Source: Squalus acanthias (taxonomy: Eukaryota). Taken from it: a stretch of 64,000 bases of DNA. This document shows, piece by piece, positions 1 through 64,000 of the stretch. The notes under the pieces were generated by a model, which was not told where the DNA came from, did no database searches, and saw nothing but the letters and a program-made list of their open reading frames with translations. The position numbers and the translations under genes are program-made. The stretch spans positions 49,416,001-49,480,000 of the forward strand of contig CM059432.1 of NCBI GenBank assembly GCA_030390025.1, in the 5' to 3' direction. How positions within the stretch are numbered: the first letter of the stretch is position 1; each line of letters opens with the position of its first letter.

Positions 1-539
1 GGGATATTTGGCATAATCGCAAAATGTGAGGGCGGGTTCGGAACCCGCCTCCAAGCAATTTTGCCAGAGGCGGGTTTCATGGGTGCGATTCGGTCCCGCC
101 TCCATCAGTCGGGGGAGGTAGTTAAGACCCTTAAATAGTCGTTAAGGGCCTCTATAATCCTATTTTGACAGGCCTTTGTTATTTTGCCACATTTTGTGCA
201 TGTTGCACGACCCTCCTAAACCACGCCAGCTAATCCTGGCGGGTTGACAAGTGGGTGGCCTCCTCACAGCTGCAGCTCCACCATTAAAACGGAGCTTTCA
301 TCAGGGAAACATAGAAGATCGGAGCAGGAGTAGGCCATTTTTGACAGATGAAACGTCATACGCTGACGTTCTCTGTAACCGGTTTTCCCTTAATTGGCCT
401 GCTAAGCCCGCTGGGCGGGCTTAACAAGGTCAATCAAGGGAAAATAGCGTGGGTTGGCCAGAAGTTGATGGAGGCGGGACTAAAACCCGACAAGTGGGAG
501 TCCCGCCTCCAAAAGCTCCCCATTGGCAAAATCCAGCCC
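1..539 (+). mobile_element. Non-autonomous Harbinger derivative (MITE); left end lies outside the window; contains 34 bp of a CR1 3' end
   Basis: 21-339 is colinear with 36021-36339, the left arm of the Harbinger at 35967 plus its CR1 junction. 340-539 resembles the Myb-proximal ends of the Harbingers at 13454 and 61089. It ends in a TIR-like aaaatccagccc and is followed by a short CR1 RT fragment (540-582). Confidence 0.8.
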
Positions 540-582
540 GTAGTAAACAGTGAGGTGGATAGTAACAAACTTCAGGAAGACA

Positions 583-1479
583 AGGGGAAAAATTCAGTTG
601 GTTGCGCCTCCCGTTAGCGCCTTAAGAGGGCGCTAATGGGGCGCAAAGCATCTAGCGCCCAGGCGCGGCAAAGTTTGCGCCGCTCGCGAAATTAACTAGA
701 CATTTTGCGGTGGCGCTAAACACTACCGCCACGATCTCCTGCGCCGGCAGATTGTGACGTCAGTCGAGTGCGCAATGCCCCGGTATCGCCCCGGAGCGGA
801 TATTGAGTGGCACCCCCTGCCTTACCGCCTGACGCTAGCAACGACAGGTTGAGGGGAGCGTTCTGCAGTCATGAAGGGAAAGGGGGAGCACTATTTAAAG
901 GTGACCGCTTCCTGCCTTTTATTGTTGGTGCCATTTTTGAATTACGCATTCCGAGAGAGAGAGAGAGAGAGAGACTTCTGGAGAGATTCAACGTTGTGTG
1001 AAGGAGTTTTGGGTACTGAGCAGCACTTTGCAGGTTCATTTTGATTTGCCATTCCTTGTATCGATTTAGAAGAGACTGTGGGGGCTGCACTCGGAGCTCT
1101 TTGCCTGGTACTCTCCATCGTTCTTTCCAGCAGATTTGATGTGCAGGTCTCTCCAGGCCGAGATTCAAGGCTGCAATGAGCAGGATGTGGATGGAAAGCA
1201 AGATCAACCATCCCCTTTAAGAACTGGCCCGTGCCATTGTGTGTGTGTTCCATTGCTGACTGACATTACATGAGCTTCGCCAGCGCTCTGAGGTAGCGCC
1301 TCGCTCCTCGGCCTTTGCGCCTTAAGACAGGTGTGAAGCGCCTGATTTAGCGCTCCAATCACCTCCAGGGGCGATAAAAGTCAAGTTTGCAGTCGGTGGC
1401 GATAATTAGCGCCAGGCGCTAATCTTTGCGCCCGGCCGATAATTGCGCCCCAAATGGGGCGATACTGAATTTCTCACCC
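583..1479. mobile_element. Harbinger-type MITE (GC-rich family also at 11792 and 17862)
   Basis: Imperfect TIRs aggggaaaaattcagt / actgaatttctcaccc; subterminal ttgcgcctcccg...ggcgctaatggggcgc shared with 17862 and, inverted, with 12529; internal (GA)n at about 952-974. Confidence 0.75.
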
Positions 1480-1482
1480 ATA

Positions 1483-1889
1483 GAGTGGACCTGAGCGGCA
1501 GCGAGAAGAGGAGCGGCGGCATAAATACAGCAGGAGAGAAGGCCTCAGGTACAGCGGACCTGAGCGGTAGCACATTCGAATTCAAAAACAACAAAAAAAT
1601 CAAGGAGTGACATCATGGGCCAGCAGGTTGGTGACTGGTTGGTGAGTATTACAGCTCTTTTGCTCTCTAGGTTAAGTAAGTGGATTAAATTCAGAACTAG
1701 GAGAGTATTAACTATTATAACTTTATTGAACTAATAATTTAAACTAAATTAACTAATTCAAATTAAAAATTAAAACTAAAATAATCATTTGAATAAAATC
1801 TGTAATTAATGATATAAATAAAATAATGTTAGATAGAGATGGCAGTGCAGGTGGTGTGTCGTAACTGCAGCATGTGGGAGTCGGTGGAG
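1483..1889 (+). mobile_element. 5' end of a CR1 LINE (GC-rich 5'UTR and ORF1 start)
   Basis: ggacctgagcgg repeats; motif gtgacatca...caggttggtgactggttggtgagtatt homologous to 43745-43789; ATG at 1839 encodes MAVQVVCRNCSMWE, homologous to the ORF1 N-terminus at 43953 (VVCSSCAMWE). Confidence 0.75.
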
Positions 1890-2368
1890 TCAGTGCATTC
1901 CAAATTCTAACTCGCTGCGTAATTTTTTTTTTCTTATGTCGCCTCTGGTTCTTTTGTCAATCACCTTAAAACTGTGTCCTCTGCTTTTCGACCCCTTTGT
2001 CAATGGTAACAGTTTCTCTCTATCTACTCTTTCCAGACACCTCGTGATTTTGAACACCTCTATCAAATCTCCTCTGAATCTTCTCTGCTCTAAGGAGAAC
2101 AACCCCAGCTTCTCCAGTCTATCCACGTAATTGAAGTCCCTCATCCCTGGAATCATTCTCATAAATCTTTTCTGCACCCTCTCCAAGGCCTTCATATCCT
2201 TCCGAAACTGCAGTGCCCAGAATTGGACACAATACTCCAGTTGAGGCTGAACCAGTGTTTTATACAGGTTCATCATAATTTCCACGCTTTTGTATTCTAT
2301 ACCTATTCATAAAGCCCAGGATCCCATAAGCTTCTTTAACTGCTTTCTCAACCTGCCCTGCCACCTTC
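1890..2368 (-). mobile_element. CR1 LINE ORF2 C-terminal fragment
   Basis: ORF 1890-2285 has the CR1 C-terminal motifs LYKTLVQPQLEYCVQFW, LERVQKRF and LGLFSLEQRR. Confidence 0.9.
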
Positions 2369-2670
2369 AACTTGAATTAGACAAGTTAGTAAGAACGAGG
2401 GGACATGCGTACAAGCTATGCAAGAATAGAACTAGGTTAGATGGCAGGAGGTTTTGCTTTACCAAGAGGATAGGTTGCCAACTCATGCAACGGTACATCG
2501 CTAGGGTTTTTTAAATCTGTTTTTTTAAAAATTCTCCCAGATTACATGGCTGTTGGTGGATGGGGAGTATTGTTGGGGGGGTCGTGTTACTTAGTTACAA
2601 CATAGCTGAATGGGACAGACTTGATGGACCTGCTGGTCTTATTTTGTCTGTCTTTTTGATATGTTCCTAT
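2369..2670 (+). mobile_element. Old CR1-subfamily 3' end
   Basis: Encodes RTRGHAYKL...RRFCFT; the 3'UTR attacatggctg...gatggacc...tatgttcctatg is shared with 11365-11610 and 9850-9970. Confidence 0.7.
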
Positions 2671-3700
2671 GACTGAAACTTGGCTCATAGGTGACAACAC
2701 ATTGCCTATCTGGCTATGCTTTTCACCTTCTGCACCACCCAAAAAACCGCAGTGGTGGCATGGCCCTCATCACCAAATAACCTTGGTCTTTCCTCCCACT
2801 CCTCTGCCACCTTTTTCTCCTTTGATCAGCTCACCCTGTTCTATCCCTCTCACCTCCTTTAAAATCCCTGTTCTCTACCACGCCCCCAAGCCGCTCTGTG
2901 TTTCTCAGAGATATCCATTCTCAGCCACTGCACTGAGTGACTCTTCATCCTCATTGATTTCAATCTGCATCACAGCACCCCCTGCCCTCACTCCTCTGAA
3001 TTTATCACCCTTCTGTCCTCCCTAATTATATTACAACAGTGACTACACTCCAAAAGTACTTCATTGGTTGTAAAGTGCTTTGAGACGTCCGGTGGTCGTG
3101 AAAGGTGCTATATAAATTTAAGTATTTCTTTCTTTCTAAACCCCTCCCTTCATACACGCTCTCTTACCTATATTTATGGCCACTCCCTCAACCTTACCAC
3201 CTCCCATGGCCCCTTTACTCCCATGGTCTCACCATATCAGCCTACCCCCTTTGAACCCCACTTCCTTCAGCAGCTATACCTGAAAATAAACAATTCCCGC
3301 TCATCACTTACAAATTCCAACTTTGACCCTCTATTTGCCATGAAACCTGTGCACTTGTCAATTTGCTCAACCAGTGCCTCACCTCCACCTAAGACCACCT
3401 GGCTACCGTCTATCATCATGGTCATTATCCCGGGACAGACCCCATCTTCAGTCCCTCAAGTCAAAAGGGTACAGACTTGCACATATCCACATCATTTGTC
3501 TAGACCACATCAAGGTCCAGCTGGCTTCACTCACCCCTGCCAAAACGATGTACTAATATAGGATCATCCTGGAGAGCAAAAATAACCCCAGGTTCTTTTG
3601 TTCCACTACCAGTCATCTCCTTAAACCAATCCCCCCGTCCCCTCCACCCTCACCTCTAACAAAAAGTGCGAGAAGCTTATGGATTTCTTTGTCACAACAA
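2669..3700 (+). mobile_element. Degraded L2-type LINE endonuclease region
   Basis: Begins MTETWL (APE motif); C-rich frameshifted sequence with remnants such as HIYGHSLNL; interrupted by a SINE tail. Confidence 0.6.
3026..3136 (+). mobile_element. 3' tail of a Deu-domain SINE
   Basis: acaacagtgactacact...aaagtgctttgagacgtcc...gaaaggtgctatataaat matches the reverse complement of 16775-16865. Confidence 0.75.
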
Positions 3701-3917
3701 ATATGGGGGAATAAAACTCAACACCCACCCTATCATAACAACTTACATTTTTCTACATTAAAGGTGTTCTATAAATGTAAGGAACCCTTCCTTATACTGC
3801 AGTTACAATTAAATATTTCTTATCTTGAATGAAAGTGAATATTTCATCAGAGTTGGTGAATGTTTGCATTTATGAAACAAAAGAAATCTTTGTCCTAGAA
3901 TACAATATTTTCTCCTT

Positions 3918-4150
3918 TTAACACCTCATATCAGCATTAAGCATTCCAAGGTCAAACATAGGAAGGGCCAAATACAGACTAAAGCTTCCTCTACTCTGCC
4001 CAACAACTTTATTTTTAACTCCAACCTCAAAGAAGCATCCCGACTGACGCACTTGAATTTTTCCATTCCCCGTACCAAATATCCCCAAGGGCTGAGTAAG
4101 AATGTCAATCTCTGCTGATCTTTGGGAAGCTTTGTGCTGTAGGTTTGAGA
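3918..4150. mobile_element. Old interspersed repeat fragment (SINE-like family also at 61100-61500)
   Basis: tatcagcattaagcattcc...aaagcttcctctactctgcccaacaa aligns with 61178-61248. Confidence 0.5.
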
Positions 4151-4180
4151 TCACTAGAAGCTGTTCTGAGATTGCCTAAC

Positions 4181-4674
4181 GTTCTGATGTAGTTGATGAA
4201 TTGAAAATCTTATAAAAATACTAGATTATTCCAATCATTTCTGAACAAAAAAGTAAGAGAGATTACAATCATCTAATTACAGAAAACCCATCAACTAGAA
4301 CAATTACATCCAGTTCATCTATAATACTGTGTCCATCACATGGTGGGTGATATAAAGGCCCTGGGAAATGTTCAGAGGAGGCCATTAGATTAATACCTAT
4401 CTTAAATGCCCTTAATTATCACAATAGGCTCAGAGAGCTGGGTCTTTTCACTGTAGAAAAGTGTAGACGTCAGGCAGATTTAATTGAGGCATTTAAATTT
4501 ACGAAAAGGACTAGATTGTGTCCAAGTGAACAGATTATTTGAATTAGATGAGTTAGGGAGAACGAGGGGGCATTTATAAAAGTTATGTAAGCTTTGCTGT
4601 TCAGATTGTTCAGAAATGACTGGAATAATCTAGTATTTTTATAAGATTTTCAATGCATCAAGCTACATCAGAAC
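4181..4674. repeat. ~68-bp inverted repeat (4181-4248 / 4606-4674) enclosing a CR1 fragment (about 4340-4592)
   Basis: gttctgatgtagttgatgaattgaaaatcttataaaaatactagattattccaatcatttctgaacaa matches the reverse complement of 4606-4674 with about 3 differences. Confidence 0.9.
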
Positions 4675-4717
4675 ATGTTTGTCATGAGTTTGTACTGTTC
4701 TTTCAACCAAAATATGA

Positions 4718-4810
4718 GGGGTACAGTAGCATAGTGGTTATGTCACTGAACTAGTAATCCAAAGGCCTGGGCTAATGATCCAGTAGATCCCAGTTCATAA
4801 TCCCACCATG
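4718..4810 (+). promoter_or_regulatory. tRNA-derived internal Pol III promoter (A box 4727-4737, degenerate B box about 4792-4803)
   Basis: tagcatagtgg fits TRGCNNARYGG; agttcataatcc is B-box-like, and copy 2 has the cleaner gagttcaaatcc on the minus strand near 28071-28082. Confidence 0.7.
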
Positions 4811-6760
4811 GCAGCTGGGTAAATTAATTAATTAAATAAATCTGGAATAAAAAGCTACCATCAGTAATAGTGACCATGAAACTACCTAATTGTAATAAAA
4901 ACCTATCTGGTTCACTAATGTCCTTTTAGGGAAGGAAAAGAAATCTGTTGTCCGTACCCGGTCTGGCCTATATGTGACTCCAGACACACAGCAATATGGT
5001 TGACACTTAACTGCCCTTTGAAGTGGCCTAGCAAGCCTCTGTATCTAAACCGTTATGAAAAATTATAACAAGAATAAAACCAGACCGACCGACCGATATC
5101 GACCTAGGCACCAGATTTGGCCATGAAAAGGCACGCCTAGCCCAGTCAACTCTGCAAAGTACGCCTCACTAACATCTGGGGACTTGCTCCAAAATTGAGA
5201 AAGCTGCGCCAAAAATGGGAGAGCTGTCCACAAATTAGTCAAGCAACAGCCTGACAGAGTCATACTCGCAGAATCATATCTTTTAGCCAACGTCCCAGAT
5301 TCCTGCATTAGCATCCCTGGGTCTCTCCTGCCGGGATACAACTGTGGCGGCACAGTGGTATACAGTCAGCAGGGAGTGGCCCTGGAAGTCCTCAACATTG
5401 ACTCCGGACCCCATGAAGTCTCATGGTATCAGGTCAAACATGGGCATGGAAACCTCCTGCTGATTACCACCTACCGCCCTCCCTCAGCTGATGAATCAGT
5501 ACTCCTCCATGTTGAACACCACTTGAAAGAAGCACGGAGGGTAGCAACGGCACAGAATGTACTTTGGGTGGGGGACATCAAAGTCCATCACCAAGAGTAG
5601 CTCGGTCGCACCACTACTGACCGAGCCATGAAGGACATAGCTGCCAGACTTGACCTGCAGCAGGTGGTGAGAGAACCAACACGAGGGAAAAACCTACTTG
5701 ACCTCGTCCTCACCAATCTACCTGTCGCAGATGCATCTGTCCATGACAGCATTGGTAGCAGTGACCACCGCACAGCCATTGTGGAGACGAAGTCCCGTCT
5801 TCACACTGAGGACACCCTCCATCGTGTTGTGTGGCACTACTGCCGTGCTAAATGGGATAGATTCAGAACAGATCTAGCAGCTCAAAACTGGGCATCCATG
5901 AGGCGTTGTGGGCCATCAGCAGCAGCAGAATTGTATTCCACCACAATCTGCAACCTCATGGCCCGGCATATCCCTCACTCTACCATTACCATCAAGCCAG
6001 GGGACCAACCCTGGTCAATAAGGAGTGTAGAAGAGCATGCAAGGAGCAGCACCAGGCGTACCTAAAAATGAGGTGCCAACCTGGGGAAGCTGCAACACAG
6101 GACTACATGCATGCAAAAAAGTGGAAGCAGCATGCTATAGACAGAGCTAAGTGATCCCACAATCAACGCATCAGATCAAAGCTCTGCAGTCCTGCCATTT
6201 CCAGTCGTGACTGGTGGTGGACCATTGAACAATAACGGGAGGAGGAGGCTCCATGAATATCCCCATCCTCAATGATGGTGGAGCACAGCACATTTGCAAC
6301 CATCTTCAGCCAGAAGTGCCGAATGGATGATCCATATCAGCCTCCTCCTGAGGTCCCCACCACCACAGAAGCCAGTTTTCAGCCAATCCGATTCACTCCA
6401 CGTGATATCAAGAAACGGCTGAGTGCACTGGATACAGCAAAGGCTGTGGGCCCCGACAACATCCCGGCTGTCGTGCTGAATACTTGTGCTCCAGAACTAG
6501 CTGCGCCTCTAGCCAAGCTGTTCCAGTACAGCTATAACACTGGCATCTATCCGACAATGTGAAAAACTGCCCAGGTATGTCCTGTCCACAAATAGCAGGA
6601 CAAATCCAATCCGGCCAATTACCGCCCCATCAGTCTACTCTCAATCATCAGCAAAGTGATGGAAGGTGTAGTCGACATTGCTAGCAAGTGGCACTTACTC
6701 ACCAATAACCTGCTCACTGATGCCCAATTTGGGTTCCGCCAAGACCACTCGGCTCCAGAC

Positions 6761-7772
6761 AGAGGGAAAGTAGAAAGTGAGGAGGACATAAAAAACCTAC
6801 AAGGGGATATAGACAAGCTGGGTGAGTGGGCAGAGATTTGGCAGATGCAATACAATATTGGAAAATGTGAGGTTATGCACTTTGGCAGGAAAAATCAGAG
6901 AGCAAGTTATTATCTTAATGGCGAGAAACTGGAAAGTACTGCAGTACAAAGGGATCTGGGGGTCCTAGTGCAAGAAAATCAGAAAGTTAGTATGCAGGTG
7001 CAGCAGGTGATCAAGAAGGCCAACGGAATGTTGGCTTTTATTGCTAGGGGGATAGATTATAAAAACAGGGAGGTATTGCTGCAGTTATATAAGGTATTGG
7101 TGAGACCGCATCTGGAATACTGCATACAGTTTTGGTGTCCATACTTAAGAAAAGACATACTTGCTCTCGAGGCAGTACAAAGAAGGTTCACTCGGTTAAT
7201 CCCTGGGATGAGGGGGTGGACATACGAGGAGAGGTTGAGTAGATTGGGACTCTACTCATTGGAGTTCAGAAGAATGAGAGGCGATCTTATTGAAACATAT
7301 AAGATTGTGAAGGGGCTTGATCGGGTGGATGCGGTAAGGATGTTCCCAAGGATGGGTGAAACTAGAACTAGGGGGCATAATCTTAGAATAAGGGGCTGCT
7401 CTTTCAAAACTGAGATGAGGAGAAACTTCTTCACTCAGAGGGTAGTAGGTCTGTGGAATTTGCTGCCCCAGGAAGCTGTGGAAGCTACATCATTAAATAA
7501 ATTTAAAACAGAAATAGACAGTTTCCTAGAAGTAAAGGGAATTAGGGGTTACGGGGAGCGGGCAGGAAATTGGACATGAGGCTGAGTTCGGATCGGTCGA
7601 GGCCCTGTGGGTGGCGTAGCGGGCCCAGGGGCTGAGTGGCCGGGTCCTGCTCCTACTTCTTGTGTTCTTTAGATTTGAGGTGAGGATCAGATCAGCCATG
7701 ATCTTATTGAATGGCGGAGCAGGCTCGAAGGGCCGATTGGCCTACTCCTGCTCCTATTTCTTATGTTCTTAT
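6761..7772 (+). mobile_element. Young 5'-truncated CR1 LINE nested in the tRNA-headed LINE
   Basis: Open RT C-terminal frame to 7579; near-identical to 47127-48137; ends in ttcttatgttcttat; the host sequence ggctccagac | tacagccttgg resumes on either side. Confidence 0.95.
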
Positions 7773-8977
7773 TACAGCCTTGGTCCAAACATGGACAAAA
7801 GAGCTGAATTCCAGAGGTGAAGTGAGAGTGACTGCCCTTGACATCAAGGCAGCATTTGACTGAGTGTCGAATCAAGGAGCCCTGGTAATACTGAAGTCAA
7901 TGGGAATCAGGGGGAAAACTCTCCACTGGCTGGAGTCATACCTAGCACAAAGGAAGATGGTTGTGATGGTTGGAAGTCAATCATCACAGCCCCAGGATAT
8001 CACTGCAGGAGTTCCTCAGGGCAGTGTCCTAGGCCCAACCATCTTCAGCTACTTCATCAATGACCTTCCCTCCATCATAAAGTCAGAAGTGGGGATGTTC
8101 GCTGATGATTGCACAGTGTTCAGCGCCATTCACAACTCCTCAGCTCATGAAGCAGTCCATGCCCGCTTGCAGCAAGACCTTGATGACATTCAGGCTTGGG
8201 CTGATAAGTGGCAGCTAACATTCACGCCACACAAGTGCCAGGCAATGACTATCTCCAAAAAGAGAGCTCCTTAACATTCAATGGTATTACCATTGCCGAA
8301 TCCCCCACCATCAACATCTTGGGGGCACCATTGACCAGAAACTTAACTGGACCAGCCACATAAATACTGTGGCAACAAGAGCAGGTCAGAGGCTGGGTAT
8401 TCTGCGGCAAGTGTCTCACCTCCTGACTCCCCAAATCCTTTCCACTATCTACAAGGCACAAGTCAGGAGTGTGATGGAATACTCTCCATCATTACAGCCC
8501 CAACATCATTCAAGAAGCTCGACACCATCCAAGACAAAGCAGTCCGCTTGATTAGCACCCCATCCACCACCTTAAACATTCACTCCCTCCACCACTGGCG
8601 TACCATGGCTGCCATGTGTACCATCTTCAAGATGCACTGCAGCAACTCGCCAAGGCTTCTTCGGCAGCACCTCCCAAACCCACGACCTCTACCAGCTAGA
8701 AGGACAAGGGCAGCAGGCACATGGAAACACCATCACCTCCAAGTTCCCCTCCAAGTCACACACCATCCTGACTTGGAAGTATGTCGCCGTTCCTTCATCG
8801 TCGCTGGGTCAAAACCCTGGAACTCCCTCCCTAACAGCACTGTGGGAGTACCTTCACCATACAGACTGCAGCAGTTCAAGAAGGCGGCTCACCACCACCT
8901 TCTCAAGGGCAACTAGGGATGGGCAATAAATGCTGGCTTTGCCAGCGACACCCGCATCCCATGAACAAATTTTAAAA

Positions 8978-11352
8978 AACAGTAAATGATCCATGGGAGT
9001 CCTTCAAAGAGGAGATAGTTCGGGTACAGAATAGACACATTCCAATGAGGGAAAAAAGGCCATCCAAAGCTAGAGCTCCCTGGATGACTAAAGAAAGATT
9101 AAAATGAAACAGAAAAAGGAGGCTTATGAGAAATGTCAGGTTCATAATACAGTAGAGAATCAAGCTGAATACAGAGAGAGTGCAGAGGAAAACTGAAAAA
9201 GGGAATAAGAGGGGGAAAGAGAATGTATTTGAAAAGATTAACAGGTAACATAGAAGGGAACACTGAAGTCTTTTCTAAACATAGAAAGAGTAAAAGGGTA
9301 GTCAAGGGAAGAGTGAAGCTGATTAGAGACCAAAAAGGAAATCTTATTGTGGAGGCCGAGGACATGGCTGAGGTACTAACTGAGTACTTTGCATCTGACA
9401 TCACTAAAAAAAGGATGCTGTCAATGTTACAGTAAAGGAGGAGGGGGTAGAGGAATTGGATAGGATAAAAATAAAGAGGTACTAAAACACCTGGCAGTGT
9501 AGAAAAGTCACCCGGCCCAGATGGGATGCATCTTCGGTTGCTGAGAAATGTATGGGTGGATAAAGCGGAGGCTCTGCCCACAAACTTTCAATCCTCCTTG
9601 GAAATGGGAGTGGTACAAGAGGACTGGAGGGTTGCAAGTGTTACACCCCTGTTCAAAAAAGGGGAGATAGATAAACCAGGTAACTACGAGCCAGTCAACC
9701 TAACATTGACGGTGGGGAAACTTCTCGAGACAATAATCTGAGACAAAATTAATTGTCACTTGGAAGAACATGGGTTAATAAATGACAGCCCGCACAGATT
9801 TGTTAAAAGCAAATCCTGTTTGACTAACTTGATTTAGGTTCTTCGATGAACGATCACATGGTTTTTGCGTGGAGTGGAGAGTATATATATTGTGATGCAT
9901 CACAATTGTGCGGGACAGGCTGGATGGACCAGAGGGTCTTTTCCGTTCAGTCATTGTTCGTACGTTTGTATGAAGGTTGATTTTGTGTATTTGGACTTTC
10001 AAAAGACACTTGATAAAGTGCCACATAATAGACTGGTTAGCAAAATTGAAGCCCACGGGATTAAAGGGGCAGTGGCGGCTGACAAGACAGAAAACAGAGA
10101 GTAGTAGTGAACGGTTGTTTTTCCAGACTGGAGGGAAGTATACAGTGTTGTTCCCCAGAGGTCGGTATTAGGACCACTGTTCTTTTTGATATGTATTAAT
10201 GGCCTGGACTTGGGTATGGGGGCATAATTTCAAAGTTTGTGGCTGACACAAAGCTTGGAAATGTAGTAAACAGCGGAGGAGGATAGTAACAGACTTCAGG
10301 AGGACATAGACAGACTGGTGAAATGGGAAGACACATGGCAAATGAAATTTAATGCAGAGAAGTATGAAGTGATGCATTTTGGAAGGAAAAATGAGAGGCA
10401 GTATAAACTAAATAATACAATTTAAAGGGGGTGCAGGAACAAGGAGACCTGGGGGTGTATGCACGCAAATCTTTGAAGGTGAAAGGACAAGTCGATAAGG
10501 CTGTTAATAAGGCCTACGGGATCCTTGGGCATATTAATAGAGGCATAGCATACAAAAGCAAGGAAATGATGGTAAATCTTTATAAATCACTGGTTACACC
10601 TCAGCTAGAGTAGTGTGTTCAATTCTGGGCACCACAATTTAGAAAGGGTGTCAAGGCCTTGGAGAGAGTACAGAAGAGATTTACTAGAATGGTACCAGAG
10701 ATGAGGGAACTTATTTATGTTGGGAGACTAGAAAAGCTGGGCTTGTTCTCCTTAAAGCAAAGGAGGTTAAGGGGAGATTTAATAGAGCCTTTCAAAATTA
10801 TGAGAAGTTTTGACAGCGTAGATAACAACAACAACTTGCATTAAAAAGCATCTTTAACGTAGTAAAATATCCCAATGCGCTTCACAGGAGCAAACAAAAT
10901 TGGACACCGAGCCACATAAGATGATATTAGGACAGATGATCAAAAGTTTGGTCAAAGAGGTAGGTTTTAAGGAGCGTTTTAAAGGATGAGAGAGAAGTAG
11001 AGAGGCTGAGTGGCTTAGGGGGTTAATTAGATAGGGAGAAACTGTTTCCACTAGCAGGAGGGTCAGTAACTGGAGGACACAGATTTAAGATAATTGGCAA
11101 AAAATCCAGCGAGGTGAAAGAAGGAGGAAATGTCTTACTCATTGTGTTATGATGTTCTGGAATGCATTGCCTGAAAGGGTGGCGGAAGCAGATTAGATAG
11201 TAACTTTCAAAAGGGAATTGGATATATGCTTGAAAAAGAAAAATTTGAAGGGCTATGGGGAAAGAGCAGGAGAGTGGTACTAATTGGTAGCTCTTTCAGA
11301 GAACACAGGCATCATGGGCCGAATGGCCTCCTTCTGTGCTGTATGATTCTAT
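8978..11352 (+). mobile_element. Degraded CR1 LINE (ORF2 RT region and 3' end) with nested inserts
   Basis: Fragments encode VTPLFKKG, VYLDFQK..DKVPH and LGLFSL; the 3' end is gtatgattctatg. Confidence 0.9.
10825..11027 (-). mobile_element. L2 LINE 3' terminal fragment inserted into a CR1
   Basis: Flanked by a tagata duplication (10819-10824 / 11028-11033); encodes an L2-like C-terminus (LKRSLKPTSL); ends in a (gtt)n tail; terminal sequence resembles the Deu-SINE tail. Confidence 0.7.
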
Positions 11353-11791
11353 GAGCCTCATGGTCACTGTAGTCTCCTGTCTTGATCGTCTTCTGTGGTT
11401 GGAGTGTAATATCCCTGAATTTTGTTGTCCCCGAATTGGCCTAGAGATTTTAAAATATCGTTTTTTGTTTCTTTCAGGAGATTACATGGCTGCTGGTGGG
11501 TGGGCCCATTGTGGATCCTGATGCTTAGTCGCAACATTACTGTATGGGACATGCTCAATAGACCAGCTGATCTTTTCCTGTCTATCATTTTCGTATGTTC
11601 ATATGTTCTTCTGCCAACCTTGGTTCATAATCCTGAGAATTATGTTTAAGCTTAAACTTGACATTTTAACATGGTAATGTCAAAGACATTTCAATAATAA
11701 TCCTTTAGCAAAAGAACACACAAACAACATAAACATATTCCAAAGAAATTGATATCCTGGCTGTAAAGTGTGCAAATTCCAAAAGCACTTA

Positions 11792-12529
11792 GGGAGAAAA
11801 ATTCGGTATCGACCATTTTGGGGCGCTAACATCGCCTGGGTGATAACTTTCGCGCCCGGCGCTAATTAGCACCGGCGACCGCAAAATTGAGTTTTAGCAC
11901 CCCAAGAGGGAAGTGGAACACTAAATCAAGCGCTCCACTTCCTTCTTAGGGCGCTAACATCGGAGAGCGGGGCAAAGATTTCAGCAGCGCTGCACACTGG
12001 GCCGTGCAGCGCTGCCGCATTCAAAGGCTCCTTCCCTCCCTTAAAGGGAAGGGCCATCGCTGCAGGCTCTGCAATTTAAAAAGTACCTACCTGGACCACC
12101 AAGGTAGCCGCGATCCCGCGCGATCAGCCCGGCACTCAAGCAGAGTGCTGGGCTGATCGATCGTGGGCAGGAACCCGCGAAAAAAACTAGAAAAGGAAAG
12201 GTACGTTTTTTTCCACTTACCTCGGACACCTCGCCTTTAATTATCGCCCCCGAAGCAGCCAGCAGCCTGATGCACTCCTCCTGCAGCTTTCGGTGTTTCC
12301 GCCCAGCGCTGCTGCAGGGGGAGGAAGTCAATTTCGGGTCCAGGACGATGCGTACGGCGATGACATCACGATCTCCGGGCGAAGGAGATCAGGGTGCAAC
12401 GCCGTAGCGCCACCGCAAAACTCCCACTGAATATGGCGGGAGTCGATGTCAGCGCCGCGCCTGGTCGCAAAGCCATTTGTGCCCCCGGGGGCGCTAACGG
12501 GAGGCACAAAGGCACCCAATTTCACCCCC
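11792..12529. mobile_element. Harbinger-type MITE with TTA TSD
   Basis: TIRs gggagaaaaatt / aatttcaccccc; TTA at 11789-11791 and 12530-12532. Confidence 0.85.
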
Positions 12530-13089
12530 TTAGACTCCCCCAAAAAAATTGGTGGGAAATTAAATTGGGTTAAGAACTTTAAACTCCTGCACATTTTTAG
12601 TTACTTGAAGCTTTATCCCACTTCCAGATTTCACCCATAGCATGTCAAATGTCTGTTATTTACAGCCTGGCTATGTAATGCTGCTGCACCTTCAGTAAAT
12701 AAGCTATGTTTTCCACATTGATGTCACTAAAAAGTGAATATAAACTCTTTACCTCAAATTTCTCTGTTACAGTTCAATAACTTCTGCATCACATGGCAAT
12801 GCTCTAGTGCAATTCAGACATGCATTAAAGTCACACTGTGCAGCATGAGTAATGAATTTGTTCACACAGGCAGATGAAATTCCTTTGTCCACTATCTTAA
12901 CAAAGGCACTATTCTAAATGGGTTAGTGCTTTCATTACAACAATGGGCAAAGACACTTCATATGAAAGCGTTAACCCATCTGTTACCAATATTGCATAGT
13001 GCAATGGTGCACATGTACCTTTACAAGTCACAGCTGCTTCTACCACCTAGTTCAACTAGTCAGAACTTATTATCGGTGGCACCAAAGTG

Positions 13090-13417
13090 AATAAAATTAA
13101 CGCACTGCTCCCATTGGCAGAAGGGTCGAGAACCAGAGGACACAAATTTAAGGTGATTGGCAGCAGAACCAAAGGCGACATGAGGAAAAACTTTTTTACT
13201 CAGCAAGTGGTTAGGATCTGGAATGCACTGCCTGAAAGGGTGGTGGAGGCAGACTCAATCACAGCTTTCAAAAGGGAGTTGGATAAGTACCTGAAGGAAA
13301 AAAATTTGCAGGGTTACGGGGAAATGACGGGGGAGTAAGATGAGCTGAAGTGCTCTTGCAGAGAGCCAGCATGGGCTCGACGGGCCTTCTTCCGTGCTGT
13401 AACCATTCTATGATTCA
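13090..13417 (+). mobile_element. CR1 3' fragment
   Basis: Encodes SRTRGHKFK...FFTQQVVRIWNALP...FKRELDKYL; tail ccattctatgattc. Confidence 0.9.
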
Positions 13418-13722
13418 TCCCTATATGGAAATATATTAAGGAACAGAGACAGAGGCCACGATTTTCCCAGCGGAGGCAGGTTGGAGTCGGGTTGAGTGGT
13501 CAGCAGCTTCCGGTCCCACTGCCGGCTTCAGCCGCTCCGAAATAACAATTTTAATTTAACTGGGCTTATTAGGCCCGCTGTGCGTGCTACCCGGCCCAAT
13601 CAGTGGGTTCGTGTGTGCTGCTCGCCTCTGCTGACTTCTTCCATTCAGGAGCTTTTAAGGGGCCCATGTAGCCTTTAGATTTCATTTCCTTTCTGCTGCT
13701 CCTGAAAACGAGGCTTTTGAAC

Positions 13723-14367
13723 ATGACTGCTGCAAGATCTAAGGCTGCTCCTAGATTTGATGATGACTCCCTCCATTCTCTTGTGGAGTAAGAGGGCGCA
13801 GGGAGGTTTTGTTCCCTCCCGATGGCCGGAGGAAGCCTCCTCAGCAGACAAAGGCAGCCTGGCTGAAAATTGGTGAGGAGGTAAGCGCAAGGTCGTTGTG
13901 CTCACGTACCTGGGTGCAGTGACGAAAAAGGTTCAATGATCTGCTACGCTCAGCAAAAGTGAGTATAACATCACACTTACCTTCAATCTGCTTCCCTTCT
14001 GTTCTCATCACCAGCACTTTGACATTGTCAACCTACTCCTCCATATCCCAACTTACCCTTACTTCCCTTGCACCCTTACCTATCCCTCTCTCTCTATGTA
14101 GAGAATCACTTCACCATCCAACTATGCACCCCTCACACTCGCTATCACTGTTATGCAATGACAACAACTAACAACGCACAGGGAGGCACCTTGGTTTTGG
14201 CACCTCACTCCATCTTTGTCTCCCTCTAAGCTTCTATGTTATGGATTCTTCACACTCACTCCATCAAGGTGCAGCATAGAAGTGAGCAAAGTGCCTCTAC
14301 ATCTGCTGAAGCCACAGGGGAAGAACCACATAGAAGCACGCGCAAGAGAAAGTTAACACACAAATAG
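13723..14367 (+). pseudogene. Harbinger Myb/SANT-like DNA-binding partner (exon 1 at 13723-13958, last exon about 14260-14367; middle deleted)
   Basis: Manual translation gives MTAARSKAAPRFDDDSL...REVLFP...KAAWLKIGEEVSARS...RTWVQ*RKRFNDL followed by a GTGAGT donor; the C-terminus SASTSAEATGEEPHRSTRKRKLTHK* matches ORF 41395-41727. Confidence 0.8.
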
Positions 14368-14560
14368 TCACAAGGGTAGTCACTTGGGTGTTTTCATCTG
14401 ATACAAACGTTTGTCATTGTGATTATAATTGTATTAAAGAAAAGCGATGGCAAAGATTCAAAGAGTTGGCCTATGTGTGCTCAGAAATGGAAGTTGCACA
14501 GTGAGGGGTCAGGGCGCCTTTCATTTGTAATGATGGTGGTGAAAGTGATAGAAAACCAGT

Positions 14561-15786
14561 TTATTTTACAGATGCTGTATAGTGTGTTAAGAAGGTCGGC
14601 CAGACATTCATTTCCATGTGCCAGCCATATGTGCTTGATGCCCTTGCCTCACAGTCAGCAATGTGCTCGTGTGCTGGTGGATTTGGCACATCCGCCCCCA
14701 CAAGGCATCCCTCATCTGCCGCCTCCTCCTCCTCTTCCGAGGAGGCTGTGCGCTGAGCCATTTGTTCCTCAGGCAGCGCTAAGCCACGCTGCTATGCAAT
14801 GTTGTGCAGGGCACAGCAGGCCACGATGATTCTGGAGACCCTGGCTGGTGCGTACTGTAGGGCTCCACCAGATCTGTCGCGGCATCTGAATTGCATTTTG
14901 AGCAAGCTGATGGTTTGCTCTATGATACTTCTGGTGGAAATGTGGCTCACATTGTACCGCTCCTCAGCTTTGTTTGATGGCCTCATCGGTGTCATTAGCC
15001 ACTTTTTCAGGGGATAGCCCTTGTCTCCAAGTAGCCATCTGGAAAGTTAGGTTGGCGGATTGAAGAACTGCGGCACAGTGAACTGCCGCAGGATGAAAGA
15101 GTCATGGCAACTGCCAGGGAACTTGGCGCAAACATGCATGATAATCTTCCTGTGGTTACACACCAGCTGGACGTCAAGGGAGTGGAAGCCCTTGCGGTTG
15201 ACAAATACAGCTGGGTTGTGATGGGGTGCCCTAATGGCCACATGTATGCAGTCTACGACGCCCTGCACCCTTGGAAAGCCTGCCATATTTGCAAAGCCAA
15301 CTACACGCGCAGTTACACTTGCTTCATCTGTGGAGAAGTGGATGTAATTGTGTGACTTTGCAAAGAGGGCATCGGTAACCTGCGTGATGCAAGTGTGTGC
15401 GGCCGACTGGGAGATGCTGCTGATGATCCCTGGAAGGACCCCGAAGCAAAGAAGTTGAGTGCGGTGGTGACTTTTACAGCCACTGGTAAGGAGTGGCCAC
15501 CCGCTCCTCTGGGCTCCAGGTGTTGGTGCAGCATTGTGCAGATGTCAGCGACTACCTCTCCATCAATAGTCTCAGCTTCCTTTGGCACTGCTTCTCACTC
15601 ATGTTGAGGAAGCTCATCCTCGGCCTGTAAACCCTGTGTTGGGGGTATCTCCGGCCCTCTGCCCTGTGCATCATCAGGTGGCTGAGGAGAAGGTTGGCGC
15701 TCCTGTTGTGCCTGGTTCTGCTGCTGCCGTGGCTGCTCTTCCTCCGATTCTGAGGACCAGGATGAGAGGGTATAAATGGTTCCCAT
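14561..15786 (-). pseudogene. Harbinger (HARBI1-like) DDE transposase, frameshifted
   Basis: Motifs [59 protein letters not shown] and ACCALHNIA. Confidence 0.93.
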
Positions 15787-16769
15787 CCCGCTGGTATATA
15801 TCTCAGTTGAGAAAGAGATGTTATCAGCGCTCAGTCAATGTGGCCAGAGGGTATTCCAAGGAGGTCACAGTGCATATGGATCTCAGCTTAAACACTCACA
15901 AGCTCAATAGACCTGCAAAATATGCTCCAAAACTTAAAGCACAAAGTTCTGGCATCTGAAAGTGAGCAATGTTGCACGACCGCTTTTATGCTGCAGCAGC
16001 AGCTGTCAACAATTCAGCTACTTGCTGAACCCGGCACAATCAGCTGGCGTGTTTGTCGCACGACGGACAACATGCTGAAAATGTTGTAAAATGGGAAGAG
16101 CCAGTAAAAAAAGGATTATCTAGGCAGTTAACAAGCTGTTAACTGCCTTAAGTGCCTCTCCCGCCGTTTGGTGTCGGGTCTCATCGGGACTCGCAGACCC
16201 TACGCAAAGTTACGTGGAGGCGGGATGGCGGCGGGTTCGCAACCCACCATCAATCTTTTGGATTTTAACTCCCGACCCGTCTCCAAACCTGCCCTCTGAG
16301 CGCCAGCAAAATCGTGGCCAGGGTCTAAAAATAATTTTTAAAAATAGACTTTGATCCAACAAGGCCACAACACAGGATAATCAAATTACAAACATATTTG
16401 AAATGTGCCAAGACTGAATATACTGAAATACAAACCTAATCAATAATGAGTCCATACTGTCCTGAGGTTATTATCTACTGCTTGGCCGTAGCACCTACCC
16501 ATTAGATAATAAAGGGCAATTAAAGACCAAGAGTCATTTTCACAGATTAAAAACTTAGTAAGAATATTCCTACAATATTTATTTTAGCTTCTAGACAACC
16601 AACTACACAATAAAACAAATCAACAGTAAAACCAATTTTTGACAGTATGCTGGAATTGAGGAAAGTAGATACATTGAAGCAACATAACTTTGTAGCAAAT
16701 ATGTCAAGATCTAGCTCTAACTGGATGATTCAGATTTACATAGATGGATTGTCAGATCCTAAATCATAA

Positions 16770-17208
16770 AACAATGAATTTGCATTTATATAGTGTACTT
16801 CACATCCTCAGGACGTCCCAAACGCTTCACAGCAAATGATTTATTTTTGAAGTGTAGTCACTTGCTGATAAACTCAGCAGCCAATTTACACACAGCAAGG
16901 TCTCACACACAGCTAGGAGATAAATGATTGGAGGTGTTGGTTGAGCGATAAATATTGGCCAAGACACTAGAACTTACCTTCTCTTCTTCAAATAGTTTAG
17001 TGTGAACTTTTATGTCCACCTGAGCATGTAGACAGGTCTCTGTTTTAACGTCTCACGCAAAAGATGGCACCTCTGACAATACAGCATTCCCTCAGTAAAA
17101 CAATGACACCTCAGCCTTGATTTTCTGCTCAAGTCCTGGAGTAGAACTTAGAACCTATGATCTTCTAATGCAAAAGTCAAAGTGCTACCAATGTAACTCA
17201 ACTGACAC
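16770..17208 (-). mobile_element. Deu-domain tRNA-derived SINE (SacSINE1/AmnSINE-like), old
   Basis: The minus strand has a tRNA-like head, the Deu core gagggaatgctgtattgtcagaggtgccatctttt...gagacgttaaa and the tail ctatataaatgcaa. Family name is from recall. Confidence 0.7.
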
Positions 17209-17861
17209 AACTAAATTATAATCTTAATACAGTTTTCAAACAAAATGAGCAGTTTATACAATTTCAGGGTATAGAAAGTGACAGAATGCACATGCTGCAA
17301 TCAAATACCTCCTCAAACTACTATGTAAAGCAACACTTCAAAAGAACAGAAGAACGTTTGGAACAGGAAAACGCCACTAGGACCAAATCAGGTGCGCCTA
17401 TCCATCTTCTCACCATATGTCTCAATCGTTTTTCTCCAAAAAGTATCCAGTTGTCACCTGAAACTCTTTATACTGTCTGCTTCAATGGTTTTCCCTGTAA
17501 CTTATTCCACAACTTGGGTGAAAAATTTCTACCCGACGTTCCATCTTACTTCCTAAATTACACTGTGGTGATGCGAACGTACGTCTGATATTCCTCTCCA
17601 CTATTTTAGTGGCAACGTTAACCAGTTTAAAATAAATGGGTTAACACCTCTGCTAAAATAGCAGAGAAGGGTATTTCAGATGACCGTATTAAGGGTTTGT
17701 ATGAGTATCCAGTGGCATTATTTCAGGCCTCTAATTTTAAACTTATGTCCCTTAATATTTGAGCTCTTCACTACAGTAAACAATTTCTTTCATGATCTTG
17801 AAAACACACCTCAAAATCTCACTTTTCTGAACAAAATCAGCACGACTGTCTTAATTACATA

Positions 17862-18575
17862 GGGGGAAAAATTGCTCTCCTTTGCGCCTCCCGTGGGGGG
17901 CACTAATGGGGCGCAAAGGCCTTTTCGCCCAGGCATGGCGCCAAATTTCGCGGGAGGTTAGCAGCAGCGCTACCGGGTTGCGCCCCAATCTCATGCGCCC
18001 AGAGATCGTGACGTCAGCTCCGGACGCAGCGCCCCGGTAGCACCCCAGCACAAAAATTCCCCTTTGGCCCCTGCAGCAGCACTGGGTGATGGCCGCAACT
18101 GCTGCAGGGGACGCGAGCAGAGCGACCGGCCACTAGCGGGGAGGACGTTAAAGGTGAGGTGGCCGGCCGCCCTGAAAAAAAGTCGGATTTTTTTAACACT
18201 TTTTTTTCCACCTCCGGACGCGGGGTCCGTGCCACAATCGGTCAGCCTGGCACTCTGCTTGGTGATCCATGGTAAGTTTAAAAAAAACTGCAGAGTTCGC
18301 AGCGTGGGGCCCTTCCCTTTAATTCAGGGAAGAGCCCCTGCAACACAGCAGCTCCACGCTTGGCCACTGGTGGCGCTGCTGAGCACATCGCCCCGGGTCA
18401 TGAACTTCCTCCCCTCTTGCGCTCCAAGAAGCAAGTGGAGTGCTTGATTTAGCTTTCCTCTTGGAGCAAAAAATGGGAATTTCAGAGAAGCTGGAAGAGG
18501 TGAGCACCTGGCGCTAACTTTTCCAGCTTTTCCAATTTAGTGCCCCAAACGGGGCTCGAGGGGAATTTCTCCCCC
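17862..18575. mobile_element. Harbinger-type MITE with ATA TSD
   Basis: TIRs gggggaaaaatt / aatttctccccc; ATA at 17859-17861 and 18576-18578. Confidence 0.88.
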
Positions 18576-18831
18576 ATAGAATTTTACAGCACAGGGACAG
18601 GCCGTTCGGCCCAACAGGTCCATGCCGGTGTTTATGCTTCTGACAACCGAAAATCCTGAAACCCGTAGGTGATCGTAACTGCACACATTGCTCCAAAGGG
18701 GGTCTGATCAATTCTTTATATAGCAACAATATAATTGTTAGAAATCTAACTCTCTTTGCTTATGCAACCTAGTACCTTGTTTGCCTTTTCTACTGCAGTT
18801 AAGCAACTTCCTGGAACAATTCACTATTCTA

Positions 18832-20980
18832 CTTTGTTTTTTATTCATTCACGGGATGTGGGCATCGCTGGCAAGGCCAGCATTTATTGCCCATCCATAA
18901 TTGAGAAGGTGGTGGTGAGCCACCTTCTTGAACCGCGGTATTCCGTGTGGTGAAGGTACTCCCACAGTACTGTTAGAAACATAGAAAAATAGGAGCAGGG
19001 ATAGGCCATTTGGCCCTTCGAGCCTGCTCCGCCATTCAATATGATCATGGCTGATCCTCTATCTCAATACCATATTCCCGCTCTCTCCCCATACCCCTTG
19101 ATGCCTTTTGTGTCTAGAAATCTATCTATCACCTTCTTAAATATATTCAGTGACTTGGCCTCCACAGCCTTCTGTGGTAGAGAATTCCACAGGTTCACCA
19201 CCCTCTGAGTGAAGAAATTTCTCCTCATCTCAGTCCTAAATGTCCTACCCCGTATCCTGAGACTGTGACCCCTCGTTCTAGAGCCCCCAGCCAGGGGAAA
19301 CATCCTCCCTGCATCCAGTCTGTCTAGCCCTGTCAGAATTTTATACGTTTCAATGAGATCCCCTCTCATTCTTCTAAACTCTAGTGAATACAGGCCTAGT
19401 CGGCCCAATCTCTCCTCATAAGACAGTCCTGCCATCCCAGGAATCAGTCTGGTGAACCTTCGCTGCTCTCCCTCTATGGCAAGTATATCCTTTCTTAGGT
19501 AAGGAGACCAAAACTGCACACAGTACTCCAGGTGTGGTCTCACCAAGGCCCTGTACAACTGTAGTAAGACATCCTTGCTCCTGTACTCAAACCCTCTTGC
19601 AATGAAGGCCAACATACCATTTGCCTTCCTAACTGCATGCTGCACCTGCATGTTTGCTTTCAGTGACTGGTGTACAAGGACACCCAGGTCCCTTTGTACA
19701 TCAACATTTCCCAATCTATCACCATTTAAATACTCTACCTTTCTGTTTTTCCTACCAAAGTGGATAACTTCACATTTATCCACATTATACTGCATCTGCC
19801 ATGTATTTGCCCACTCACTCAACTTGTCTAAATCGCCTTGAAGCCGCTTTGCATCCTCCTCACAACTCACAATCCCACCTAGTTTTGTGTCGTCAGCAAA
19901 CTTGGAAATATTACATTTGGTTCCCTCATCCAAATCATTGATATACATTGTGAATAGCTGGGGCCCAAGCACTAATCCCTGCGGTACCCCACTAGTCACC
20001 GCCTACCACCCCGAAAAAGACCCATTTATTCCAACTCTGTTTCCTGTCTGTTAACCAATTTTCAATCCATGCCAGTATATTACCCCCAATCCCATGTGCT
20101 TTAATTTTGCACACTAACCTCTTATGTGGGACTTTATCAAAGGCCTTCTGAAAATCCAAATACACCACATCCACTGGTTCTCCCTTATCTATTCTACCAG
20201 TTACATCCTCAAAAAACTCCAGTCGGTTTGTCAAACACGATTTCCCTTTCATAAATCCATGCTGACTTTGTCTAATCCCGTTGATATTTTCTAAGTGTCC
20301 TGTTATCACATCCTTTATAATACTCTAGCATTTTCCCTACTACTGATGTTAGGCTAACCGGACTGTAGTTCCCAGTTTTCTCTCTCCCTCCTTTTTTAAA
20401 TAGTGGGGTTACATTTGCCACCCTCCAATCTGCAGGAACTGTTCCATAATCTATAGAATTTTGGAAGATGACAACCAATGCATCCACTATTTCCATGGCT
20501 ACCTCTTTTAGTACTCTGGAATGCAGATTATCAGGCCCTGGGGATTTATCAGCTTTCAGTCCCATTAATTTCTCCAGCACTATTTTATTACTGATACTAA
20601 TTTCCTTTAATTCCTCCTTCTCACTAGACCCTTGGTTCCCTAGCATTTCTGGGAAGTTATTTGTATCCTCTTCTGTGAAGACAGAACCAAAGTATTTGTT
20701 TAATTGCCCTGCCATTTTCTTGTTCCCCATTATAAATTCTCCCGTTTCTGACTGGAAGGGACCTACATTTGTCTTCACTAATCTTTTTCTTTTTACATAC
20801 TTATAGAAGCTTTTACAATCCGCTAGGTAGGGAATTCCAGGATTTTGACCCAGCGACGATGAAGGAACGGTAATATATTTCCAAGTCAGGATGGTGTGTG
20901 ACTTGAAGGGGAACATAAAGGTGCTGGTGTTCCCATGCCCCTGTTGCCCTTTTAGGTGGTAGAGGTCGTGAGTTTGGGGC
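18832..20980 (-). mobile_element. 3' fragment of the tRNA-headed LINE family (copy 3), split by a CR1
   Basis: 18832-18976 and 20821-20980 together match 24972-25280. Confidence 0.85.
18977..20820 (-). mobile_element. 5'-truncated CR1 LINE (ORF2 RT)
   Basis: ORFs 20272-20916, 19992-20309 and 19064-19999 carry SPGPD, YLDFQKAFDKVPH, GVPQG and KFADDTK; 3' tail ttctatgttt. Confidence 0.95.
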
Positions 20981-21189
20981 CTTCATATGCCGTCAGTAAA
21001 GATACCAAGTTTTCCACCTGCATAAATGTAGTCAATACAACTAAAATGTACGTTAGCAGCTTTATCTTTAGCTTCAAGCCTCAGTTGTTTCATACACATA
21101 TACTGCAGTGGTCTTTTTGATGTGACTGTTGATTTTCTGGTTCAATGGTGCAATTCAACTGAATGCAATGCCTAGATATGTAAAATTAG

Positions 21190-22300
21190 TAGAATTTAGC
21201 TTGTGTGTCCAGTCACGATTTTGGGTTCACGCAAGGTTACCCTGGTGCAATCTGGATTTTTTTTTAAGCTGATGGTCAACCTGCAATGCTTGGCTGATCC
21301 AGCAAATTGATCAATATGCTGCAGAGCAGCTTTGTAATCAATGAATAATGTCTGTTCATTAGCAAATAAAAATTCACAAATGACAAGTTGTCTTATCTTA
21401 CTTTTGTCATTTAATCTCGAGATTGAAAATGTCACTATCTATCCAGAATCGTAGGTAGATCCCCTTGTTCAAATCTGTTGTGGCATAATCCAGCATAGCT
21501 GTGAAAAAGAACTGGGAAAGGCTCAGGATCAGTATGTAGTCTTGATTATCTGCCACAGGGAATATTTCAGATGCATTGCCATCAGCAATTACTGTACCCA
21601 TCATGCCATTGTGAAATTGCCCGATTATGTATGTGATAGCCAAACTTGCACAGCAACTTCCAGAGTCCTTCCCCGCTGTGTTGAAGACCTTTGTGATATC
21701 AATGAATGCAAAGTATAAGCACAGTCTTCATAGGCACTTCTTGTGAATTTGCCAACTCATTAACTGCCTCTCAGTTTGCACAAAAATTGCATTGTGCTTC
21801 AGGCAGCCTGTCATTCCATAAGCTTTACTAAAGGTAAATTTGGTACATAATCCAATTTGGAATCTTCCCCACAATGGAGAGGAGAAAGATGGCACGGTCA
21901 GATTTTTGTCCCTTTCACTTAGGTTAACAGCTAATCCACCTTTCAAGTTGCTTGGAATGGATTCATTCTTCTAAATCAGGTAGAATAATCACAATTGACT
22001 TTGCAATAGAGTCACCAAAGTGTTTGTATATTTCTGCAGGTATACCATTGCAACTTGACCTTTTTTTTGTTTGTTATATGGCCATACATGCCAACTGCCA
22101 GATTTTTAACCTGGCAGTCAGCATCTTAACCCATGTGCCAGCTTATTAGCATTTCATATAAAAAAATCAGCTTTTTTCACTGGGATTGGAGGTTGTCAGT
22201 ATCAGCCAATAAGATAATTTGGAAGGCAAGACTGGAAGTTGTCAAAACTGATCACATGTTACTTTCTGCACTGTGGTTTGTGCATGAACTTGAGGCAGCA
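21190..22300 (-). mobile_element. Ancient RTE-clade (BovB-like) LINE RT fragment
   Basis: Degenerate peptides IIGQFHNGMMGTV, FFFTAMLDYA...GIYLRF...DIFNL, RL..KSKIRQLVICEFLFA and LTISLKK are typical of RTE RTs. Confidence 0.75.
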
Positions 22301-22479
22301 AAACTTAAAATGCACTACAATTTCTGTAAGTTGCAGCTAAAGGTGAGTTTATTTGGTGTTTGTCTCCAAAGTAGTTATATATAATATACAAGCTAGTAAA
22401 ACGCCAAGGGAACAAAGGGAAGATGAAAACACACACAAAAAATAGAATGACCTGTAAAGTGTTTTAAGTGGAAAGCAGG

Positions 22480-23095
22480 CTTTGCCAGTTTTTCATGCTT
22501 CCATTTCTACCTGCCTTAACCACTGCCCGCACCCACCTCAGCTATTCGCATATTCTCAATGTCTCACACATCTCTTTAATTTCTCTCATTATACTTCCGA
22601 CTGTTCCACAATAATATCACTTCAGCCATTTAACCATCTTCTGTTTTCCACTTTGTTCCCTCAGTTCTGTTCATTTTTAAATGCTGCTCTTCTGTAAAAG
22701 CCTCCAGTTCTGATGAAGTGGTCAAACCTCAAGCATGGGGGGCAATTTTAACCCTACTCGCTCAGCACAAACCTGGCGGGTGGGCAGTTAAAATCGCCCT
22801 GGCTCTTACCTATCCGAAAGCCGCCATGATCGCAACATCTGCAATTTTAACCTGCTCTCCTGAGCAGGCAGCAAGGGCATGTGCCTAGAGCCAACAGGGT
22901 CCTTCTTTACATATGCATGTTGTGGCCCGATGATGTCATTGAGACCCGACTGTAATTTTAACTCAGGCCTGAGCAGGGAATCCACTTGGAGTTAAAATCG
23001 GGGTAATTGACTTGTATGTTCTCTCCACAGATGCTGACTGACCTCCTGGAGTGTTTACAGCATTTTCTGTTTTTCTTCCAGATTTCCAGTTTTGT
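22480..23095 (+). mobile_element. Degenerate Penelope-like 3' end/pLTR with a decayed hammerhead, interrupted by a MITE (about 22738-23005)
   Basis: agttctgatgaa at 22706; after the MITE, ctctccacagatgctgactgacc...cagcattttctgttttt...agatttccag matches the pLTR sequence at 61790-61848. Confidence 0.65.
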
Positions 23096-23365
23096 TTTTG
23101 ATTTTTTGCATCAAATTCTGACCCCGAGTTCAGTGATTTTAATTAATCAGATTCATGCAGAAGGATTTGACTCATGAGGGCCCTGCTGTAGACGGGACTG
23201 ACTTGTTCTGGTCAGACAGTGGCAATTATGAGTCTTTGGTTGTGAGGAGTCACTGTCCTATAGCATACCAGTACCCTGGAATATTGCTGTTAATCCTGCA
23301 GTTCATTTGATTTTTGTTGTTCATATTCTGGCATTTCACTGTTAGGAATACAGTTAATAGATTAG

Positions 23366-24003
23366 GGGATGGATTTTCCTGTACCTGCAATCAGTGGTAC
23401 AGCAGTGGAGAAGCAGGCAGAATGGGGCAGGGAATCTACTGCCGGATCCGTGCCCCTTGAAAACAATGCAAGACATTTTCTTTCCTTCCCCCAGCATGAA
23501 TTGCAGCCGCCCACCCCTTGACCACCTCACCATATTTAAAGGACAGCAGGGAGGCGGGGCTAGGGAGACAGGCTGATTTCCCTGCCTTCCTACCACAATA
23601 CCATGCAAGGCCAGAAGAGTGGCTGGAATCCTTGTTGGGGGATCAACAGAAAGGGCGCCAATGGCATATCATTGAGAGGATCTGCTCCTGACCACCTGTT
23701 CCTCTCTCTGGGCTCCGCCTGGCAGCTACCAATATTATAGCCCCTCCTGAGCCACTCCGGGTCATTAAGAATGTAATCTTCAGGAGCCTTCTTCCTCCTT
23801 TAATCTTGACCCATCCTTCTCTTCTGGCACTGCAATGTGTGCCCCACTGCAGCACTCCTGGATTTCCCTTGGTAGTAGTGGCTGGGTCCCTCCATATAGC
23901 GTAGTTATTGCTAGGAGCCACGAAAATGGGTCAGGGTCATGGCGGGGAAGTCCCATCCTGCCCCACCTACAACCTTTAAACCACCCGGAGGAAAATCCAG
24001 GCC
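23366..24003. mobile_element. Harbinger-type MITE
   Basis: TIRs gggatggattttcc / ggaaaatccaggcc. Confidence 0.65.
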
Positions 24004-24971
24004 GCAGTAACCATGAAGGCATCTAATCTAGTGTAAATTATGTTTTAAATATATATTTAATGACATCTGTTTGTGTGCAACATTGCTATACTGTTGAGTT
24101 CCTAAAAAAGGAAAGCCTGCAGGAACTTTTCTATGTCAGGAAAAAGTGTGCATTATACACAAATATGCATGAAAAAGTAAACTTTATCTGGGCGGTTCTG
24201 TGATCTGGTGGTGCAAGCAGAGAGTGCATCGCGAGAAATCCATGGGTATGCACTGTGATTTTCTGTCCATTAAACTAATGGATGGAAAATTGCCAACAGC
24301 ATGCCCACAATTTCCCAAGATGAACTCTGAGTAACTGCATCTCGCTGGAAGCTCTAGATTGTGGAATTGCTCCTTATATGTAGTGCGCATTATAGGTTAT
24401 ATTTTCCAATCAGTGATCAAGTCTGACTGTCAAGTACATTCTACATTCCTTTGTACTTTTGCAGGCAGATTTAAAACCCATTTAAAATACATAGGTTAAT
24501 GTCTGCCTAAAGACAGCACACAGAGGAATGTAATATGAGCACGCTTAGCATTTATATTTGATTGGAAAATACACACCTGTATGTGATGTGTAATGTGTGC
24601 AAAAATTGATTACTTAGCTGCATTGTAGGCCATATTTAACTTTCTTTTCTCATGTTTGACACTAAATTTGACAGGATTTATTTTTCTCATTTTTTCTTTT
24701 GAAGCTCCCAAGAACTTTCAGTTTCATAGTAATACCCTATGCAACTAAACAATAGATGGTCATGTTCTTCAGCTTAAATTTCCAGATCAGTGGGACCCCA
24801 GAGATACGGCATGAATGGCTAAAATTGGCCATTCTCACCATTTCTCCAGGGATTCCGTTGATCTACAGCCAAAGTTACATCAGAGGATTGGCAAAATCCT
24901 GGAGAAATTCACGGCCATTCTCCTCATTGTTTAAAATTAGTTCTACCTCTTCTCTAATCTGCTCTTTTAAG

Positions 24972-27900
24972 TTTTTTTATTTGTTTATGGGATGTGAGAA
25001 TCGCTGGCAAGGCCAGCATTTATTGCCCATTCCTAATTGCCCTTGAGAAGGTGGTGGTGAGCCGCCTTCTTGAACCGCTGCAGTCTGTGTGGTGAAGGTA
25101 CTCCCACAGTGCTGTTAGGTAGGGAGTTCCAGGATTTTGACCCAGCGACAGTGAAGGATCGGCAATATACTTCTAAGTCAGGATGATGTGTGACTTGGAG
25201 AGGAACTTGGATGTGGTGGTGTTTCCATGCGCCTGCTGCCCTTGTCCTTCTAGGTGGAAGAGGTTGAGGGTTTGGGAGGTGCTGCCGAAGAAGCCTTGGC
25301 GAGTTGCTGCAATGCATCTTGTAGAGGGTACACACTGCAGCCACAGTACACTGGTGGTGGAGGGAGTGAATGTTTAAAGAGATGGATGGGGTGCCAAACA
25401 AGCAGGCTGCTTTGTCCTGGATGGTGTCGAGCTTCTTGAGTGTTGTTGGAGCTGCACTCATCCAGGCAAGTGGAGAGTATTCCATCACACTCCTGACTTG
25501 TGCCTTGTAGATGGTGGAAAGGCTTTGGGGAGTCAGGAGGTGAGACACTCACCGCAGAATACCCAGCCTCTGACCTGCTCTTGTTGCCACAGTATTTATG
25601 TGGCTGGTCCAGTTAGGTTTCTGGTCAATGGTGACCCCCAGGATGTTGATGGTGGGGGATTCGGCGATGGTAATGCCGTTGACTGTCATGGGGCGGTGGT
25701 TAGACTCTCGCTTGTTGGAGATAGTCATTGCCTGGCACTTGTGTGGTGCGAATGTTACCTGCCACTTATTAGCCCAAGCCTGAATGTTGTCCAGGTCTCA
25801 TTGCATGCGGGCATGGACTGCTTCATTAGCTGAGGAGTTGTGAATGGCGCTAAGCACTGTGCAGTCATCAGCGAACATCCCCATTTCTGACCTTATGTTG
25901 GAGGGAAGGTCATTGATGAAGCAGCTGAAGATGGTTAGGCCTAGGACACTGCCCTGAGGAACTCCTGTAGCGATGTCCTGGGGCTGTGATGATTGACCTT
26001 CAACCACCACAACCATCTTCCTTTGTGCTAGGTATGACTCCAGCCAGTGGAGCGTTTTCCCCCCCCGATTCCCATTGACTTCAGTTTTACTAGGGCTCCT
26101 TGATGCCACACTCGGTCAAATGCTGCCTTGATGTCAAGGGCATTTACTCTCACCCCACCTCTGGAATTCAGCTCCTTTGTCCATGTTTAGACCAAGGCTA
26201 TAATGAGGTCGGGAGCCGAGTGGTCTTGGCGGAACCCAAACTGGGCATCAGTGAGCAGATTTTTGGTGAGTAATTGCCGCTTGATAGCACTGTTGATGAC
26301 ACCTGTCCATCACTTTGCTGATGATTGAGAGTAGACTGATGGGGCTGTAATTGGCCGGGTTGGATTTGTCATGCTTTTTGTGGACAGCACATACCCGGGC
26401 AGTTTTCCACATTGTCGGATAGATGCCAGTGTTGTAGCTGTACTGGAACAGCTTGGATAGAGGCGCGGCTAGTTCTGGAGCACAAGTCTTCAGCACGATA
26501 GCCGGAATGTTGTCGGGACCCACAGCCTTTGCTGTATCCAGGGCGCTCAGTTATTTCTTGATATCACGTGGAGTGAATCGAATTGGCTGAAGACTGGCTT
26601 CTGTGATGGTGGGGACCTCAGGAGTAGGCCGATATGGATCATCCACTCGGTACTTCTGGCTGAAGATGGTTGCAAACGCTTCAGCCTTGTCTTTTGCACT
26701 CATGTGCTGGGCTCCACCATCATTAAGGATGGGGATATTCATGGAGCCTCCTCCTCCCATTAGTTGTTTAATGGTCCACCACCATTCACGACTGGATGTG
26801 GCAGGACTGCAGAGCTTTGATCTGATCCGTTGATTGTCGGATCGTTTAGCCCTGTCTATAGCATGCTGCTTCTGCTTTTTAGCTTGCATGTAGTCCTGTG
26901 TTGCAGCTTCTCCAGGTTGGCACCTCATTTTTAGGTATGCCTGGTGCTGCTCCTGGCATGCTCTTCTGCACTCCTTATTGAACCAGGGTTGGTCCCTTGG
27001 CTTGGTGGTAATGGTAGAGTGAGGGATATGCCGGGCCATGAGGTTACAGATTGTGGTGGAATACAATTCTGCTGTTGTTGATGGCCCACAGCGTCTCATG
27101 GATGTCCAGTTTTGAGCTGCCAGATCTGTTCTGAATCTATCCCATTTAGCACGGTGGTAGTGCCACATACACGATGGAGGGTGTTCAGTGTGAAGATGGG
27201 ATTTCGTCTCCACAATGACTGTGCGGTGGTCACTGCTACCAATACTGTCATGGATAGATGCATCTGCGACAGGTAGATTGGTGAGGACGAGGTCAAGTAG
27301 GTTTTTCCCTCGTGTTGGTTCTCTCACCACCTGCCGCAGGCCCAGACTGGCAGTTATGTCTTTCAGGACTCGGCCAGTAGTGGTGCTACCGAGCCACTCT
27401 TGGTGATGGACATCACCCAACGTACATTCTGTGCCCTTGCTACTCTCAGTGTTTCCAAGTGGTGTTCAACATGGAGAAGTACTGATTCATCAGCTGAGGG
27501 AGGTAATCAGCAGGAGGTTTCCTTGGCCATACTTGACCTGAAACCATGAGACTTCATGGGGTCCGGAGTCAATGTTGAGGACTCCCAGGGCCACTCCTTC
27601 CCGACTGTATACCACTGTGCCACTGATTTACGGTGACTGAATAAGTGAACAATGGTGATGGAGGAGTTTGGGACATTGGCTGAAAGGTATGATTCTGTGA
27701 GTATGACTATGTCAAGCTTGACTAGTCTGTGGGACAGCTCTCCCAATTTTGGCACAAGATGTTGGTAAGGAGGACTTTGCAGGATTGGCTGGGCTGGGTG
27801 TGCCGTTGCCGAGGTCAATGGGGGCAGTCGATGGAGGTCCGTCCGGTTTCATTTTATTATGTTTCGTAGTGGTTAGTTACAACTGAGTGGCTTGTTAGAC

Positions 27901-28152
27901 CATTTCAGAGGGCAGTTACATATAGGCCAGACCAGGTAAGGACTGCAGATTTCCTTCCCTAAGGGCATTAGTGAACAAGATAGGTTTTTACAACATGATT
28001 ACCATTACTGATACCAGCTTTTTATTTAATATTAATTAATTAATATTTAAATTCCCCAGCTGCCGTGGTGGGATTTGAACTCACGTCTGTGGATCATTAG
28101 TCCAGGCCTCTGGATTACTAGCCCAGTGACAGTACCACTACGTTACCGTTCC
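24972..28152 (-). mobile_element. Single-ORF APE-RT LINE with a tRNA-like 5' head, copy 2 (near full length, decayed)
   Basis: ORF fragments 27507-27818, 26551-27420, 26248-26523, 25798-26109 and 25033-25548 carry APE and RT motifs; the head at 27850-28152 is homologous to 4718-5100; A-rich 3' tail. Confidence 0.92.
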
Positions 28153-30184
28153 ATAACTGTTTCTACAGATACTGTAGACTTCATTATAAATAAACTAGCA
28201 GATCACCTGTGACTTTACGCATGATGAGTTGGAAGATTCGCTTTTTAGAACAGGGCTATTATGCCATGTAGGGCATGATATCAGGACCACTGATTTACGG
28301 TGCCGGATAAGTTAATGATGATATTCTGGGTTTTTAACCAGTGCTTTGGCGATTTAATTTCATGACTCTATGCTTATTATTTTGTAAAAACCATAAATGA
28401 AAGACCTTTTTGTGGTTATATATTCCATTAGTGTTGGAATTAAATTTTTTAAAGGTGAACATACACAGTAAGATGGTATACACGATGTAGCAGTTAGGGG
28501 TATGTACCCGATAGTTAGCAATACTAGGGCAGGGGATGGACTGACCATATGGATGAGGCTGTGCTGTGGTCTGGCCGAAATGTGGAGGAGGAACTTAAGG
28601 TTTGGCAGAACCAGTGGTGAAATATAGGGTTTGGTGCATTCCTGGGATCTATCAGCAATGAGGGGACATGGGTCTGACATAATGGGATTCACAAAAGGAT
28701 TCTGATGAATGGTCACTGCTTGGAACATTAACATATTGAGGCATATTTTCCTCATTTGCATTTAGACATAAAGGATTGCTGGGGCACAGCGTACAGAGAA
28801 AAACAATCCTAGTACCTCAAGTAGAGGTTATGAGCAAATATAGAAAGTTATGTGTTTTTTTTTAACAGTTTGCAGATCATTTAACACTAACAACAACAAA
28901 AAAGAGCAGTTAAGAAATGGTTCATAAAGTCTTACCTTAAGATGACTTTGTCCTGTCCATGACTTTGTGTACTTACCGTTACCTAGCAAACCTGGATGCC
29001 AATATTAGATGGGTGAGATTATAAATTGATGTCCTGCATGCTAGAAATGATGTGCTAAATGTCCTTATCCCAAAATTAATATTCAAAAATGGTCCCTCCT
29101 ATTTTCACGATAGAGATGGATAGGGATATTTAAGAATTTTGTAGCCAAATCCAAAATGGTATCCAAAATATGAAAACTGTTTTTGAAAAATTCAGGGAAT
29201 CTGAATTAAAATTCAGTTAACATATTTAGATGGGGCCCTGTGCAACATCCCCCTCACCACCTGCAAGACAGGTGAGAGCCAGAGTTTATACCTGCATGGG
29301 GCAGGTGGGTGCTAGGGACGTGTGTGCAGTAGTGATTGTACCTACCTAGCCCATGCTAATTAGGTGCCCTCCCATTGATTCTACAAGGTCTGGCAGAGTC
29401 AGCAGTGGAGGGCATGATGAGCACGATCCCAGCGTAACTGTCAGAATTGCGTCTCGAGGAATTTCAGCACTGTATCTACTTCTAAAAAAAAAGTCTTCTA
29501 ACTTCCCCTTCGTTCTTGTAGTGATGATCCTGCAGAGGCAAAATTTGAGTAAGTGAGCCAATTGGCTGTCTTCTCACTAGAGCAGTAGAACTCATAGTGG
29601 TACCCCAGGGGCTATTTGTAGCCTCCCTCCCCTTTACCTATGGCCCTCAGCAAACATGTGCATCTGAGCCTGCATCCAATCTGCTTGGCTGTAGGTTAGT
29701 GATCAAAATAAGGTTCAGTGCTGTGCCCCTTCTCCTTTACAGCTAACCCCAGTTTTTATAAAGAGGGTGAAAGGGCATATTAAAATATAACTTAATAGAT
29801 AATTTATTCTATAGTTCTTATTTTCTCTTACTATAGACAAGTGTCTGACCATGGCAATTTCAGAGAGTGGGATGATTGAAGTGAGGAGTAGGGAATCACA
29901 AACGTGGCTCCACATCTCATTCAACATATTTCAGCATTCCGAGAGTGGACTTGGGAAAATTTGACTGGAACTGTAGCGTTCAATAAAACGTTACTGAGTA
30001 GCTGTACCCTGGATGAGCTTACTTGTGTGTGTGCTGTGGCCGATAGCCTAGTGAGGGCAGAATAAACACTCAAATGAAATAAGTAACAGCAAGCAATCTG
30101 TCAGTCAACTCCATTCTCACTGTCTCTTTTTTAAAATGAGCTAAAGAAGAAAATTGCCATTAGTCATTTATATTGACCAAAGTC

Positions 30185-30850
30185 AGTTGTCTCGGTATTA
30201 AGCTAATTTGCCTGGTGAGAATGGGTGGGTTCACGTCGGACGCCCAATTCATACTGCACCTGATTTTATGCTTCATTTAACTCAATGGAGCGTAAAATTG
30301 GCGGGGTGTAAATCATCCATCCGACCCGAACTCGTCCATCGTCGCCGGGCGGATTAGGTTAAAATCTACGCTAATATTTTATAAGAATTAGTGCTATGGT
30401 TAACGTGCACATTTCCACGAAATACTATATTGGATTTCCACGGCGGTTATCCCAATTGACTGCCATAGGTTCGGCAAAAGATCTGTGGAAATCTAGATGT
30501 TGCTTACACCATATTGTCGGCATTTCCACAGATTTTCTGCCGAAGTTAGAGTGGGTGATTGGGAGAACCCCACCACAGAAATAACTGGCATATGAATGTA
30601 CAGTATGGTGCATATCCATTTGATTTCCTCTCTGATCTGTGAAATTGATACTTTATGAGTAATATAATTGGGGGAGAATTTCCATGGGGTACTTTTGATC
30701 TCCTGCCATAATTTTGGCTGAAGAACCCATGGAGAAACAGCATAAACATCCGTTTTCTAGCCATTTACTCCAGTTCTTCAGAGGTTTCGCCAGTCTTTAG
30801 CTTAAATTATGGCGAAAGATTGGGGGAGCCCCTTGCAGAAATTCCTGGAG
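30185..30850. mobile_element. Cluster of three short (~180 bp) imperfectly palindromic MITE-like elements (about 30185-30370, 30400-30590, 30670-30850)
   Basis: Self-complementary arms such as gattttatgcttcatt / aatggagcgtaaaatt, aagatctgtggaaat / atttccacagatttt and gccataattt / aaattatggc. Confidence 0.55.
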
Positions 30851-31509
30851 TTCATGCTTGCTTAAAACTGACCTGGCCTGCCACTAAAAGTTAACACAAT
30901 TCGAAGAGTAAGTGCTATCTTGAATACAGAGCTTCAGATTTGCAGAGTTCTTCTTCAGTCTGATTTTTAAGATGTTTTTAAATTACTCGGCTTCTTCGTA
31001 AATATCCTTTTACAGCATCATGTGGAACAAAAGCAAAGGAGTGTTGAGAGCAGGCAATGAGATCTGCTGCAGCAAATCCACTCCACAGTATCGGGTTCAA
31101 CCTGAACCATCACGATGGGGACCAATTGGAATCTTCCCCCTCCTTCTCTCACTTCGAGCTGGAGTAGTGCCACTCCCGCATATCCAATCCATATGCTGCA
31201 GCTGTAACGTTAAAGGTGGAGCCTTTTAAACAAATTAAAAAAGACTGGATAATTAATCATACATGAAAGAGAAACTCTGGGGTCTGAAATTCCTCTTTCA
31301 TTGAAAAATGGAAGGTTGCCAGTATTTCTCCATAATTAAGGACCCAGTAACGAACTCGTGGCTTTAAAATTTCTGCAAATGGGATCCATTAGCATGTCAT
31401 TAATTACACAGATATGTAGGCATTGTTCCTTCATTAAAAAAAATGTGCCTATGATTAGGAATCAGTGCTGGTACTTATAGTTAACACCCTTCAAAACTGC
31501 ACAGCAATG

Positions 31510-33548
31510 TAGGCTACTTTATTTTTAAGCAAATGTTAGTGATGCGACAGCGATCGCTGCTGACCTCAAGGAAAACTGCCCACAAAGATCTCACGATCTC
31601 TGTGGCGAAAACTTTAGCTTTCTCAACCTTAATTTGTAGCGCTATCAATTAGCCAGCATACAGCAGCAGTGATGTCATCAAGCTGTCTAAGCAGCCAATC
31701 ATATTGAAGAATTCTCACAGACAGCAAACCAGGAATGAAAAAGCACTGATTATCATTCATAGAACTTAGAACATTTCAGAAGGAGGCCATTCAACCCACC
31801 GTGTCTGTGCCAGCTGAAAAAGAGCTATCCAGTCTAATCCCACTTTCCAGCTCTTGGTCCGTAGTCTTGTAGGCTACGGCACTCAAGAGCATATCCAAGT
31901 ACTTTTTAAATGTGATGAGCGTTTCTGCCTCTACCAACGTTTCAGGCAGTGAGTTCCAGACCCCACCACCCTCTGGGTGAAAAAAGTTCTCCTCAACTCC
32001 CCTCTAATCCTTTTACTTTAAATCTATGCCCCCTGGTTATTGACTTCTCTGTTAGGGGAAATAGGTCCTTCCTATCCCCTCTATCTAGGCCTCTCATAAT
32101 TTTGTACACCTCAATCAAGTCTCCCCATCAGCCTCCTCTGTTCCAAAGAAAACAACCCCAGCCTATCCAACCTTTCCTCATAGCTAAAATTCTCTAGGCC
32201 TGGCAACATCCTCATAAATCTCTTCTGGACCCTCTCCAGTGCAATCACATCTTTCCTGTAATGCGGTGACCAGAACTGCACGCAGTATTCTAGCTGTGGC
32301 CAAACTAGTGTTTTATACAGTTCAAGCATAACCTCCCTGCTCTTATGTTCTATGCCTCGGCTAATAAAGGGCAGTATCCCATATGCCTTCTTACCCACCT
32401 TATCTACCTGTCCTGCTACCTTCAGGGATCTGTGGACATGCACTCCCAAGTCCCACTGTTCCTCTACATTTCTTAGTATCCTAACATTTATTGTGTATTC
32501 CCTTGCCTTGTTAGCCCTCCCCAAATGCATTACCTCAAACTTCTCTGGATCAAATTCCATTGCCTCTTTTCTGCCCACCTGACCAGTCAATTGATATCTT
32601 CCTGCAGTCTACAGCTTTCTTCCTCACTATTAACCACACGGCCAATTTTTGTATCATCTGCGAACTTCTTAATCATGCCCCCTACATTGAAGTCTAAATC
32701 ATTGATGTATACCACAAAAAGCAAGGGACCTAGTAGTGAGCCCTGCGGAACCCCACAGGAAACAGTTTTCCAGTCACAAAAACATCCCCTGACTATTACC
32801 CTTTGCTTCCTGCCACTGAGCCAATTTTGGATCTAACTTGCCACTTTCCCTTGGATCCCATGGGCTTTTACTTTTCTGACCAGTCTGCCATGTGGGAACT
32901 TGTCAAAAGCCTTGCTAAAATCCATAAAGACTACATCAAACGCACTACCCTCATCGACCCTCATTGTTACCTCCTCAAAAAATTCAATCTAGTTAGTCAG
33001 ACACGACCTTCCTTTAACAAATCCATGCTAACTGTCGTTGATTAATTCACTTCTTAAAAATTTTACAGAGAGCAAAATAAAGATTGGTACATTCTCATGG
33101 GGTTAAGGTAGAAGCTGAAATATCATAAACTTTAAAAAATATATATTTTTATTTCAAAAATCTAGTCATTTTTATCATAATGGAGAAATGTGATTCCACA
33201 AATATAAAATTAGTTTTTCAGGGCCAGAATGATTGTTCAGTCAATATGCTGTTAAAACCCCAGTTACACCTATTTCAAACAAGGCTCAACTTTTTATGGG
33301 GTGTTTTAACAGCGATATTAGAGCGGAAAAGGGGAAGTTTTCATCAGTTGAAGTGATTTCACGGATTGCCGGCTATAAGGAGTTCTACAGCGCAGCCTGT
33401 GGCCGAGCAGGGAATGACTGACCACAACTTCTGGATTTCCGCGTTTATCTGCGCATGCGCTAAATCCTGAAGTTACAGTCAGTATCAGAGGGGTAATAAC
33501 AGCAAACGCTAACAGTTTCGCCCTCATTGCCACTTCAAAATCTGGGCC
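31510..33548 (-). mobile_element. MITE of the 56164-56931 family, split by a CR1 insertion
   Basis: 31530-31757 and 33046-33548 match the reverse complement of 56164-56931; terminus aaaatctgggcc. Confidence 0.7.
31757..33045 (-). mobile_element. 5'-truncated CR1 LINE
   Basis: ORF 32111-32590 carries LYKTLVWPQLEYCVQFWSP; upstream RT motifs are present; tail ttctaagttctatga. Confidence 0.9.
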
Positions 33549-33562
33549 ATTGTGTTTTTTTA

Positions 33563-34263
33563 CGGATGGAAATTCGACTTGCGTCCAAATAGGTGGGGGG
33601 GGAAAAAAAAAATCGATGGAGCGACAGCTCCGTGGGCCAGTCCGTGCTGGCCTGAGGCCCGATACAAATTCAAGTTTGGGATTCACTTGAATACTCCTGG
33701 TGAGCTGTGGGCACCAAACGGTTGTCCTACTGCAATTTGTTGGTCGGGGCAGAGTGCGGAATTAGCCTGCTCATATGCCGAGCTGGCCACACGTTGGGTG
33801 GTGGTAGGTGGTAGGCTGGAGGAAGGACAATCACAAGGGGCCTTGAATGCTCCAGCAGTGGAGATTCTGCGGGCTCAGGAGGAGCATTCCTCATTCTCCT
33901 GGCCTGCAAAAGTTTCCTGGATGTTTTTCTGAGCAGCCTCCAGCTATCTTTTTAAGGATCTCTAGTTAGGTCACTCAACACCTGGTACAACTAGGGGGAG
34001 CATGCACGGCACAAGCTCTATTCATCTGTACCTAAGCTTTGCATTCAGGGTCCTACAACTGGTGTAGAGCCCTGATTTGCATGGTTAAGGAGCCGAAAGC
34101 CTGTTTCAAGTGGATTCCTGGACGACTAAAAGTCGATCGATCCAATATGATGTCCAGTGTATTCAGGTATAGTTCTGGCACGGCAGATTGCAATGCAAAA
34201 TTTAGAGGTCTATGCCGTTTTTATGCCAGAAAATCTGTCGGCCGTGAGTTGAATTTCTGCCCC
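33563..34263. mobile_element. Harbinger-type MITE with TTA TSD
   Basis: Termini cggatggaaattc / gaatttctgcccc; TTA at 33560-33562 and 34264-34266. Confidence 0.7.
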
Positions 34264-34569
34264 TTAAACTGAACATGATGTGTTGGCATGAAGTAGCTTT
34301 TGTGTTGCATCAATGCAAGATTAATCATATAGCTGCAGTATCATTTTGCGAAACTAGCACTGACTCAGCATTTTCTAGTGGTATGAGATTATCTGGAGGA
34401 AGTGGTCTTGCAATGCTTGTTTTATGCCAGTTGTAATATAATTGTAATTGATGCAAAGCCACATACGGGAACTTTAAAGTGAAAGGTAATTCAGTGAAGA
34501 ATTTAGAGTATTTTCACTATCAGAAAATAATCTCCCAATGGCTTCCTGAATTTATTCAGTGAGTAGCAG

Positions 34570-34820
34570 AATCATACAGGGCAGGAAGGTTTTTGATCTG
34601 CTTATTTAGTTAACCTCAACTAGTTTGCTATAGGGATTCTAGTGTTGGCATCAGTGCCCACTAGATCAGTGCCCATTAGGCAGGGTAAAATAGTTTAGGG
34701 TTCCTACTGCCCATCACTGTCCAGCAACCCCTGCTGGATGTATGTGATTGTGGACATCAGGTGAGCACACAAATAGGTTTGGCTGTGCAGTCTCCTGTAG
34801 TCAAATAGCCTGCCAAGGCA
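34570..34820 (+). mobile_element. Old SINE-like repeat
   Basis: Resembles a recalled tRNA-SINE body (ggaaggt...agttaacctca...agggttcct...acccctgctgga...aatagcctgcc); no second copy in the window. Confidence 0.35.
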
Positions 34821-35246
34821 TCTGTGCGCACGCACATACACATACACAGATAGATAGGCATTAAAACTATACCTCAGCAAGAGGCTAATACTTGTAGGTG
34901 AGGATAGAAATTAGCCAGAGGAAAAGCAAAGAGTTCCCCCCCACCACCCCCTCCCCACCAACATTGTTTGAAAAAGTCTGACCCCAGTTGGAAGCTAGTG
35001 AAGAGCTCTGCATATGTTTCAAATGTTCTTCTTTTGCTAATTAGATGAAATACCAAGTAACTGTGCTGTCCTCAGCACTCCAAAAAATACTAGGACTACA
35101 CACTAGCAGTATAACGGCACCATTATCATTGGTTAAAATTTTTTTTTGAACTGTCTGAAAATAGTCATTTGGTGTGAAATGTTACTGGCCACTAAATTTA
35201 CTATAGAATTAGCAGCAACGACATGCTTACAGAGTGTGCAAAGTGT

Positions 35247-35348
35247 TAAAGGAAAGACTGCCAGAATGAAAATCCTTATGGCACAACACAGTTCTACAGT
35301 GTCTGCCTTGTTTACTTATCGTTGGACTTTATCCATACCCATTAGTAA
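35247..35348 (+). repeat. ~100-bp direct repeat, copy 1 (copy 2 at 41835-41934)
   Basis: taaaggaaagactgccag...ttatggcacaacacagttctacagtgtct...ttgtttacttatcgttggactt...attagtaa occurs at both sites. Confidence 0.9.
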
Positions 35349-36305
35349 TTTGCGAAGCGCACTTGAACATCAGTAACAATCCTTCAAAGGGTACCATGCA
35401 TATTTTTCAAACCTTTTGAGCCTTAGTTATAAAGCGAGAATGATCTTTCCAAATTGGCAATATCCCAGAGAATTTCCCTCCCGCTATTTAAGGTAGAGAA
35501 TTCTTCTTCTATGCATTGAAGGGTTTCACATTTTCTTGCTGTATGTAATAGCCACTGGGTGAGTTTAATTAAGTTTTGGTCCCTTAGGAAATCACATGGC
35601 AGGCCAGGAAGAAAATATATTCTGCAAGTATCTTGTTCAGTGATATCATGAATAACCTCTCATACTTAAATCCAAAAAATGAAGTCCAAGGCTTGTCCAA
35701 AACGTACTTGAGGATTCCACAGCCTACAGTCAACTTAAAGTTATAGTGATGTTTCACTTAGTGACAGACTTTACCGTATACATTTTTGCCATTACAAATT
35801 TATGGACAGAGAGTCTGTGGTCATTTCCTCCGTTTCTCTATCTGAAATATTTCTTTCTCATGCAGTTTTAAGAATTGCAGAGAATAGAACATTAGTTCAG
35901 TATTAATTCTTGTATTTTAGATAAATCTATATCAATGAGCTGGGCTATCAGGAATTTGGTTAACATGGGAGGTGATTTTCCCAGCCCCGAGGAGGCGGGT
36001 TTGGAGGCGGGACAGTTGGCAAAATCTGAGGGCGGGTTCGGAACCCGCCTCCAAGCAATTTTGCCGGAGGCAGTTTTGATGGGTGCGATTCGGTCCCGCC
36101 TCCATCAGTCCAGAGAGGTAGTTAAGACCCTTAAATGGTAGTTAAGGGCCTCTATAAACCTATTTTAATAGGCCCTCGTTATTTTACCACATTTTCAGCG
36201 TGTTGCACGACCCACCTAAATCACGCCAGCTAAAACTGGCGGGTTGACAAGTGGGTGGCCTCCTCACAGCTGCAGCTCCACCATTAAAACAGAGCTTTCA
36301 TCCAG

Positions 36306-39300
36306 GAAACATAGAAGATAGGAGCAGGAGTAGGCCATTCGGCCCCTCGAGCCTGAGCCGCCATTTAATGAGATCATGGCTGATCATCCAAATTCAGTAC
36401 CCTGTCCCTGCTTTCTCCCCATATCCCTTGATCCCTTTAGCCTTAAGAAATATATCTAACTCCTTCTTGAATATATTTAATGAATTGGCCTCTACTGCCT
36501 TCTGTGGTAGAGAATTCCACAGGTTCACCACTCTCTGGGTGAAGAAATTCCTCCTCATCTCAGTCCTAAATGGCTTACCCCTTATCCTTAGATTGTGACC
36601 CCTGGTTCTGGACTCCCCCGCCATCGGGAACATCTTTCCTGCATCTAGTCTGTCTAGTCCTGTTAGAATTTTATACGTTTCAATGAGATCCCCTCTCATT
36701 CTTCTAAACTCTAGCGAATATAAGCCTAATCGACCCAATCTCTCCTCATACGTCATTCCTGCCATCCCAGGTATCAGTCTGGTGAATCTTCACTGCACTC
36801 CCTCCATGGCAAGAACATCCTTCCTCAGATAAGGCGACCAAAACTGCACACAATACTCAAGGTGTGGTCTCACCAAGGCCTGGTACAACTGCAGCAAGAC
36901 ATCCTTGCTCCTGTACTCGAATCCGCTCGCTATGAAGGCCAACATACCATTTGCCTTCTTAACCACATGCTGAACCTGCATCCTTACCTTCAGCGACTGG
37001 TGCACAAGGACACTCAGGTCTCGTTGCACTTCCCCTTTTCCCAATCTATTGCCGTTCAGATATTAATCTGTCTTCCTGTTTTTGCCACCGAAGTGGATAA
37101 CCTCGCATTTATCCACATTATACTGCATTTGCCATGCATCTGCCCAATCACCCAACCTGTCCAAATCATACTGGAGTTTCTCTGCATCCTCCTCACAGCA
37201 CACACACCCACCCAGCTTTGTGTTGTCTGCAAACTTGGAGATATTACATCTAGTTCCCTCATCTAGATCATTTATATATATTGTGAATAGCTGGGGTCCT
37301 AGCACCGATCCCTGCGGTATCCCACTAGTCACTGCCTGCCACTCAGAAAAAGACCCGTTTATTCCAACTCTTTGCTTCCTGTCTGCCAACCAGTTCTCTA
37401 TCCAAGACAGTACCTTACCCCCAATCCCGTGTGCTTTAACTTTGCATGCTAATCTCTTATGCGGGACCTTATCGAAAGCCTTCTGAAAGTCCAAATACAC
37501 CACATCCACTGGTTCTCCCTTCTCTATTCTACCAGTTACATCCTCAAAAAATTCCAGTAGATTAGTCAAGCATGATTTACCTTTTGTAAATCCATGTTGA
37601 CTTTGTCCGATCCTGTCACTGTTTTCCAAGTGCTCTGCTATTACATCTTTTATAATGGACTCTAGCATTTTCCCCACTACCAATGTCAGGCTTACCGGTC
37701 TATAATTCCCCGTTTTCTCTCGACCACCTTTTTAAATAGTGGGGTTACATTAGCTATCCTCCAATCCATGGGAATTGTTCCAGAGTCTATAGAATTTTGG
37801 AAGATGACCAGCAATGCATCTACTATTTCTAGGGCCACTTCCTTAAGTACCCTAGGATGTAGATTATCAGGCCCTGGGGATTTATCGACCTTCAATCCCG
37901 TCAATTTCCCTAACACCATTTCCCTACAAATACTGATTTCATTCAGTTTCTCCCTCTCATTAGACCCTATGTTCCCCGACATCTCTGGGAGGTTATTTGT
38001 GTCCTCCTTTGTGAAGACAGAACCAAAGTATGTATTTAATTGGTCTGCCATTTCTTTGTTCCCCATTATAAATTCCCCTGATTCTGACTGCAAGGGACCT
38101 ACGCTTGACTTCACCAATCTTTTTCACTTCACATATCTATAGAAGCTTTTACAGTCAGTTTTTATGTTCCCTGCAAGCTTACTCTCATAATCTATTTTCC
38201 CCCTCTTAATTAATCCCTTTGTCCTCCTTTGCTGAATCCTAAACTGCTCCCAATCCTCAGGTTTGCTGCTTTTTCTGGCCAAATTATATGTCCTCTCCTT
38301 AGATCTTATGCTATCCCTAATTTCCCTTGTTAGCCACGGTTGAGTCACCTTTTTTGTTTTATTTTTATGCCAAACAGGGATGAACAAATTCTGTAGTTCA
38401 TCCATGCGATCTTTAAATGTTTGCCATTGTCTATCCACCGTCAACCCTTTAAGCAACGTTCCCCAATCCATCCTAACCAACTCGTGCCTCATACCATCGT
38501 AGTTTCCTTTATTTAAATTCAGGACCCTAGTCTCTGAGTCAACTACTTCACTCTCCATTTTAATGAAAAATTCTATCATATTATGATCGCTCCTCCCCAA
38601 GGGGCCTCGCACAACAAGATTGCTAATTAATCCTTTCTCATTGCATAATACCCAGTCTAAGATGGCCTGATCTCTAGTTGGTTCCTCAACATATTGGTTC
38701 AGGAAACCATCCCGTATGCACTCTAGGAATTCCTCCTCCACAGTATTGTTACTAATTTGGTTAGCCCAATCTACATGTAGATTAAAGTCACCCATGATAA
38801 CTGCAGTGCCCTTATTGCACGCATCTCTAATTTCCCGTTTAATGCCATCCCCAACCTCAGCATTACTGTTTGGGGGTCTGTATAGAACTCCCACTAACGT
38901 TTTCTGCCCCTTGGTATTTCTCAGCTCTACCCATACAGATTCCACATCATCAGAGCGAATATCCTTCCTTACAATTGTGTTAATCTCCTCTTTAACCAGC
39001 AATGCTATCCCACCTCCTTTTCCTTTTTTCCTGTCCTTCCTGAATATTGAATACCCCTGGATGTTGAATTCCCAGTCTTGGTCACTCTGGAGCCATGTCT
39101 CCGTAATCCCAATTATATCATATCCGTTTACATCTATTTGCACAGCTAATTCATCCACCTTATTACGAATGCTCCTCGCATTAAGACACAAAGTCTTCAG
39201 GCTTGATTTTTTAACACTCTTAGTCCTTTTAGAATTATTATTTACTGTGGCCCTGTTTGATTTACCCCCTTGATTTCTCTGCTTTCCACTTTTGCTTTTC

Positions 39301-39755
39301 TCCTTCCTGTCTTTTGTTTCTATCCTTGTTGCCCTTTCCTCTGTCTCCCTGCACAGGTTCCCAACCCCCTGCCATTTTAGTTTAACCCCTCCCCAACAGC
39401 ACTAGCAAACACTCCCCCTAGGACATCGGTTCCGGTCACGCCCAGGTGCAAACCGTCCAGTTTGTACTGGTCCCACCTCCCCCAGAACCGGTTCCAATGT
39501 CCCAGGAATTTGAATCCCTCCCCCTTGCACCATTCCTCTAGCCACGTATTCATCTGAAATATACTTCTATTTCTACTCTGACAAGCACATGGCACTGGTA
39601 GCAATCCTGAGATTACTACCTTTGAGGTCCTATTTTTTAATTTACCTCCTAACTCTCTATATTCAGCTTTTAGGACCTCATCCCGTTTTTTACCTATATC
39701 TTTGGTACCTATATGCACCACGACAACTGGCTGTTCACCCTCCCCCTCCAGAATG
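36306..39755 (-). mobile_element. CR1 LINE truncated within the ORF1 esterase; ORF2 APE-RT with few disruptions
   Basis: ORFs 39377-39721 (esterase HIGT.D...DGLHL), 38124-39191 (APE: LNARSI, ITETWL, YRPP, GDFN, SDH) and 37692-38117, 37063-37683, 36790-37044, 36394-36765 (RT). Confidence 0.96.
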
Positions 39756-39926
39756 GGAGCAGTTGCAAGTGGCAGAACTTTTGTTCCAAAGGTCTTTCAG
39801 CACTTTTAGCAGGCCTACAGAAGTCAGAGGTGCTGCAGCTTCTACCTCTCAACTGTGGGACCTTCTTGGAAGACCCTCTCCCAGCTTGGACTGAGCGCTT
39901 CCCCAACAGAGGCATCTGCCAGCAGC

Positions 39927-41139
39927 ATGGGAGCCATTTATTTCCTTTCTTCATGGACCTCAGATTCGGATGAGGAGCAGCCACGGCAGCAGCAGAACCA
40001 GGCAGCTCAGCAGCAACAGCAGCTGGAGCCCCAACCTGCTGCTCACCCACCTGATGCTTCACAGGGCAGAAGGCGCCAGCACATCGAGACACCTCACCGC
40101 AGGAGATACCCCCAACACAGGGTTTACAGACAGAGGATAACCTACCTCAACATGTGTGAGCAGCAGTGCCAAAGGAGGCTGAGACTTTCGCGAGAGGTTG
40201 TCGGAGACATCTGCGCACTGCTGCACCAACACCTGGAGCCCAGAGGAGCGGGTGGACACCCCTTACCAGTGGCTGTCAAAGTCACCACCGCACTCAACTT
40301 TTTTGCCTCAGGCTCCTTCCAGGGATCATCAGCAGACATCAGCGGCATCTCACAGTCGGCCGCCCACAGTTGCATCATGCAGGTTACCAATGCCCTTTTC
40401 GCAAAGGCCCACAATTACATCAAGCAAGTGTAACTGCACGTTCAGTTGGCTTTGCCAATATGGCAGGCTTGCCAATGGTGCAGGGCGTCATAGACTGCAC
40501 ACATGTGGCCCTTAGGGCACATCATTACAACCCAGCTATCTTTGTCAACCGCAAAGGCTTCCACTCTCTCAAAGTACAGCTGGTGTGTAACCACAAGAAG
40601 GGGATTTTGCATGTTTGCGCCAAGTTCTGTGGTAGTTGCTATGACTCGTTCATCCTGTGGAACTCTAGTGTTCCTCCGCTCTTCAATCTGCCAAACCAAC
40701 TTAACAGATGGCTCCTTGGTGACAAGGGCTACCCCCTTGAAGAAGTGGCTAATGATGCCGATCAGGAGGCCAGCTAACGAGGCTGAAGAGCGCTACACGC
40801 CAGCCACATTTCGACCAGGTCCATCATCGACAAACCATTGGCTTGTTGAAGATGCAATTCCGATGCCTTGACAGATCAGGTGAACCCCTGCAGTATTCAG
40901 CAGCCAGGGTCTCCAGAATGGTTGTGGTCTGCTGTGCGCTGCACAACATGGCACAGCGTCGTGGCTTGCAACTTCCTGATGAGCAAGTAGCTCAGTTCAT
41001 AGCCTCCTCAGAAGAGGATGAGGATGAGGAGCAGGAGGAGGACCGAGCACCGGCCTATCGGCCAGCAGCAGTGGCAGCACGCGAGCACATGGCTGCCCGT
41101 GATGGAAGGCATGCACTTATCCTGGCCAGATTTGCATAG
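39927..41139 (+). pseudogene. Harbinger (HARBI1-like) DDE transposase, frameshifted
   Basis: MGAIYF...RLRLSR...[10 protein letters not shown]...[41 protein letters not shown] and CCALHN. Confidence 0.94.
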
Positions 41140-41394
41140 GTTGCCCATGTTGGCACATGTCCTTGGCTCCATCTTAAGATATGATTGACAATGGACATGA
41201 CTCTCTGGCCTCCTTTCACTCTGGCCACAAACCTCACCATGCAAGTGTCGCAAAGCCCGCAATGTGGAGCTGCCTAAGGCGAAATATCAGATGCCATCAC
41301 GCCAACAATTTGCCATCAAATCATTTTTATACTTTCAAACAGGGATGGCATTTTGTCAATACACAAACATTCACCCAAGTGGCTACCCCTGTGA

Positions 41395-41750
41395 CTAATG
41401 GTGCTTTATTTTTCTCTTATGCGCGCTCCTACGTGGTGCTCCCCCTGTGGCTTCAGCAGAAGTGGAGGCATCTTGCTCACTTTCATGCTGCTCCTGCTTC
41501 AACACTTTTGGCAGGCATCCTCTGGGTTTATGAGCCTGTGAGGGCTCACCAAACATCTGCTCCTCCTGCGGCAGTGCAGGGGCTGAGACGCCCATCTCAG
41601 TTGGGTGGGGACTCTGGTGGGGCTCTGACTGAGGGCTACGCAGTGGCATGGAAGTGTGAGCGCTTGGAGAGGAGCCCCCACTTCCTTGTTGTCTGCCACC
41701 AACTTCCCTCTCATGGGTCAGGTCCACCTCAGTGCTTGCAATGGGCTTGA
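41395..41750 (-). pseudogene. C-terminal exon of the Harbinger Myb-like partner
   Basis: Ends ASTSAEATGGAPRRSAHKRKIKHH, homologous to 14260-14367, and converges on the transposase. Confidence 0.7.
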
Positions 41751-41834
41751 GCTGGTATTTATCTTGTTCTCAGAAATCCAAAGCAACCGATAGCTCATGA
41801 TAACTGAGCAGTTTAAAAAGGTTAACCTTGATCA

Positions 41835-41934
41835 TAAAGAAAAGACTGCCAGTATGTAAATTCTTATGGCACAACACAGTTCTACAGTGTCTAACTTGTT
41901 TACTTATCGTTGGACTTATCCATACCATTAGTAA
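41835..41934 (+). repeat. ~100-bp direct repeat, copy 2
   Basis: Matches 35247-35348. Confidence 0.9.
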
Positions 41935-42299
41935 GCCCTACTGTTGAAAGTCTGACTAGATGGTAAATGAAAATGAAACAAAAAGAAGTTATATAGAGTG
42001 AGATTAAAAGTTTTTTTTATGTGAAACACCAACTGGAAGAACAAAGATTTAAAAATATTTATCTTTTGTATGCGCTAAATTTCCCCATGAATTGTTCAAA
42101 CAATTTGACAATCTGTCCTTGAAAAGGTTTACAAAGTGTCAAATGTCCTTGCAAAACAAGTTTTGAAGCCTCTCAAGAGTTTATTATGCCACACACAGCA
42201 AGTCAGAATCAAAAGAAATTTCTGATCAGCATTCCACGTTCAAGCTATAAAAGGACCAACAGATTTGTTTTAACTCCTGTTATTGAGAATGGAGAAGCC

Positions 42300-43250
42300 A
42301 GTGGAGTGAGAGGACAGAAGAGAGCATTAGTGGGAGATCAGCCTTAGGAGTTCAGCTCTGAGGTACAGTTGGACAGGAGGTTTTTCCTCTATAATTAGTA
42401 CTTGTGTAAAGTGAGTAAGGTGATTCTTGAGAGATTTTTTTTGGTGGTAGTGAGAGCTCAGGTGGACACTATCTACATTTTTAAGTTAAACATGACGGGA
42501 TGATAGTGCAAGGAACCCCTGTGATGAGTGTGCAGTGCGATATGGATCGTGTATCCAGGGGCAGCACATTTGCACCAATGTTGAAAAATTGAGTCTCTGG
42601 GGCAGACCAGCAATTGGCCATACTTCAGAGCATCAGAGGGGATGAGAAATTTCTGGATCATATTCTCCAGATGTGTTCACCCAAGGGGCAGTACTGGGCA
42701 ATTCAGGACACAGAGATAATGTAGAAAAACAAGAGTGGGTGACCATCTGCAGGGATGGCAAAGAGAGGCAGTGCTCACAGGTGCAGGGAATCCGAGTTAC
42801 AAGAGCTGGCCAATAGATGTTGGAGGAGGATTTGGAACAATTGATAGAGATAATTATGGAAAAGGAATTGGTTCTGAAATTTTTAAAAAAACTTTAAGAT
42901 GATTTCACCAGGTCCAGATGGCATGCACTCCAGGCTGTTTTGATAGTGAATAAGGAAAATCTCCTCTGGTTAGGCAGTCAGTGACAAGGAGACATCAATT
43001 TAAAATTGTCGCTAAGATAAGAAAGGTTCGTAGGAATTTTGTTACACAGGTTGTTGGGAGCATGGAATGCTTTACCACAGGGAAAGGTTGATGCAGGAAC
43101 CATTGCTTCTTTTAAGGGAAACCTGGATAAATATTTGAAGCAGAGAAAAATACAGGGCTATGGGGAGAGCGCAGTGGGGTTAACTGTGGATTGCTCTAGT
43201 ATAAAGCCGGCACAGTAGGCCGAATAGTCTCCTTTTGTGCTATGGTTCTA
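42300..43250 (+). mobile_element. Old, heavily internally deleted CR1 (5'UTR, ORF1 N-terminus, short ORF2 piece, 3' tail)
   Basis: Decayed Cys-pair/W ORF1-like segment at about 42495-42810; an SPGPD-like tcaccaggtccagatggc at 42905; 3' tail homologous to 49550-49860. Confidence 0.55.
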
Positions 43251-43325
43251 CTCAACAACATCTGCCTTAGTGTTGTCAAATAGGAATGTAGATGGAGGAG
43301 TGAATGAAATTAAGCTTCTAAGGAT

Positions 43326-43696
43326 GAGCGGCGGCGGACCTGCGGGGAACCAGGCGGCGGCGGCGAGGTTTAAGAGGCGGCAGAGACCAGGTAGGCCTCA
43401 GAGCGGCGGCGGACCTGCGGGGAACCAGGCGGCGGCGGCGAGGTTTAAGAGGCGGCAGAGACCAGGTAGGCCTCAGAGCGGCGGCGGACCTGCGGGGAAC
43501 CAGGCGGCGGCGGCGAGGTTTAAGAGGTGGCAGAGACCAGGTAGGCCTCAGAGCGGCGGCGGACCTGCGGGGAACCAGGCGGCGGCGGCGAGGTTTAAGA
43601 GGCGGCAGAGACCAGGTAGGCCTCAGAGCGGCGGCGGACCTGCGGGGAACCAGGCGGCGGCGGCGAGGTTTAAGAGGCGGCAGAGACCAGGTAGGC
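43326..43696 (+). repeat. 75-bp GC-rich tandem repeat (about 5 copies) forming the CR1 5' end
   Basis: Units start at 43326, 43401, 43476, 43551 and 43626; only one substitution was seen among them. Confidence 0.97.
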
Positions 43697-43952
43697 GTAC
43701 CAATTTCCGAGCTCGGAGGGAGAGAAGTAAAAAGTAATCGAAGTGTGACGTCACCAGAAAGCAGGTAAGTGATTGGTTGGTGAGTATTTCTCTCTTTTTA
43801 AACTTAAACTCTGTGGTTTATAGTTTCTAAGCTCTCTGTGGTGTAGCGGGGACTGTTGGTAAACCAGGGCCCTTAAGTATATAATTTAACTGTAGTGCAA
43901 TTGGTGGGATTGATTTGTTTTAATTTAATTTGAATTAATTAAAGGGTAAGTC

Positions 43953-44902
43953 ATGGCAGGAGAGCTCGGCCCCGTGGTATGTTCCTCCTGTGCTATGTGG
44001 GAAATCAGGGACCCTTCCGGTGTCCTTGACAACCATGTGTGCGGGAAGTGTATCCAGCTACAGCTACTGGCAGACCGCATTACAGCGCTGGAGCTGCGAT
44101 TGGATGCGTATTGGAGCATTCGCGATGCTGAGAACCTCGTGAATAGCACGTTTAGCGAGTTGGTCACACCGCAGGCAAAGGGTGTACAGGCAGTTAGTAA
44201 ATGGGTGACCACCAGGCAGAGTAAGAGGTGCAGGCAAGTAGTGCAGGGGTCCCCTGTGGACATCCCCCTCTCAAACAGATATGCCACTTTGAATACTGTT
44301 GTGGGGGATGACTTATCAGGGGAAGGCAGGAGCAGCCAACTTCCTGGCACCATGGGTGGCTCTGCTGCACAGGCCGGGAGGAAAAAGAGTGGAAGAGCTA
44401 TAGTGATAGGGGACTCAATTGTAAGGGGAATAGATAGGCGTTTCTGCGGCCGCAACCGAGACTCCAGGATGGTGTGTTGCCTCCCTGGTGCAAGGGTCAA
44501 GGACGTCTCGGAGCGGCTACAGAACATTTTGGAGGGGGAGGGCGAACAGCCAGCTGTCGTGGTGCACATAGGCACCAACGATATAGGTAAAAAAGGGGAT
44601 GAGGTCCTAAAAGCAGAATATAGGGAGTTAGGAGGTAAATTAAAAATAGGACCTCAAAGGTAGTAATCTCAGGATTGCTACCAGTGCCACGTGCTAGTCA
44701 GAGTAGAAATAGGAGGATATTTCAAATGAATACGTGACTAGAGGAATGGTGCAAGGGGGAGGGATTCAAATTCCTGGGACATTGGAACCGGTTCTGGGGG
44801 AGGTGGGACCAGTACACACCGGACGGTCTGCACCTGGGCAGGGCCGGGACCGCTGTCCTAGGGGGAGTGTTTGCTAGTGCTGTTGGGGAGGGTTTAAACT
44901 GA
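43953..44902 (+). pseudogene. CR1 ORF1 (Cys-rich zinc finger, leucine zipper, SGNH esterase)
   Basis: CSSC..W...CGKC, a heptad leucine segment, GDSIVR, PGARV, HIGTND and DGLHL; frameshift near 44650 and an internal stop near 44735. Confidence 0.92.
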
Positions 44903-45616
44903 AGTGGCAGGGGGTTGGGCACCTGAGCAGGGAGACAGAGGAAAGCGTGTCAGGAAGGGACAGAAGGTATGGAGTAAAAGGTAAAGTGTTAAAAAAGGAA
45001 AAAGCAGGAACTAAGTGTCAAAAAACATATTTGAAAGTTCTTTATCTGAATGCACGTAGCATTCGTAACAAAATGGACGAGTTAACGGCACAAATAACTA
45101 CGTATGGGTATGATCTTGTGGCCATTACAGAAACATGGCTGCAGGGTGACAACGACTGGGAACTAAATATGCCAGGGTATTTAACAATCAGGAAGGACAG
45201 GCAGGAAGGAAGGGAGGTGGGGTGGCTATGTTAATAAAGGAAGGAATCACTAATACAGAGAAATGATATTGGGTCAAAGGATCAGGATAATGAAACAGTT
45301 TGGGTGGAGATAAGGAATAATGAGGGGAAAAAAACACTAGTGGGAGTAATATATAGGCCTCCTAATAGTTGCAACTCTGCTGGAAGAAGTATTAATCAGG
45401 AAATGGTTGGGGCATGTAATAAGGGAACAGCTATAATTATGGGGGATTTTAACTATCATATTAACTGGACAAATCAAATTGGGCAGGGCAGCCTTGAGGA
45501 AGAGTTTATTGAGTGTATTAGGGATGGATTTCTTGAGCAGTATGTAACTGATCCTACAAGGGGGCAAGCAACCTTGGACCTGGTCCTGTGTAATGAGTCA
45601 GGATTAATTAATAATG

Positions 45617-45751
45617 CGATAGCAAAATACTGCGGATGCTGGAAATCTGAAATAACAACAGAAAACGCTGGAAAAACTCAGCAGGCCAGGCAGCATCCGT
45701 GGAGAGAGAAAGAGAGTTAACGTTTCAGGTCGATGACCTTTCATCAGAACC
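45617..45751 (-). mobile_element. 135-bp Penelope-type pLTR insertion with a 14-bp TSD
   Basis: TSD attaattaataatg at 45603-45616 and 45752-45765; near-identical to 61622-61752. Confidence 0.9.
45715..45751 (-). ncRNA. Minimal type I hammerhead ribozyme
   Basis: The minus strand reads GGUU CUGAUGA A AGGUC AUC GACCU GAAA CG UU AACU: intact core, 5-bp stem II, palindromic ACGU stem III, stem I GGUU/AACU. Confidence 0.8.
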
Positions 45752-48700
45752 ATTAATTAATAATGTCCTAGTTAAGGATCCCCTTGGAATGAGTGACCAT
45801 AACATGGTTGAATTCCATATCCAATTAGAGGGTGAGAAGGTTGGTTCTCAAACAAGCGTACTGAGCTTGAATAAAGGAGACTATGATGGTATGAGAGCGG
45901 AATTGATTAAAGTGGACTGGGAAAATAGATTAAAGGGTAAGACGGTACATGAGCAGTGGTGTTCATTTAAGGAGTTATTTTACAACTTTCAAAAGAAATA
46001 TATTCCACTGAGGAAAAAAGGGTGTAAAAGAAATGACAGCCATCCGTGGCTAAGTAAAGAAATTAAGGATAGTATCCGACTAAAAACAAGGACATATAAG
46101 GTAGCCAAACTTAGTGGGAGGATAGAAGATTGGGAAGTTTTCAAAAGACAGCAAAAAGTAACTAAAGGATTGATTAAGAAAGGGAAGATAGATTATGAAA
46201 ATAAATTAGCAAAAAATATAAAAACAGATAGCAAGAGTTTCTATAGTTATATAAAAAGAAAAAGGGTGGCTAAGGCAAACGTAGGTCCCTTAGAGGATGA
46301 GACCGGGAAATTAATGGTGGGAAACATGGAGATGGCAAAAATGCTGAACAAATATTTTGTTTCAGTCTTTACGGTAGAGGACACTAAGAAAATCCCAACA
46401 CTGGACAAACAGGGGGCTCTAGGGGGGGAGGAGCTAAATACGATTAAAATCACTAAGGAATTAGTACTCAGTAAAATAATGGGACTCAAGGCGGATAAAT
46501 CCCCTGGACCTGATGGCTTACATCCTAGGGTCTTGAGGGAAGTGGCAGTAGGGATTGTGGATGCTTTGGTAATAATTTTCCAAAATTCCCTGGACTCAGC
46601 AAAGGTCCCAGCAGATTGGAAAACTGCTCATGTAACACCCTTATTTAAAAAGAGTAGTAGGCAGAAGGCTGGAAATTATAGACCAGTTAGCCTAACATCT
46701 GTGGTGGGTAAAATTTTGGAGTCTATTATTAAGGAGACAGTAACGGAACATTTAGATAAACATCATGTCTGACAAATTTGCTTGAGTTCTTTGAGGACAT
46801 AACGTACAGGGTGGATAAAGGGGAACCAATGGACGTAGTGTATTTAGACTTCCAGAAGGCATTCGACAAGGTGCCACATAAAAGATTATTGCTCAAGATA
46901 AAAAATCACTGGATTGGGGGTAATATTCTGGCATGGGTGGAGGATTGGTTATCTAACAGGAAGCAGAGAGTTGGGATAAATGGTTCATTCTCGGACTGGC
47001 AACCAGTAGCCAGTGGTGTTCCGCAGGGGTCGGTGCTGGGTCCCCAACTCTTTACAATCTATATTAACGATTTGGAGGAGGGGACCGAGTGTAACATATC
47101 AAAGTTTGCAGATGATACAAAGATGGGAGGGAAAGTAGAAAGTGAGGAGGACATAAAAAACCTACAAGGGGATATAGACAGGCTGGGTGAGTGGGCGGAG
47201 ATTTGGCAGATGCAATACAATATTGGAAAATGTGAGGTTATGCACTTTGGCAGGAAAAATCAGAGAGCAAGTTATTATCTTAATGGCGAGAAACTGGAAA
47301 GTACTGCAGTACAAAGGGATCTGGGGGTCCTCGTGCAAGAAAATCAAAAAGTTAGTATGCAGGTGCAGCAGGTGATCAAGAAGGCCAACGGAATGTTGGC
47401 TTTTATTGCTAGGGGGATAGATTATAAAAACAGGGAGGTATTGCTGCAGTTATATAAGGTATTGGTGAGACCGCACCTGGAATACTGCATACAGTTTTGG
47501 TGTCCATACTTAAGAAAAGACATACTTGCTCTCGAGGCAGTACAAAGAAGGTTCACTCGGTTAATCCCGGGGATGAGGGGGTGGACATATGAGGAGAGGT
47601 TGAGTAGATTGGGACTCTACTCATTGGAGTTCAGAAGAATGAGAGGCGATCTTATTGAAACATATAAGATTGTGAAGGGGCTTGATCGGGTGGATGCGGT
47701 AAGGATGTTCCCAAGGATGGGTGAAACCAGAACTAAGGGGCATAATCTTAGAATAAGGGGCTGCTCTTTCAAAACTGAGATGAGGAGAAACTTCTTCACT
47801 CAGAGGGTAGTAGGTCTGTGGAATTTGCTGCCCCAGGAAGCTGTGGAAGCTACATCATTAAATAAATTTAAAACAGAAATAGATAGTTTCCTAGAGGTAA
47901 AGGGAATTAGGGGTTACGGTGAGCAGGCAGGAAACTGGACATGAGGCTGAGTTCGGATCGGTCAGGGCCCTGTGGGTGGCGGAGCGGGCCCAGGGGCTGA
48001 GTAGCCGGGTCCTGCTCCTACTTCTTGTGTTCTTTAGATTTGAGGTTAGGATCAGATCAGCTATGATCTTATTGAATGGCAGAGCAGGCTCGAGGGGCCG
48101 ATTGGCCTACTCCTGCTCCTATTTCTTATGTTCTTATACTAAATTGCCATGGCCTTAAACTAGGTGAATACTTAAAATTCAGGAACTAAAAAAGACATTT
48201 TATATCTAATCGCAAGCACTTTCCACTAATAGGCAAGAGGAAAGATTTGTTCCAGCTAATTCTGAAAGAAGTCTAAGGAATATGTATATAAATCATTTGA
48301 AACACTTGTGCTAATATGTCCTTTTAAGAAAATTCCAAGCGCTGCGAAAAAGTCAAATTATTAATTCAGGACACAGTAATGGGCCTTTTTGCTGCCATTA
48401 TGCTGACTTCCAACCAGACTTCAAGTGGGTTGCTGTTGAAAAATGTGAGGACTCTAATAAAACTAAAAACAAGTCTGGAGGTCTATTTGTGGTTGTTAGA
48501 TTCTACAATTGTACAATTCTACAAGCTGATGAAACTTATTTAAGACTGCTTTTTGAGTTACTCTGGAAAACGACTTCATTGCTCTGTTAATGAATCTCTA
48601 TTTAATAAAGTCCATCAGCGCCATTCAATGCAGTGAATTATGCTCACAACTATGTGCAAATATATTATTCACTCCTGTTTAGTTATGTGCTAATTAAAGG

Positions 48701-49419
48701 TTTCTTATCTTAGTTTGTAATTGGTCTTATTTCATCAAAGCACCTTTTTCCTAAGCATTTACAAATGTTATTTTAATACTGTTTTTATATAAAAGTAGTG
48801 AGCTGAAAGAATCGGTTTACACTTGGTTTGCAATTCAAAATGAACTTACATATAATGTATATTAAGTACATAAAATAAATAAATTAGGGTTTTTTCCCCC
48901 CAATGCTTTAGAAAGATGCTATTCAGCCTAGGGATTATGAGCAAGGAAAGATATAGAGCTAATTGAGCAGTTAAACTCTCTAGTTATGTGTCATGTGTAC
49001 CTTTATGTGCAAGCAGAGGCTAATACTGAAAAGCAGTAAAAGACAACATTTCCTAAACAAGGCACTGTGTGAACTGATTGTTATGATGCATGAATGATTG
49101 TATAAAAAGCATTTTAATGAGGTAATCTAGCAGTCTGTTGCTAAAAGCAATTTTTTTTCAAGTGTTTCACAATGAACCATCTTAGTTTTGTTAAATAATA
49201 TTTTTATTATTTATTCAATATTTTACATGTCTTTGTACATTTGTGTTGCCATTGTACATTTTGTTTACATGGTATTTGTAGCACACATTGGCAAACTAAA
49301 CATGTTGGTGTAGCTGTTTTCTATTGGATGCCAGACTATGTCCATTGAGGGCAATGGGATAATTTATTGACACTTAGGTACATGAGAACGTCTCCAAATT
49401 GTCTTAAGTGCTACTGGAA

Positions 49420-49860
49420 ATGGGAACCTATAGTTATGAGGAGAGATTTGAGACACTGGAACAATTTGAACTGGATGAGAGAAGGCCAAGAAAAATTTTA
49501 TTAGGAGGTTTCCAAAATTCTGAAAGGTTTTGATAATAGGAAAAGGCTATTTCCTCTGGTTGGGAAGTCAGCGATGAGTGGTCATCGATTTAAAATTGTC
49601 ACTAAAAAAGTGAGGAGAGGTTAGGAGGAATTTCTTTATGGAGAGAGTTGTTGGAGCATGGAATGCTTTGCCACAGGGAATGGTTGAGACAGAGATCACT
49701 GCATCTTTTAAGGGAAAAGCCAATAAATACTTAAAACAGAGAAAAATACAGAGCGATAGGGAAAGCACAGGGCAGTGTGATTAGTTTTTGACTGCTCTAG
49801 CAAAGAACAGACACAAAAACGATGTGTCAAATGGCCTCGGTCTATCTTGTAAATCTCTAG
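49420..49860 (+). mobile_element. Old CR1 3' fragment
   Basis: Decayed YEERF..LE...WNALPQ...SFKG coding remnant followed by a 3'UTR. Confidence 0.75.
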
Positions 49861-52800
49861 GGATACTTGGGTTGATTAGCTTCCCTTTGGGAACTTTTGA
49901 GTGAGTCTTTTGTTTTCCTACCCATCTAACATTAGTCTTTCTTCTTTTTGCACCAATGCTTTCAGTTTTTGATGTGGGGCGGCGAGAGGACAGATGGAAG
50001 AAGAAATCTCAAACTGCCTGGTGTTTGACCAGGTGGAGCAATGCTACACCCTATCCAACTGGTAAATATCCCATAGGTATTTCACCCACCTGTTTGTGGG
50101 AAAGGGGAAGAAGAGAGGCTTATTTGTTTTTTGCCCATGTGACCAGAGCAATAAACCAATTGATATTTGTAGTATGTTGTTTAACTGCTGCTACAAAGTG
50201 TTTAAGGATGGACTTAAACGAAACATTACGACATTAATCCATCGCAGGAAAAAATAGTTGGCATTCTAGGATGGCTACAATTAAGTTTCTGCAAAATATG
50301 ATGTAATATGAAATTACATGAATGCTATATATGCAAACTGTTGATGATTGACACTTAACAGAATTAAAGCAGTTGCTCAAACTATTTAAATAGTTATTCA
50401 TCAGCAGGTTTCAGATAGTTGCTTCCCTTTTTGATTAGTGCTCTGTGGCACTGTAATATAGGTAATCTATAAACAAGTTTAACAGTAAACAGAACCACAA
50501 GTAGGAAAGGGCATGGGCTCACACCCACAAAGGGAGTCACATGGCATTCTGCTAAGGAGACAGAGACATTACATGCAAGTCTAGGTGCTTTGTTCCTCAC
50601 AGAGAAGGAAAGAAAGTCCAGTTCTGAGCTGGTTTGACACAAATTATACCAACTGATTACTGGCCTGGGAACAGACTGCCGGTCTATGGGGAATAGTGCA
50701 TAGCCAACAGAAACCATGTAATAGGAAAGCAATGGAACGCGGGAAATACAAATGATTTTTAAAAATCAGCAGTGTTAATTTCTTAGTTTATGGTGTATGC
50801 AAGTTAAAGCTACGGACTGCACTGTAAACCACTGAATATTTTATTATGAAGGAACAAATATTATGAACTGACCATTATAAATTTCAGTGGTTCAACACGA
50901 TCGAGATGTCAGCAAGTGAAGAAGATTGATAGAAAATAGCAAAATTGTCTGTATGCATAAATACTGTTGCTTGACAGGTCATTAATGTGTGAAATAACAA
51001 AATGACCTCAAATTGAACCTTGGAAAATAACTAGTACCTCACACAGAGCAGATAATATTCCATTTAAAATTCCTTCCCCTTTAATACTTATTTGTAAGAG
51101 AGCCATCATCGTTAAGCCAGGAAGCTGTTATAGAATTAAAAACATTTTAAGCTTTAAGTTGACATTTTGAACAACAGTGTCAAATGTTTCATTAGGTCAC
51201 AAAATATTGAGTAAACCATAATCAAAGGTTAAGTATTCTGCATGTTTTCAATAAATTCTGAGGCTGTTAGAGTATGCAGATTCAATTCCAGAGTCACACT
51301 GGCTGATTGTGTGAAGTATCTTAAGAAAAAGCAAATACTCAATTAGGACAGTAATCAATGGGTTACTTTAACTAATATTTCAGAAACTCTTTATGATGTT
51401 CTAATTAACAGGAATGTGAGATTTTTATATCTGATATCATACTCAATGAATTATTGATCAACCAAAACTAGAAGAGGAAGTTAAACTGTAAAACAAAGTC
51501 TTCTGCCATGTTAATAGCAAAAAGGAAATCTGGCAACTACATATTATATCACATGACCAAGCAAGATTGCAGCATTGGTCCCAGAAAGATGCAGTCATGA
51601 ATTTATACTTTTATACAAATGGGGGAAACAAATGTGCCTGTGCCTCCAATATCACAGTATTAGAGCTTGCTTATGCTTTTGTTAAGAACACACAGAACAC
51701 ATATTCAATGAACAGACATTGGGGCAATTTTTAGGTTTTGCCCAAAACAGGCACACGGTGGGCGAGGTGGCTGTGTCGCCCACCTGATGATGTTTGTAGG
51801 AGGCACAAAACATTTTCAGGTCTGTGCCTCATTTCAATATGATGGATGAACGGTCAACGTGAATCACACTGGTCATTTGACAGCTTGGCCATGGAGGGGA
51901 GAGGGAATTCAGGCAGGAATTACGTCATTTAAAGCTGGCCTGCATTTCTTAGTGCAGTGTGGAGGTCCACTGAACGGGGTAGATCTTGACTTTGTGAGAT
52001 AGAGTAAAATGTGTGATAGCAAGTCAGCAGCCCGTTTTACATCTTTGCCAATTTTAAATTTTCATTGAACTAAATGAATAATACTCTTCCTTTTCTCTTG
52101 CATGATAAGCCAGCACACAATGCCAGGCAGATGACCTCCACTGGAGAGGAACCACCATCTTGCCAAGTCGTGACAGTAGCAGAAGTTGTTGCCAGGCATG
52201 TGAATAGAGGGCGAGCCAGAGCCAGAGCCATCGCAAATGGCGAAGCAGGAAGAAATGTGCCACAGGGTTCTTTGCCCTTTAAACCTCCTTCTTCCCTCAT
52301 CACTGAACTCTCCCCCTCACACAATCTGCATACGGTCTAGTGGTAAGACTTACCCCTGCCGTTCGCTAACATTTTCTCTCTCCTCTCTCTCCAGGTCCAA
52401 TGCAAGTCCCGGACCCACTGGCAATACAGAAAATGCACTGTCATTCACTCTCACCCTTGAAAGCACAGATTAGAAATTGGCACCCTCAAGATAGTGACTC
52501 GGAGGGGTTTGCACCAAGCACAATGTCAGCGGGAGGGGGGGTCGGAGGAGGAGGATAGCTCATGTTCTAGACTTGCTGTAGAGGCCAAGATGATGACTTC
52601 CAGGGTCCAGCCTAAAAGAGCTGAATTGTAGCTGTGCACCAGAAACTGTCAGATGTACTGGAGTGCCTGTCAGAGGTTTTTATGCATCATGGTGGACAGT
52701 GTAGAGGTGACCACTTCCTACTTGTATGTAGCACTCACATAGCCGAGGTACAACAGTTTGCAGCCGGGCCTTCTCAAGCCAAAGCTCCGAGGTGGCCGCC

Positions 52801-53150
52801 CACAGCCATCTCAAGCGCCCTCATCGGAGGCACAGCACCTTTCCACTTCCTAAGCTGTAGCCACTAGGAGAGCACCTTGTAGGAGCACAAGGGTAGGTAG
52901 AAGAGCACTTAAGACAGGCACTAGGGGATTGCATCAGGTGATCGTTAGTTTATTGATGTGTTAACACTTATTGTCAATTACAGTCTAACGGAATTCTTGG
53001 TGTGCACAGTAGGTTTGGTAAGTATTTGTTGACCAAGCAATACGATTTGACTGAAAGACCCAATGCCATGTCTGGGTTGAGTACAGTCCTAATGATAGTG
53101 GAAGGACTGGGACTGATATTGGGAAGGACTATTGGTGCTGGGAATAGTAG

Positions 53151-55009
53151 TTAGCCGAAGTGATCCTTGAGGAACCGCTGTCGAAGAGCTCTTACAGCTG
53201 ACAGGAAATGTAGGCCTTGCTCTTCTTCGCAATCCTGTGTCTTCCTGTTCATGCTGCTCTGCCTCCATGTCTTCCTCCGCAGGTGGCTCAATGGGTTGGC
53301 CCCTCTGCTTGGCAAAGTTGTGAAGCATGCAGCAGACAATGTCAATCTTAGACTCTCTGGGTACTGTACTGCAGGATACCTCTAGACTTATCCAGGCAGC
53401 GAAAGCATCGCTTGACGATGCCAATGGTTTGTTCTATCAGAGTTCTGGTAGAGACATGGCTCTGATTATCTCATCTCTCCATCTGTGCTTCAATTCTTGA
53501 TAGATATCATGAACCACATCTGCAGAGCATAACCCTCGTCTCCAAGTAGCCAGCTTCTGACCAGATGGTCTAGGTGAAAGAAAAGGGGAATTGATAACTG
53601 GTGCAGGATGAAGGCATCATGATACATGGTACAGATCTGCATGATGCACTGCCTGTCATTGAACACCAGCTCCATTTTCAGCGAGTGGAAGTCTTCCTGT
53701 TGATGCGTACTGCAGGTTCTTCCATTGGAGTGCACAATACTGGGACAAAAATTCGGCCCTTGCCGGGTGAGTACGCACTGTGTACTCACCCGTAAGGCGT
53801 CCTGAAGTGCCGGTTTCCTGCATGCGCGGGAAACCGGAACTTCCGGTCTGGTGAAGGGGGCAGTTCATAGGTGAACCGCGTGCGCGGTAGAGGCTGCGCG
53901 CATGCAGCAAACTTAGGTTTTTTTTCTGGTTTCTACGGGAGGGTAAGTATTGAAGAACCTGCGCTTTTAAAAGAAGGCGCAGGACCCGTTTTCAACAAGG
54001 TAAGTGGTTAATTAATTATAATTTAAACATTTTTTCAACAGGTTTATCTTTTTTAGATACTTTAAAGAAAGGTAAGTTTATTTTTAGCACTCTTAAAAAG
54101 TAGTTTAATTTTTTCAAAAATTTAAATTTTTGTTTAAAGTAGTTAATTTATTTAACTTATAGTTATTTTATAAATGTGATGGTTTTTTTAAATTTATTTT
54201 AAGTTTAGCTGTTCTTTTGGGGCAGATTTCAATTCATAGATTTGACAGGTCCTGTCAAATCTATGAATGAAAGATGGTCTGCTGCCATTGGCTCTCCATG
54301 GCCCACGTGATCCCAGGGGACGCATCGCACTAACTACGCCCCTGGGACACGCAAGCACTGCACACCGGCACTTGGAGCAGGCCCAGGAGCTGAAGTTCCC
54401 GTGGGCCCAGAGGTCAACGGCAGGCGCGGTAGGTAAGTGCACGCGCGATCCTTACCCCCGCGACAAGCCGGAGAGGCGAATTTCAGGGCCACTATGTTTG
54501 TGCAGTCAATGATGCCCTGCACCAGGAGAAAGTTCAGAGACATGTCTTCCTGCATCGTGACTTTTATACGAAAGGAGATGAAGTCATTGGCTCTGGCGAA
54601 GAGCACGTCAATCACCTGCTTGATGCTGGTATGCATAGCATAGCTGATTGACTAATGTTGCAAATGTCACCTGCTGCAGTCTGAAACGACCCCAAGGCAT
54701 AAAAAGTCAGGGCCACGGTGACTTTCAGAGCTATAGGCAAGGGCGAGTGTGACCTGGTGCTGGTTGCAGTTGGTGCTGCAGCATGTGCCATAGCTCTGCA
54801 ATGGCCTCCCTGGTAAAGTAGAGCCTCCTCGCACAATGCTCCTCCCTGAATTGCAGGTATGAAGTTCTTGAAATGTATACTCTAGTGGGGCAAGGCTTCC
54901 TGTGAGCTTCCCTCCTTCTGCCTCTTCTCACTGCAGCTGCACATCTCTGGACTCTTGCCTGCTGCTCCTCATCCTCCTCTTCCAGCCACAACAGCATCCC
55001 AATCACCAA
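53151..55009 (-). pseudogene. Harbinger DDE transposase, decayed and split by a MITE
   Basis: ALTFYALGSFQ, VQGIIDCTNIV, FHSL, HDAFIL, WLLGDEGYAL and CCMLHN. Confidence 0.88.
53742..54490. mobile_element. MITE inserted in the Harbinger transposase, ACT TSD
   Basis: Termini gggacaaaaattcg / cgaatttcagggcc; ACT at 53739-53741 and 54491-54493; removing it restores the in-frame DCTNIVLCTP. Confidence 0.85.
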
Positions 55010-56163
55010 ATCATCAAATCATAAAGCCAACCAGAGCTTGCAAAAGCCCCTGGTAAAAATTCCACCTTAGGCTCAGCCAGATAACTTTTTTCAGTTTTAT
55101 GTCAGCTCTAGCAGCCAACATAGCAAAACATCAAAAGCAGCAAGCTAGCAGTCAAAATGAACAAACCAGCGATTTACCAGAGAGCAGCTAATGATCCTGT
55201 TAAATAACACTGGAAATGGCACCCTCCCTATTGTTCCTGCCTATGATTTGTGTGTCTATTATAGAACTGAGAAATAGGAAGCTGGATCTGTTTAAAAATG
55301 GCATTTGGTTTCTTAAGCAAGTGCAGGACCCTCATTTGCATTATTAAATAGGCAACGTCAAATTTCAGGCAGGTTTGGCGGATGCTTAAAAGGCCCAACC
55401 GAAAATGCCACCGAGCGCACTTCTAGCATGGAACAAGCAGGCAAGTTGGAGACTCGATTTTCTGGGTTCTAGCACCCATTTTATCAATGTAAAACAGATG
55501 GGCACCCGTTGAAAATGGCCCTCATTATGTCTAAGCAGGCTGAGGGGTTCCTAAACAGAACTTTTAGTTTGAAATGCCGAACTGCATTTCAGATTCCTTC
55601 ACCAATTTTTCCTGTACCACATCATCCATAGTTTTACACTGTTAACAATGCTTGAATTTTTTGAAACTGCACTCACCTCACACCTTATCACTTATCAGCT
55701 AACTCCTAATGCATCGAAGTGTGGCAAATTTAGAAACATCCAAACAAGTACAAATTTGACAAACTTTTATTTGAAAACTACGTCAGAGGTCATAGCCAAA
55801 CAGAAGGTATATAATGTTAATTTGCATAGGCCGCATACTCTTTAAAGCAAAACAATCAATTTAAGTGCGATCTATATGCATATTAACTTTTCCACCAGGG
55901 TGCTCAAGTTTGGTGTGCAGCATAAACACAAAGGTGGTCCACATGAACATCAATACAACAATCCATGCTCACCACCCCCCTGAACCCAAGAGTATTTGCA
56001 ACATTTCCAAGAAACCTAATTATTTGCAACAGCTAGCCAGAATTACAGCTTATCCAGAATGCCTTCTCTTCGGAAATGAATTTTAGCAATGTTAATTACA
56101 CAGGTGAAATGCTCTTCACCTCTCTCTCTGTTAGATGTTCTTTTACTTTAAGAAAAATATAAT

Positions 56164-56931
56164 GGTCTGGAATTTGCTGGGGGCAATAACAGCGAACGAA
56201 CAGTGTTCGCTGTTACTACCGCTTTGAAACTGATCGCAACTTCAGGATGTAGCGCATGCGCATTCTAACACAGAAATACTGAAGCTGCAGTCAGTCATTC
56301 ACTGCTCCGACACTGGCTGCACTGTGGCACCACCCCGCCCCCACAGCCGGCAATCAGTGTAATCTGTAAAAATCAGGAAAACTGACGAAAACTTCAGCTC
56401 TTCCGCGGTAATATCACTGTTAAATACCCCATTAAAAGTTAGATCTTTTTGGATTAGGTGTAACTGGGGTTTTAACAGCATATCGACTGCTAAACAAACG
56501 TCATGGCCCTGAAAAACGAATTCTAATTTTGTGGCGTGTCAAATTTATCCAATTTAATAAAATTAAAACTTTTAAGAAACTTTAAAATGTTTTTTTTTAA
56601 TTTTTTAAAATGTTTGTTCATCTTTATTTCTGGCTTACCTTTTCCCCATGTGAGTGCCTCAATCTTTGTTTTGCTCTCTAACATTTTTAAAAAGTTAGAA
56701 TCAAAGGAGCTTACTCACTTCCTGGTTCTCTGTCTGTGAGAATTCTGCATTGTGATTGGCTGCTTAGACAGCAGCTCACGCTATGGGATTCCCACTAAAC
56801 TACGTGGATTTCAACTGCACGTCGGATAAGCCAAACTTCTCACCACAGAGATCGCGAGATCTTTGTGGGAAGCTTAATTCGGGGCCAGCAGTGAACGTCT
56901 TTGCTTCGCCGCTGACCGCAAATTACAGGCC
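56164..56931 (+). mobile_element. Harbinger-type MITE
   Basis: TIRs ggtctggaatttgc / gcaaattacaggcc; AT-rich core; second copy at 31510-33548. Confidence 0.8.
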
Positions 56932-58602
56932 TATAAATAAAGGTTTTATTTAAGACTGATCTTTTAGTGTAGTAGCCTTTTCACAAAGCCACGTAAAGCA
57001 CATTTCCCATTACTGTCCACCAGTAATTTAAACCAAATAGAACAATTTTATGCATTAGCATCAATATCACTGCTATTGGGAGTTTGGAGCAACTGGTCTT
57101 CATAACATGGACTGCATTATTCAGACATATGTTTGCAAGACTTTTCTCTATATAAATGGGCATACCATATGTTCACGTCAACCATGTGATATACAACAAA
57201 AGTTGCCCTGGCAACCATATCAACAGAATTAAACTAACCAATCAATATAGTCCTTGCATTCACAGGTGCTTTTTCCCTGCTTTGAAAGCAAATCACATCT
57301 TTCTAAAGTTGCAGTTTAAGGTGAAAGTATAACTTCAGTCCAGTGCTGATCACACTCTGGAATATAGCAATGTGTGGTCTTTTCACACCTTATTTGGCTT
57401 ATCATATGGAGTGTAACTGCAGTGCTGTGTCAAACTAGGTTTAAAAATTGCTCTGGCGATGTATTTGATCTCCTGAGCACTTTATACCCTTAAGCAGAGC
57501 CTCACCTCAATATTTTAAGAAAGCAGACAATCCTATCTGCACTCTCAAAACATTAACATAGCTAGTTGCACAGCTCTAAGCACGTGCATAAGCATGTACC
57601 TATTAGTTTCAAATTGATGGTGCACTGCAGCATTAAACCTAAAATATAAGCAAAACTCATCACTACAGGGCACCTTAATCCCTATTAGGTATGACATTAA
57701 CAGACATATTCTGAGCTCTAAAGGCACAGACACGATAGGTCAAATGGCCTCCTTCAGTGCCGTAAATTTCTATGATTCTAAATTTCTATGATTCTAATTA
57801 TGTAATTATTTGTTTTTGTTTCTATTGATACTCATGTTACAAAAACCAAGTATAATGGACTTTGTTACATAGAGTATTTATCCAATGGGAGAACCAAATA
57901 TCGTAACATATTTCTTTGTCCCTTAGACTTTGATAACTATCAGTCAACAGATTGCTGAGGTATATTCTTTATTTTCTACCTCATCTCTACACAGGTTAGC
58001 ATATTTGAGTTCTGTCAAATGCCCTTACTTCTGTTGTCTTTCCATTCTTAAGTGATGCAAAGCATAATCAGATCTTAACCTCTACTGCAAGACAGATGAT
58101 TTATCTCACCAGACATAATCGCACTATTATTGCCACAGGCAACATAACTTGTCCAACAATAGCATGCTTCTTTTTAATATTGAAAAATCTATTCTAATAA
58201 TTAGACCCTGTCAATCCTTCTGGGCTTTGTCTGGCTGAAAAACTGAGCTTTGGAGTTTTTTTTAAGTTAACTGATAAGCTAATTCTAGGTCACAACAACT
58301 CCAAAATGGGTCATGGAAGCTAGGAAACAGACTAAAACACACAAGGAAAGCATTTTACATCTTTGAGATAAAATATAGAAAAGCTACATTTGTTTACTAA
58401 ACACAAAAGTTAAAATAATAAAGAGCAATAATAAAAGGGATGGGGAAGCAGAGAATGGGGTAGAAAGAATAGCAAGAAAAAGGGAGGACAGGACAAGGGT
58501 AAACTTTCCATTTTGATTTAAAAAATTGTATTTTAAGTTTTAACCCCTATACTGCAAATATAGAAACCTAAAATATTATTTTAAATACCATCAGAAGTAT
58601 TT

Positions 58603-58700
58603 TTTGACAAAAGGTCATCGATCTTAAACGTTTAACTGTTTCTCTCCCCACAGATGCTGCCCAACCCAGAGTATTTCCAGCATTTTCTGTTTTTATTATT
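58603..58700 (+). mobile_element. Degenerate Penelope-type pLTR with an inactivated hammerhead
   Basis: ttgacaaaaggtcatcgatcttaaacgtttaactg...cacagatgctgcc...tttccagcattttctgttttta is homologous to 61755-61848. Confidence 0.7.
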
Positions 58701-59404
58701 GTTTGAGTAGCTTTATTACTGTCGTCCTAGGTTTTGCTTTAGCATTACAGCTGTGAGCTAAAACTTTACAAATGGCCATCCCAGGAAGCCTTACAATTCC
58801 TGGACCTGCTGGCAGTCACATGGTTCAAATATAGGTAAAAATACTGCCCACTCCTTCAAGCGCAGGGCCTCATTAACAAAAACAAGGTGAGCAGCAGCAT
58901 CGCCCAAACATCCATCCCAATGCAACTCGCTGGCTCCAGGCCAGGAGAAAGGTAGCTCTTCTGTGGGAGCAGGCGTCAGGGGGTGTTGTAATCCCAGGGT
59001 GACAGAGACACACGTTTTTCTTGTAGAACACTCCTGCTTCTCCTGGCCTCTTCTGCTGTATGGCTAGCTTTTACTGCGAACACTGCACTCTGGAAGCAGG
59101 TCAAATAGCATCAGGGTCCTATCTACATCATAGCACCCCTATTTGCATAGATTAATGAAGCTTCGTCTGATTCTGACAGGCACTTTGGTCATCCAGCGGT
59201 AGTCCCCAGAAAAAATGGCTGCAGAGCGGGAATGGGATGATAAGTCCCACACCTCCATTTTAACTCTGCTACCATTCCATTTCCGCCGGGCCAAATCTCA
59301 CCCAGTGTTCCATTATACCTGTAGACCAGACAACTACCTCCCCCATGTTCTGCCCCCAGGTATTGGAACAGAATGAAACACAAATTATCAATATTTACTC
59401 CGTT

Positions 59405-61089
59405 ATGAACCAGCCACCACGCGCCTTTCCCCGATGTCGGGTCTGTCAGCGCTGAGCAGACCCAACAGGCAGTGGCAGGTTCACAGTGGGGGACCCAATT
59501 CTGGCAATTAGTGGCTTGTTTAGAGCCACTTAAGAATGAATTTCAGCTCACCTGCATTTGACAGCTCGCCCACGGGGTCCACACTGGTTGTGGACCATGC
59601 CTGTCAAGCTGAGGCGGGAGTTCAATAGCCATTGAATCAGCTGTTGAGTTGACAGCTTCTAATGTACAGTAAAAGTACAGTAAAAGCTCCCACCTTAGAG
59701 ATATCTTCCCTCAGCCACAAACTCTTCCTCACTGCATTTCCGAAACAGATTCACCATGCTGCAAGTCTTTACACAAGTCTCCATCCAATCTGACCTCATT
59801 ACCTCTCCCACCATTGACAGATCGCTTCTGTCATCTCTACTTCACCTGCCATCTATTCCATCAGCATGGGTGCCCTTTATACTCTCTCACCTTGGTCCTC
59901 AGAATCCCACCACGATCAGCCCCAACACCAGCAGCACCGACAACAACAAAACCACCAACCTTCTCTGCAATCACCTAATGCTGCACAGGACACAGGGCAT
60001 CAGCACCCGACCACATTGCTGTCTGGGAGGCCAGGGATGGCCTCACCATGGCCAGATTTACTTCACTTGATGCTGTACACCCTGGCTGCCACATGATGCT
60101 CCAGGTTGGCACCACCCCACACCAACACCATAAAGCATCCCTACAATGCAAAAGCAATTCCTTTCACACTCATCACCATTGCAGGGGGTACCGTTATGTC
60201 TCACCATTCACTGCAACTCACTAAGCCACTTCCAAAGGTGCACACAAATCTGTGCAAGAACGCAAAGTGTTGAAAATAAAGGTTTCAATGTTTGACACCA
60301 CATTAACAGAAACTTTACATGAACATTGCATAAAACACCCAAGTGCCTACTCTTGTGTGTTGTTAGTTGGTATTATTGCACTAACATGAGGGTGAGTGTG
60401 AGGGGTGGCTAGTGAGATGGGGATGTGATAATATAGATAGAGAGCGATGGGTGGAGGTGCAAGGTAAGTTGGTGTGAGCAAGGATGTGCAGGATTAGGGT
60501 AGGGAAGGCAGAGTGATGGAGATGTGATGAAAGGCACAACAGCATGAGGTTAAGTGTAGCTTTGTACTAACGTTTCATGATCTACTGAGATCATTAAAAT
60601 GTTTGCGCCACTGCAGCCAGGTCCTCCTGACCACATCCCTGCTTGTGCCCACCTGTGCAATGTGCAACTAGGCTGTGTTGATCTCCTGGGGAGGTCTCTC
60701 CACCCATGGGAAGGGAAGAGGACCTCCCTGCATGCTGTGACTCCCTCCATAAGTATTGGGAGGAGTCATGGGAGAGCCTGGGTGCAGCCCTGTGCCTCTG
60801 TGCAGTGCTTGCCAGTGTTTGCAGCACCTCAATGCTGTAGAATACTGACAGCACAAATGTCAAAATAAAGTTGGCCATGGTCCTATAAGGAAACCGGCTG
60901 ATGACGCACCATCAAATGAAGTCACCAGACCCGCTTCCTCTAATTGGCCCGTGAAATGCACTGAGCAGGCTTAACAAGCCCCATCAACGTAAAGTTATTT
61001 CAGAGGCTGGGATGGAGACAGCAGCGAGGTTGGGACCCGCCATCGACGTAGCCCGCCATAGACCCGCCGAGGTCAGCAAAATCGTAGCT
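59405..61089 (+). mobile_element. Internally deleted Harbinger
   Basis: Transposase N-terminus MGALYTLSPWSSES at 59866 (+); Myb exon 1 on - at about 60570-60800 (RAAPRLSHDS, REVLFP, RRTWLQWRKHFNDL); right TIR gcaaaatcgtagc; left terminus not clear. Confidence 0.8.
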
Positions 61090-61099
61090 ATTGTGTTTG

Positions 61100-61500
61100 T
61101 GTTTTTTTGTTAATGATTCCTTTGTGCTCACAACGGTAACTGCTAGGGAAAGGAACACTTTCCATTTTGAGCAACCATTATCAGCATCTAGCATTCCCAC
61201 ATCAAGGTTTAGATGCAGAGTAAAGCACCCTCTACTCTGCCTAACAATGTGCCTCAGTCACAGTCTCAGTGTAACAGCACTACTGCACTAGGGTGACATT
61301 TTCCATTTCCCTCACAATTCGTAATTTACTGCCAAATTAGGTAATGTTTTGTGTTGTGAGCCCATGCTCATTAGGAAATGAACTAAGCCTCCCCAAGTCA
61401 TTTCATATTGGAATGTTACAAGCTGCTGACAGAGGAGACTTTTATCTCTTCAGCCTGGGCTCGATTTGAACTCTGGTCCAAGAGGTGATATGCTAATCTA
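61100..61500 (-). mobile_element. Old tRNA-derived SINE-like element
   Basis: B-box-like gagttcaaatcgagccc on the minus strand near 61457-61473; body shared with 3918-4010. Confidence 0.5.
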
Positions 61501-61621
61501 TAACCCACTGAATTCCCCCCCCCACCCCCTATTTGTTATTATATCCCATTTTAACTTTTTTGACCTTTCTAGTACAATGTTCTTTATGTCTCTAACTTGA
61601 CCCAAGACTCCTTTTATTATA

Positions 61622-61848
61622 CGATAGCAAAATACTGCGGATGCTGGAAATCTGAAATAACAACAGAAAACGCTGGAAAAACTCAGCAGGCCAGGCAGCA
61701 TCCGTGGAGAGAGAAAGAGAGTTAACGTTTCAGGTCGATGATCTTTCGTCAGTTCTGACGAAAGGTCATCAACCTGAAACGTTAACTCTCTTTCTCTCTC
61801 CACGGATGCTGCCTGGCCTGCTGAGTTTTTCCAGCGTTTTCTGTTGTT
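61622..61848. mobile_element. Palindromic (inverted) Penelope-type pLTR insertion with a 15-bp TSD
   Basis: TSD actccttttattata at 61607-61621 and 61849-61863; arms 61622-61752 and 61755-61848 are inverted copies around tttcgtcag-tt-ctgacgaaa. Confidence 0.92.
61751..61787 (+). ncRNA. Minimal type I hammerhead ribozyme
   Basis: AGUU CUGACGA A AGGU CAUCA ACCU GAAA CG UU AACU: core boxes intact, stem I AGUU/AACU, putative GUU cleavage triplet at 61781-61783. Confidence 0.8.
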
Positions 61849-64000
61849 ACTCCTTTTATTATATCTAATAAAAAATAGATGTTCCTTTGAACCAAGAGCT
61901 CTGCAGTAATACAGAAACACAAGTGAGATCTAGCTGCATACAATATCACATATCCAGCTGCATTCAGATAGATTTCAATTTGTGAGACTATATAGTCCTT
62001 TCACTAGTAAAAAAACCTTTTTTCAAGTGTTTCTGCACTTATCTCTGTTCTCAATCACCTTCAAAATAGTTGGCATCTTGTCTGATAGCTCTTTGGAGCA
62101 GCTTTCCCTCTGGTTACCGGTTATCTATACAACTCACAAGTTGCTGCCCTTTGTCTTTGTTTACTGAAAACCCTAATGCTTGTTAAGTATATTGCAGCTT
62201 CCTCTGACCTTTCCAAGGATTACTACTACCACTTCATGGTTCACTAGCAGGCGTTTGTGGAATGATTTTACTAAAAAATTCCCACAACAGGGTATTTTCT
62301 TTAATCACGATGAAGACACACTGAAATTCATCTTCAGCAGTAATGCAAAATGGGCAATCGTAAATCGGCAGCCCGTTTTACACACAGCCCAATTTTCTTT
62401 TCCAGTCAATTATTATTGCCCATTTTGTGGTACCCCCAGGCCCATTTCATCCCCAATGCTTCTCAGCTAAGTTAAATGTTTGAAAATTCTTCAGTTTAAT
62501 TAGGAATCTGCTAAGTTGTCTTCGGTAAAATTATTTTACAGAGATGAGAGTCTTGTTCTCTTCTTCTCGCGTCCAATGTTTCCAGACAGTGAGCCACAGT
62601 AAATATGGTCTTCCTGTTCCAAACAGTCCAGTACCTCAAGTTATAATCAAACAGTTCCAGATACTTCTAGTTTGAGCTTAATTTTAGCTAGCAAGATTTA
62701 TTTTTTTCCCCAGTTAAATAGTGAACTTTACCTCAAAGTTTACTCCCTCATCACCATATCAACAACCTGATATATATCTGCCAGGCTATTTGTTTAATTG
62801 GGTATTTAATGACTACAATAGCAGATTATAGAGATACTAATTCATTCATTATGTTTTCCTTTATCTTCGTAAGTACTGCTTCTGTGGAACATTTTATTGG
62901 CAGTCGGGGAAGAATGTTCTTATCCCTCGTCATACCTCTCTTCTAGCATTGGCGCTCAGAAAATCACTAAGCTTTTGTGAACCTCACCTCTGTTAGTCTG
63001 CCGGTATTCAGATCCTTAAGTAAGAGTTTTAAAAGAGAAAATACATAGCAATGTTAGCGATATCATCCAGACTGGGTAGAACAACTTTAGCTAGAAGATT
63101 TATTACTCCCCAACATCAAGTGACTGGAAGTGTAATTCAGTTTTAATTTATGATATTTATATGGGGGAAAAACAAAGGTAAGCCATGAGACTCCACCAAC
63201 GGCAGAGTAGGTAGCTTCAAAAGAAATGTTAAATTGAATCTTTCCCTTGAGTTTAACAATTTGACGGTGTGTCACAGTGTTTACTCCACTATGTTAAAAG
63301 TTAATGCAAGCACCACACATTAACTTCTATGAAAAAATGCTTGGGATATATCTTTTTGCTTGGCATTCACTTGGATGTTGTGACACAAACATAAATAGCA
63401 TCGCACTGTTTTTGTGTGATGTTACTATGGCAATTACTATATGCACCTGTTCTCCATCCTCAGGTATGAAACTGGTGATTCTTTATTAATTGTCAAGATT
63501 TGGCTTGGCTGCTGTGCAGTAAGAAAACATTCAGCAGCATCAATGCACTTGAAATTGAATAACTTGACCACATATTGATGTACTTAAACGCTGTTTGTGA
63601 ATCTCTTTTCAGCCATCTTCAGATCAATTGCAAACTCACCAATAATGCTCAAATGCACTAACAATATGTTGTCTTCAAAGTAAAATCATATTCTGCAAAA
63701 GCCAATTTTGCTGGGCTGATTCAGAAATAATACTTTATACTACTGTGAATTTTAATACTACTCATACTTACAACAGTGTAAAAAATCAAACCAATAGGAT
63801 GCTTTGCAAAAAATGTTTAAAGTTCAAATTTTAAACAATTTCTACCTAATCAAAATCACAATATGTATTTTAAATCTGGGTTTACTAATCTTATGACAAC
63901 TGCAGTGTGACCCCCTTCCTCAGGCAGCGCACAGGATAAAGGCGTAAATTCACTAACCAGGACATCTAGAGGCAAGTTGAGCCAATGGCTTTCAAAGGGG

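Follow-up and report, generated by a model that had tools for sequence, protein, structure and literature searches.

The locus

The window, i.e., the whole stretch of 64,000 nucleotides from Squalus acanthias that was analysed, begins within a small Harbinger-type element that ends at position 539. About 36 kb to the right lies a larger Harbinger copy interrupted by a LINE, here called the 36k element. The following features are discussed below, given as coordinates, strand and description.

1..305, plus strand: Harbinger left arm, cut by the window edge; matches 36009-36305, and a CR1-free relative at 16163-15980 at 69.6%
306..339, minus strand: 34 bp from the 3' terminus of a CR1, antisense, with the ATT microhomology (337-339) as the last letters; 33 of 34 letters identical to 36306-36339; loose contig ends at 306 and at 339 are as expected of CR1 tails
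337..539, plus strand: Harbinger-type right arm of an abundant family, beginning at the palindrome axis 337/338; terminal repeat at 528-539
540..582, plus strand: LINE reverse-transcriptase fragment, the right flank; matches 10263-10306; its first three bases, GTA, are the candidate target-site duplication (TSD)
13454..16319, minus strand: CR1-free, more distant Harbinger relative with identical 12-bp ends, transposase and Myb exon; used to place the insertion site
35968..36305, plus strand: left arm of the larger Harbinger copy with its left end, whose terminal motif has the form seen at other ends in the window; the flank is not a LINE
36306..39755, minus strand: CR1-type LINE of 3,450 bp, 5'-truncated and frame-broken, which runs antisense within the 5' part of the transposase; domain matches Exo_endo_phos E 6.5e-13, RVT_1 E 9.5e-31
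39927..41139, plus strand: broken Harbinger transposase gene; DDE_Tnp_4 (PF13359) E 1.9e-14; 78% to 15869-14724
41372..41745, minus strand: C-terminal part of a second (Myb-like) gene, 82% similar to 14267-14390 in the relative; the element stops at about this point (approximate end)

The small element and its flank

The sequence-only reading had taken 1-539 for a MITE. A Harbinger-type end does exist at 528-539, yet the stretch is not a whole MITE since its left side is cut by the window edge. Judged by the left end of the 36k element at 35968, the left terminal inverted repeat (TIR) is expected approximately 41 bp upstream of window base 1. The length would be about 580 bp if the left end resembles that at 35968. 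There is no open reading frame of 150 aa. Bases 1-18 were considered as the TIR and rejected, as they match the internal stretch 36009-36026 at 15 of 18 positions. Each of the two loci displays one end only within the window. The right arm, 337-539, weakly matches right ends at 13.4-13.6 kb and 60.9-61.1 kb. Folded as DNA, 1-539 forms a stable structure (z -7.5), which reflects subterminal repeats and does not discriminate between the readings weighed below.

The LINE fragment to the right belongs to a repeat whose consensus continues on both sides, in 47-94 contigs before 540 and in 75-119 after 582 per listed run. Because this reverse-transcriptase consensus continues upstream of 540, GTA is the candidate TSD of the small element. 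A second Harbinger-type MITE is located at 584-1479, 43 bp to the right of the small element and inside the same LINE fragment. In the comparison of the window with itself the LINE of 540-582 does not resume past this MITE.

The 36k element and its CR1 insert

The 36k element encodes a DDE transposase of the DDE_Tnp_4 type. The first exon of the second gene was scored in the relative at 13454-16319 (Myb_DNA-bind_5, PF13873, E 7.2e-07); the Myb domain itself is scored there only, and the 36k copy keeps the C-terminal part. When the 36k element is aligned to this CR1-free relative, the sides flanking the LINE at 36306-39755 join in register. Therefore, the LINE was inserted into the transposase gene, in its 5' region. 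The four letters GGGA at 39755-39758 recur intact at 304-307 in the small element and are a possible TSD of 3-4 bp of the CR1 insertion, apparently better kept in the small element.

CR1-clade LINEs possess an APE endonuclease and a reverse transcriptase, a 3' tail of octamer repeats, and frequently are truncated at the 5' end. The LINE at 36306-39755 carries the endonuclease and reverse transcriptase domains, and among the loose ends listed contigs of all four aligned sequencing runs (described below) continue an 8-letter unit before 306. I provisionally call it CR1 on the basis of its domains and the octamer tail. It matches 18976-20820 at 84% and 44525-47931 at 68-74%. A target specificity of CR1 was considered and rejected because each of two other nested CR1s has entered its host repeat at a different site.

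No right end of the 36k element is present in the window, and downstream of about 41745 there is no further Harbinger match. Consequently, 340-539 lacks support as the element's own right end. The terminal 12 bases of the 36k left end and of the end at 528-539 agree at 8 of 12 positions, those of the two ends of the relative 13454-16319 at 12 of 12. A direct repeat of 102 bp (92%) brackets the 36k element at 35247-35348 and 41835-41934. The downstream copy starts some 90 bp beyond the break of the element and looks like an insertion templated by the upstream flank when the right end was lost. A source for 41740-41840 was not found on either strand of 34500-35970.

Two loci share one Harbinger/CR1 junction

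The sequence-only reading had reported a gap-free alignment of 21-339 to 36021-36339. This is correct and can be extended: 19-339 align with 36019-36339 with 294 of 321 letters identical (blastn E 7.6e-129, window self-comparison). The alignment passes the Harbinger/CR1 junction and continues, just as had been described, through 34 bp of the CR1 tail. There the two loci are far closer to each other (33/34) than 306-339 is to three other CR1 3' ends among the blastn matches listed (86-87%). The 27 substitutions, 14 transitions and 13 transversions of which 5 are CpG decays, are scattered, and similarity between the copies stops after 339; both points had been noted. The junction, claimed to be preserved exactly, is not: letters 303 and 304 differ between the two loci.

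A single CR1 that entered the 5' part of one Harbinger copy in antisense orientation gave rise to both junctions. It is extremely unlikely that a second copy was hit independently at this very site by a severely truncated CR1 or by a SINE with a CR1 tail. CR1 is dense in this region, a contig of run X15 has an independent CR1 tail at position 247, and a SINE paired with a LINE, HE1 with HER1, is described for sharks (PMC3747384). Yet a hit at the same site within 2 bp and in the same orientation has a chance of about 1.6e-4, given how densely CR1 ends occur in the window. Further, both copies are devoid of an additional tail unit that other CR1 ends commonly have, and the identity of 33/34 stands against 86-87% for the other CR1 ends listed.

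The round offset of 36,000 bp had been called a probable coincidence, with the caution that an assembly or window artefact should be excluded. Homology reaches window base 1, and owing to an 8-bp tandem duplication in the small element (11-26) the letters 1-18 align with 36009-36026 at an offset of 36,008. The round number is a coincidence for this very reason. The divergence is far above that which a duplicated piece of the assembly would show. Among the contig pieces listed there is no long match of nearly 100% to the locus, which together with the round offset would fit an artefact. Against it stand the 27 substitutions, the 8-bp duplication, the shifted offset, and five runs from two studies which contain 0.65-0.67 of the words of 33000-42500. 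An artefact thus merits next to no credence, and the worry can be laid to rest.

Divergence steps down toward the junction, with 23 of 217 letters differing in 19-235 against 4 of 104 in 236-339. The Fisher test gives p 0.052, and a permutation in which the change point is searched gives p 0.14. Tests for a mosaic left arm, by change point and by the longest identical run, were not significant (p 0.14 each).

Evidence from public contigs

Twenty public sequencing runs matched 33000-42500. Four of them, none from among those with small shares of this stretch, were aligned to window positions 1-600 at 80% likeness, i.e., X1 and X5 (organism A, two studies), X15 (organism E) and X18 (organism G). 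All consist of contigs, which were used for presence and breakpoints only; sequencing depth is not copy number. The results comprise 40 of 157 rows of differences, 15 of 53 joints, 24 of 1,468 loose ends and 32 of 90,094 pieces.

All four runs contain many members of the left-arm family. At least 23 of 16,977 records in X1 and at least 27 of 9,258 in X5 leave the arm at position 300 without entering CR1. The last 23 letters of the consensus of the contigs leaving there match 39759-39781 at 20 of 23 positions (compared by hand), i.e., DNA that follows the CR1 in the 36k element. Therefore, the family exists without CR1 at the insertion site. At the other side, at least 343 contigs of X18 exit at 539 into unlike flanks. 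The right end at 539 is a true, dispersed transposon end. In X1 the summed depth is about 15,000 at 21-80 and 0.4-2.5 million at 341-440, figures which do not translate into copy number. Among the 32 of 90,094 pieces listed no contig bridges 305/306 or 339/340 or spans the locus of the small element.

The second breakpoint has a peculiar structure. In at least 27 contigs of X5 a loose end precedes 337, and the 14 letters nearest to it are the reverse complement of 339-352. Because these letters mirror 339-352, the second break lies on what is, in these copies, a palindrome axis at 337/338. The ATT at 337-339 fits CR1 and the right arm equally, a microhomology of 3 bp. The palindrome was found in one run, X5, among the 24 of 1,468 loose-end rows listed, and it may reflect a fold-back artefact or belong to the right arm of the composite itself. 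Seven letters at 296-302, next to the first breakpoint, are the reverse complement of 347-353 and match the mirrored half of the palindrome, a coincidence noticed after the fact.

Twelve of the 23 differing sites in 19-235 are among the rows listed. At ten of these the letter of the 36k copy makes up 10-86% of the X1 depth. At site 114 it accounts for 99.6%, which leaves at most 0.4% for the letter of the small element, and at site 167 it occurs in one X1 contig with a depth of 9.5 of 43,365. The changes at 114 and 167 look private. At the other ten sites both letters appear to be subfamily states, as though the two arms stemmed from different subfamilies; three of the ten are CpG sites, and third letters may exist beyond the 40 of 157 rows listed.

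Among the joints listed, one X15 contig passes from position 247 of the left arm into a CR1 tail, i.e., an independent CR1 insertion into the family, and another passes into a CR1 tail at 543. Metagenome scans with a pattern of the left arm and with one of the abundant right arm gave 0 stretches each, and a scan of viral contigs for the junction of CR1 and right arm also gave 0. Since even the abundant right arm was absent, these scans say nothing about copy number.

Origin of the small element

We consider it somewhat probable that the small element is a local repair product, in which a break at a palindrome was filled by template switching from the neighbour 36 kb away. The sequence of events would have been as follows. 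The Harbinger copy at 35968 received a single antisense CR1 in its 5' region, as the junctions display. A non-autonomous element derived from Harbinger, of which the right end is seen and the left end presumed, would have landed in the LINE 36 kb away. This resident element may have broken at or near its central palindrome. The broken end would have invaded the neighbour by virtue of left-arm similarity, and copying would have continued over the Harbinger/CR1 junction and 34 bp of CR1 until the copied strand rejoined the resident right arm at the common ATT on the palindrome axis. The tract taken from the neighbour may comprise the whole left arm or the inner part only, about 236-339, and the first switch may have been guided by the 7 bp at 296-302 that match the palindrome's mirrored half. 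The subfamily letters, the drop in divergence and the 7-bp match, none of them decisive, incline us to a mosaic, i.e., a resident element with a centre overwritten from its neighbour. On this reading the 3.45-kb CR1 would never have moved as transposon cargo and the scar would be a by-product present once or in low copy.

A second break on a palindrome axis with microhomology fits repair. The repair reading is also favoured by the CR1-free form of the family at this site and by the report of Tan et al. (2021; PMC8277862) that captures present once are close to their source and carry microhomology. A local event is further favoured because the two copies are only 36 kb apart. Assuming a genome of 3-5 Gb, the chance of a family member within 36 kb is 0.001-0.002 for 100 random copies and 0.014-0.024 for 1,000. 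This argument is weakened because a reader of a window notices exactly such pairs.

The sequence-only reading had proposed a different history: the composite was a master that went on transposing, and a deletion inside it gave rise to a MITE with a CR1 scar, which in the form weighed here became a dispersed family. The single CR1 insertion common to both loci and a deletion-type join to a right end hold. The master, its continued transposition and the scar-bearing family have not gained support. There is a precedent in Anolis, where hobo families carry CR1, Penelope and SINE inserts (PMC3014272). The right end is truly dispersed, as seen with the X18 contigs, the left-arm family is numerous in four runs, and several sites commonly carry the letter of the small element, which a scar-MITE family would also produce. 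Yet the sole left-arm exit near the junction among those listed is free of CR1, the two loci are neighbours where random dispersal rarely yields copies 36 kb apart, and the join is a break at a palindrome axis with microhomology. The rarity in X1 of the 36k letter at 167 and of the small-element letter at 114 points in the same direction, weakly so because these are single sites. We regard this history as improbable.

One local hop is unlikely to a similar degree. Here the composite would have resided first in the LINE at the left edge, been excised by Harbinger transposase and reinserted at 35968, while abortive gap repair left a deletion derivative at the donor site; the CR1 would have been cargo once, and the right end of the 36k copy would have been lost then or later. 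One event would account for proximity, common junction and ATT microhomology, and MITEs have been described that arose by abortive gap repair with microhomology (PMC3814204). The right side of the 36k element bears signs of repair, i.e., the 92% copy of 102 bp from the upstream flank, and the letters of the candidate TSD are better kept in the small element than in the 36k copy. A hop, however, predicts private differences only, whereas the 36k letter has an intermediate share at 10 of the 12 listed sites. In addition, the terminal bases agree at just 8 of 12 positions, and the palindrome is required to be within the composite's own right arm. A local segmental duplication which included the left flank of the 36k element and later was fused to an unrelated right arm would agree with the proximity and the gap-free match, and the left flank is outside the window. 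It is nevertheless very unlikely because the right end is situated in a LINE at a Harbinger-like target (GTA), which suggests a real insertion with the same LINE as left flank.

Comparison with known systems

The elements of the window resemble PIF/Harbinger transposons, e.g., Harbinger3_DR, in the combination of a DDE transposase with an opposite, putative Myb/SANT gene, of which the domain is seen in the relative at 13454-16319, and in short terminal repeats and a candidate TSD of 3 bp (PMC2213677). The candidate here is GTA, in contrast to the CWG target consensus of Harbinger3_DR (PMC3016246).

The closest counterpart of the preferred repair reading are Pack-TIRs of a single copy. According to Tan et al. 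(2021; PMC8277862), 56.9% of these are within 15 kb of their source, 67.6% have microhomology with a median of 2 bp, and multicopy captures are always distal. On the repair reading the small element is, like them, a TIR element with filler from the same chromosome, an internal break and short microhomology at the breakpoint (PMC8277862), the latter being the ATT at 337-339. Unlike in Pack-TIRs, the filler is transposon DNA, a Harbinger arm and a CR1 tail, rather than host sequence, and the source is 36 kb away. This distance exceeds the class below 15 kb that is typical of Pack-TIRs and counts against the repair reading. The small element works like a Pack-TIR; as its filler is not host sequence it is not filed as one.

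The family history has its counterpart in Anolis carolinensis, where hobo_AC and hobo-N were amplified with pieces of CR1, Penelope and SINEs and later suffered partial deletions of the inserts (Novick et al., PMC3014272). For autonomous hobo the authors favoured capture of genomic DNA over insertion into the element (PMC3014272). The likeness extends to DNA transposons with CR1 pieces, partial deletions and recombination between elements (PMC3014272). The differences are that hobo is a hAT transposon in which amplification of the cargo was demonstrated (PMC3014272), whereas here a Harbinger and two neighbouring loci only are at hand.

In Aedes aegypti the MITEs Gnome, Elf and Goblin derive from Ozma by gap repair with microhomologies of 6-8 bp (Yang et al., 2013; PMC3814204). 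For Goblin template switching was proposed (PMC3814204). Such miniaturisation by gap repair parallels what is proposed for the small element. In contrast to the small element these are Tc1/mariner elements without a reported LINE scar, and they are demonstrated families (PMC3814204).

The CR1 insert shares the APE endonuclease and reverse transcriptase, the octamer tail and the 5' truncation with the HER1-type CR1 LINEs of cartilaginous fish, a likeness drawn from general features of the clade and not from sequence. Literature searches at the level of titles returned no report on the small element, and the accessible part of PMC5753468 holds no usable statement on Ricksha.

Implications

Under the local-repair reading, the origin of the small element most likely is an ordinary kind of event. 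If this reading is true, the locus is a tidy example of chimeric MITE-like elements born by repair at palindromes. It is also a warning that two copies of a nested junction are not proof of cargo transposition. Mobilisation of CR1 cargo by a family is unproven, i.e., neither supported nor refuted, and would be no new kind of event. If true, it would add a Harbinger case to the hitch-hiking of LINEs known from hAT elements of lizards and provide a marker for ordering Harbinger and CR1 activity. No working LINE would spread in this way because the CR1 cargo is 5'-truncated and frame-broken. In its strongest form a shark Harbinger lineage would have amplified a 3.45-kb CR1, i.e., DNA coding for endonuclease and reverse transcriptase, as cargo; a deletion guided by a hairpin would have founded a dispersed MITE family with a 34-bp LINE scar, and autonomous element, composite and MITE would form a dated series. 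We regard this scenario as rather doubtful.

Other repeats in the window

A near-perfect palindrome of 192 bp, 97% self-complementary, is located at 61613-61849, and related half copies are present at 45608-45750, 58602-58697 and 23020-23089. The half copy at 45608 interrupts a CR1, and fold-back elements seem to be common in the window. The CR1 copies at 6762-7772 and 18976-20820 are nested at different sites of one repeat (4720-8980 and 18837-20978, with a relative at 24971-28152). The former is 97.8% identical to 47127-48137, i.e., a young subfamily. Decayed Harbinger relics at 52300-55300 and 59400-61115 include one interrupted by a MITE and one with most of the transposase deleted. A tandem repeat of 75 bp occurs in about five copies, 99-100% identical, at 43326-43696.

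Follow-up and report, generated by a model that had tools for sequence, protein, structure and literature searches.

A tRNA-like head at the 5' end of Zenon LINEs of sharks and a ray, and SINE-sized forms that may derive from them

The window, that is, the whole stretch of DNA analyzed here (64 kb), is rich in repeats and resembles shark DNA. Self-alignment identified two full-length copies of one element in it, at 4718-8972 on the plus strand (copy 1) and at 28152-24972 on the minus strand (copy 2), as well as a third, truncated copy. Both full-length copies have the same order of parts: a front end of about 400 nt, composed of a tRNA-like head (about 100 nt), an AT-rich linker, a body (about 145 nt) and a spacer (about 100 nt), is followed by the APE-RT frame, and there is no ORF1. 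The features are listed below with the evidence for each of them.

4718-4815, plus strand: head of copy 1, read as tRNA-derived (sequence, motif scan; 5' end at 4719 in contigs of three runs)
4816-4900, plus strand: AT-rich linker of copy 1 (83% to copy 2)
4901-5045, plus strand: conserved 5' UTR body, common to the SINE-sized forms (90% to copy 2; 7 of 7 elasmobranch consensuses)
5046-5152, plus strand: spacer between the body and APE, with the site of the family's upstream ATG (alignment; contigs past 5037 run into it)
5153-6761, plus strand: 5' half of ORF2, covering APE, a linker and the beginning of RT, with stops and frameshifts (translation; TBLASTN with full-length relatives; shark homologues)
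6762-7767, plus strand: nested 3' fragment of a younger canonical CR1, foreign to the element (97.8% to 47127-48137; missing at the homologous site of copy 2)
7768-8916, plus strand: 3' half of ORF2 (RT and C-terminus), with the stop codon TAG at 8914-8916 (Pfam RVT_1)
8917-8980, plus strand: short 3' UTR in which a stem-loop and AATAAA (8925-8930) precede a tail rich in A (fold; alignment of three tails)
24972-28152, minus strand: copy 2, full-length, with the head from 28152 to about 27871, an upstream ATG at 27852, APE-RT and the tail (alignment, motif scan, Pfam)
18835-20978, minus strand: third copy, 5'-truncated and split by another CR1, its 3' part of about 300 nt being 20978-20824 plus 18976-18835 (self-alignment; alignment of tails)

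With the nested CR1 set aside, copies 1 and 2 align end to end (82% and 89% by BLASTN; 79-93% for individual regions) and have lengths of 3181-3249 nt. Their start points agree within two bases, their flanks are unrelated, and no target-site duplication is common to the two. Translation shows that the coding frames of both are disrupted by stops and frameshifts. All three copies in the window have short A-rich tails; a TTTT at 8970-8973 is found in the tail of copy 1 only, and the stem-loop of the 3' UTR folds with z=-2.0 in copy 1 and z=-0.9 in copy 2.

The RT domain was identified by Pfam at 7864-8271 (RVT_1, E=6e-19), while the match of the APE domain (Exo_endo_phos_2, E=4e-5) is below its curated cut-off; in copy 1, positions 5165-5185 encode the APE motif LTNIWGL. 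The named homologues of the element's protein are from sharks, a search with the APE part for long intact relatives found two (25-27%), and the metagenome and viral collections searched gave no matches. About 430 nt lie between the 5' end and APE, which is too short for an ORF1, and upstream of 4719 the run contigs have no sequence in common. In a comparison covering the first 400 nt of each published Zenon consensus, 105 of the first 108 bases of copy 2 were identical, by eye, to those of SquAca_Zenon-1. By its sequence the element is an elasmobranch Zenon LINE, a family already catalogued (Stuart et al. 2026, PMC13343379), and copy 1 is a decayed full-length copy of it. Zenon LINEs of sharks and rays are described in that source as having no ORF1 and a poly-A tail. 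The preliminary description was correct in seeing no ORF1 here, and the absence is ordinary for Zenon, which lacks ORF1 throughout in PMC13343379. For six of the seven elasmobranch consensuses, the same source gives the numbers of intact ORF2 copies as 0/2313, 1/1419, 3/612, 1/294, 0/59 and 0/396; with so few intact copies, or none, the family looks largely dead.

Next we consider the head. The motif scan placed the A box at 4727-4737 in copy 1 and at 28145-28135 in copy 2, and the B box at 4793-4803 in copy 1, where it has one extra T, and from 28080 in copy 2. The spacing between the boxes is 65-66 nt in both copies, and the boxes are also visible by eye in the published consensuses. In copy 1 an anticodon-like arm at 4746-4762 has a 7-nt loop with AGT at 4753-4755, in the anticodon position, which we take to stand for threonine; its stem is re-paired by the majority letters that other copies, represented by run contigs, have at 4749 and 4762. 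An extra arm of about 23 nt lies between this arm and the B box. A tRNA covariance-model search, proposed in the preliminary description, gave weak results: among 4227 Rfam families, tRNA was the best right-strand match to the head of copy 2, with a 23-nt insert and a score of 15.8 bits (cut-off 29; E=0.99), and the head of copy 1 had no tRNA match in Rfam. ARAGORN found no tRNA genes, and the two heads fold no better than shuffled sequences (z=1.1 and 0.1), with no cloverleaf. We read the head as a degenerate tRNA-derived head of the SINE type.

The body was also compared with named SINE domains. The SacSINE1/Deu domain was ruled out by comparison with the Deu core printed in the supplement of PMC7245038: the three Deu core motifs, with one mismatch allowed, had no sense-strand matches in either head and one antisense match in the spacer-APE region, and by eye the body does not resemble that core. 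The Meta and UCON3 cores gave no match by eye.

The supplementary table of PMC13343379 contains ten Zenon consensuses, seven from elasmobranchs and three from hagfish and coelacanth. Within the first 400 nt of each row, the head opens all seven elasmobranch consensuses (five species, one of them a ray), being followed by the same body and spacer, and it is present in none of the three hagfish and coelacanth ones. Six B-box 10-mers match only six rows of that table, all of them elasmobranch Zenons. Public sequencing runs, which are shark-like, were read as contigs, and their RNA labels are guesses. In 201, 222 and 281 contigs of runs X1, X8 and X13, respectively, the 5' end falls sharply at 4719 and the flanks beyond it are unrelated (agreement 0.32), and contigs leaving the body at 5037 run on into the LINE spacer in 187, 212 and 17 cases in X8, X13 and X17, respectively (agreement 0.55-0.61, mixed). 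None of the contigs listed spans the whole stretch from the head to the spacer, in run X23 none of the 156 aligned reads falls on the tRNA part, and run X24 gave no alignments.

The view of the preliminary description that the head is an integral part of the LINE is well supported by the seven consensuses and by the sharp 5' end in three runs. Its observation of two copies in which a head with A and B boxes leads into the APE frame without an ORF1 was confirmed at 4718-8972 and 28152-24972; the order of head and APE is as stated there, but the head of about 400 nt described there is made up of the tRNA-like part, the linker, the body and the spacer.

Our preferred explanation, which we hold with slightly more belief than doubt, is that the shark-and-ray Zenon, a single-ORF (APE-RT) LINE of 3.2-3.3 kb, has a captured tRNA-derived head as its likely Pol III promoter and would shed SINEs by internal deletion. 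More tentatively, with doubt having the edge, we suggest an autonomous coding LINE that would be transcribed by Pol III over 3.3 kb from a tRNA promoter, would have lost its T-run terminators by purging, would be translated with no cap and kept in sharks and rays, and would yield SINE families in one step by deletion of its middle. An ancestral Zenon would have acquired the head by template switching from a tRNA-derived SINE or from a tRNA. With the internal A and B boxes as promoter, TFIIIC and Pol III would read the element in full, so that every full-length copy would bring its promoter along, and selection against premature termination would account for the scarcity of T runs. The uncapped RNA would need a non-standard start of ORF2 translation, perhaps aided by the conserved body; RT would prime at the 3' stem-loop and the A tail; and loss of the coding middle would produce a ready-made SINE, probably more than once.

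Pol III terminates at runs of at least four T. On the sense strand of copy 2 (3181 nt) there is none, versus 4.8 expected (P=0.008), while runs of A, C and G are near expectation; with a dinucleotide-preserving shuffle 2.0 runs are expected and the depletion is not significant (P=0.14). Copy 1 is not depleted, having three T4 runs versus 5.1 expected (P=0.25; the tail run at 8970-8973 is outside the counted range). All three internal runs of copy 1 are missing from copy 2, and those at 4924 and 5281 are also missing from other copies, as represented by run contigs. The TT dinucleotide occurs at 0.72 and 0.79 of its expected frequency in the Zenon copies, versus 1.07-1.19 in four control copies, two of CR1 and two of Harbinger; each of these contains between 2 and 11 T4 runs. 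Since copies 1 and 2 belong to one family, their T-run counts are one observation, set against CR1 and Harbinger controls with no headless Zenon among them, and codon or amino-acid use may also matter. Dinucleotide composition explains much of the T4 poverty.

The main rival, which we consider unlikely though by no means far-fetched, is that the head, though fixed, has taken on a new role as 5' UTR, the front end of a captured SINE now acting as an internal Pol II promoter or as an RNA-structure element, or else that the element is read through from host promoters, the T-poverty being ordinary LINE composition. Autonomous LINEs are described as Pol II-transcribed in PMC10886601 and PMC3531059, and Pol III is regarded as poorly processive across kilobases in the former. 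AATAAA and the A tail in the 3' UTR fit Pol II as well, the T4 depletion loses significance when dinucleotides are kept, and a capped RNA would sidestep the translation problem. However, the 5' end of the element coincides with the first base of the tRNA-like part, which is where a Pol III transcript would begin, both boxes are retained across sharks and a ray, and the depletion is specific to T and is not seen in the four control copies.

The start of translation also bears on the choice between the polymerases. Copy 2 (27852) and, by eye, six of the seven elasmobranch consensuses have an upstream ATG some 75 nt ahead of the APE motif, the seventh having no ATG, and this again fits Pol II. 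The preliminary description reported no obvious start codon, which is right in part: at this site copy 1 reads ATA (5074-5076), and copy 2 and the six consensuses have the ATG. In copy 2 the upstream ATG does not share the APE frame, nor, by eye, does that of the ray consensus; SquAca_Zenon-2 has it apparently in frame, also by eye, at an ambiguous base; and four consensuses end, at 400 nt, before the frame can be read. The ATGs of copy 1 at 5055 and 5123 look copy-specific or run into a stop. Candidate explanations for the start of ORF2 are a frameshift, a non-AUG start and an error in decayed copies.

Under the preferred explanation, with a LINE that carries a tRNA-derived head, the coding middle would be lost on the way to SINEs, and the head-plus-tail derivatives anticipated in the preliminary description were indeed found as five joints in public runs X1 and X15; the 64-kb window has no such short form. 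Four of them are among the 15 best-supported joints on copy 2 (1804 more lie beyond those 15), and a fifth was found in addition; each is supported by 1-3 contigs per run, most of them with the intervening sequence not known. The implied short forms have 319-393 nt relative to copy 2. The head ends of the five joints lie within 28 nt and their tail starts are spread over 48 nt, four of the five tails reaching into the end of ORF2; two joints retain 3 and 10 nt past the usual body end, inside the LINE spacer. Contig depth was rejected as a measure of the SINE-to-LINE ratio (head versus APE-start bins: 319-356k versus 241-289k in X1; 10-20k versus 2-5k in X15), as depth is not copy number and alignment alone produces hundred-fold swings.

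The presence of several breakpoints is in keeping with recurrent deletion from the LINE; the clustering of head ends would also suit a single old SINE whose tails were renewed. The suggestion of the preliminary description that the LINE may be a parent of SINEs by internal deletion thus gains the predicted forms, with several breakpoints, but these do not establish the direction. In the opposite ancestry, which we think improbable but worth serious attention, a SINE with this head and a Zenon tail would predate the headed LINE, the LINE would have taken the 5' part of the SINE, and the present SINEs would descend from the SINE, either polymerase being possible. The head is absent from hagfish and coelacanth Zenons, so it would have been gained, most simply from a SINE; in the standard model, modules are exchanged through template switching (PMC4824008, PMC7245038); and head ends clustering in 28 nt are what would come from a single old SINE whose tails vary. 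On the other hand, the tail starts vary over 48 nt and mostly extend into the end of ORF2, and two joints retain LINE spacer, a pattern compatible with recurrent deletion or recombination involving the LINE.

A chance neighbourhood, that is, SINEs inserted ahead of 5'-truncated LINEs or fused to them by consensus builders, is effectively refuted: although SINE and LINE have a common tail and are both abundant, and automated consensus extension, the method in PMC13343379, may yield chimeras, the same junction is found in two genomic copies of the window, no SINE tail separates the body from APE, the five species are in agreement, and three runs have hundreds of contigs passing from the body into the spacer.

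As to whether the element is already catalogued, which the preliminary description left undecided, the family is known as a LINE, and apparently no remark has been made on the tRNA-like character of its 5' end. The words "tRNA" and "Pol III" do not occur in the main text of PMC13343379, which likewise does not describe short derivatives. In a literature search, neither a tRNA-headed Zenon nor an autonomous LINE transcribed by Pol III was found described; its scope did not include Repbase, Dfam, Nishihara 2006 and the supplements of PMC5499810 and PMC3531059, which might list the SINE or the head. It is well supported, from sequence comparisons, that this known LINE family has an undescribed feature, a putatively tRNA-derived 5' end across sharks and a ray, together with SINE-sized head-tail forms.

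In the usual division, LINEs are coding and use Pol II, and SINEs are non-coding and use Pol III. Transcription of a successful vertebrate LINE from a tRNA promoter would, if true, break this division, would provide a natural case of a long mRNA made by Pol III and translated from an unusual start, and would open a direct route to SINEs, with the head, body and tail all coming from one LINE. Kojima (2018, PMC5786205) describes conserved SINE bodies as having no source sequence found; the Zenon body is not among the named SINE domains, but it would show such a route in a testable form. Even under Pol II, a conserved tRNA-like head would be an undescribed feature of a common shark repeat, with a bearing on the annotation of SINEs and LINEs.

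Compared with known systems, the element is closest to the elasmobranch Zenons, SquAca_Zenon-1 and -2 in particular (Stuart et al. 2026, PMC13343379), which are of the same length class (2886-3314 nt), have a single ORF, no ORF1 and an A tail, and do not differ from it in structure as described there. tRNA-derived SINEs (SINE2; SINEBase, PMC3531059) likewise begin, at their very 5' end, with a tRNA-like head containing A and B boxes, which is followed by a body and a tail of LINE type; the Zenon element, in contrast, has 3.2 kb versus less than 700 bp and contains APE-RT between the body and the tail, and only the joined forms of 319-393 nt are within that size limit. SacSINE1 and the DeuSINEs of sharks and coelacanth (PMC5499810) also combine a tRNA head with a conserved body, in SacSINE1 in a shark element. 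By contrast, the Zenon body is without the Deu core printed in the supplement of PMC7245038, and Zenon has a tail of its own, whereas the tail of SacSINE1, which was compared by description, is reported to be L2-2_CM-like (PMC5499810).

The bipartite non-autonomous derivatives of RTE and Vingi and the SINEs built on them (Kojima 2018, PMC5786205) are likewise short forms made of the 5' and 3' ends of a LINE by internal deletion; as described there, they involve only RTE and Vingi, with the tRNA head added later, whereas here a LINE of the CR1 group would already be headed. A possible precedent is found in the RTE clade, where RTE-1_DAn and related elements, autonomous LINEs, are said to hold tRNA-like sequence (PMC5786205). 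Outside SINEs, retrotransposons with Pol III promoters derived from small RNAs are represented by the TRIMs Cassandra, Helenus and Ajax (PMC10886601); unlike Zenon, these are short, non-coding LTR elements, and their autonomous partners are expected to use Pol II.

Two parts of Zenon, a LINE family of sharks and rays, were compared by eye within the first 400 nt of the published elasmobranch consensuses (PMC13343379):

4763-4792: extra arm of the tRNA-like head, between the anticodon-like arm and the B box
5074-5152 (copy 1) and 27852-27775 (copy 2): upstream ATG frame region

The sequence of the extra arm in the Squalus consensuses differs from that in the others, and pairing appears possible in both. 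Such variation with pairing kept is a hint that the RNA structure of the head is under selection. In the upstream ATG frame the differences among five species fall mostly at third codon positions, a pattern that looks as if the sequence were translated; in copy 2 this frame is not in frame with APE. In the public sequencing run X23, which comes from another organism, 156 reads matched parts of the 24900-28300 region. They were spread over the LINE and also fell on the body bin, with none on the tRNA part of the head; their number is too small for interpretation.

Immediately upstream of copy 1 lies a 69-nt inverted pair (4181-4248 and 4606-4674, 96%) with a CR1-like fragment between its arms. 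Decayed Harbinger-type DNA transposons (DDE_Tnp_4), with a mutual likeness of about 78%, served only as controls:

14267-15869, - strand
39856-41495, + strand
53424-53864
59812-59998

The window also contains a canonical CR1:

43326-48137, + strand: near full-length

Its 5' end carries a 75-nt tandem array of five units (43326-43775), and a weak match to GDSL esterase (E=0.0012) lies at 43950-44660. Over the 1 kb at its 3' end it shares 97.8% identity with the CR1 fragment nested in Zenon copy 1, which marks the subfamily as young. CR1 has inserted into a Zenon-family copy a second time, at 18835-20978. Since two of the three Zenon copies in the window are thus split, CR1 was active for longer than, or after, these Zenon insertions.

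What the first reader, a model, noticed from the sequence alone, without database searches (positions are those of the whole stretch)
24972..28152. Sense strand of the tRNA-headed LINE lacks TTTT: candidate Pol III-transcribed protein-coding retrotransposon
Seen, by manual scan: across ~3.2 kb of copy 2 there is no AAAA on the + strand, so no TTTT on the sense strand, while the opposite run is common. Copy 1 has three internal TTTT runs (about 4924, 5281 and 6376), each at a site where copy 2 lacks it, consistent with post-insertion mutation. The neighbouring CR1 sense strand has many TTTT runs. Established: four or more Ts terminate vertebrate Pol III. Inference: selection removed terminators so that Pol III could read from the tRNA head through the whole APE-RT ORF, which would imply unusual cap-independent translation. 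This is the best candidate here for an undescribed system.
Basis: partly seen in the sequence, partly recalled or inferred. Interest (0 to 1): 0.88.

Follow-up and report, generated by a model that had tools for sequence, protein, structure and literature searches.

The report
LINE retrotransposon with tRNA-type promoter head
A 3.2 kb protein-coding jumping gene in this fish-like vertebrate genome always starts with a tRNA-derived piece of the kind that recruits RNA polymerase III, and its coding strand specifically avoids runs of T, which fits but does not prove that polymerase III copies the whole element.

Summary
In detail: the + strand of 24972-28152 has no AAAA, so the sense strand has no TTTT. 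Copy 1's three internal TTTT sites are real and private.

The tRNA-headed LINE is a real multi-copy unit. Of 39 head-anchored genomic loci, 38 run on into the APE-RT body and 18 are full length. Of 19 loci anchored on the 3' end, 17 are 5'-truncated with no head upstream.

TTTT absence alone is weak evidence. Dinucleotide and synonymous-codon shuffles expect only about 1.8-2 runs, giving P(0) of about 0.11-0.15.

T-run avoidance as a whole is stronger. Sites shared by at least half of 20 copies number 7 for T>=3, against 44 for A, 51 for C and 36 for G. The longest open frame has 4 T>=3 runs against 10.7 expected (p<=0.001), while A, C and G runs match expectation. Three headless LINE ORFs with the same T content carry 4-9 TTTT. 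Two decayed CR1 copies also show a milder deficit.

There is no RNA evidence. I put Pol III read-through at about 0.45 and interest at 0.68.

The parts
24972..28152 (-). Copy 2 of the tRNA-headed LINE, full length but decayed. The ORF is broken into pieces of at most 304 aa.
28058..28152 (-). tRNA-derived head. The anticodon arm is at 28110-28126, followed by a tandem duplicate of that arm at 28087-28105. The acceptor stem is not preserved.
   Evidence: ARAGORN calls tRNA-Thr(AGT) or tRNA-Ile(AAT) at the head in 3 of 29 related loci and 0 in the window. Rfam tRNA scores 25.8-27.6 bits in 3 of 10 loci, below the gathering score of 29.
28135..28145 (-). A-box-like motif. It reads TAACGTAGTGG here and TAGCGTAGTGG or TAGCATAGTGG in most copies.
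   Evidence: The box consensus is recalled, not from a call.
28071..28082 (-). B-box-like motif, GAGTTCAAATCC.
   Evidence: The box consensus is recalled, not from a call.
27853..28057 (-). 5' UTR body. It opens with an AT-rich spacer holding AATAAA and ATTAAA hexamers. Copy 2 lacks about 50 nt that most other copies have.
27712..27852 (-). ATG-led short ORF (46 codons here, 49 in most copies). It overlaps the main ORF in another frame.
25033..27823 (-). Main APE-RT reading frame, broken in this copy. Exo_endo_phos_2 lies at about 27217-27411 and RVT_1 at about 25627-26055. There is no in-frame ATG upstream of the endonuclease.
24972..25032 (-). 3' UTR and tail of 61 nt. AATAAA is at 25019-25024. 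The terminus is CCCATAAAC(A/G)AAT(T)n(A)m, with n=1 here.
4720..6760 (+). Copy 1, 5' part: head, 5' UTR, APE and the start of RT. The A-box-like motif is at 4727-4737.
7768..8980 (+). Copy 1, 3' part: rest of RT and the tail, with a terminal TTTT at 8970.

Best explanation
This is a now-decayed family of compact, single-ORF APE-RT LINEs of about 3.2-3.3 kb. The first about 95 nt are a SINE-type, tRNA-derived head with A and B boxes.

Shown: the head, a 5' UTR of about 200-280 nt, the ORF and a 61-nt tail were retrotransposed together as one RNA that began at the first base of the head.

Inferred: that RNA was made by RNA polymerase III from the internal A/B-box promoter. It read through the whole coding region because the sense strand is purged of T runs. 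It ended in a T run at the very 3' end of the element or in the flank. The same 5' and 3' ends also occur joined directly in short, SINE-like derivatives.

How the uncapped RNA would be translated is not known. It might be translated directly, or the protein might come in trans from occasional Pol II read-through copies.
For: (1) One unit.
- Of 39 loci found with the head alone, 38 run on into the ORF, and 18 align end to end with copy 2. All 7 first loci did the same.
- Flanks differ between copies, and 5' ends coincide to the base.
- 18 of 20 copies have a G just before my start, so the unit probably begins one G earlier.

(2) It behaves as a LINE.
- Of 19 loci anchored on the 3' end, 17 are 5'-truncated at scattered points, 1 is full length and 1 is a head-bearing deletion form.
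- Pfam finds Exo_endo_phos_2 and RVT_1.

(3) Promoter.
- The A-box-like and B-box-like motifs are kept in nearly all of 41 aligned heads.

(4) T runs in the shared state.
- Sites shared by at least 10 of 20 full-length copies: T>=4 0, T>=3 7 and T>=2 80. The matching figures are 15/44/166 for A, 11/51/196 for C and 9/36/151 for G.
- The 11 T4 sites seen are in 1-4 copies each. The two internal shared ones arose by different or parallel changes in non-sister copies.

(5) Beyond codon usage.
- In the longest open frame fetched (815 aa), T>=3 runs number 4 against 10.7 under synonymous shuffles (p<=0.001).
- Four-T-in-five motifs number 1 against 7.2 (p=0.007).
- A, C and G runs of 3 or more match expectation: 27 vs 31.2, 31 vs 32.1 and 26 vs 27.4.
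- All 19 copies have fewer TTT than their synonymous shuffles; summed, 106 vs 213.5.

(6) Headless comparators with the same T content (.207-.210).
- They carry 9, 6 and 4 T4 runs.
- Their T>=3 runs exceed expectation, and rho(TT) is 1.07-1.12 against 0.57-0.73 in the family.

(7) The 3' terminus.
- It is AAT(T)n(A)m with n from 0 to 8 and n>=4 in 10 of 49 tails.
- n differs between close relatives in the tree.
- The abstract of PMC5725217 reports that Pol III stops at heterogeneous places within a T stretch, leaving U tails of 1-6.
- The abstract of PMC3141230 reports degenerate T>=5 elements acting as partial terminators. This would make even T3 and interrupted tracts costly over 3 kb.

(8) Poly(A) hexamers.
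- Three poly(A)-signal hexamers sit about 113-132 nt from the 5' end in 17-18 of 20 copies. That is a liability for a Pol II mRNA but not for Pol III.
Against: - TTTT absence alone is not significant. Dinucleotide shuffles expect 1.3-2.3 runs with P(0) of 0.08-0.25 per copy. Synonymous shuffles expect about 1-2.6.
- Beyond dinucleotide content, the T>=3 deficit is modest: about 9 vs 12.6 per copy, with per-copy p of 0.01-0.45.
- The copies share ancestry, so they amount to about one observation.
- Two of three headless CR1 copies also lie below their synonymous-shuffle expectation. T4 is 4 vs 8.8 (p=.015) and 1 vs 5.0 (p=.013); TTT is 32 vs 45 and 19 vs 28.5. Some T-run paucity is therefore not unique to the headed family.
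- The clean comparators come from only two or three families, all GC-rich.
- No headless relative of this same LINE lineage could be examined. The best matches in this genome to the nearest outside protein are this family itself.
- No RNA run on record holds the element, and the runs laid are contigs of unknown kind.
- All sampled copies have broken ORFs, so activity cannot be observed today.
- I know of no natural Pol III transcript of 3 kb that serves as an mRNA (my recall).
- The main ORF has no ATG upstream of the endonuclease.
Confidence: 0.45

Rival explanations
1. The composite is transcribed by Pol II, either from an internal promoter in the head or 5' UTR that happens to start at the head's first base, or from host read-through. 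The tRNA head is then a captured passenger that drives only the short SINE-like derivatives. The T-run paucity would reflect this LINE lineage's own composition and codon-context bias, or selection on the mRNA such as avoidance of U-rich destabilising or cleavage elements.
For: - TTTT absence is within chance under composition-matched nulls.
- TT is already under-represented (rho 0.57-0.73), and this accounts for most of the T3 and T4 deficit.
- Two decayed CR1 copies show milder deficits without any head.
- An AATAAA sits 41 nt upstream of the terminal A run, conserved in 16 of 20 copies.
- All known LINE promoters are Pol II (PMC5786205, passage read).
Against: - It needs a Pol II start at exactly the same base at which A/B boxes would place Pol III.
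- Avoidance is T-specific; A, C and G runs are as expected.
- Avoidance grows with run length relative to synonymous shuffles. Runs of exactly 2 are 59 vs 57.4, of 3 are 4 vs 9.0, and of 4 or more are 0 vs 1.8.
- Intact headless ORFs with the same T content show the opposite trend.
- Three poly(A) hexamers lie near the 5' end.
Confidence: 0.38
2. The tRNA-like head is an RNA-processing signal. The element is co-transcribed inside longer host transcripts, and RNase P cuts at the head's 5' end to define the element's 5' terminus. This would be analogous to the ribozymes at the 5' ends of some LINEs.
For: The unit begins at or one base before tRNA position +1 in 18-20 of 20 copies. Self-processing 5' ends are known for R2-type LINEs; this comes from a reference-list entry seen in PMC5786205 and my recall.
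Against: - The acceptor stem is not complementary, and the head fails ARAGORN in 26 of 29 loci and the Rfam gathering score in all.
- Cutting at the 3' side of the tRNA-like fold would sever the head from the body.
- T-run avoidance is not predicted by this model.
Confidence: 0.05
3. The arrangement arises because a site-specific LINE inserts again and again into one position of a tRNA-derived SINE, so head and LINE are neighbours and not one unit.
For: Short head-plus-tail forms exist.
Against: - Of 17 5'-truncated copies, 16 have no head or 5' UTR match in the 0.5-3 kb of upstream DNA fetched. One (L056) has only a weak 72% head-like match about 600 nt upstream.
- No SINE remainder follows the LINE's 3' end, and the 3' flanks are unrelated.
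- The head-to-body junction is identical in 38 of 39 head-anchored loci.
Confidence: 0.02

Closest known systems
tRNA-derived SINEs (SINE2) with LINE-derived tails, including bipartite SINEs that carry both 5' and 3' LINE parts (Kojima 2018, PMC5786205, passages read)
   Same: A tRNA-derived head with A/B boxes sits at the exact 5' end. The tail is identical to a LINE tail. There are no internal TTTT. Short forms joining the 5' UTR to the tail occur in this family: L046 and one locus, and joints in four runs.
   Different: Here the head sits on the autonomous-type, 3.2 kb protein-coding element itself. In the described cases the LINE partner lacks the head and is taken to be Pol II-transcribed.
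RTE-1_DAn and relatives: LINEs noted to contain a tRNA-like sequence (one sentence in PMC5786205)
   Same: A LINE consensus that contains a tRNA-like stretch.
   Different: The paper mentions it only as a source of spurious hits. It gives no position, promoter role or T-run analysis in the passage I read. It is an insect RTE, and relatedness to this family was not tested.
T+ SINEs of mammals (B2, Dip, Ves, Can, Ere): AATAAA, a Pol III terminator and an A tail at the 3' end, with polyadenylated Pol III transcripts (PMC8466645, abstract)
   Same: The 3' end combines AATAAA, a T run of variable length and an A run. T>=4 occurs in 10 of 49 tails.
   Different: The AATAAA lies 41 nt upstream of the terminal A run, not next to the T run. 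Most tails (25 of 49) have a single T. The partner LINE is not L1. Polyadenylation was not tested.
Pol II-driven LINEs with internal 5' UTR promoters (L1, jockey, I factor; recalled)
   Same: Transcription starts at the element's first base, so the promoter is carried along. Copies show 5' truncation and there is an APE-RT ORF.
   Different: The promoter-like motifs here are of Pol III type 2. The sense strand avoids T runs.
SacSINE1/DeuSINE family of sharks with L2-type tails (PMC5499810, passages read)
   Same: A cartilaginous-fish SINE with a tRNA-like head and a tail shared with an L2 LINE. The short forms seen here may belong to it.
   Different: Identity was not tested, since no SINE library is on hand. 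That paper describes no LINE carrying the head.

Membership tests
Non-LTR retrotransposon (LINE), APE-type | ORF with an apurinic-type endonuclease and a reverse transcriptase | tested here: met
   Pfam Exo_endo_phos_2 (E 3.6e-5, below the curated cut-off) and RVT_1 (E 4.9e-10, above the cut-off) on copy 2 pieces. RVT_1 scores 141 bits in L020. Relatives carry RVT_1, Exo_endo_phos_2 and Exo_endo_phos.
Non-LTR retrotransposon (LINE), APE-type | Copies share the 3' end and are mostly 5'-truncated at scattered points | tested here: met
   17 of 19 loci anchored on the 3' end are truncated at positions from 530 to 2726. Contig depth falls from 3' to 5' in four runs.
Non-LTR retrotransposon (LINE), APE-type | Target-site duplications | tested here: inconclusive
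   By eye, a few copies show imperfect repeats of 7-13 nt (L031, L041, L043) and most show none.
LINE clade (L2, CR1 or RTE) | Phylogenetic placement of the RT among reference clades | not testable with these tools
   No reference LINE set is on hand. The nearest outside proteins are 33% identical and unnamed. The atlas gives only a generic RT family. The compact single ORF, short upstream ORF and 61-nt 3' UTR resemble RTE or L2, but that comparison is recalled.
Pol III type 2 (tRNA/SINE-like) transcription unit | A box and B box at tRNA-like spacing near the 5' end | tested here: met
   The A-box-like motif is at positions 8-18 and the B-box-like motif at 71-82, in nearly all of 41 heads. The spacing is enlarged by a duplicated anticodon arm. 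The consensus motifs are recalled.
Pol III type 2 (tRNA/SINE-like) transcription unit | No T>=4 between the start and the intended 3' end | tested here: met
   0 T4 sites are shared by at least 10 of 20 copies. Copy 2 has none. This is necessary but not distinctive, since P(0) is about 0.11-0.15 under the nulls.
Pol III type 2 (tRNA/SINE-like) transcription unit | T-run terminator at the 3' end | tested here: inconclusive
   A terminal T run of at least 4 occurs in 10 of 49 tails. 25 of 49 have T1, and these would need a terminator in the flank.
Pol III type 2 (tRNA/SINE-like) transcription unit | Pol III/TFIIIC occupancy, and 5'-triphosphate, alpha-amanitin-resistant RNA | not testable with these tools
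   No RNA holder is on record. The runs laid are contigs of unknown kind.
SINE2 | Short (under about 700 bp) and non-coding | tested here: not met
   The unit is 3.2-3.3 kb with an APE-RT frame. Only rare derivatives are short (L046; one locus).
tRNA gene | Cloverleaf that passes tRNA detectors | tested here: not met
   ARAGORN finds 0 in the window and 3 of 29 loci. Rfam scores are below the gathering score. The head is tRNA-derived, not a tRNA gene.

The most novel reading that the evidence does not exclude
This would be an autonomous-type LINE lineage that swapped the usual Pol II promoter for a SINE-style Pol III promoter. Its whole 3.2 kb sense strand would have evolved to be free of Pol III stop signals, so that one uncapped Pol III transcript serves as the retrotransposition template and possibly as the messenger. 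It would be the first protein-coding mobile element propagated by Pol III.
Probability: 0.4. Interest if true: 0.9.

Novelty: new variant of a known kind. Interest (0 to 1): 0.68.

Why it matters
LINEs are taken to be Pol II genes and SINEs to be their Pol III parasites. A LINE that carries the SINE-type promoter on its own 5' end blurs that division.

If Pol III does read through it, three questions follow:
- How long can a natural Pol III transcript be?
- Can such an RNA be translated, or is its protein supplied in trans?
- Did SINE/LINE pairs with shared 5' and 3' ends arise by deletion from such elements, instead of by adding a head to a LINE fragment?

Even if Pol II transcribes it, the T-specific run avoidance and the captured head remain unexplained and are concrete features to test.

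Tried and rejected
- RNA evidence. The look-up of sequencing runs listed no RNA holder on record. The four runs laid are Logan contigs of guessed kind, so they show neither strand, start nor expression. I used them only for the short joined forms and the depth profile.
- SINE-targeting insertion. Rejected, see the rivals.
- A recurrent short SINE with the junction seen in L046. The 40 best genomic matches to L046 cover only its head part. One locus has head and tail 75 nt apart. No abundant family with that exact junction was seen among the scored matches.
- Headless relatives of the same lineage. Searching the genome with the nearest outside protein returned only this family, at 33-35% identity.
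- Clade naming. Pfam, the homologue search and the protein atlas gave only generic RT and endonuclease labels.
- Rfam over the window at gathering threshold. No match.
- L069, L073 and L072 as extra comparators. L069 and L073 proved to be family copies followed by CR1-like sequence, and L072 belongs to the same family as L067. None was counted as an independent comparator.
- A fuzzy-regex scan for tails timed out. It was replaced by a BLAST-anchored scan.
- Literature. Seven full-text searches found no paper describing a LINE transcribed by Pol III or a tRNA-headed autonomous LINE, apart from the one-line mention of RTE-1_DAn. Repbase and Dfam could not be consulted, so the family may already be catalogued there.
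Full report
THE OBSERVATION

On the + strand of window 24972-28152 there is no AAAA, so the sense (-) strand of this element has no TTTT. TTTT on the + strand is found at 26 overlapping positions. The sense strand has 16 A4+, 10 C4+, 5 G4+ and 0 T4+ runs at a T content of 0.209.

A second copy lies at 4720-6760 plus 7768-8980 (sense +). It is 82-89% identical to copy 2 by BLAST and is split by a foreign insertion of about 1 kb. It has TTTT at 4924, 5281 and 6376 as reported. It also has TTTT at 8970 (the 3' terminal T run) and at two places inside the insertion. The three CR1-like LINE copies in the window carry 13, 4 and 4 T4+ runs on their sense strands.

THE COMPOSITE IS ONE UNIT

The window belongs to a 3.7 Gb assembly. 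A search with the 323-nt head and 5' UTR alone gave 5992 first-look candidates, of which 40 were scored. I fetched the 39 places other than the window itself.
- 38 of the 39 continue from the head into the ORF.
- 18 align with copy 2 from position 1-3 to position 3124-3181 in one piece.
- 20 carry internal deletions, insertions or run out of the fetched stretch.
- One (L046) is head 1-235 joined to tail 2980-3181.

The 5' ends coincide to the base, while the flanks are unrelated. In 18 of 20 copies the base before my start is G, so the unit probably starts one G earlier.

A sample of 19 loci anchored on the 3' end shows the usual LINE pattern. Seventeen are 5'-truncated at positions scattered from 530 to 2726, one is full length, and one is a head-bearing deletion form. 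Sixteen of the truncated copies have no head upstream. One (L056) has only a weak 72% head-like match about 600 nt away.

This rejects the idea that the LINE merely lands again and again inside a SINE. Twenty full-length copies are on average 92.9% identical pairwise in a MAFFT alignment and form a star-like tree. All sampled copies have broken frames. The longest open stretch is 575 aa among the first 19 and 815 aa in L071. The 44 best protein matches all have stops, except the partial L071.

ANATOMY

The head:
- Positions 1-95 are tRNA-derived.
- An A-box-like TAGCGTAGTGG lies at 8-18.
- The anticodon arm is followed by a tandem duplicate of itself; L036 has three copies.
- A B-box-like GAGTTCAAATCC lies at 71-82.
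- There is no complementary acceptor stem.
- ARAGORN calls tRNA-Thr(AGT) or tRNA-Ile(AAT) at the head in 3 of 29 loci and nothing in the window.
- Rfam's tRNA model scores 25.8-27.6 bits in 3 of 10 loci, under the gathering score of 29.
- The box consensus sequences are from my memory.

The 5' UTR and reading frames:
- An AT-rich spacer with AATAAA and ATTAAA hexamers follows the head; it is conserved in 17-18 of 20 copies. A 5' UTR body comes next.
- An ATG opens a 49-codon frame that overlaps the main frame.
- The main frame has no ATG upstream of the endonuclease.
- The main frame has Exo_endo_phos_2 and RVT_1 and ends 61 nt before the 3' end.

The 3' terminus reads CCCATAAAC(G/A)AAT(T)n(A)m. 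Among 49 tails, n is 0 in 5, 1 in 25, 2 in 5, 3 in 4, 4 in 5, 5 in 4 and 8 in 1. T plus A together stay near 10 (a few rows are mis-parsed by my simple rule). n differs between close neighbours in the tree.

Relatives: the nearest outside proteins are 33% identical, about 1020-1036 aa, and sit on contigs of about 3.36-3.39 kb. The clade could not be named.

IS THE LACK OF TTTT MORE THAN CHANCE?

For TTTT alone, hardly.
- The iid expectation is 4.8 runs.
- Dinucleotide-preserving shuffles expect 1.9, with P(0)=0.14-0.15 for copy 2.
- Synonymous-codon shuffles of its in-frame pieces expect 2.0, with P(0)=0.11.
- The 19 copies carry 0 (8 copies), 1 (10) or 2 (1) T4 runs.
- In the 20-copy alignment no T4 site is shared by half the copies, against 15 for A, 11 for C and 9 for G. 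All 11 T4 sites are in 1-4 copies.
- The two shared internal ones arose by different or parallel changes in non-sister copies.
- The ancestral state therefore had none, but with about 2 expected this is weak.

The broader pattern is stronger.
- Sites shared by at least 10 of 20 copies: T>=3 7 and T>=2 80. The matching figures are 44 and 166 for A, 51 and 196 for C, and 36 and 151 for G.
- In the 815-aa frame of L071, T>=3 runs are 4 against 10.7 under synonymous shuffles (p<=0.001).
- In the same frame, four-T-in-five motifs are 1 against 7.2 (p=0.007) and T4 is 0 against 1.8 (p=0.13).
- By run length, runs of exactly 2 are as expected (59 vs 57.4), runs of 3 are 4 vs 9.0, and runs of 4 or more are 0 vs 1.8.
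- A, C and G runs of 3 or more match expectation, so the avoidance is T-specific.
- In the shorter L023 frame the same trend is not significant (3 vs 5.9, p=0.07).
- Across the 19 copies TTT is below its synonymous expectation in every one; summed, 106 vs 213.5. The copies are kin, however, and count as roughly one observation.
- Against dinucleotide shuffles of the whole element, the T>=3 deficit is modest: about 9 vs 12.6, with per-copy p of 0.01-0.45. Much of the effect is thus already present as TT under-representation (rho 0.57-0.73).

COMPARATORS

Three open LINE ORFs from this genome have the same T content (0.207-0.210). L067 and L068 belong to one family and L070 to another.
- They carry 9, 6 and 4 T4 runs.
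- Their T>=3 runs are above their synonymous expectation.
- Their rho(TT) is 1.07-1.12.

Low T content alone therefore does not explain the pattern.

Against my reading, two of the three decayed CR1 copies in the window fall below their synonymous expectation. T4 is 4 vs 8.8 and 1 vs 5.0; TTT is 32 vs 45 and 19 vs 28.5. The third does not.

HOW IT MOST LIKELY WORKS

Shown: the unit was copied through an RNA that began at the head's first base and ran to the tail.

Inferred: the A/B boxes recruit TFIIIC and Pol III, which starts at that base as in SINEs. The body is passable because it lacks T runs.

Two abstracts make the details plausible. Degenerate T>=5 elements act as partial terminators in human cells (PMC3141230), so over 3 kb even T3 and interrupted tracts would be costly. 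This fits avoidance that grows with run length. Pol III stops at heterogeneous positions in a T stretch and leaves U tails of 1-6 (PMC5725217). This fits the variable terminal T run, and the arrangement resembles T+ SINEs (PMC8466645, abstract). I regard the tail reading as suggestive only.

The main rival is Pol II transcription, with the head as a captured passenger and the T-run paucity as lineage composition or mRNA-level selection. An RNase P-type processing role for the head is unlikely, given the missing acceptor stem.

No RNA evidence could be obtained. The laid contigs do show two things. Joints link about 25035-25085 to about 27854-27901 in all four runs, which are short head-plus-tail forms. 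Depth also rises again over the head.

KNOWN OR NEW

Seven full-text searches found no description of a Pol III-transcribed LINE or of an autonomous LINE with a tRNA head. [quoted passage not shown] That paper also states that LINEs and bipartite LINE derivatives are taken to be Pol II-transcribed. Repbase and Dfam were not available, so the family itself may be catalogued.

I class it as a new variant of a known kind. I give the Pol III reading a probability of about 0.45, and interest 0.68.

Noticed in passing
window 24972-24991; tails of L010-L066: The element's 3' terminus has a T run of variable length (0-8, at least 4 in 10 of 49 tails) directly before the terminal A run. T plus A length stays near 10, and the T length differs between closely related copies.
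   Followed up: partly
window 27712-27852 (-); alignment: The only ATG near the 5' end opens a 46-49-codon frame that overlaps the APE-RT frame. The APE-RT frame itself has no ATG before the endonuclease. This is reminiscent of RTE-type short upstream ORFs (recalled).
   Followed up: partly
window 6761-7767: A foreign insertion of about 1 kb splits copy 1. It carries its own TTTT at 7036 and 7130. Its identity was not examined.
   Followed up: no
window 28087-28126 (-); L036:151-300: The head contains a tandem duplicate of the anticodon arm. One copy (L036) has three.
   Followed up: partly
L069 and L073: Two family copies break off at sense positions 2555 and 2588. Each is followed, in the same orientation, by a 5'-truncated CR1-like sequence with a different CR1 breakpoint. 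Open frames of 971 and 805 aa run across the joins. I picked these loci for their long frames, so the in-frame joins are partly a selection effect. The nearness of the two break points is unexplained.
   Followed up: partly
L028:3451-3554: A near-perfect hairpin of about 100 nt built from tRNA-like T-arm sequence matches Rfam mir-607 at 51.8 bits, under the gathering score of 94. It is probably an inverted pair of SINE heads and not a microRNA.
   Followed up: no
window 43950-48600 (+), 36397-40146 (-), 19067-20982 (-): Three CR1-like LINE copies. The first has a zinc-knuckle ORF1 and long APE and RT frames. They were used here as comparators.
   Followed up: partly
window 43228-43797: Both strands show long open frames made of a repeated Arg/Gly-rich unit just upstream of the CR1-like copy. 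It looks like a tandem repeat.
   Followed up: no
L038 and L039 (same contig, about 640 kb apart): Two copies with the same extent (4-2576) and nearly the same identity to copy 2. This is probably a segmental duplication and not two insertions.
   Followed up: no
Runs labelled as several different coded organisms hold 15-60% of copy 2's 31-mers. The family, or near-identical sequence, is therefore present beyond one sample. The kinds of the runs are not on record.
   Followed up: no
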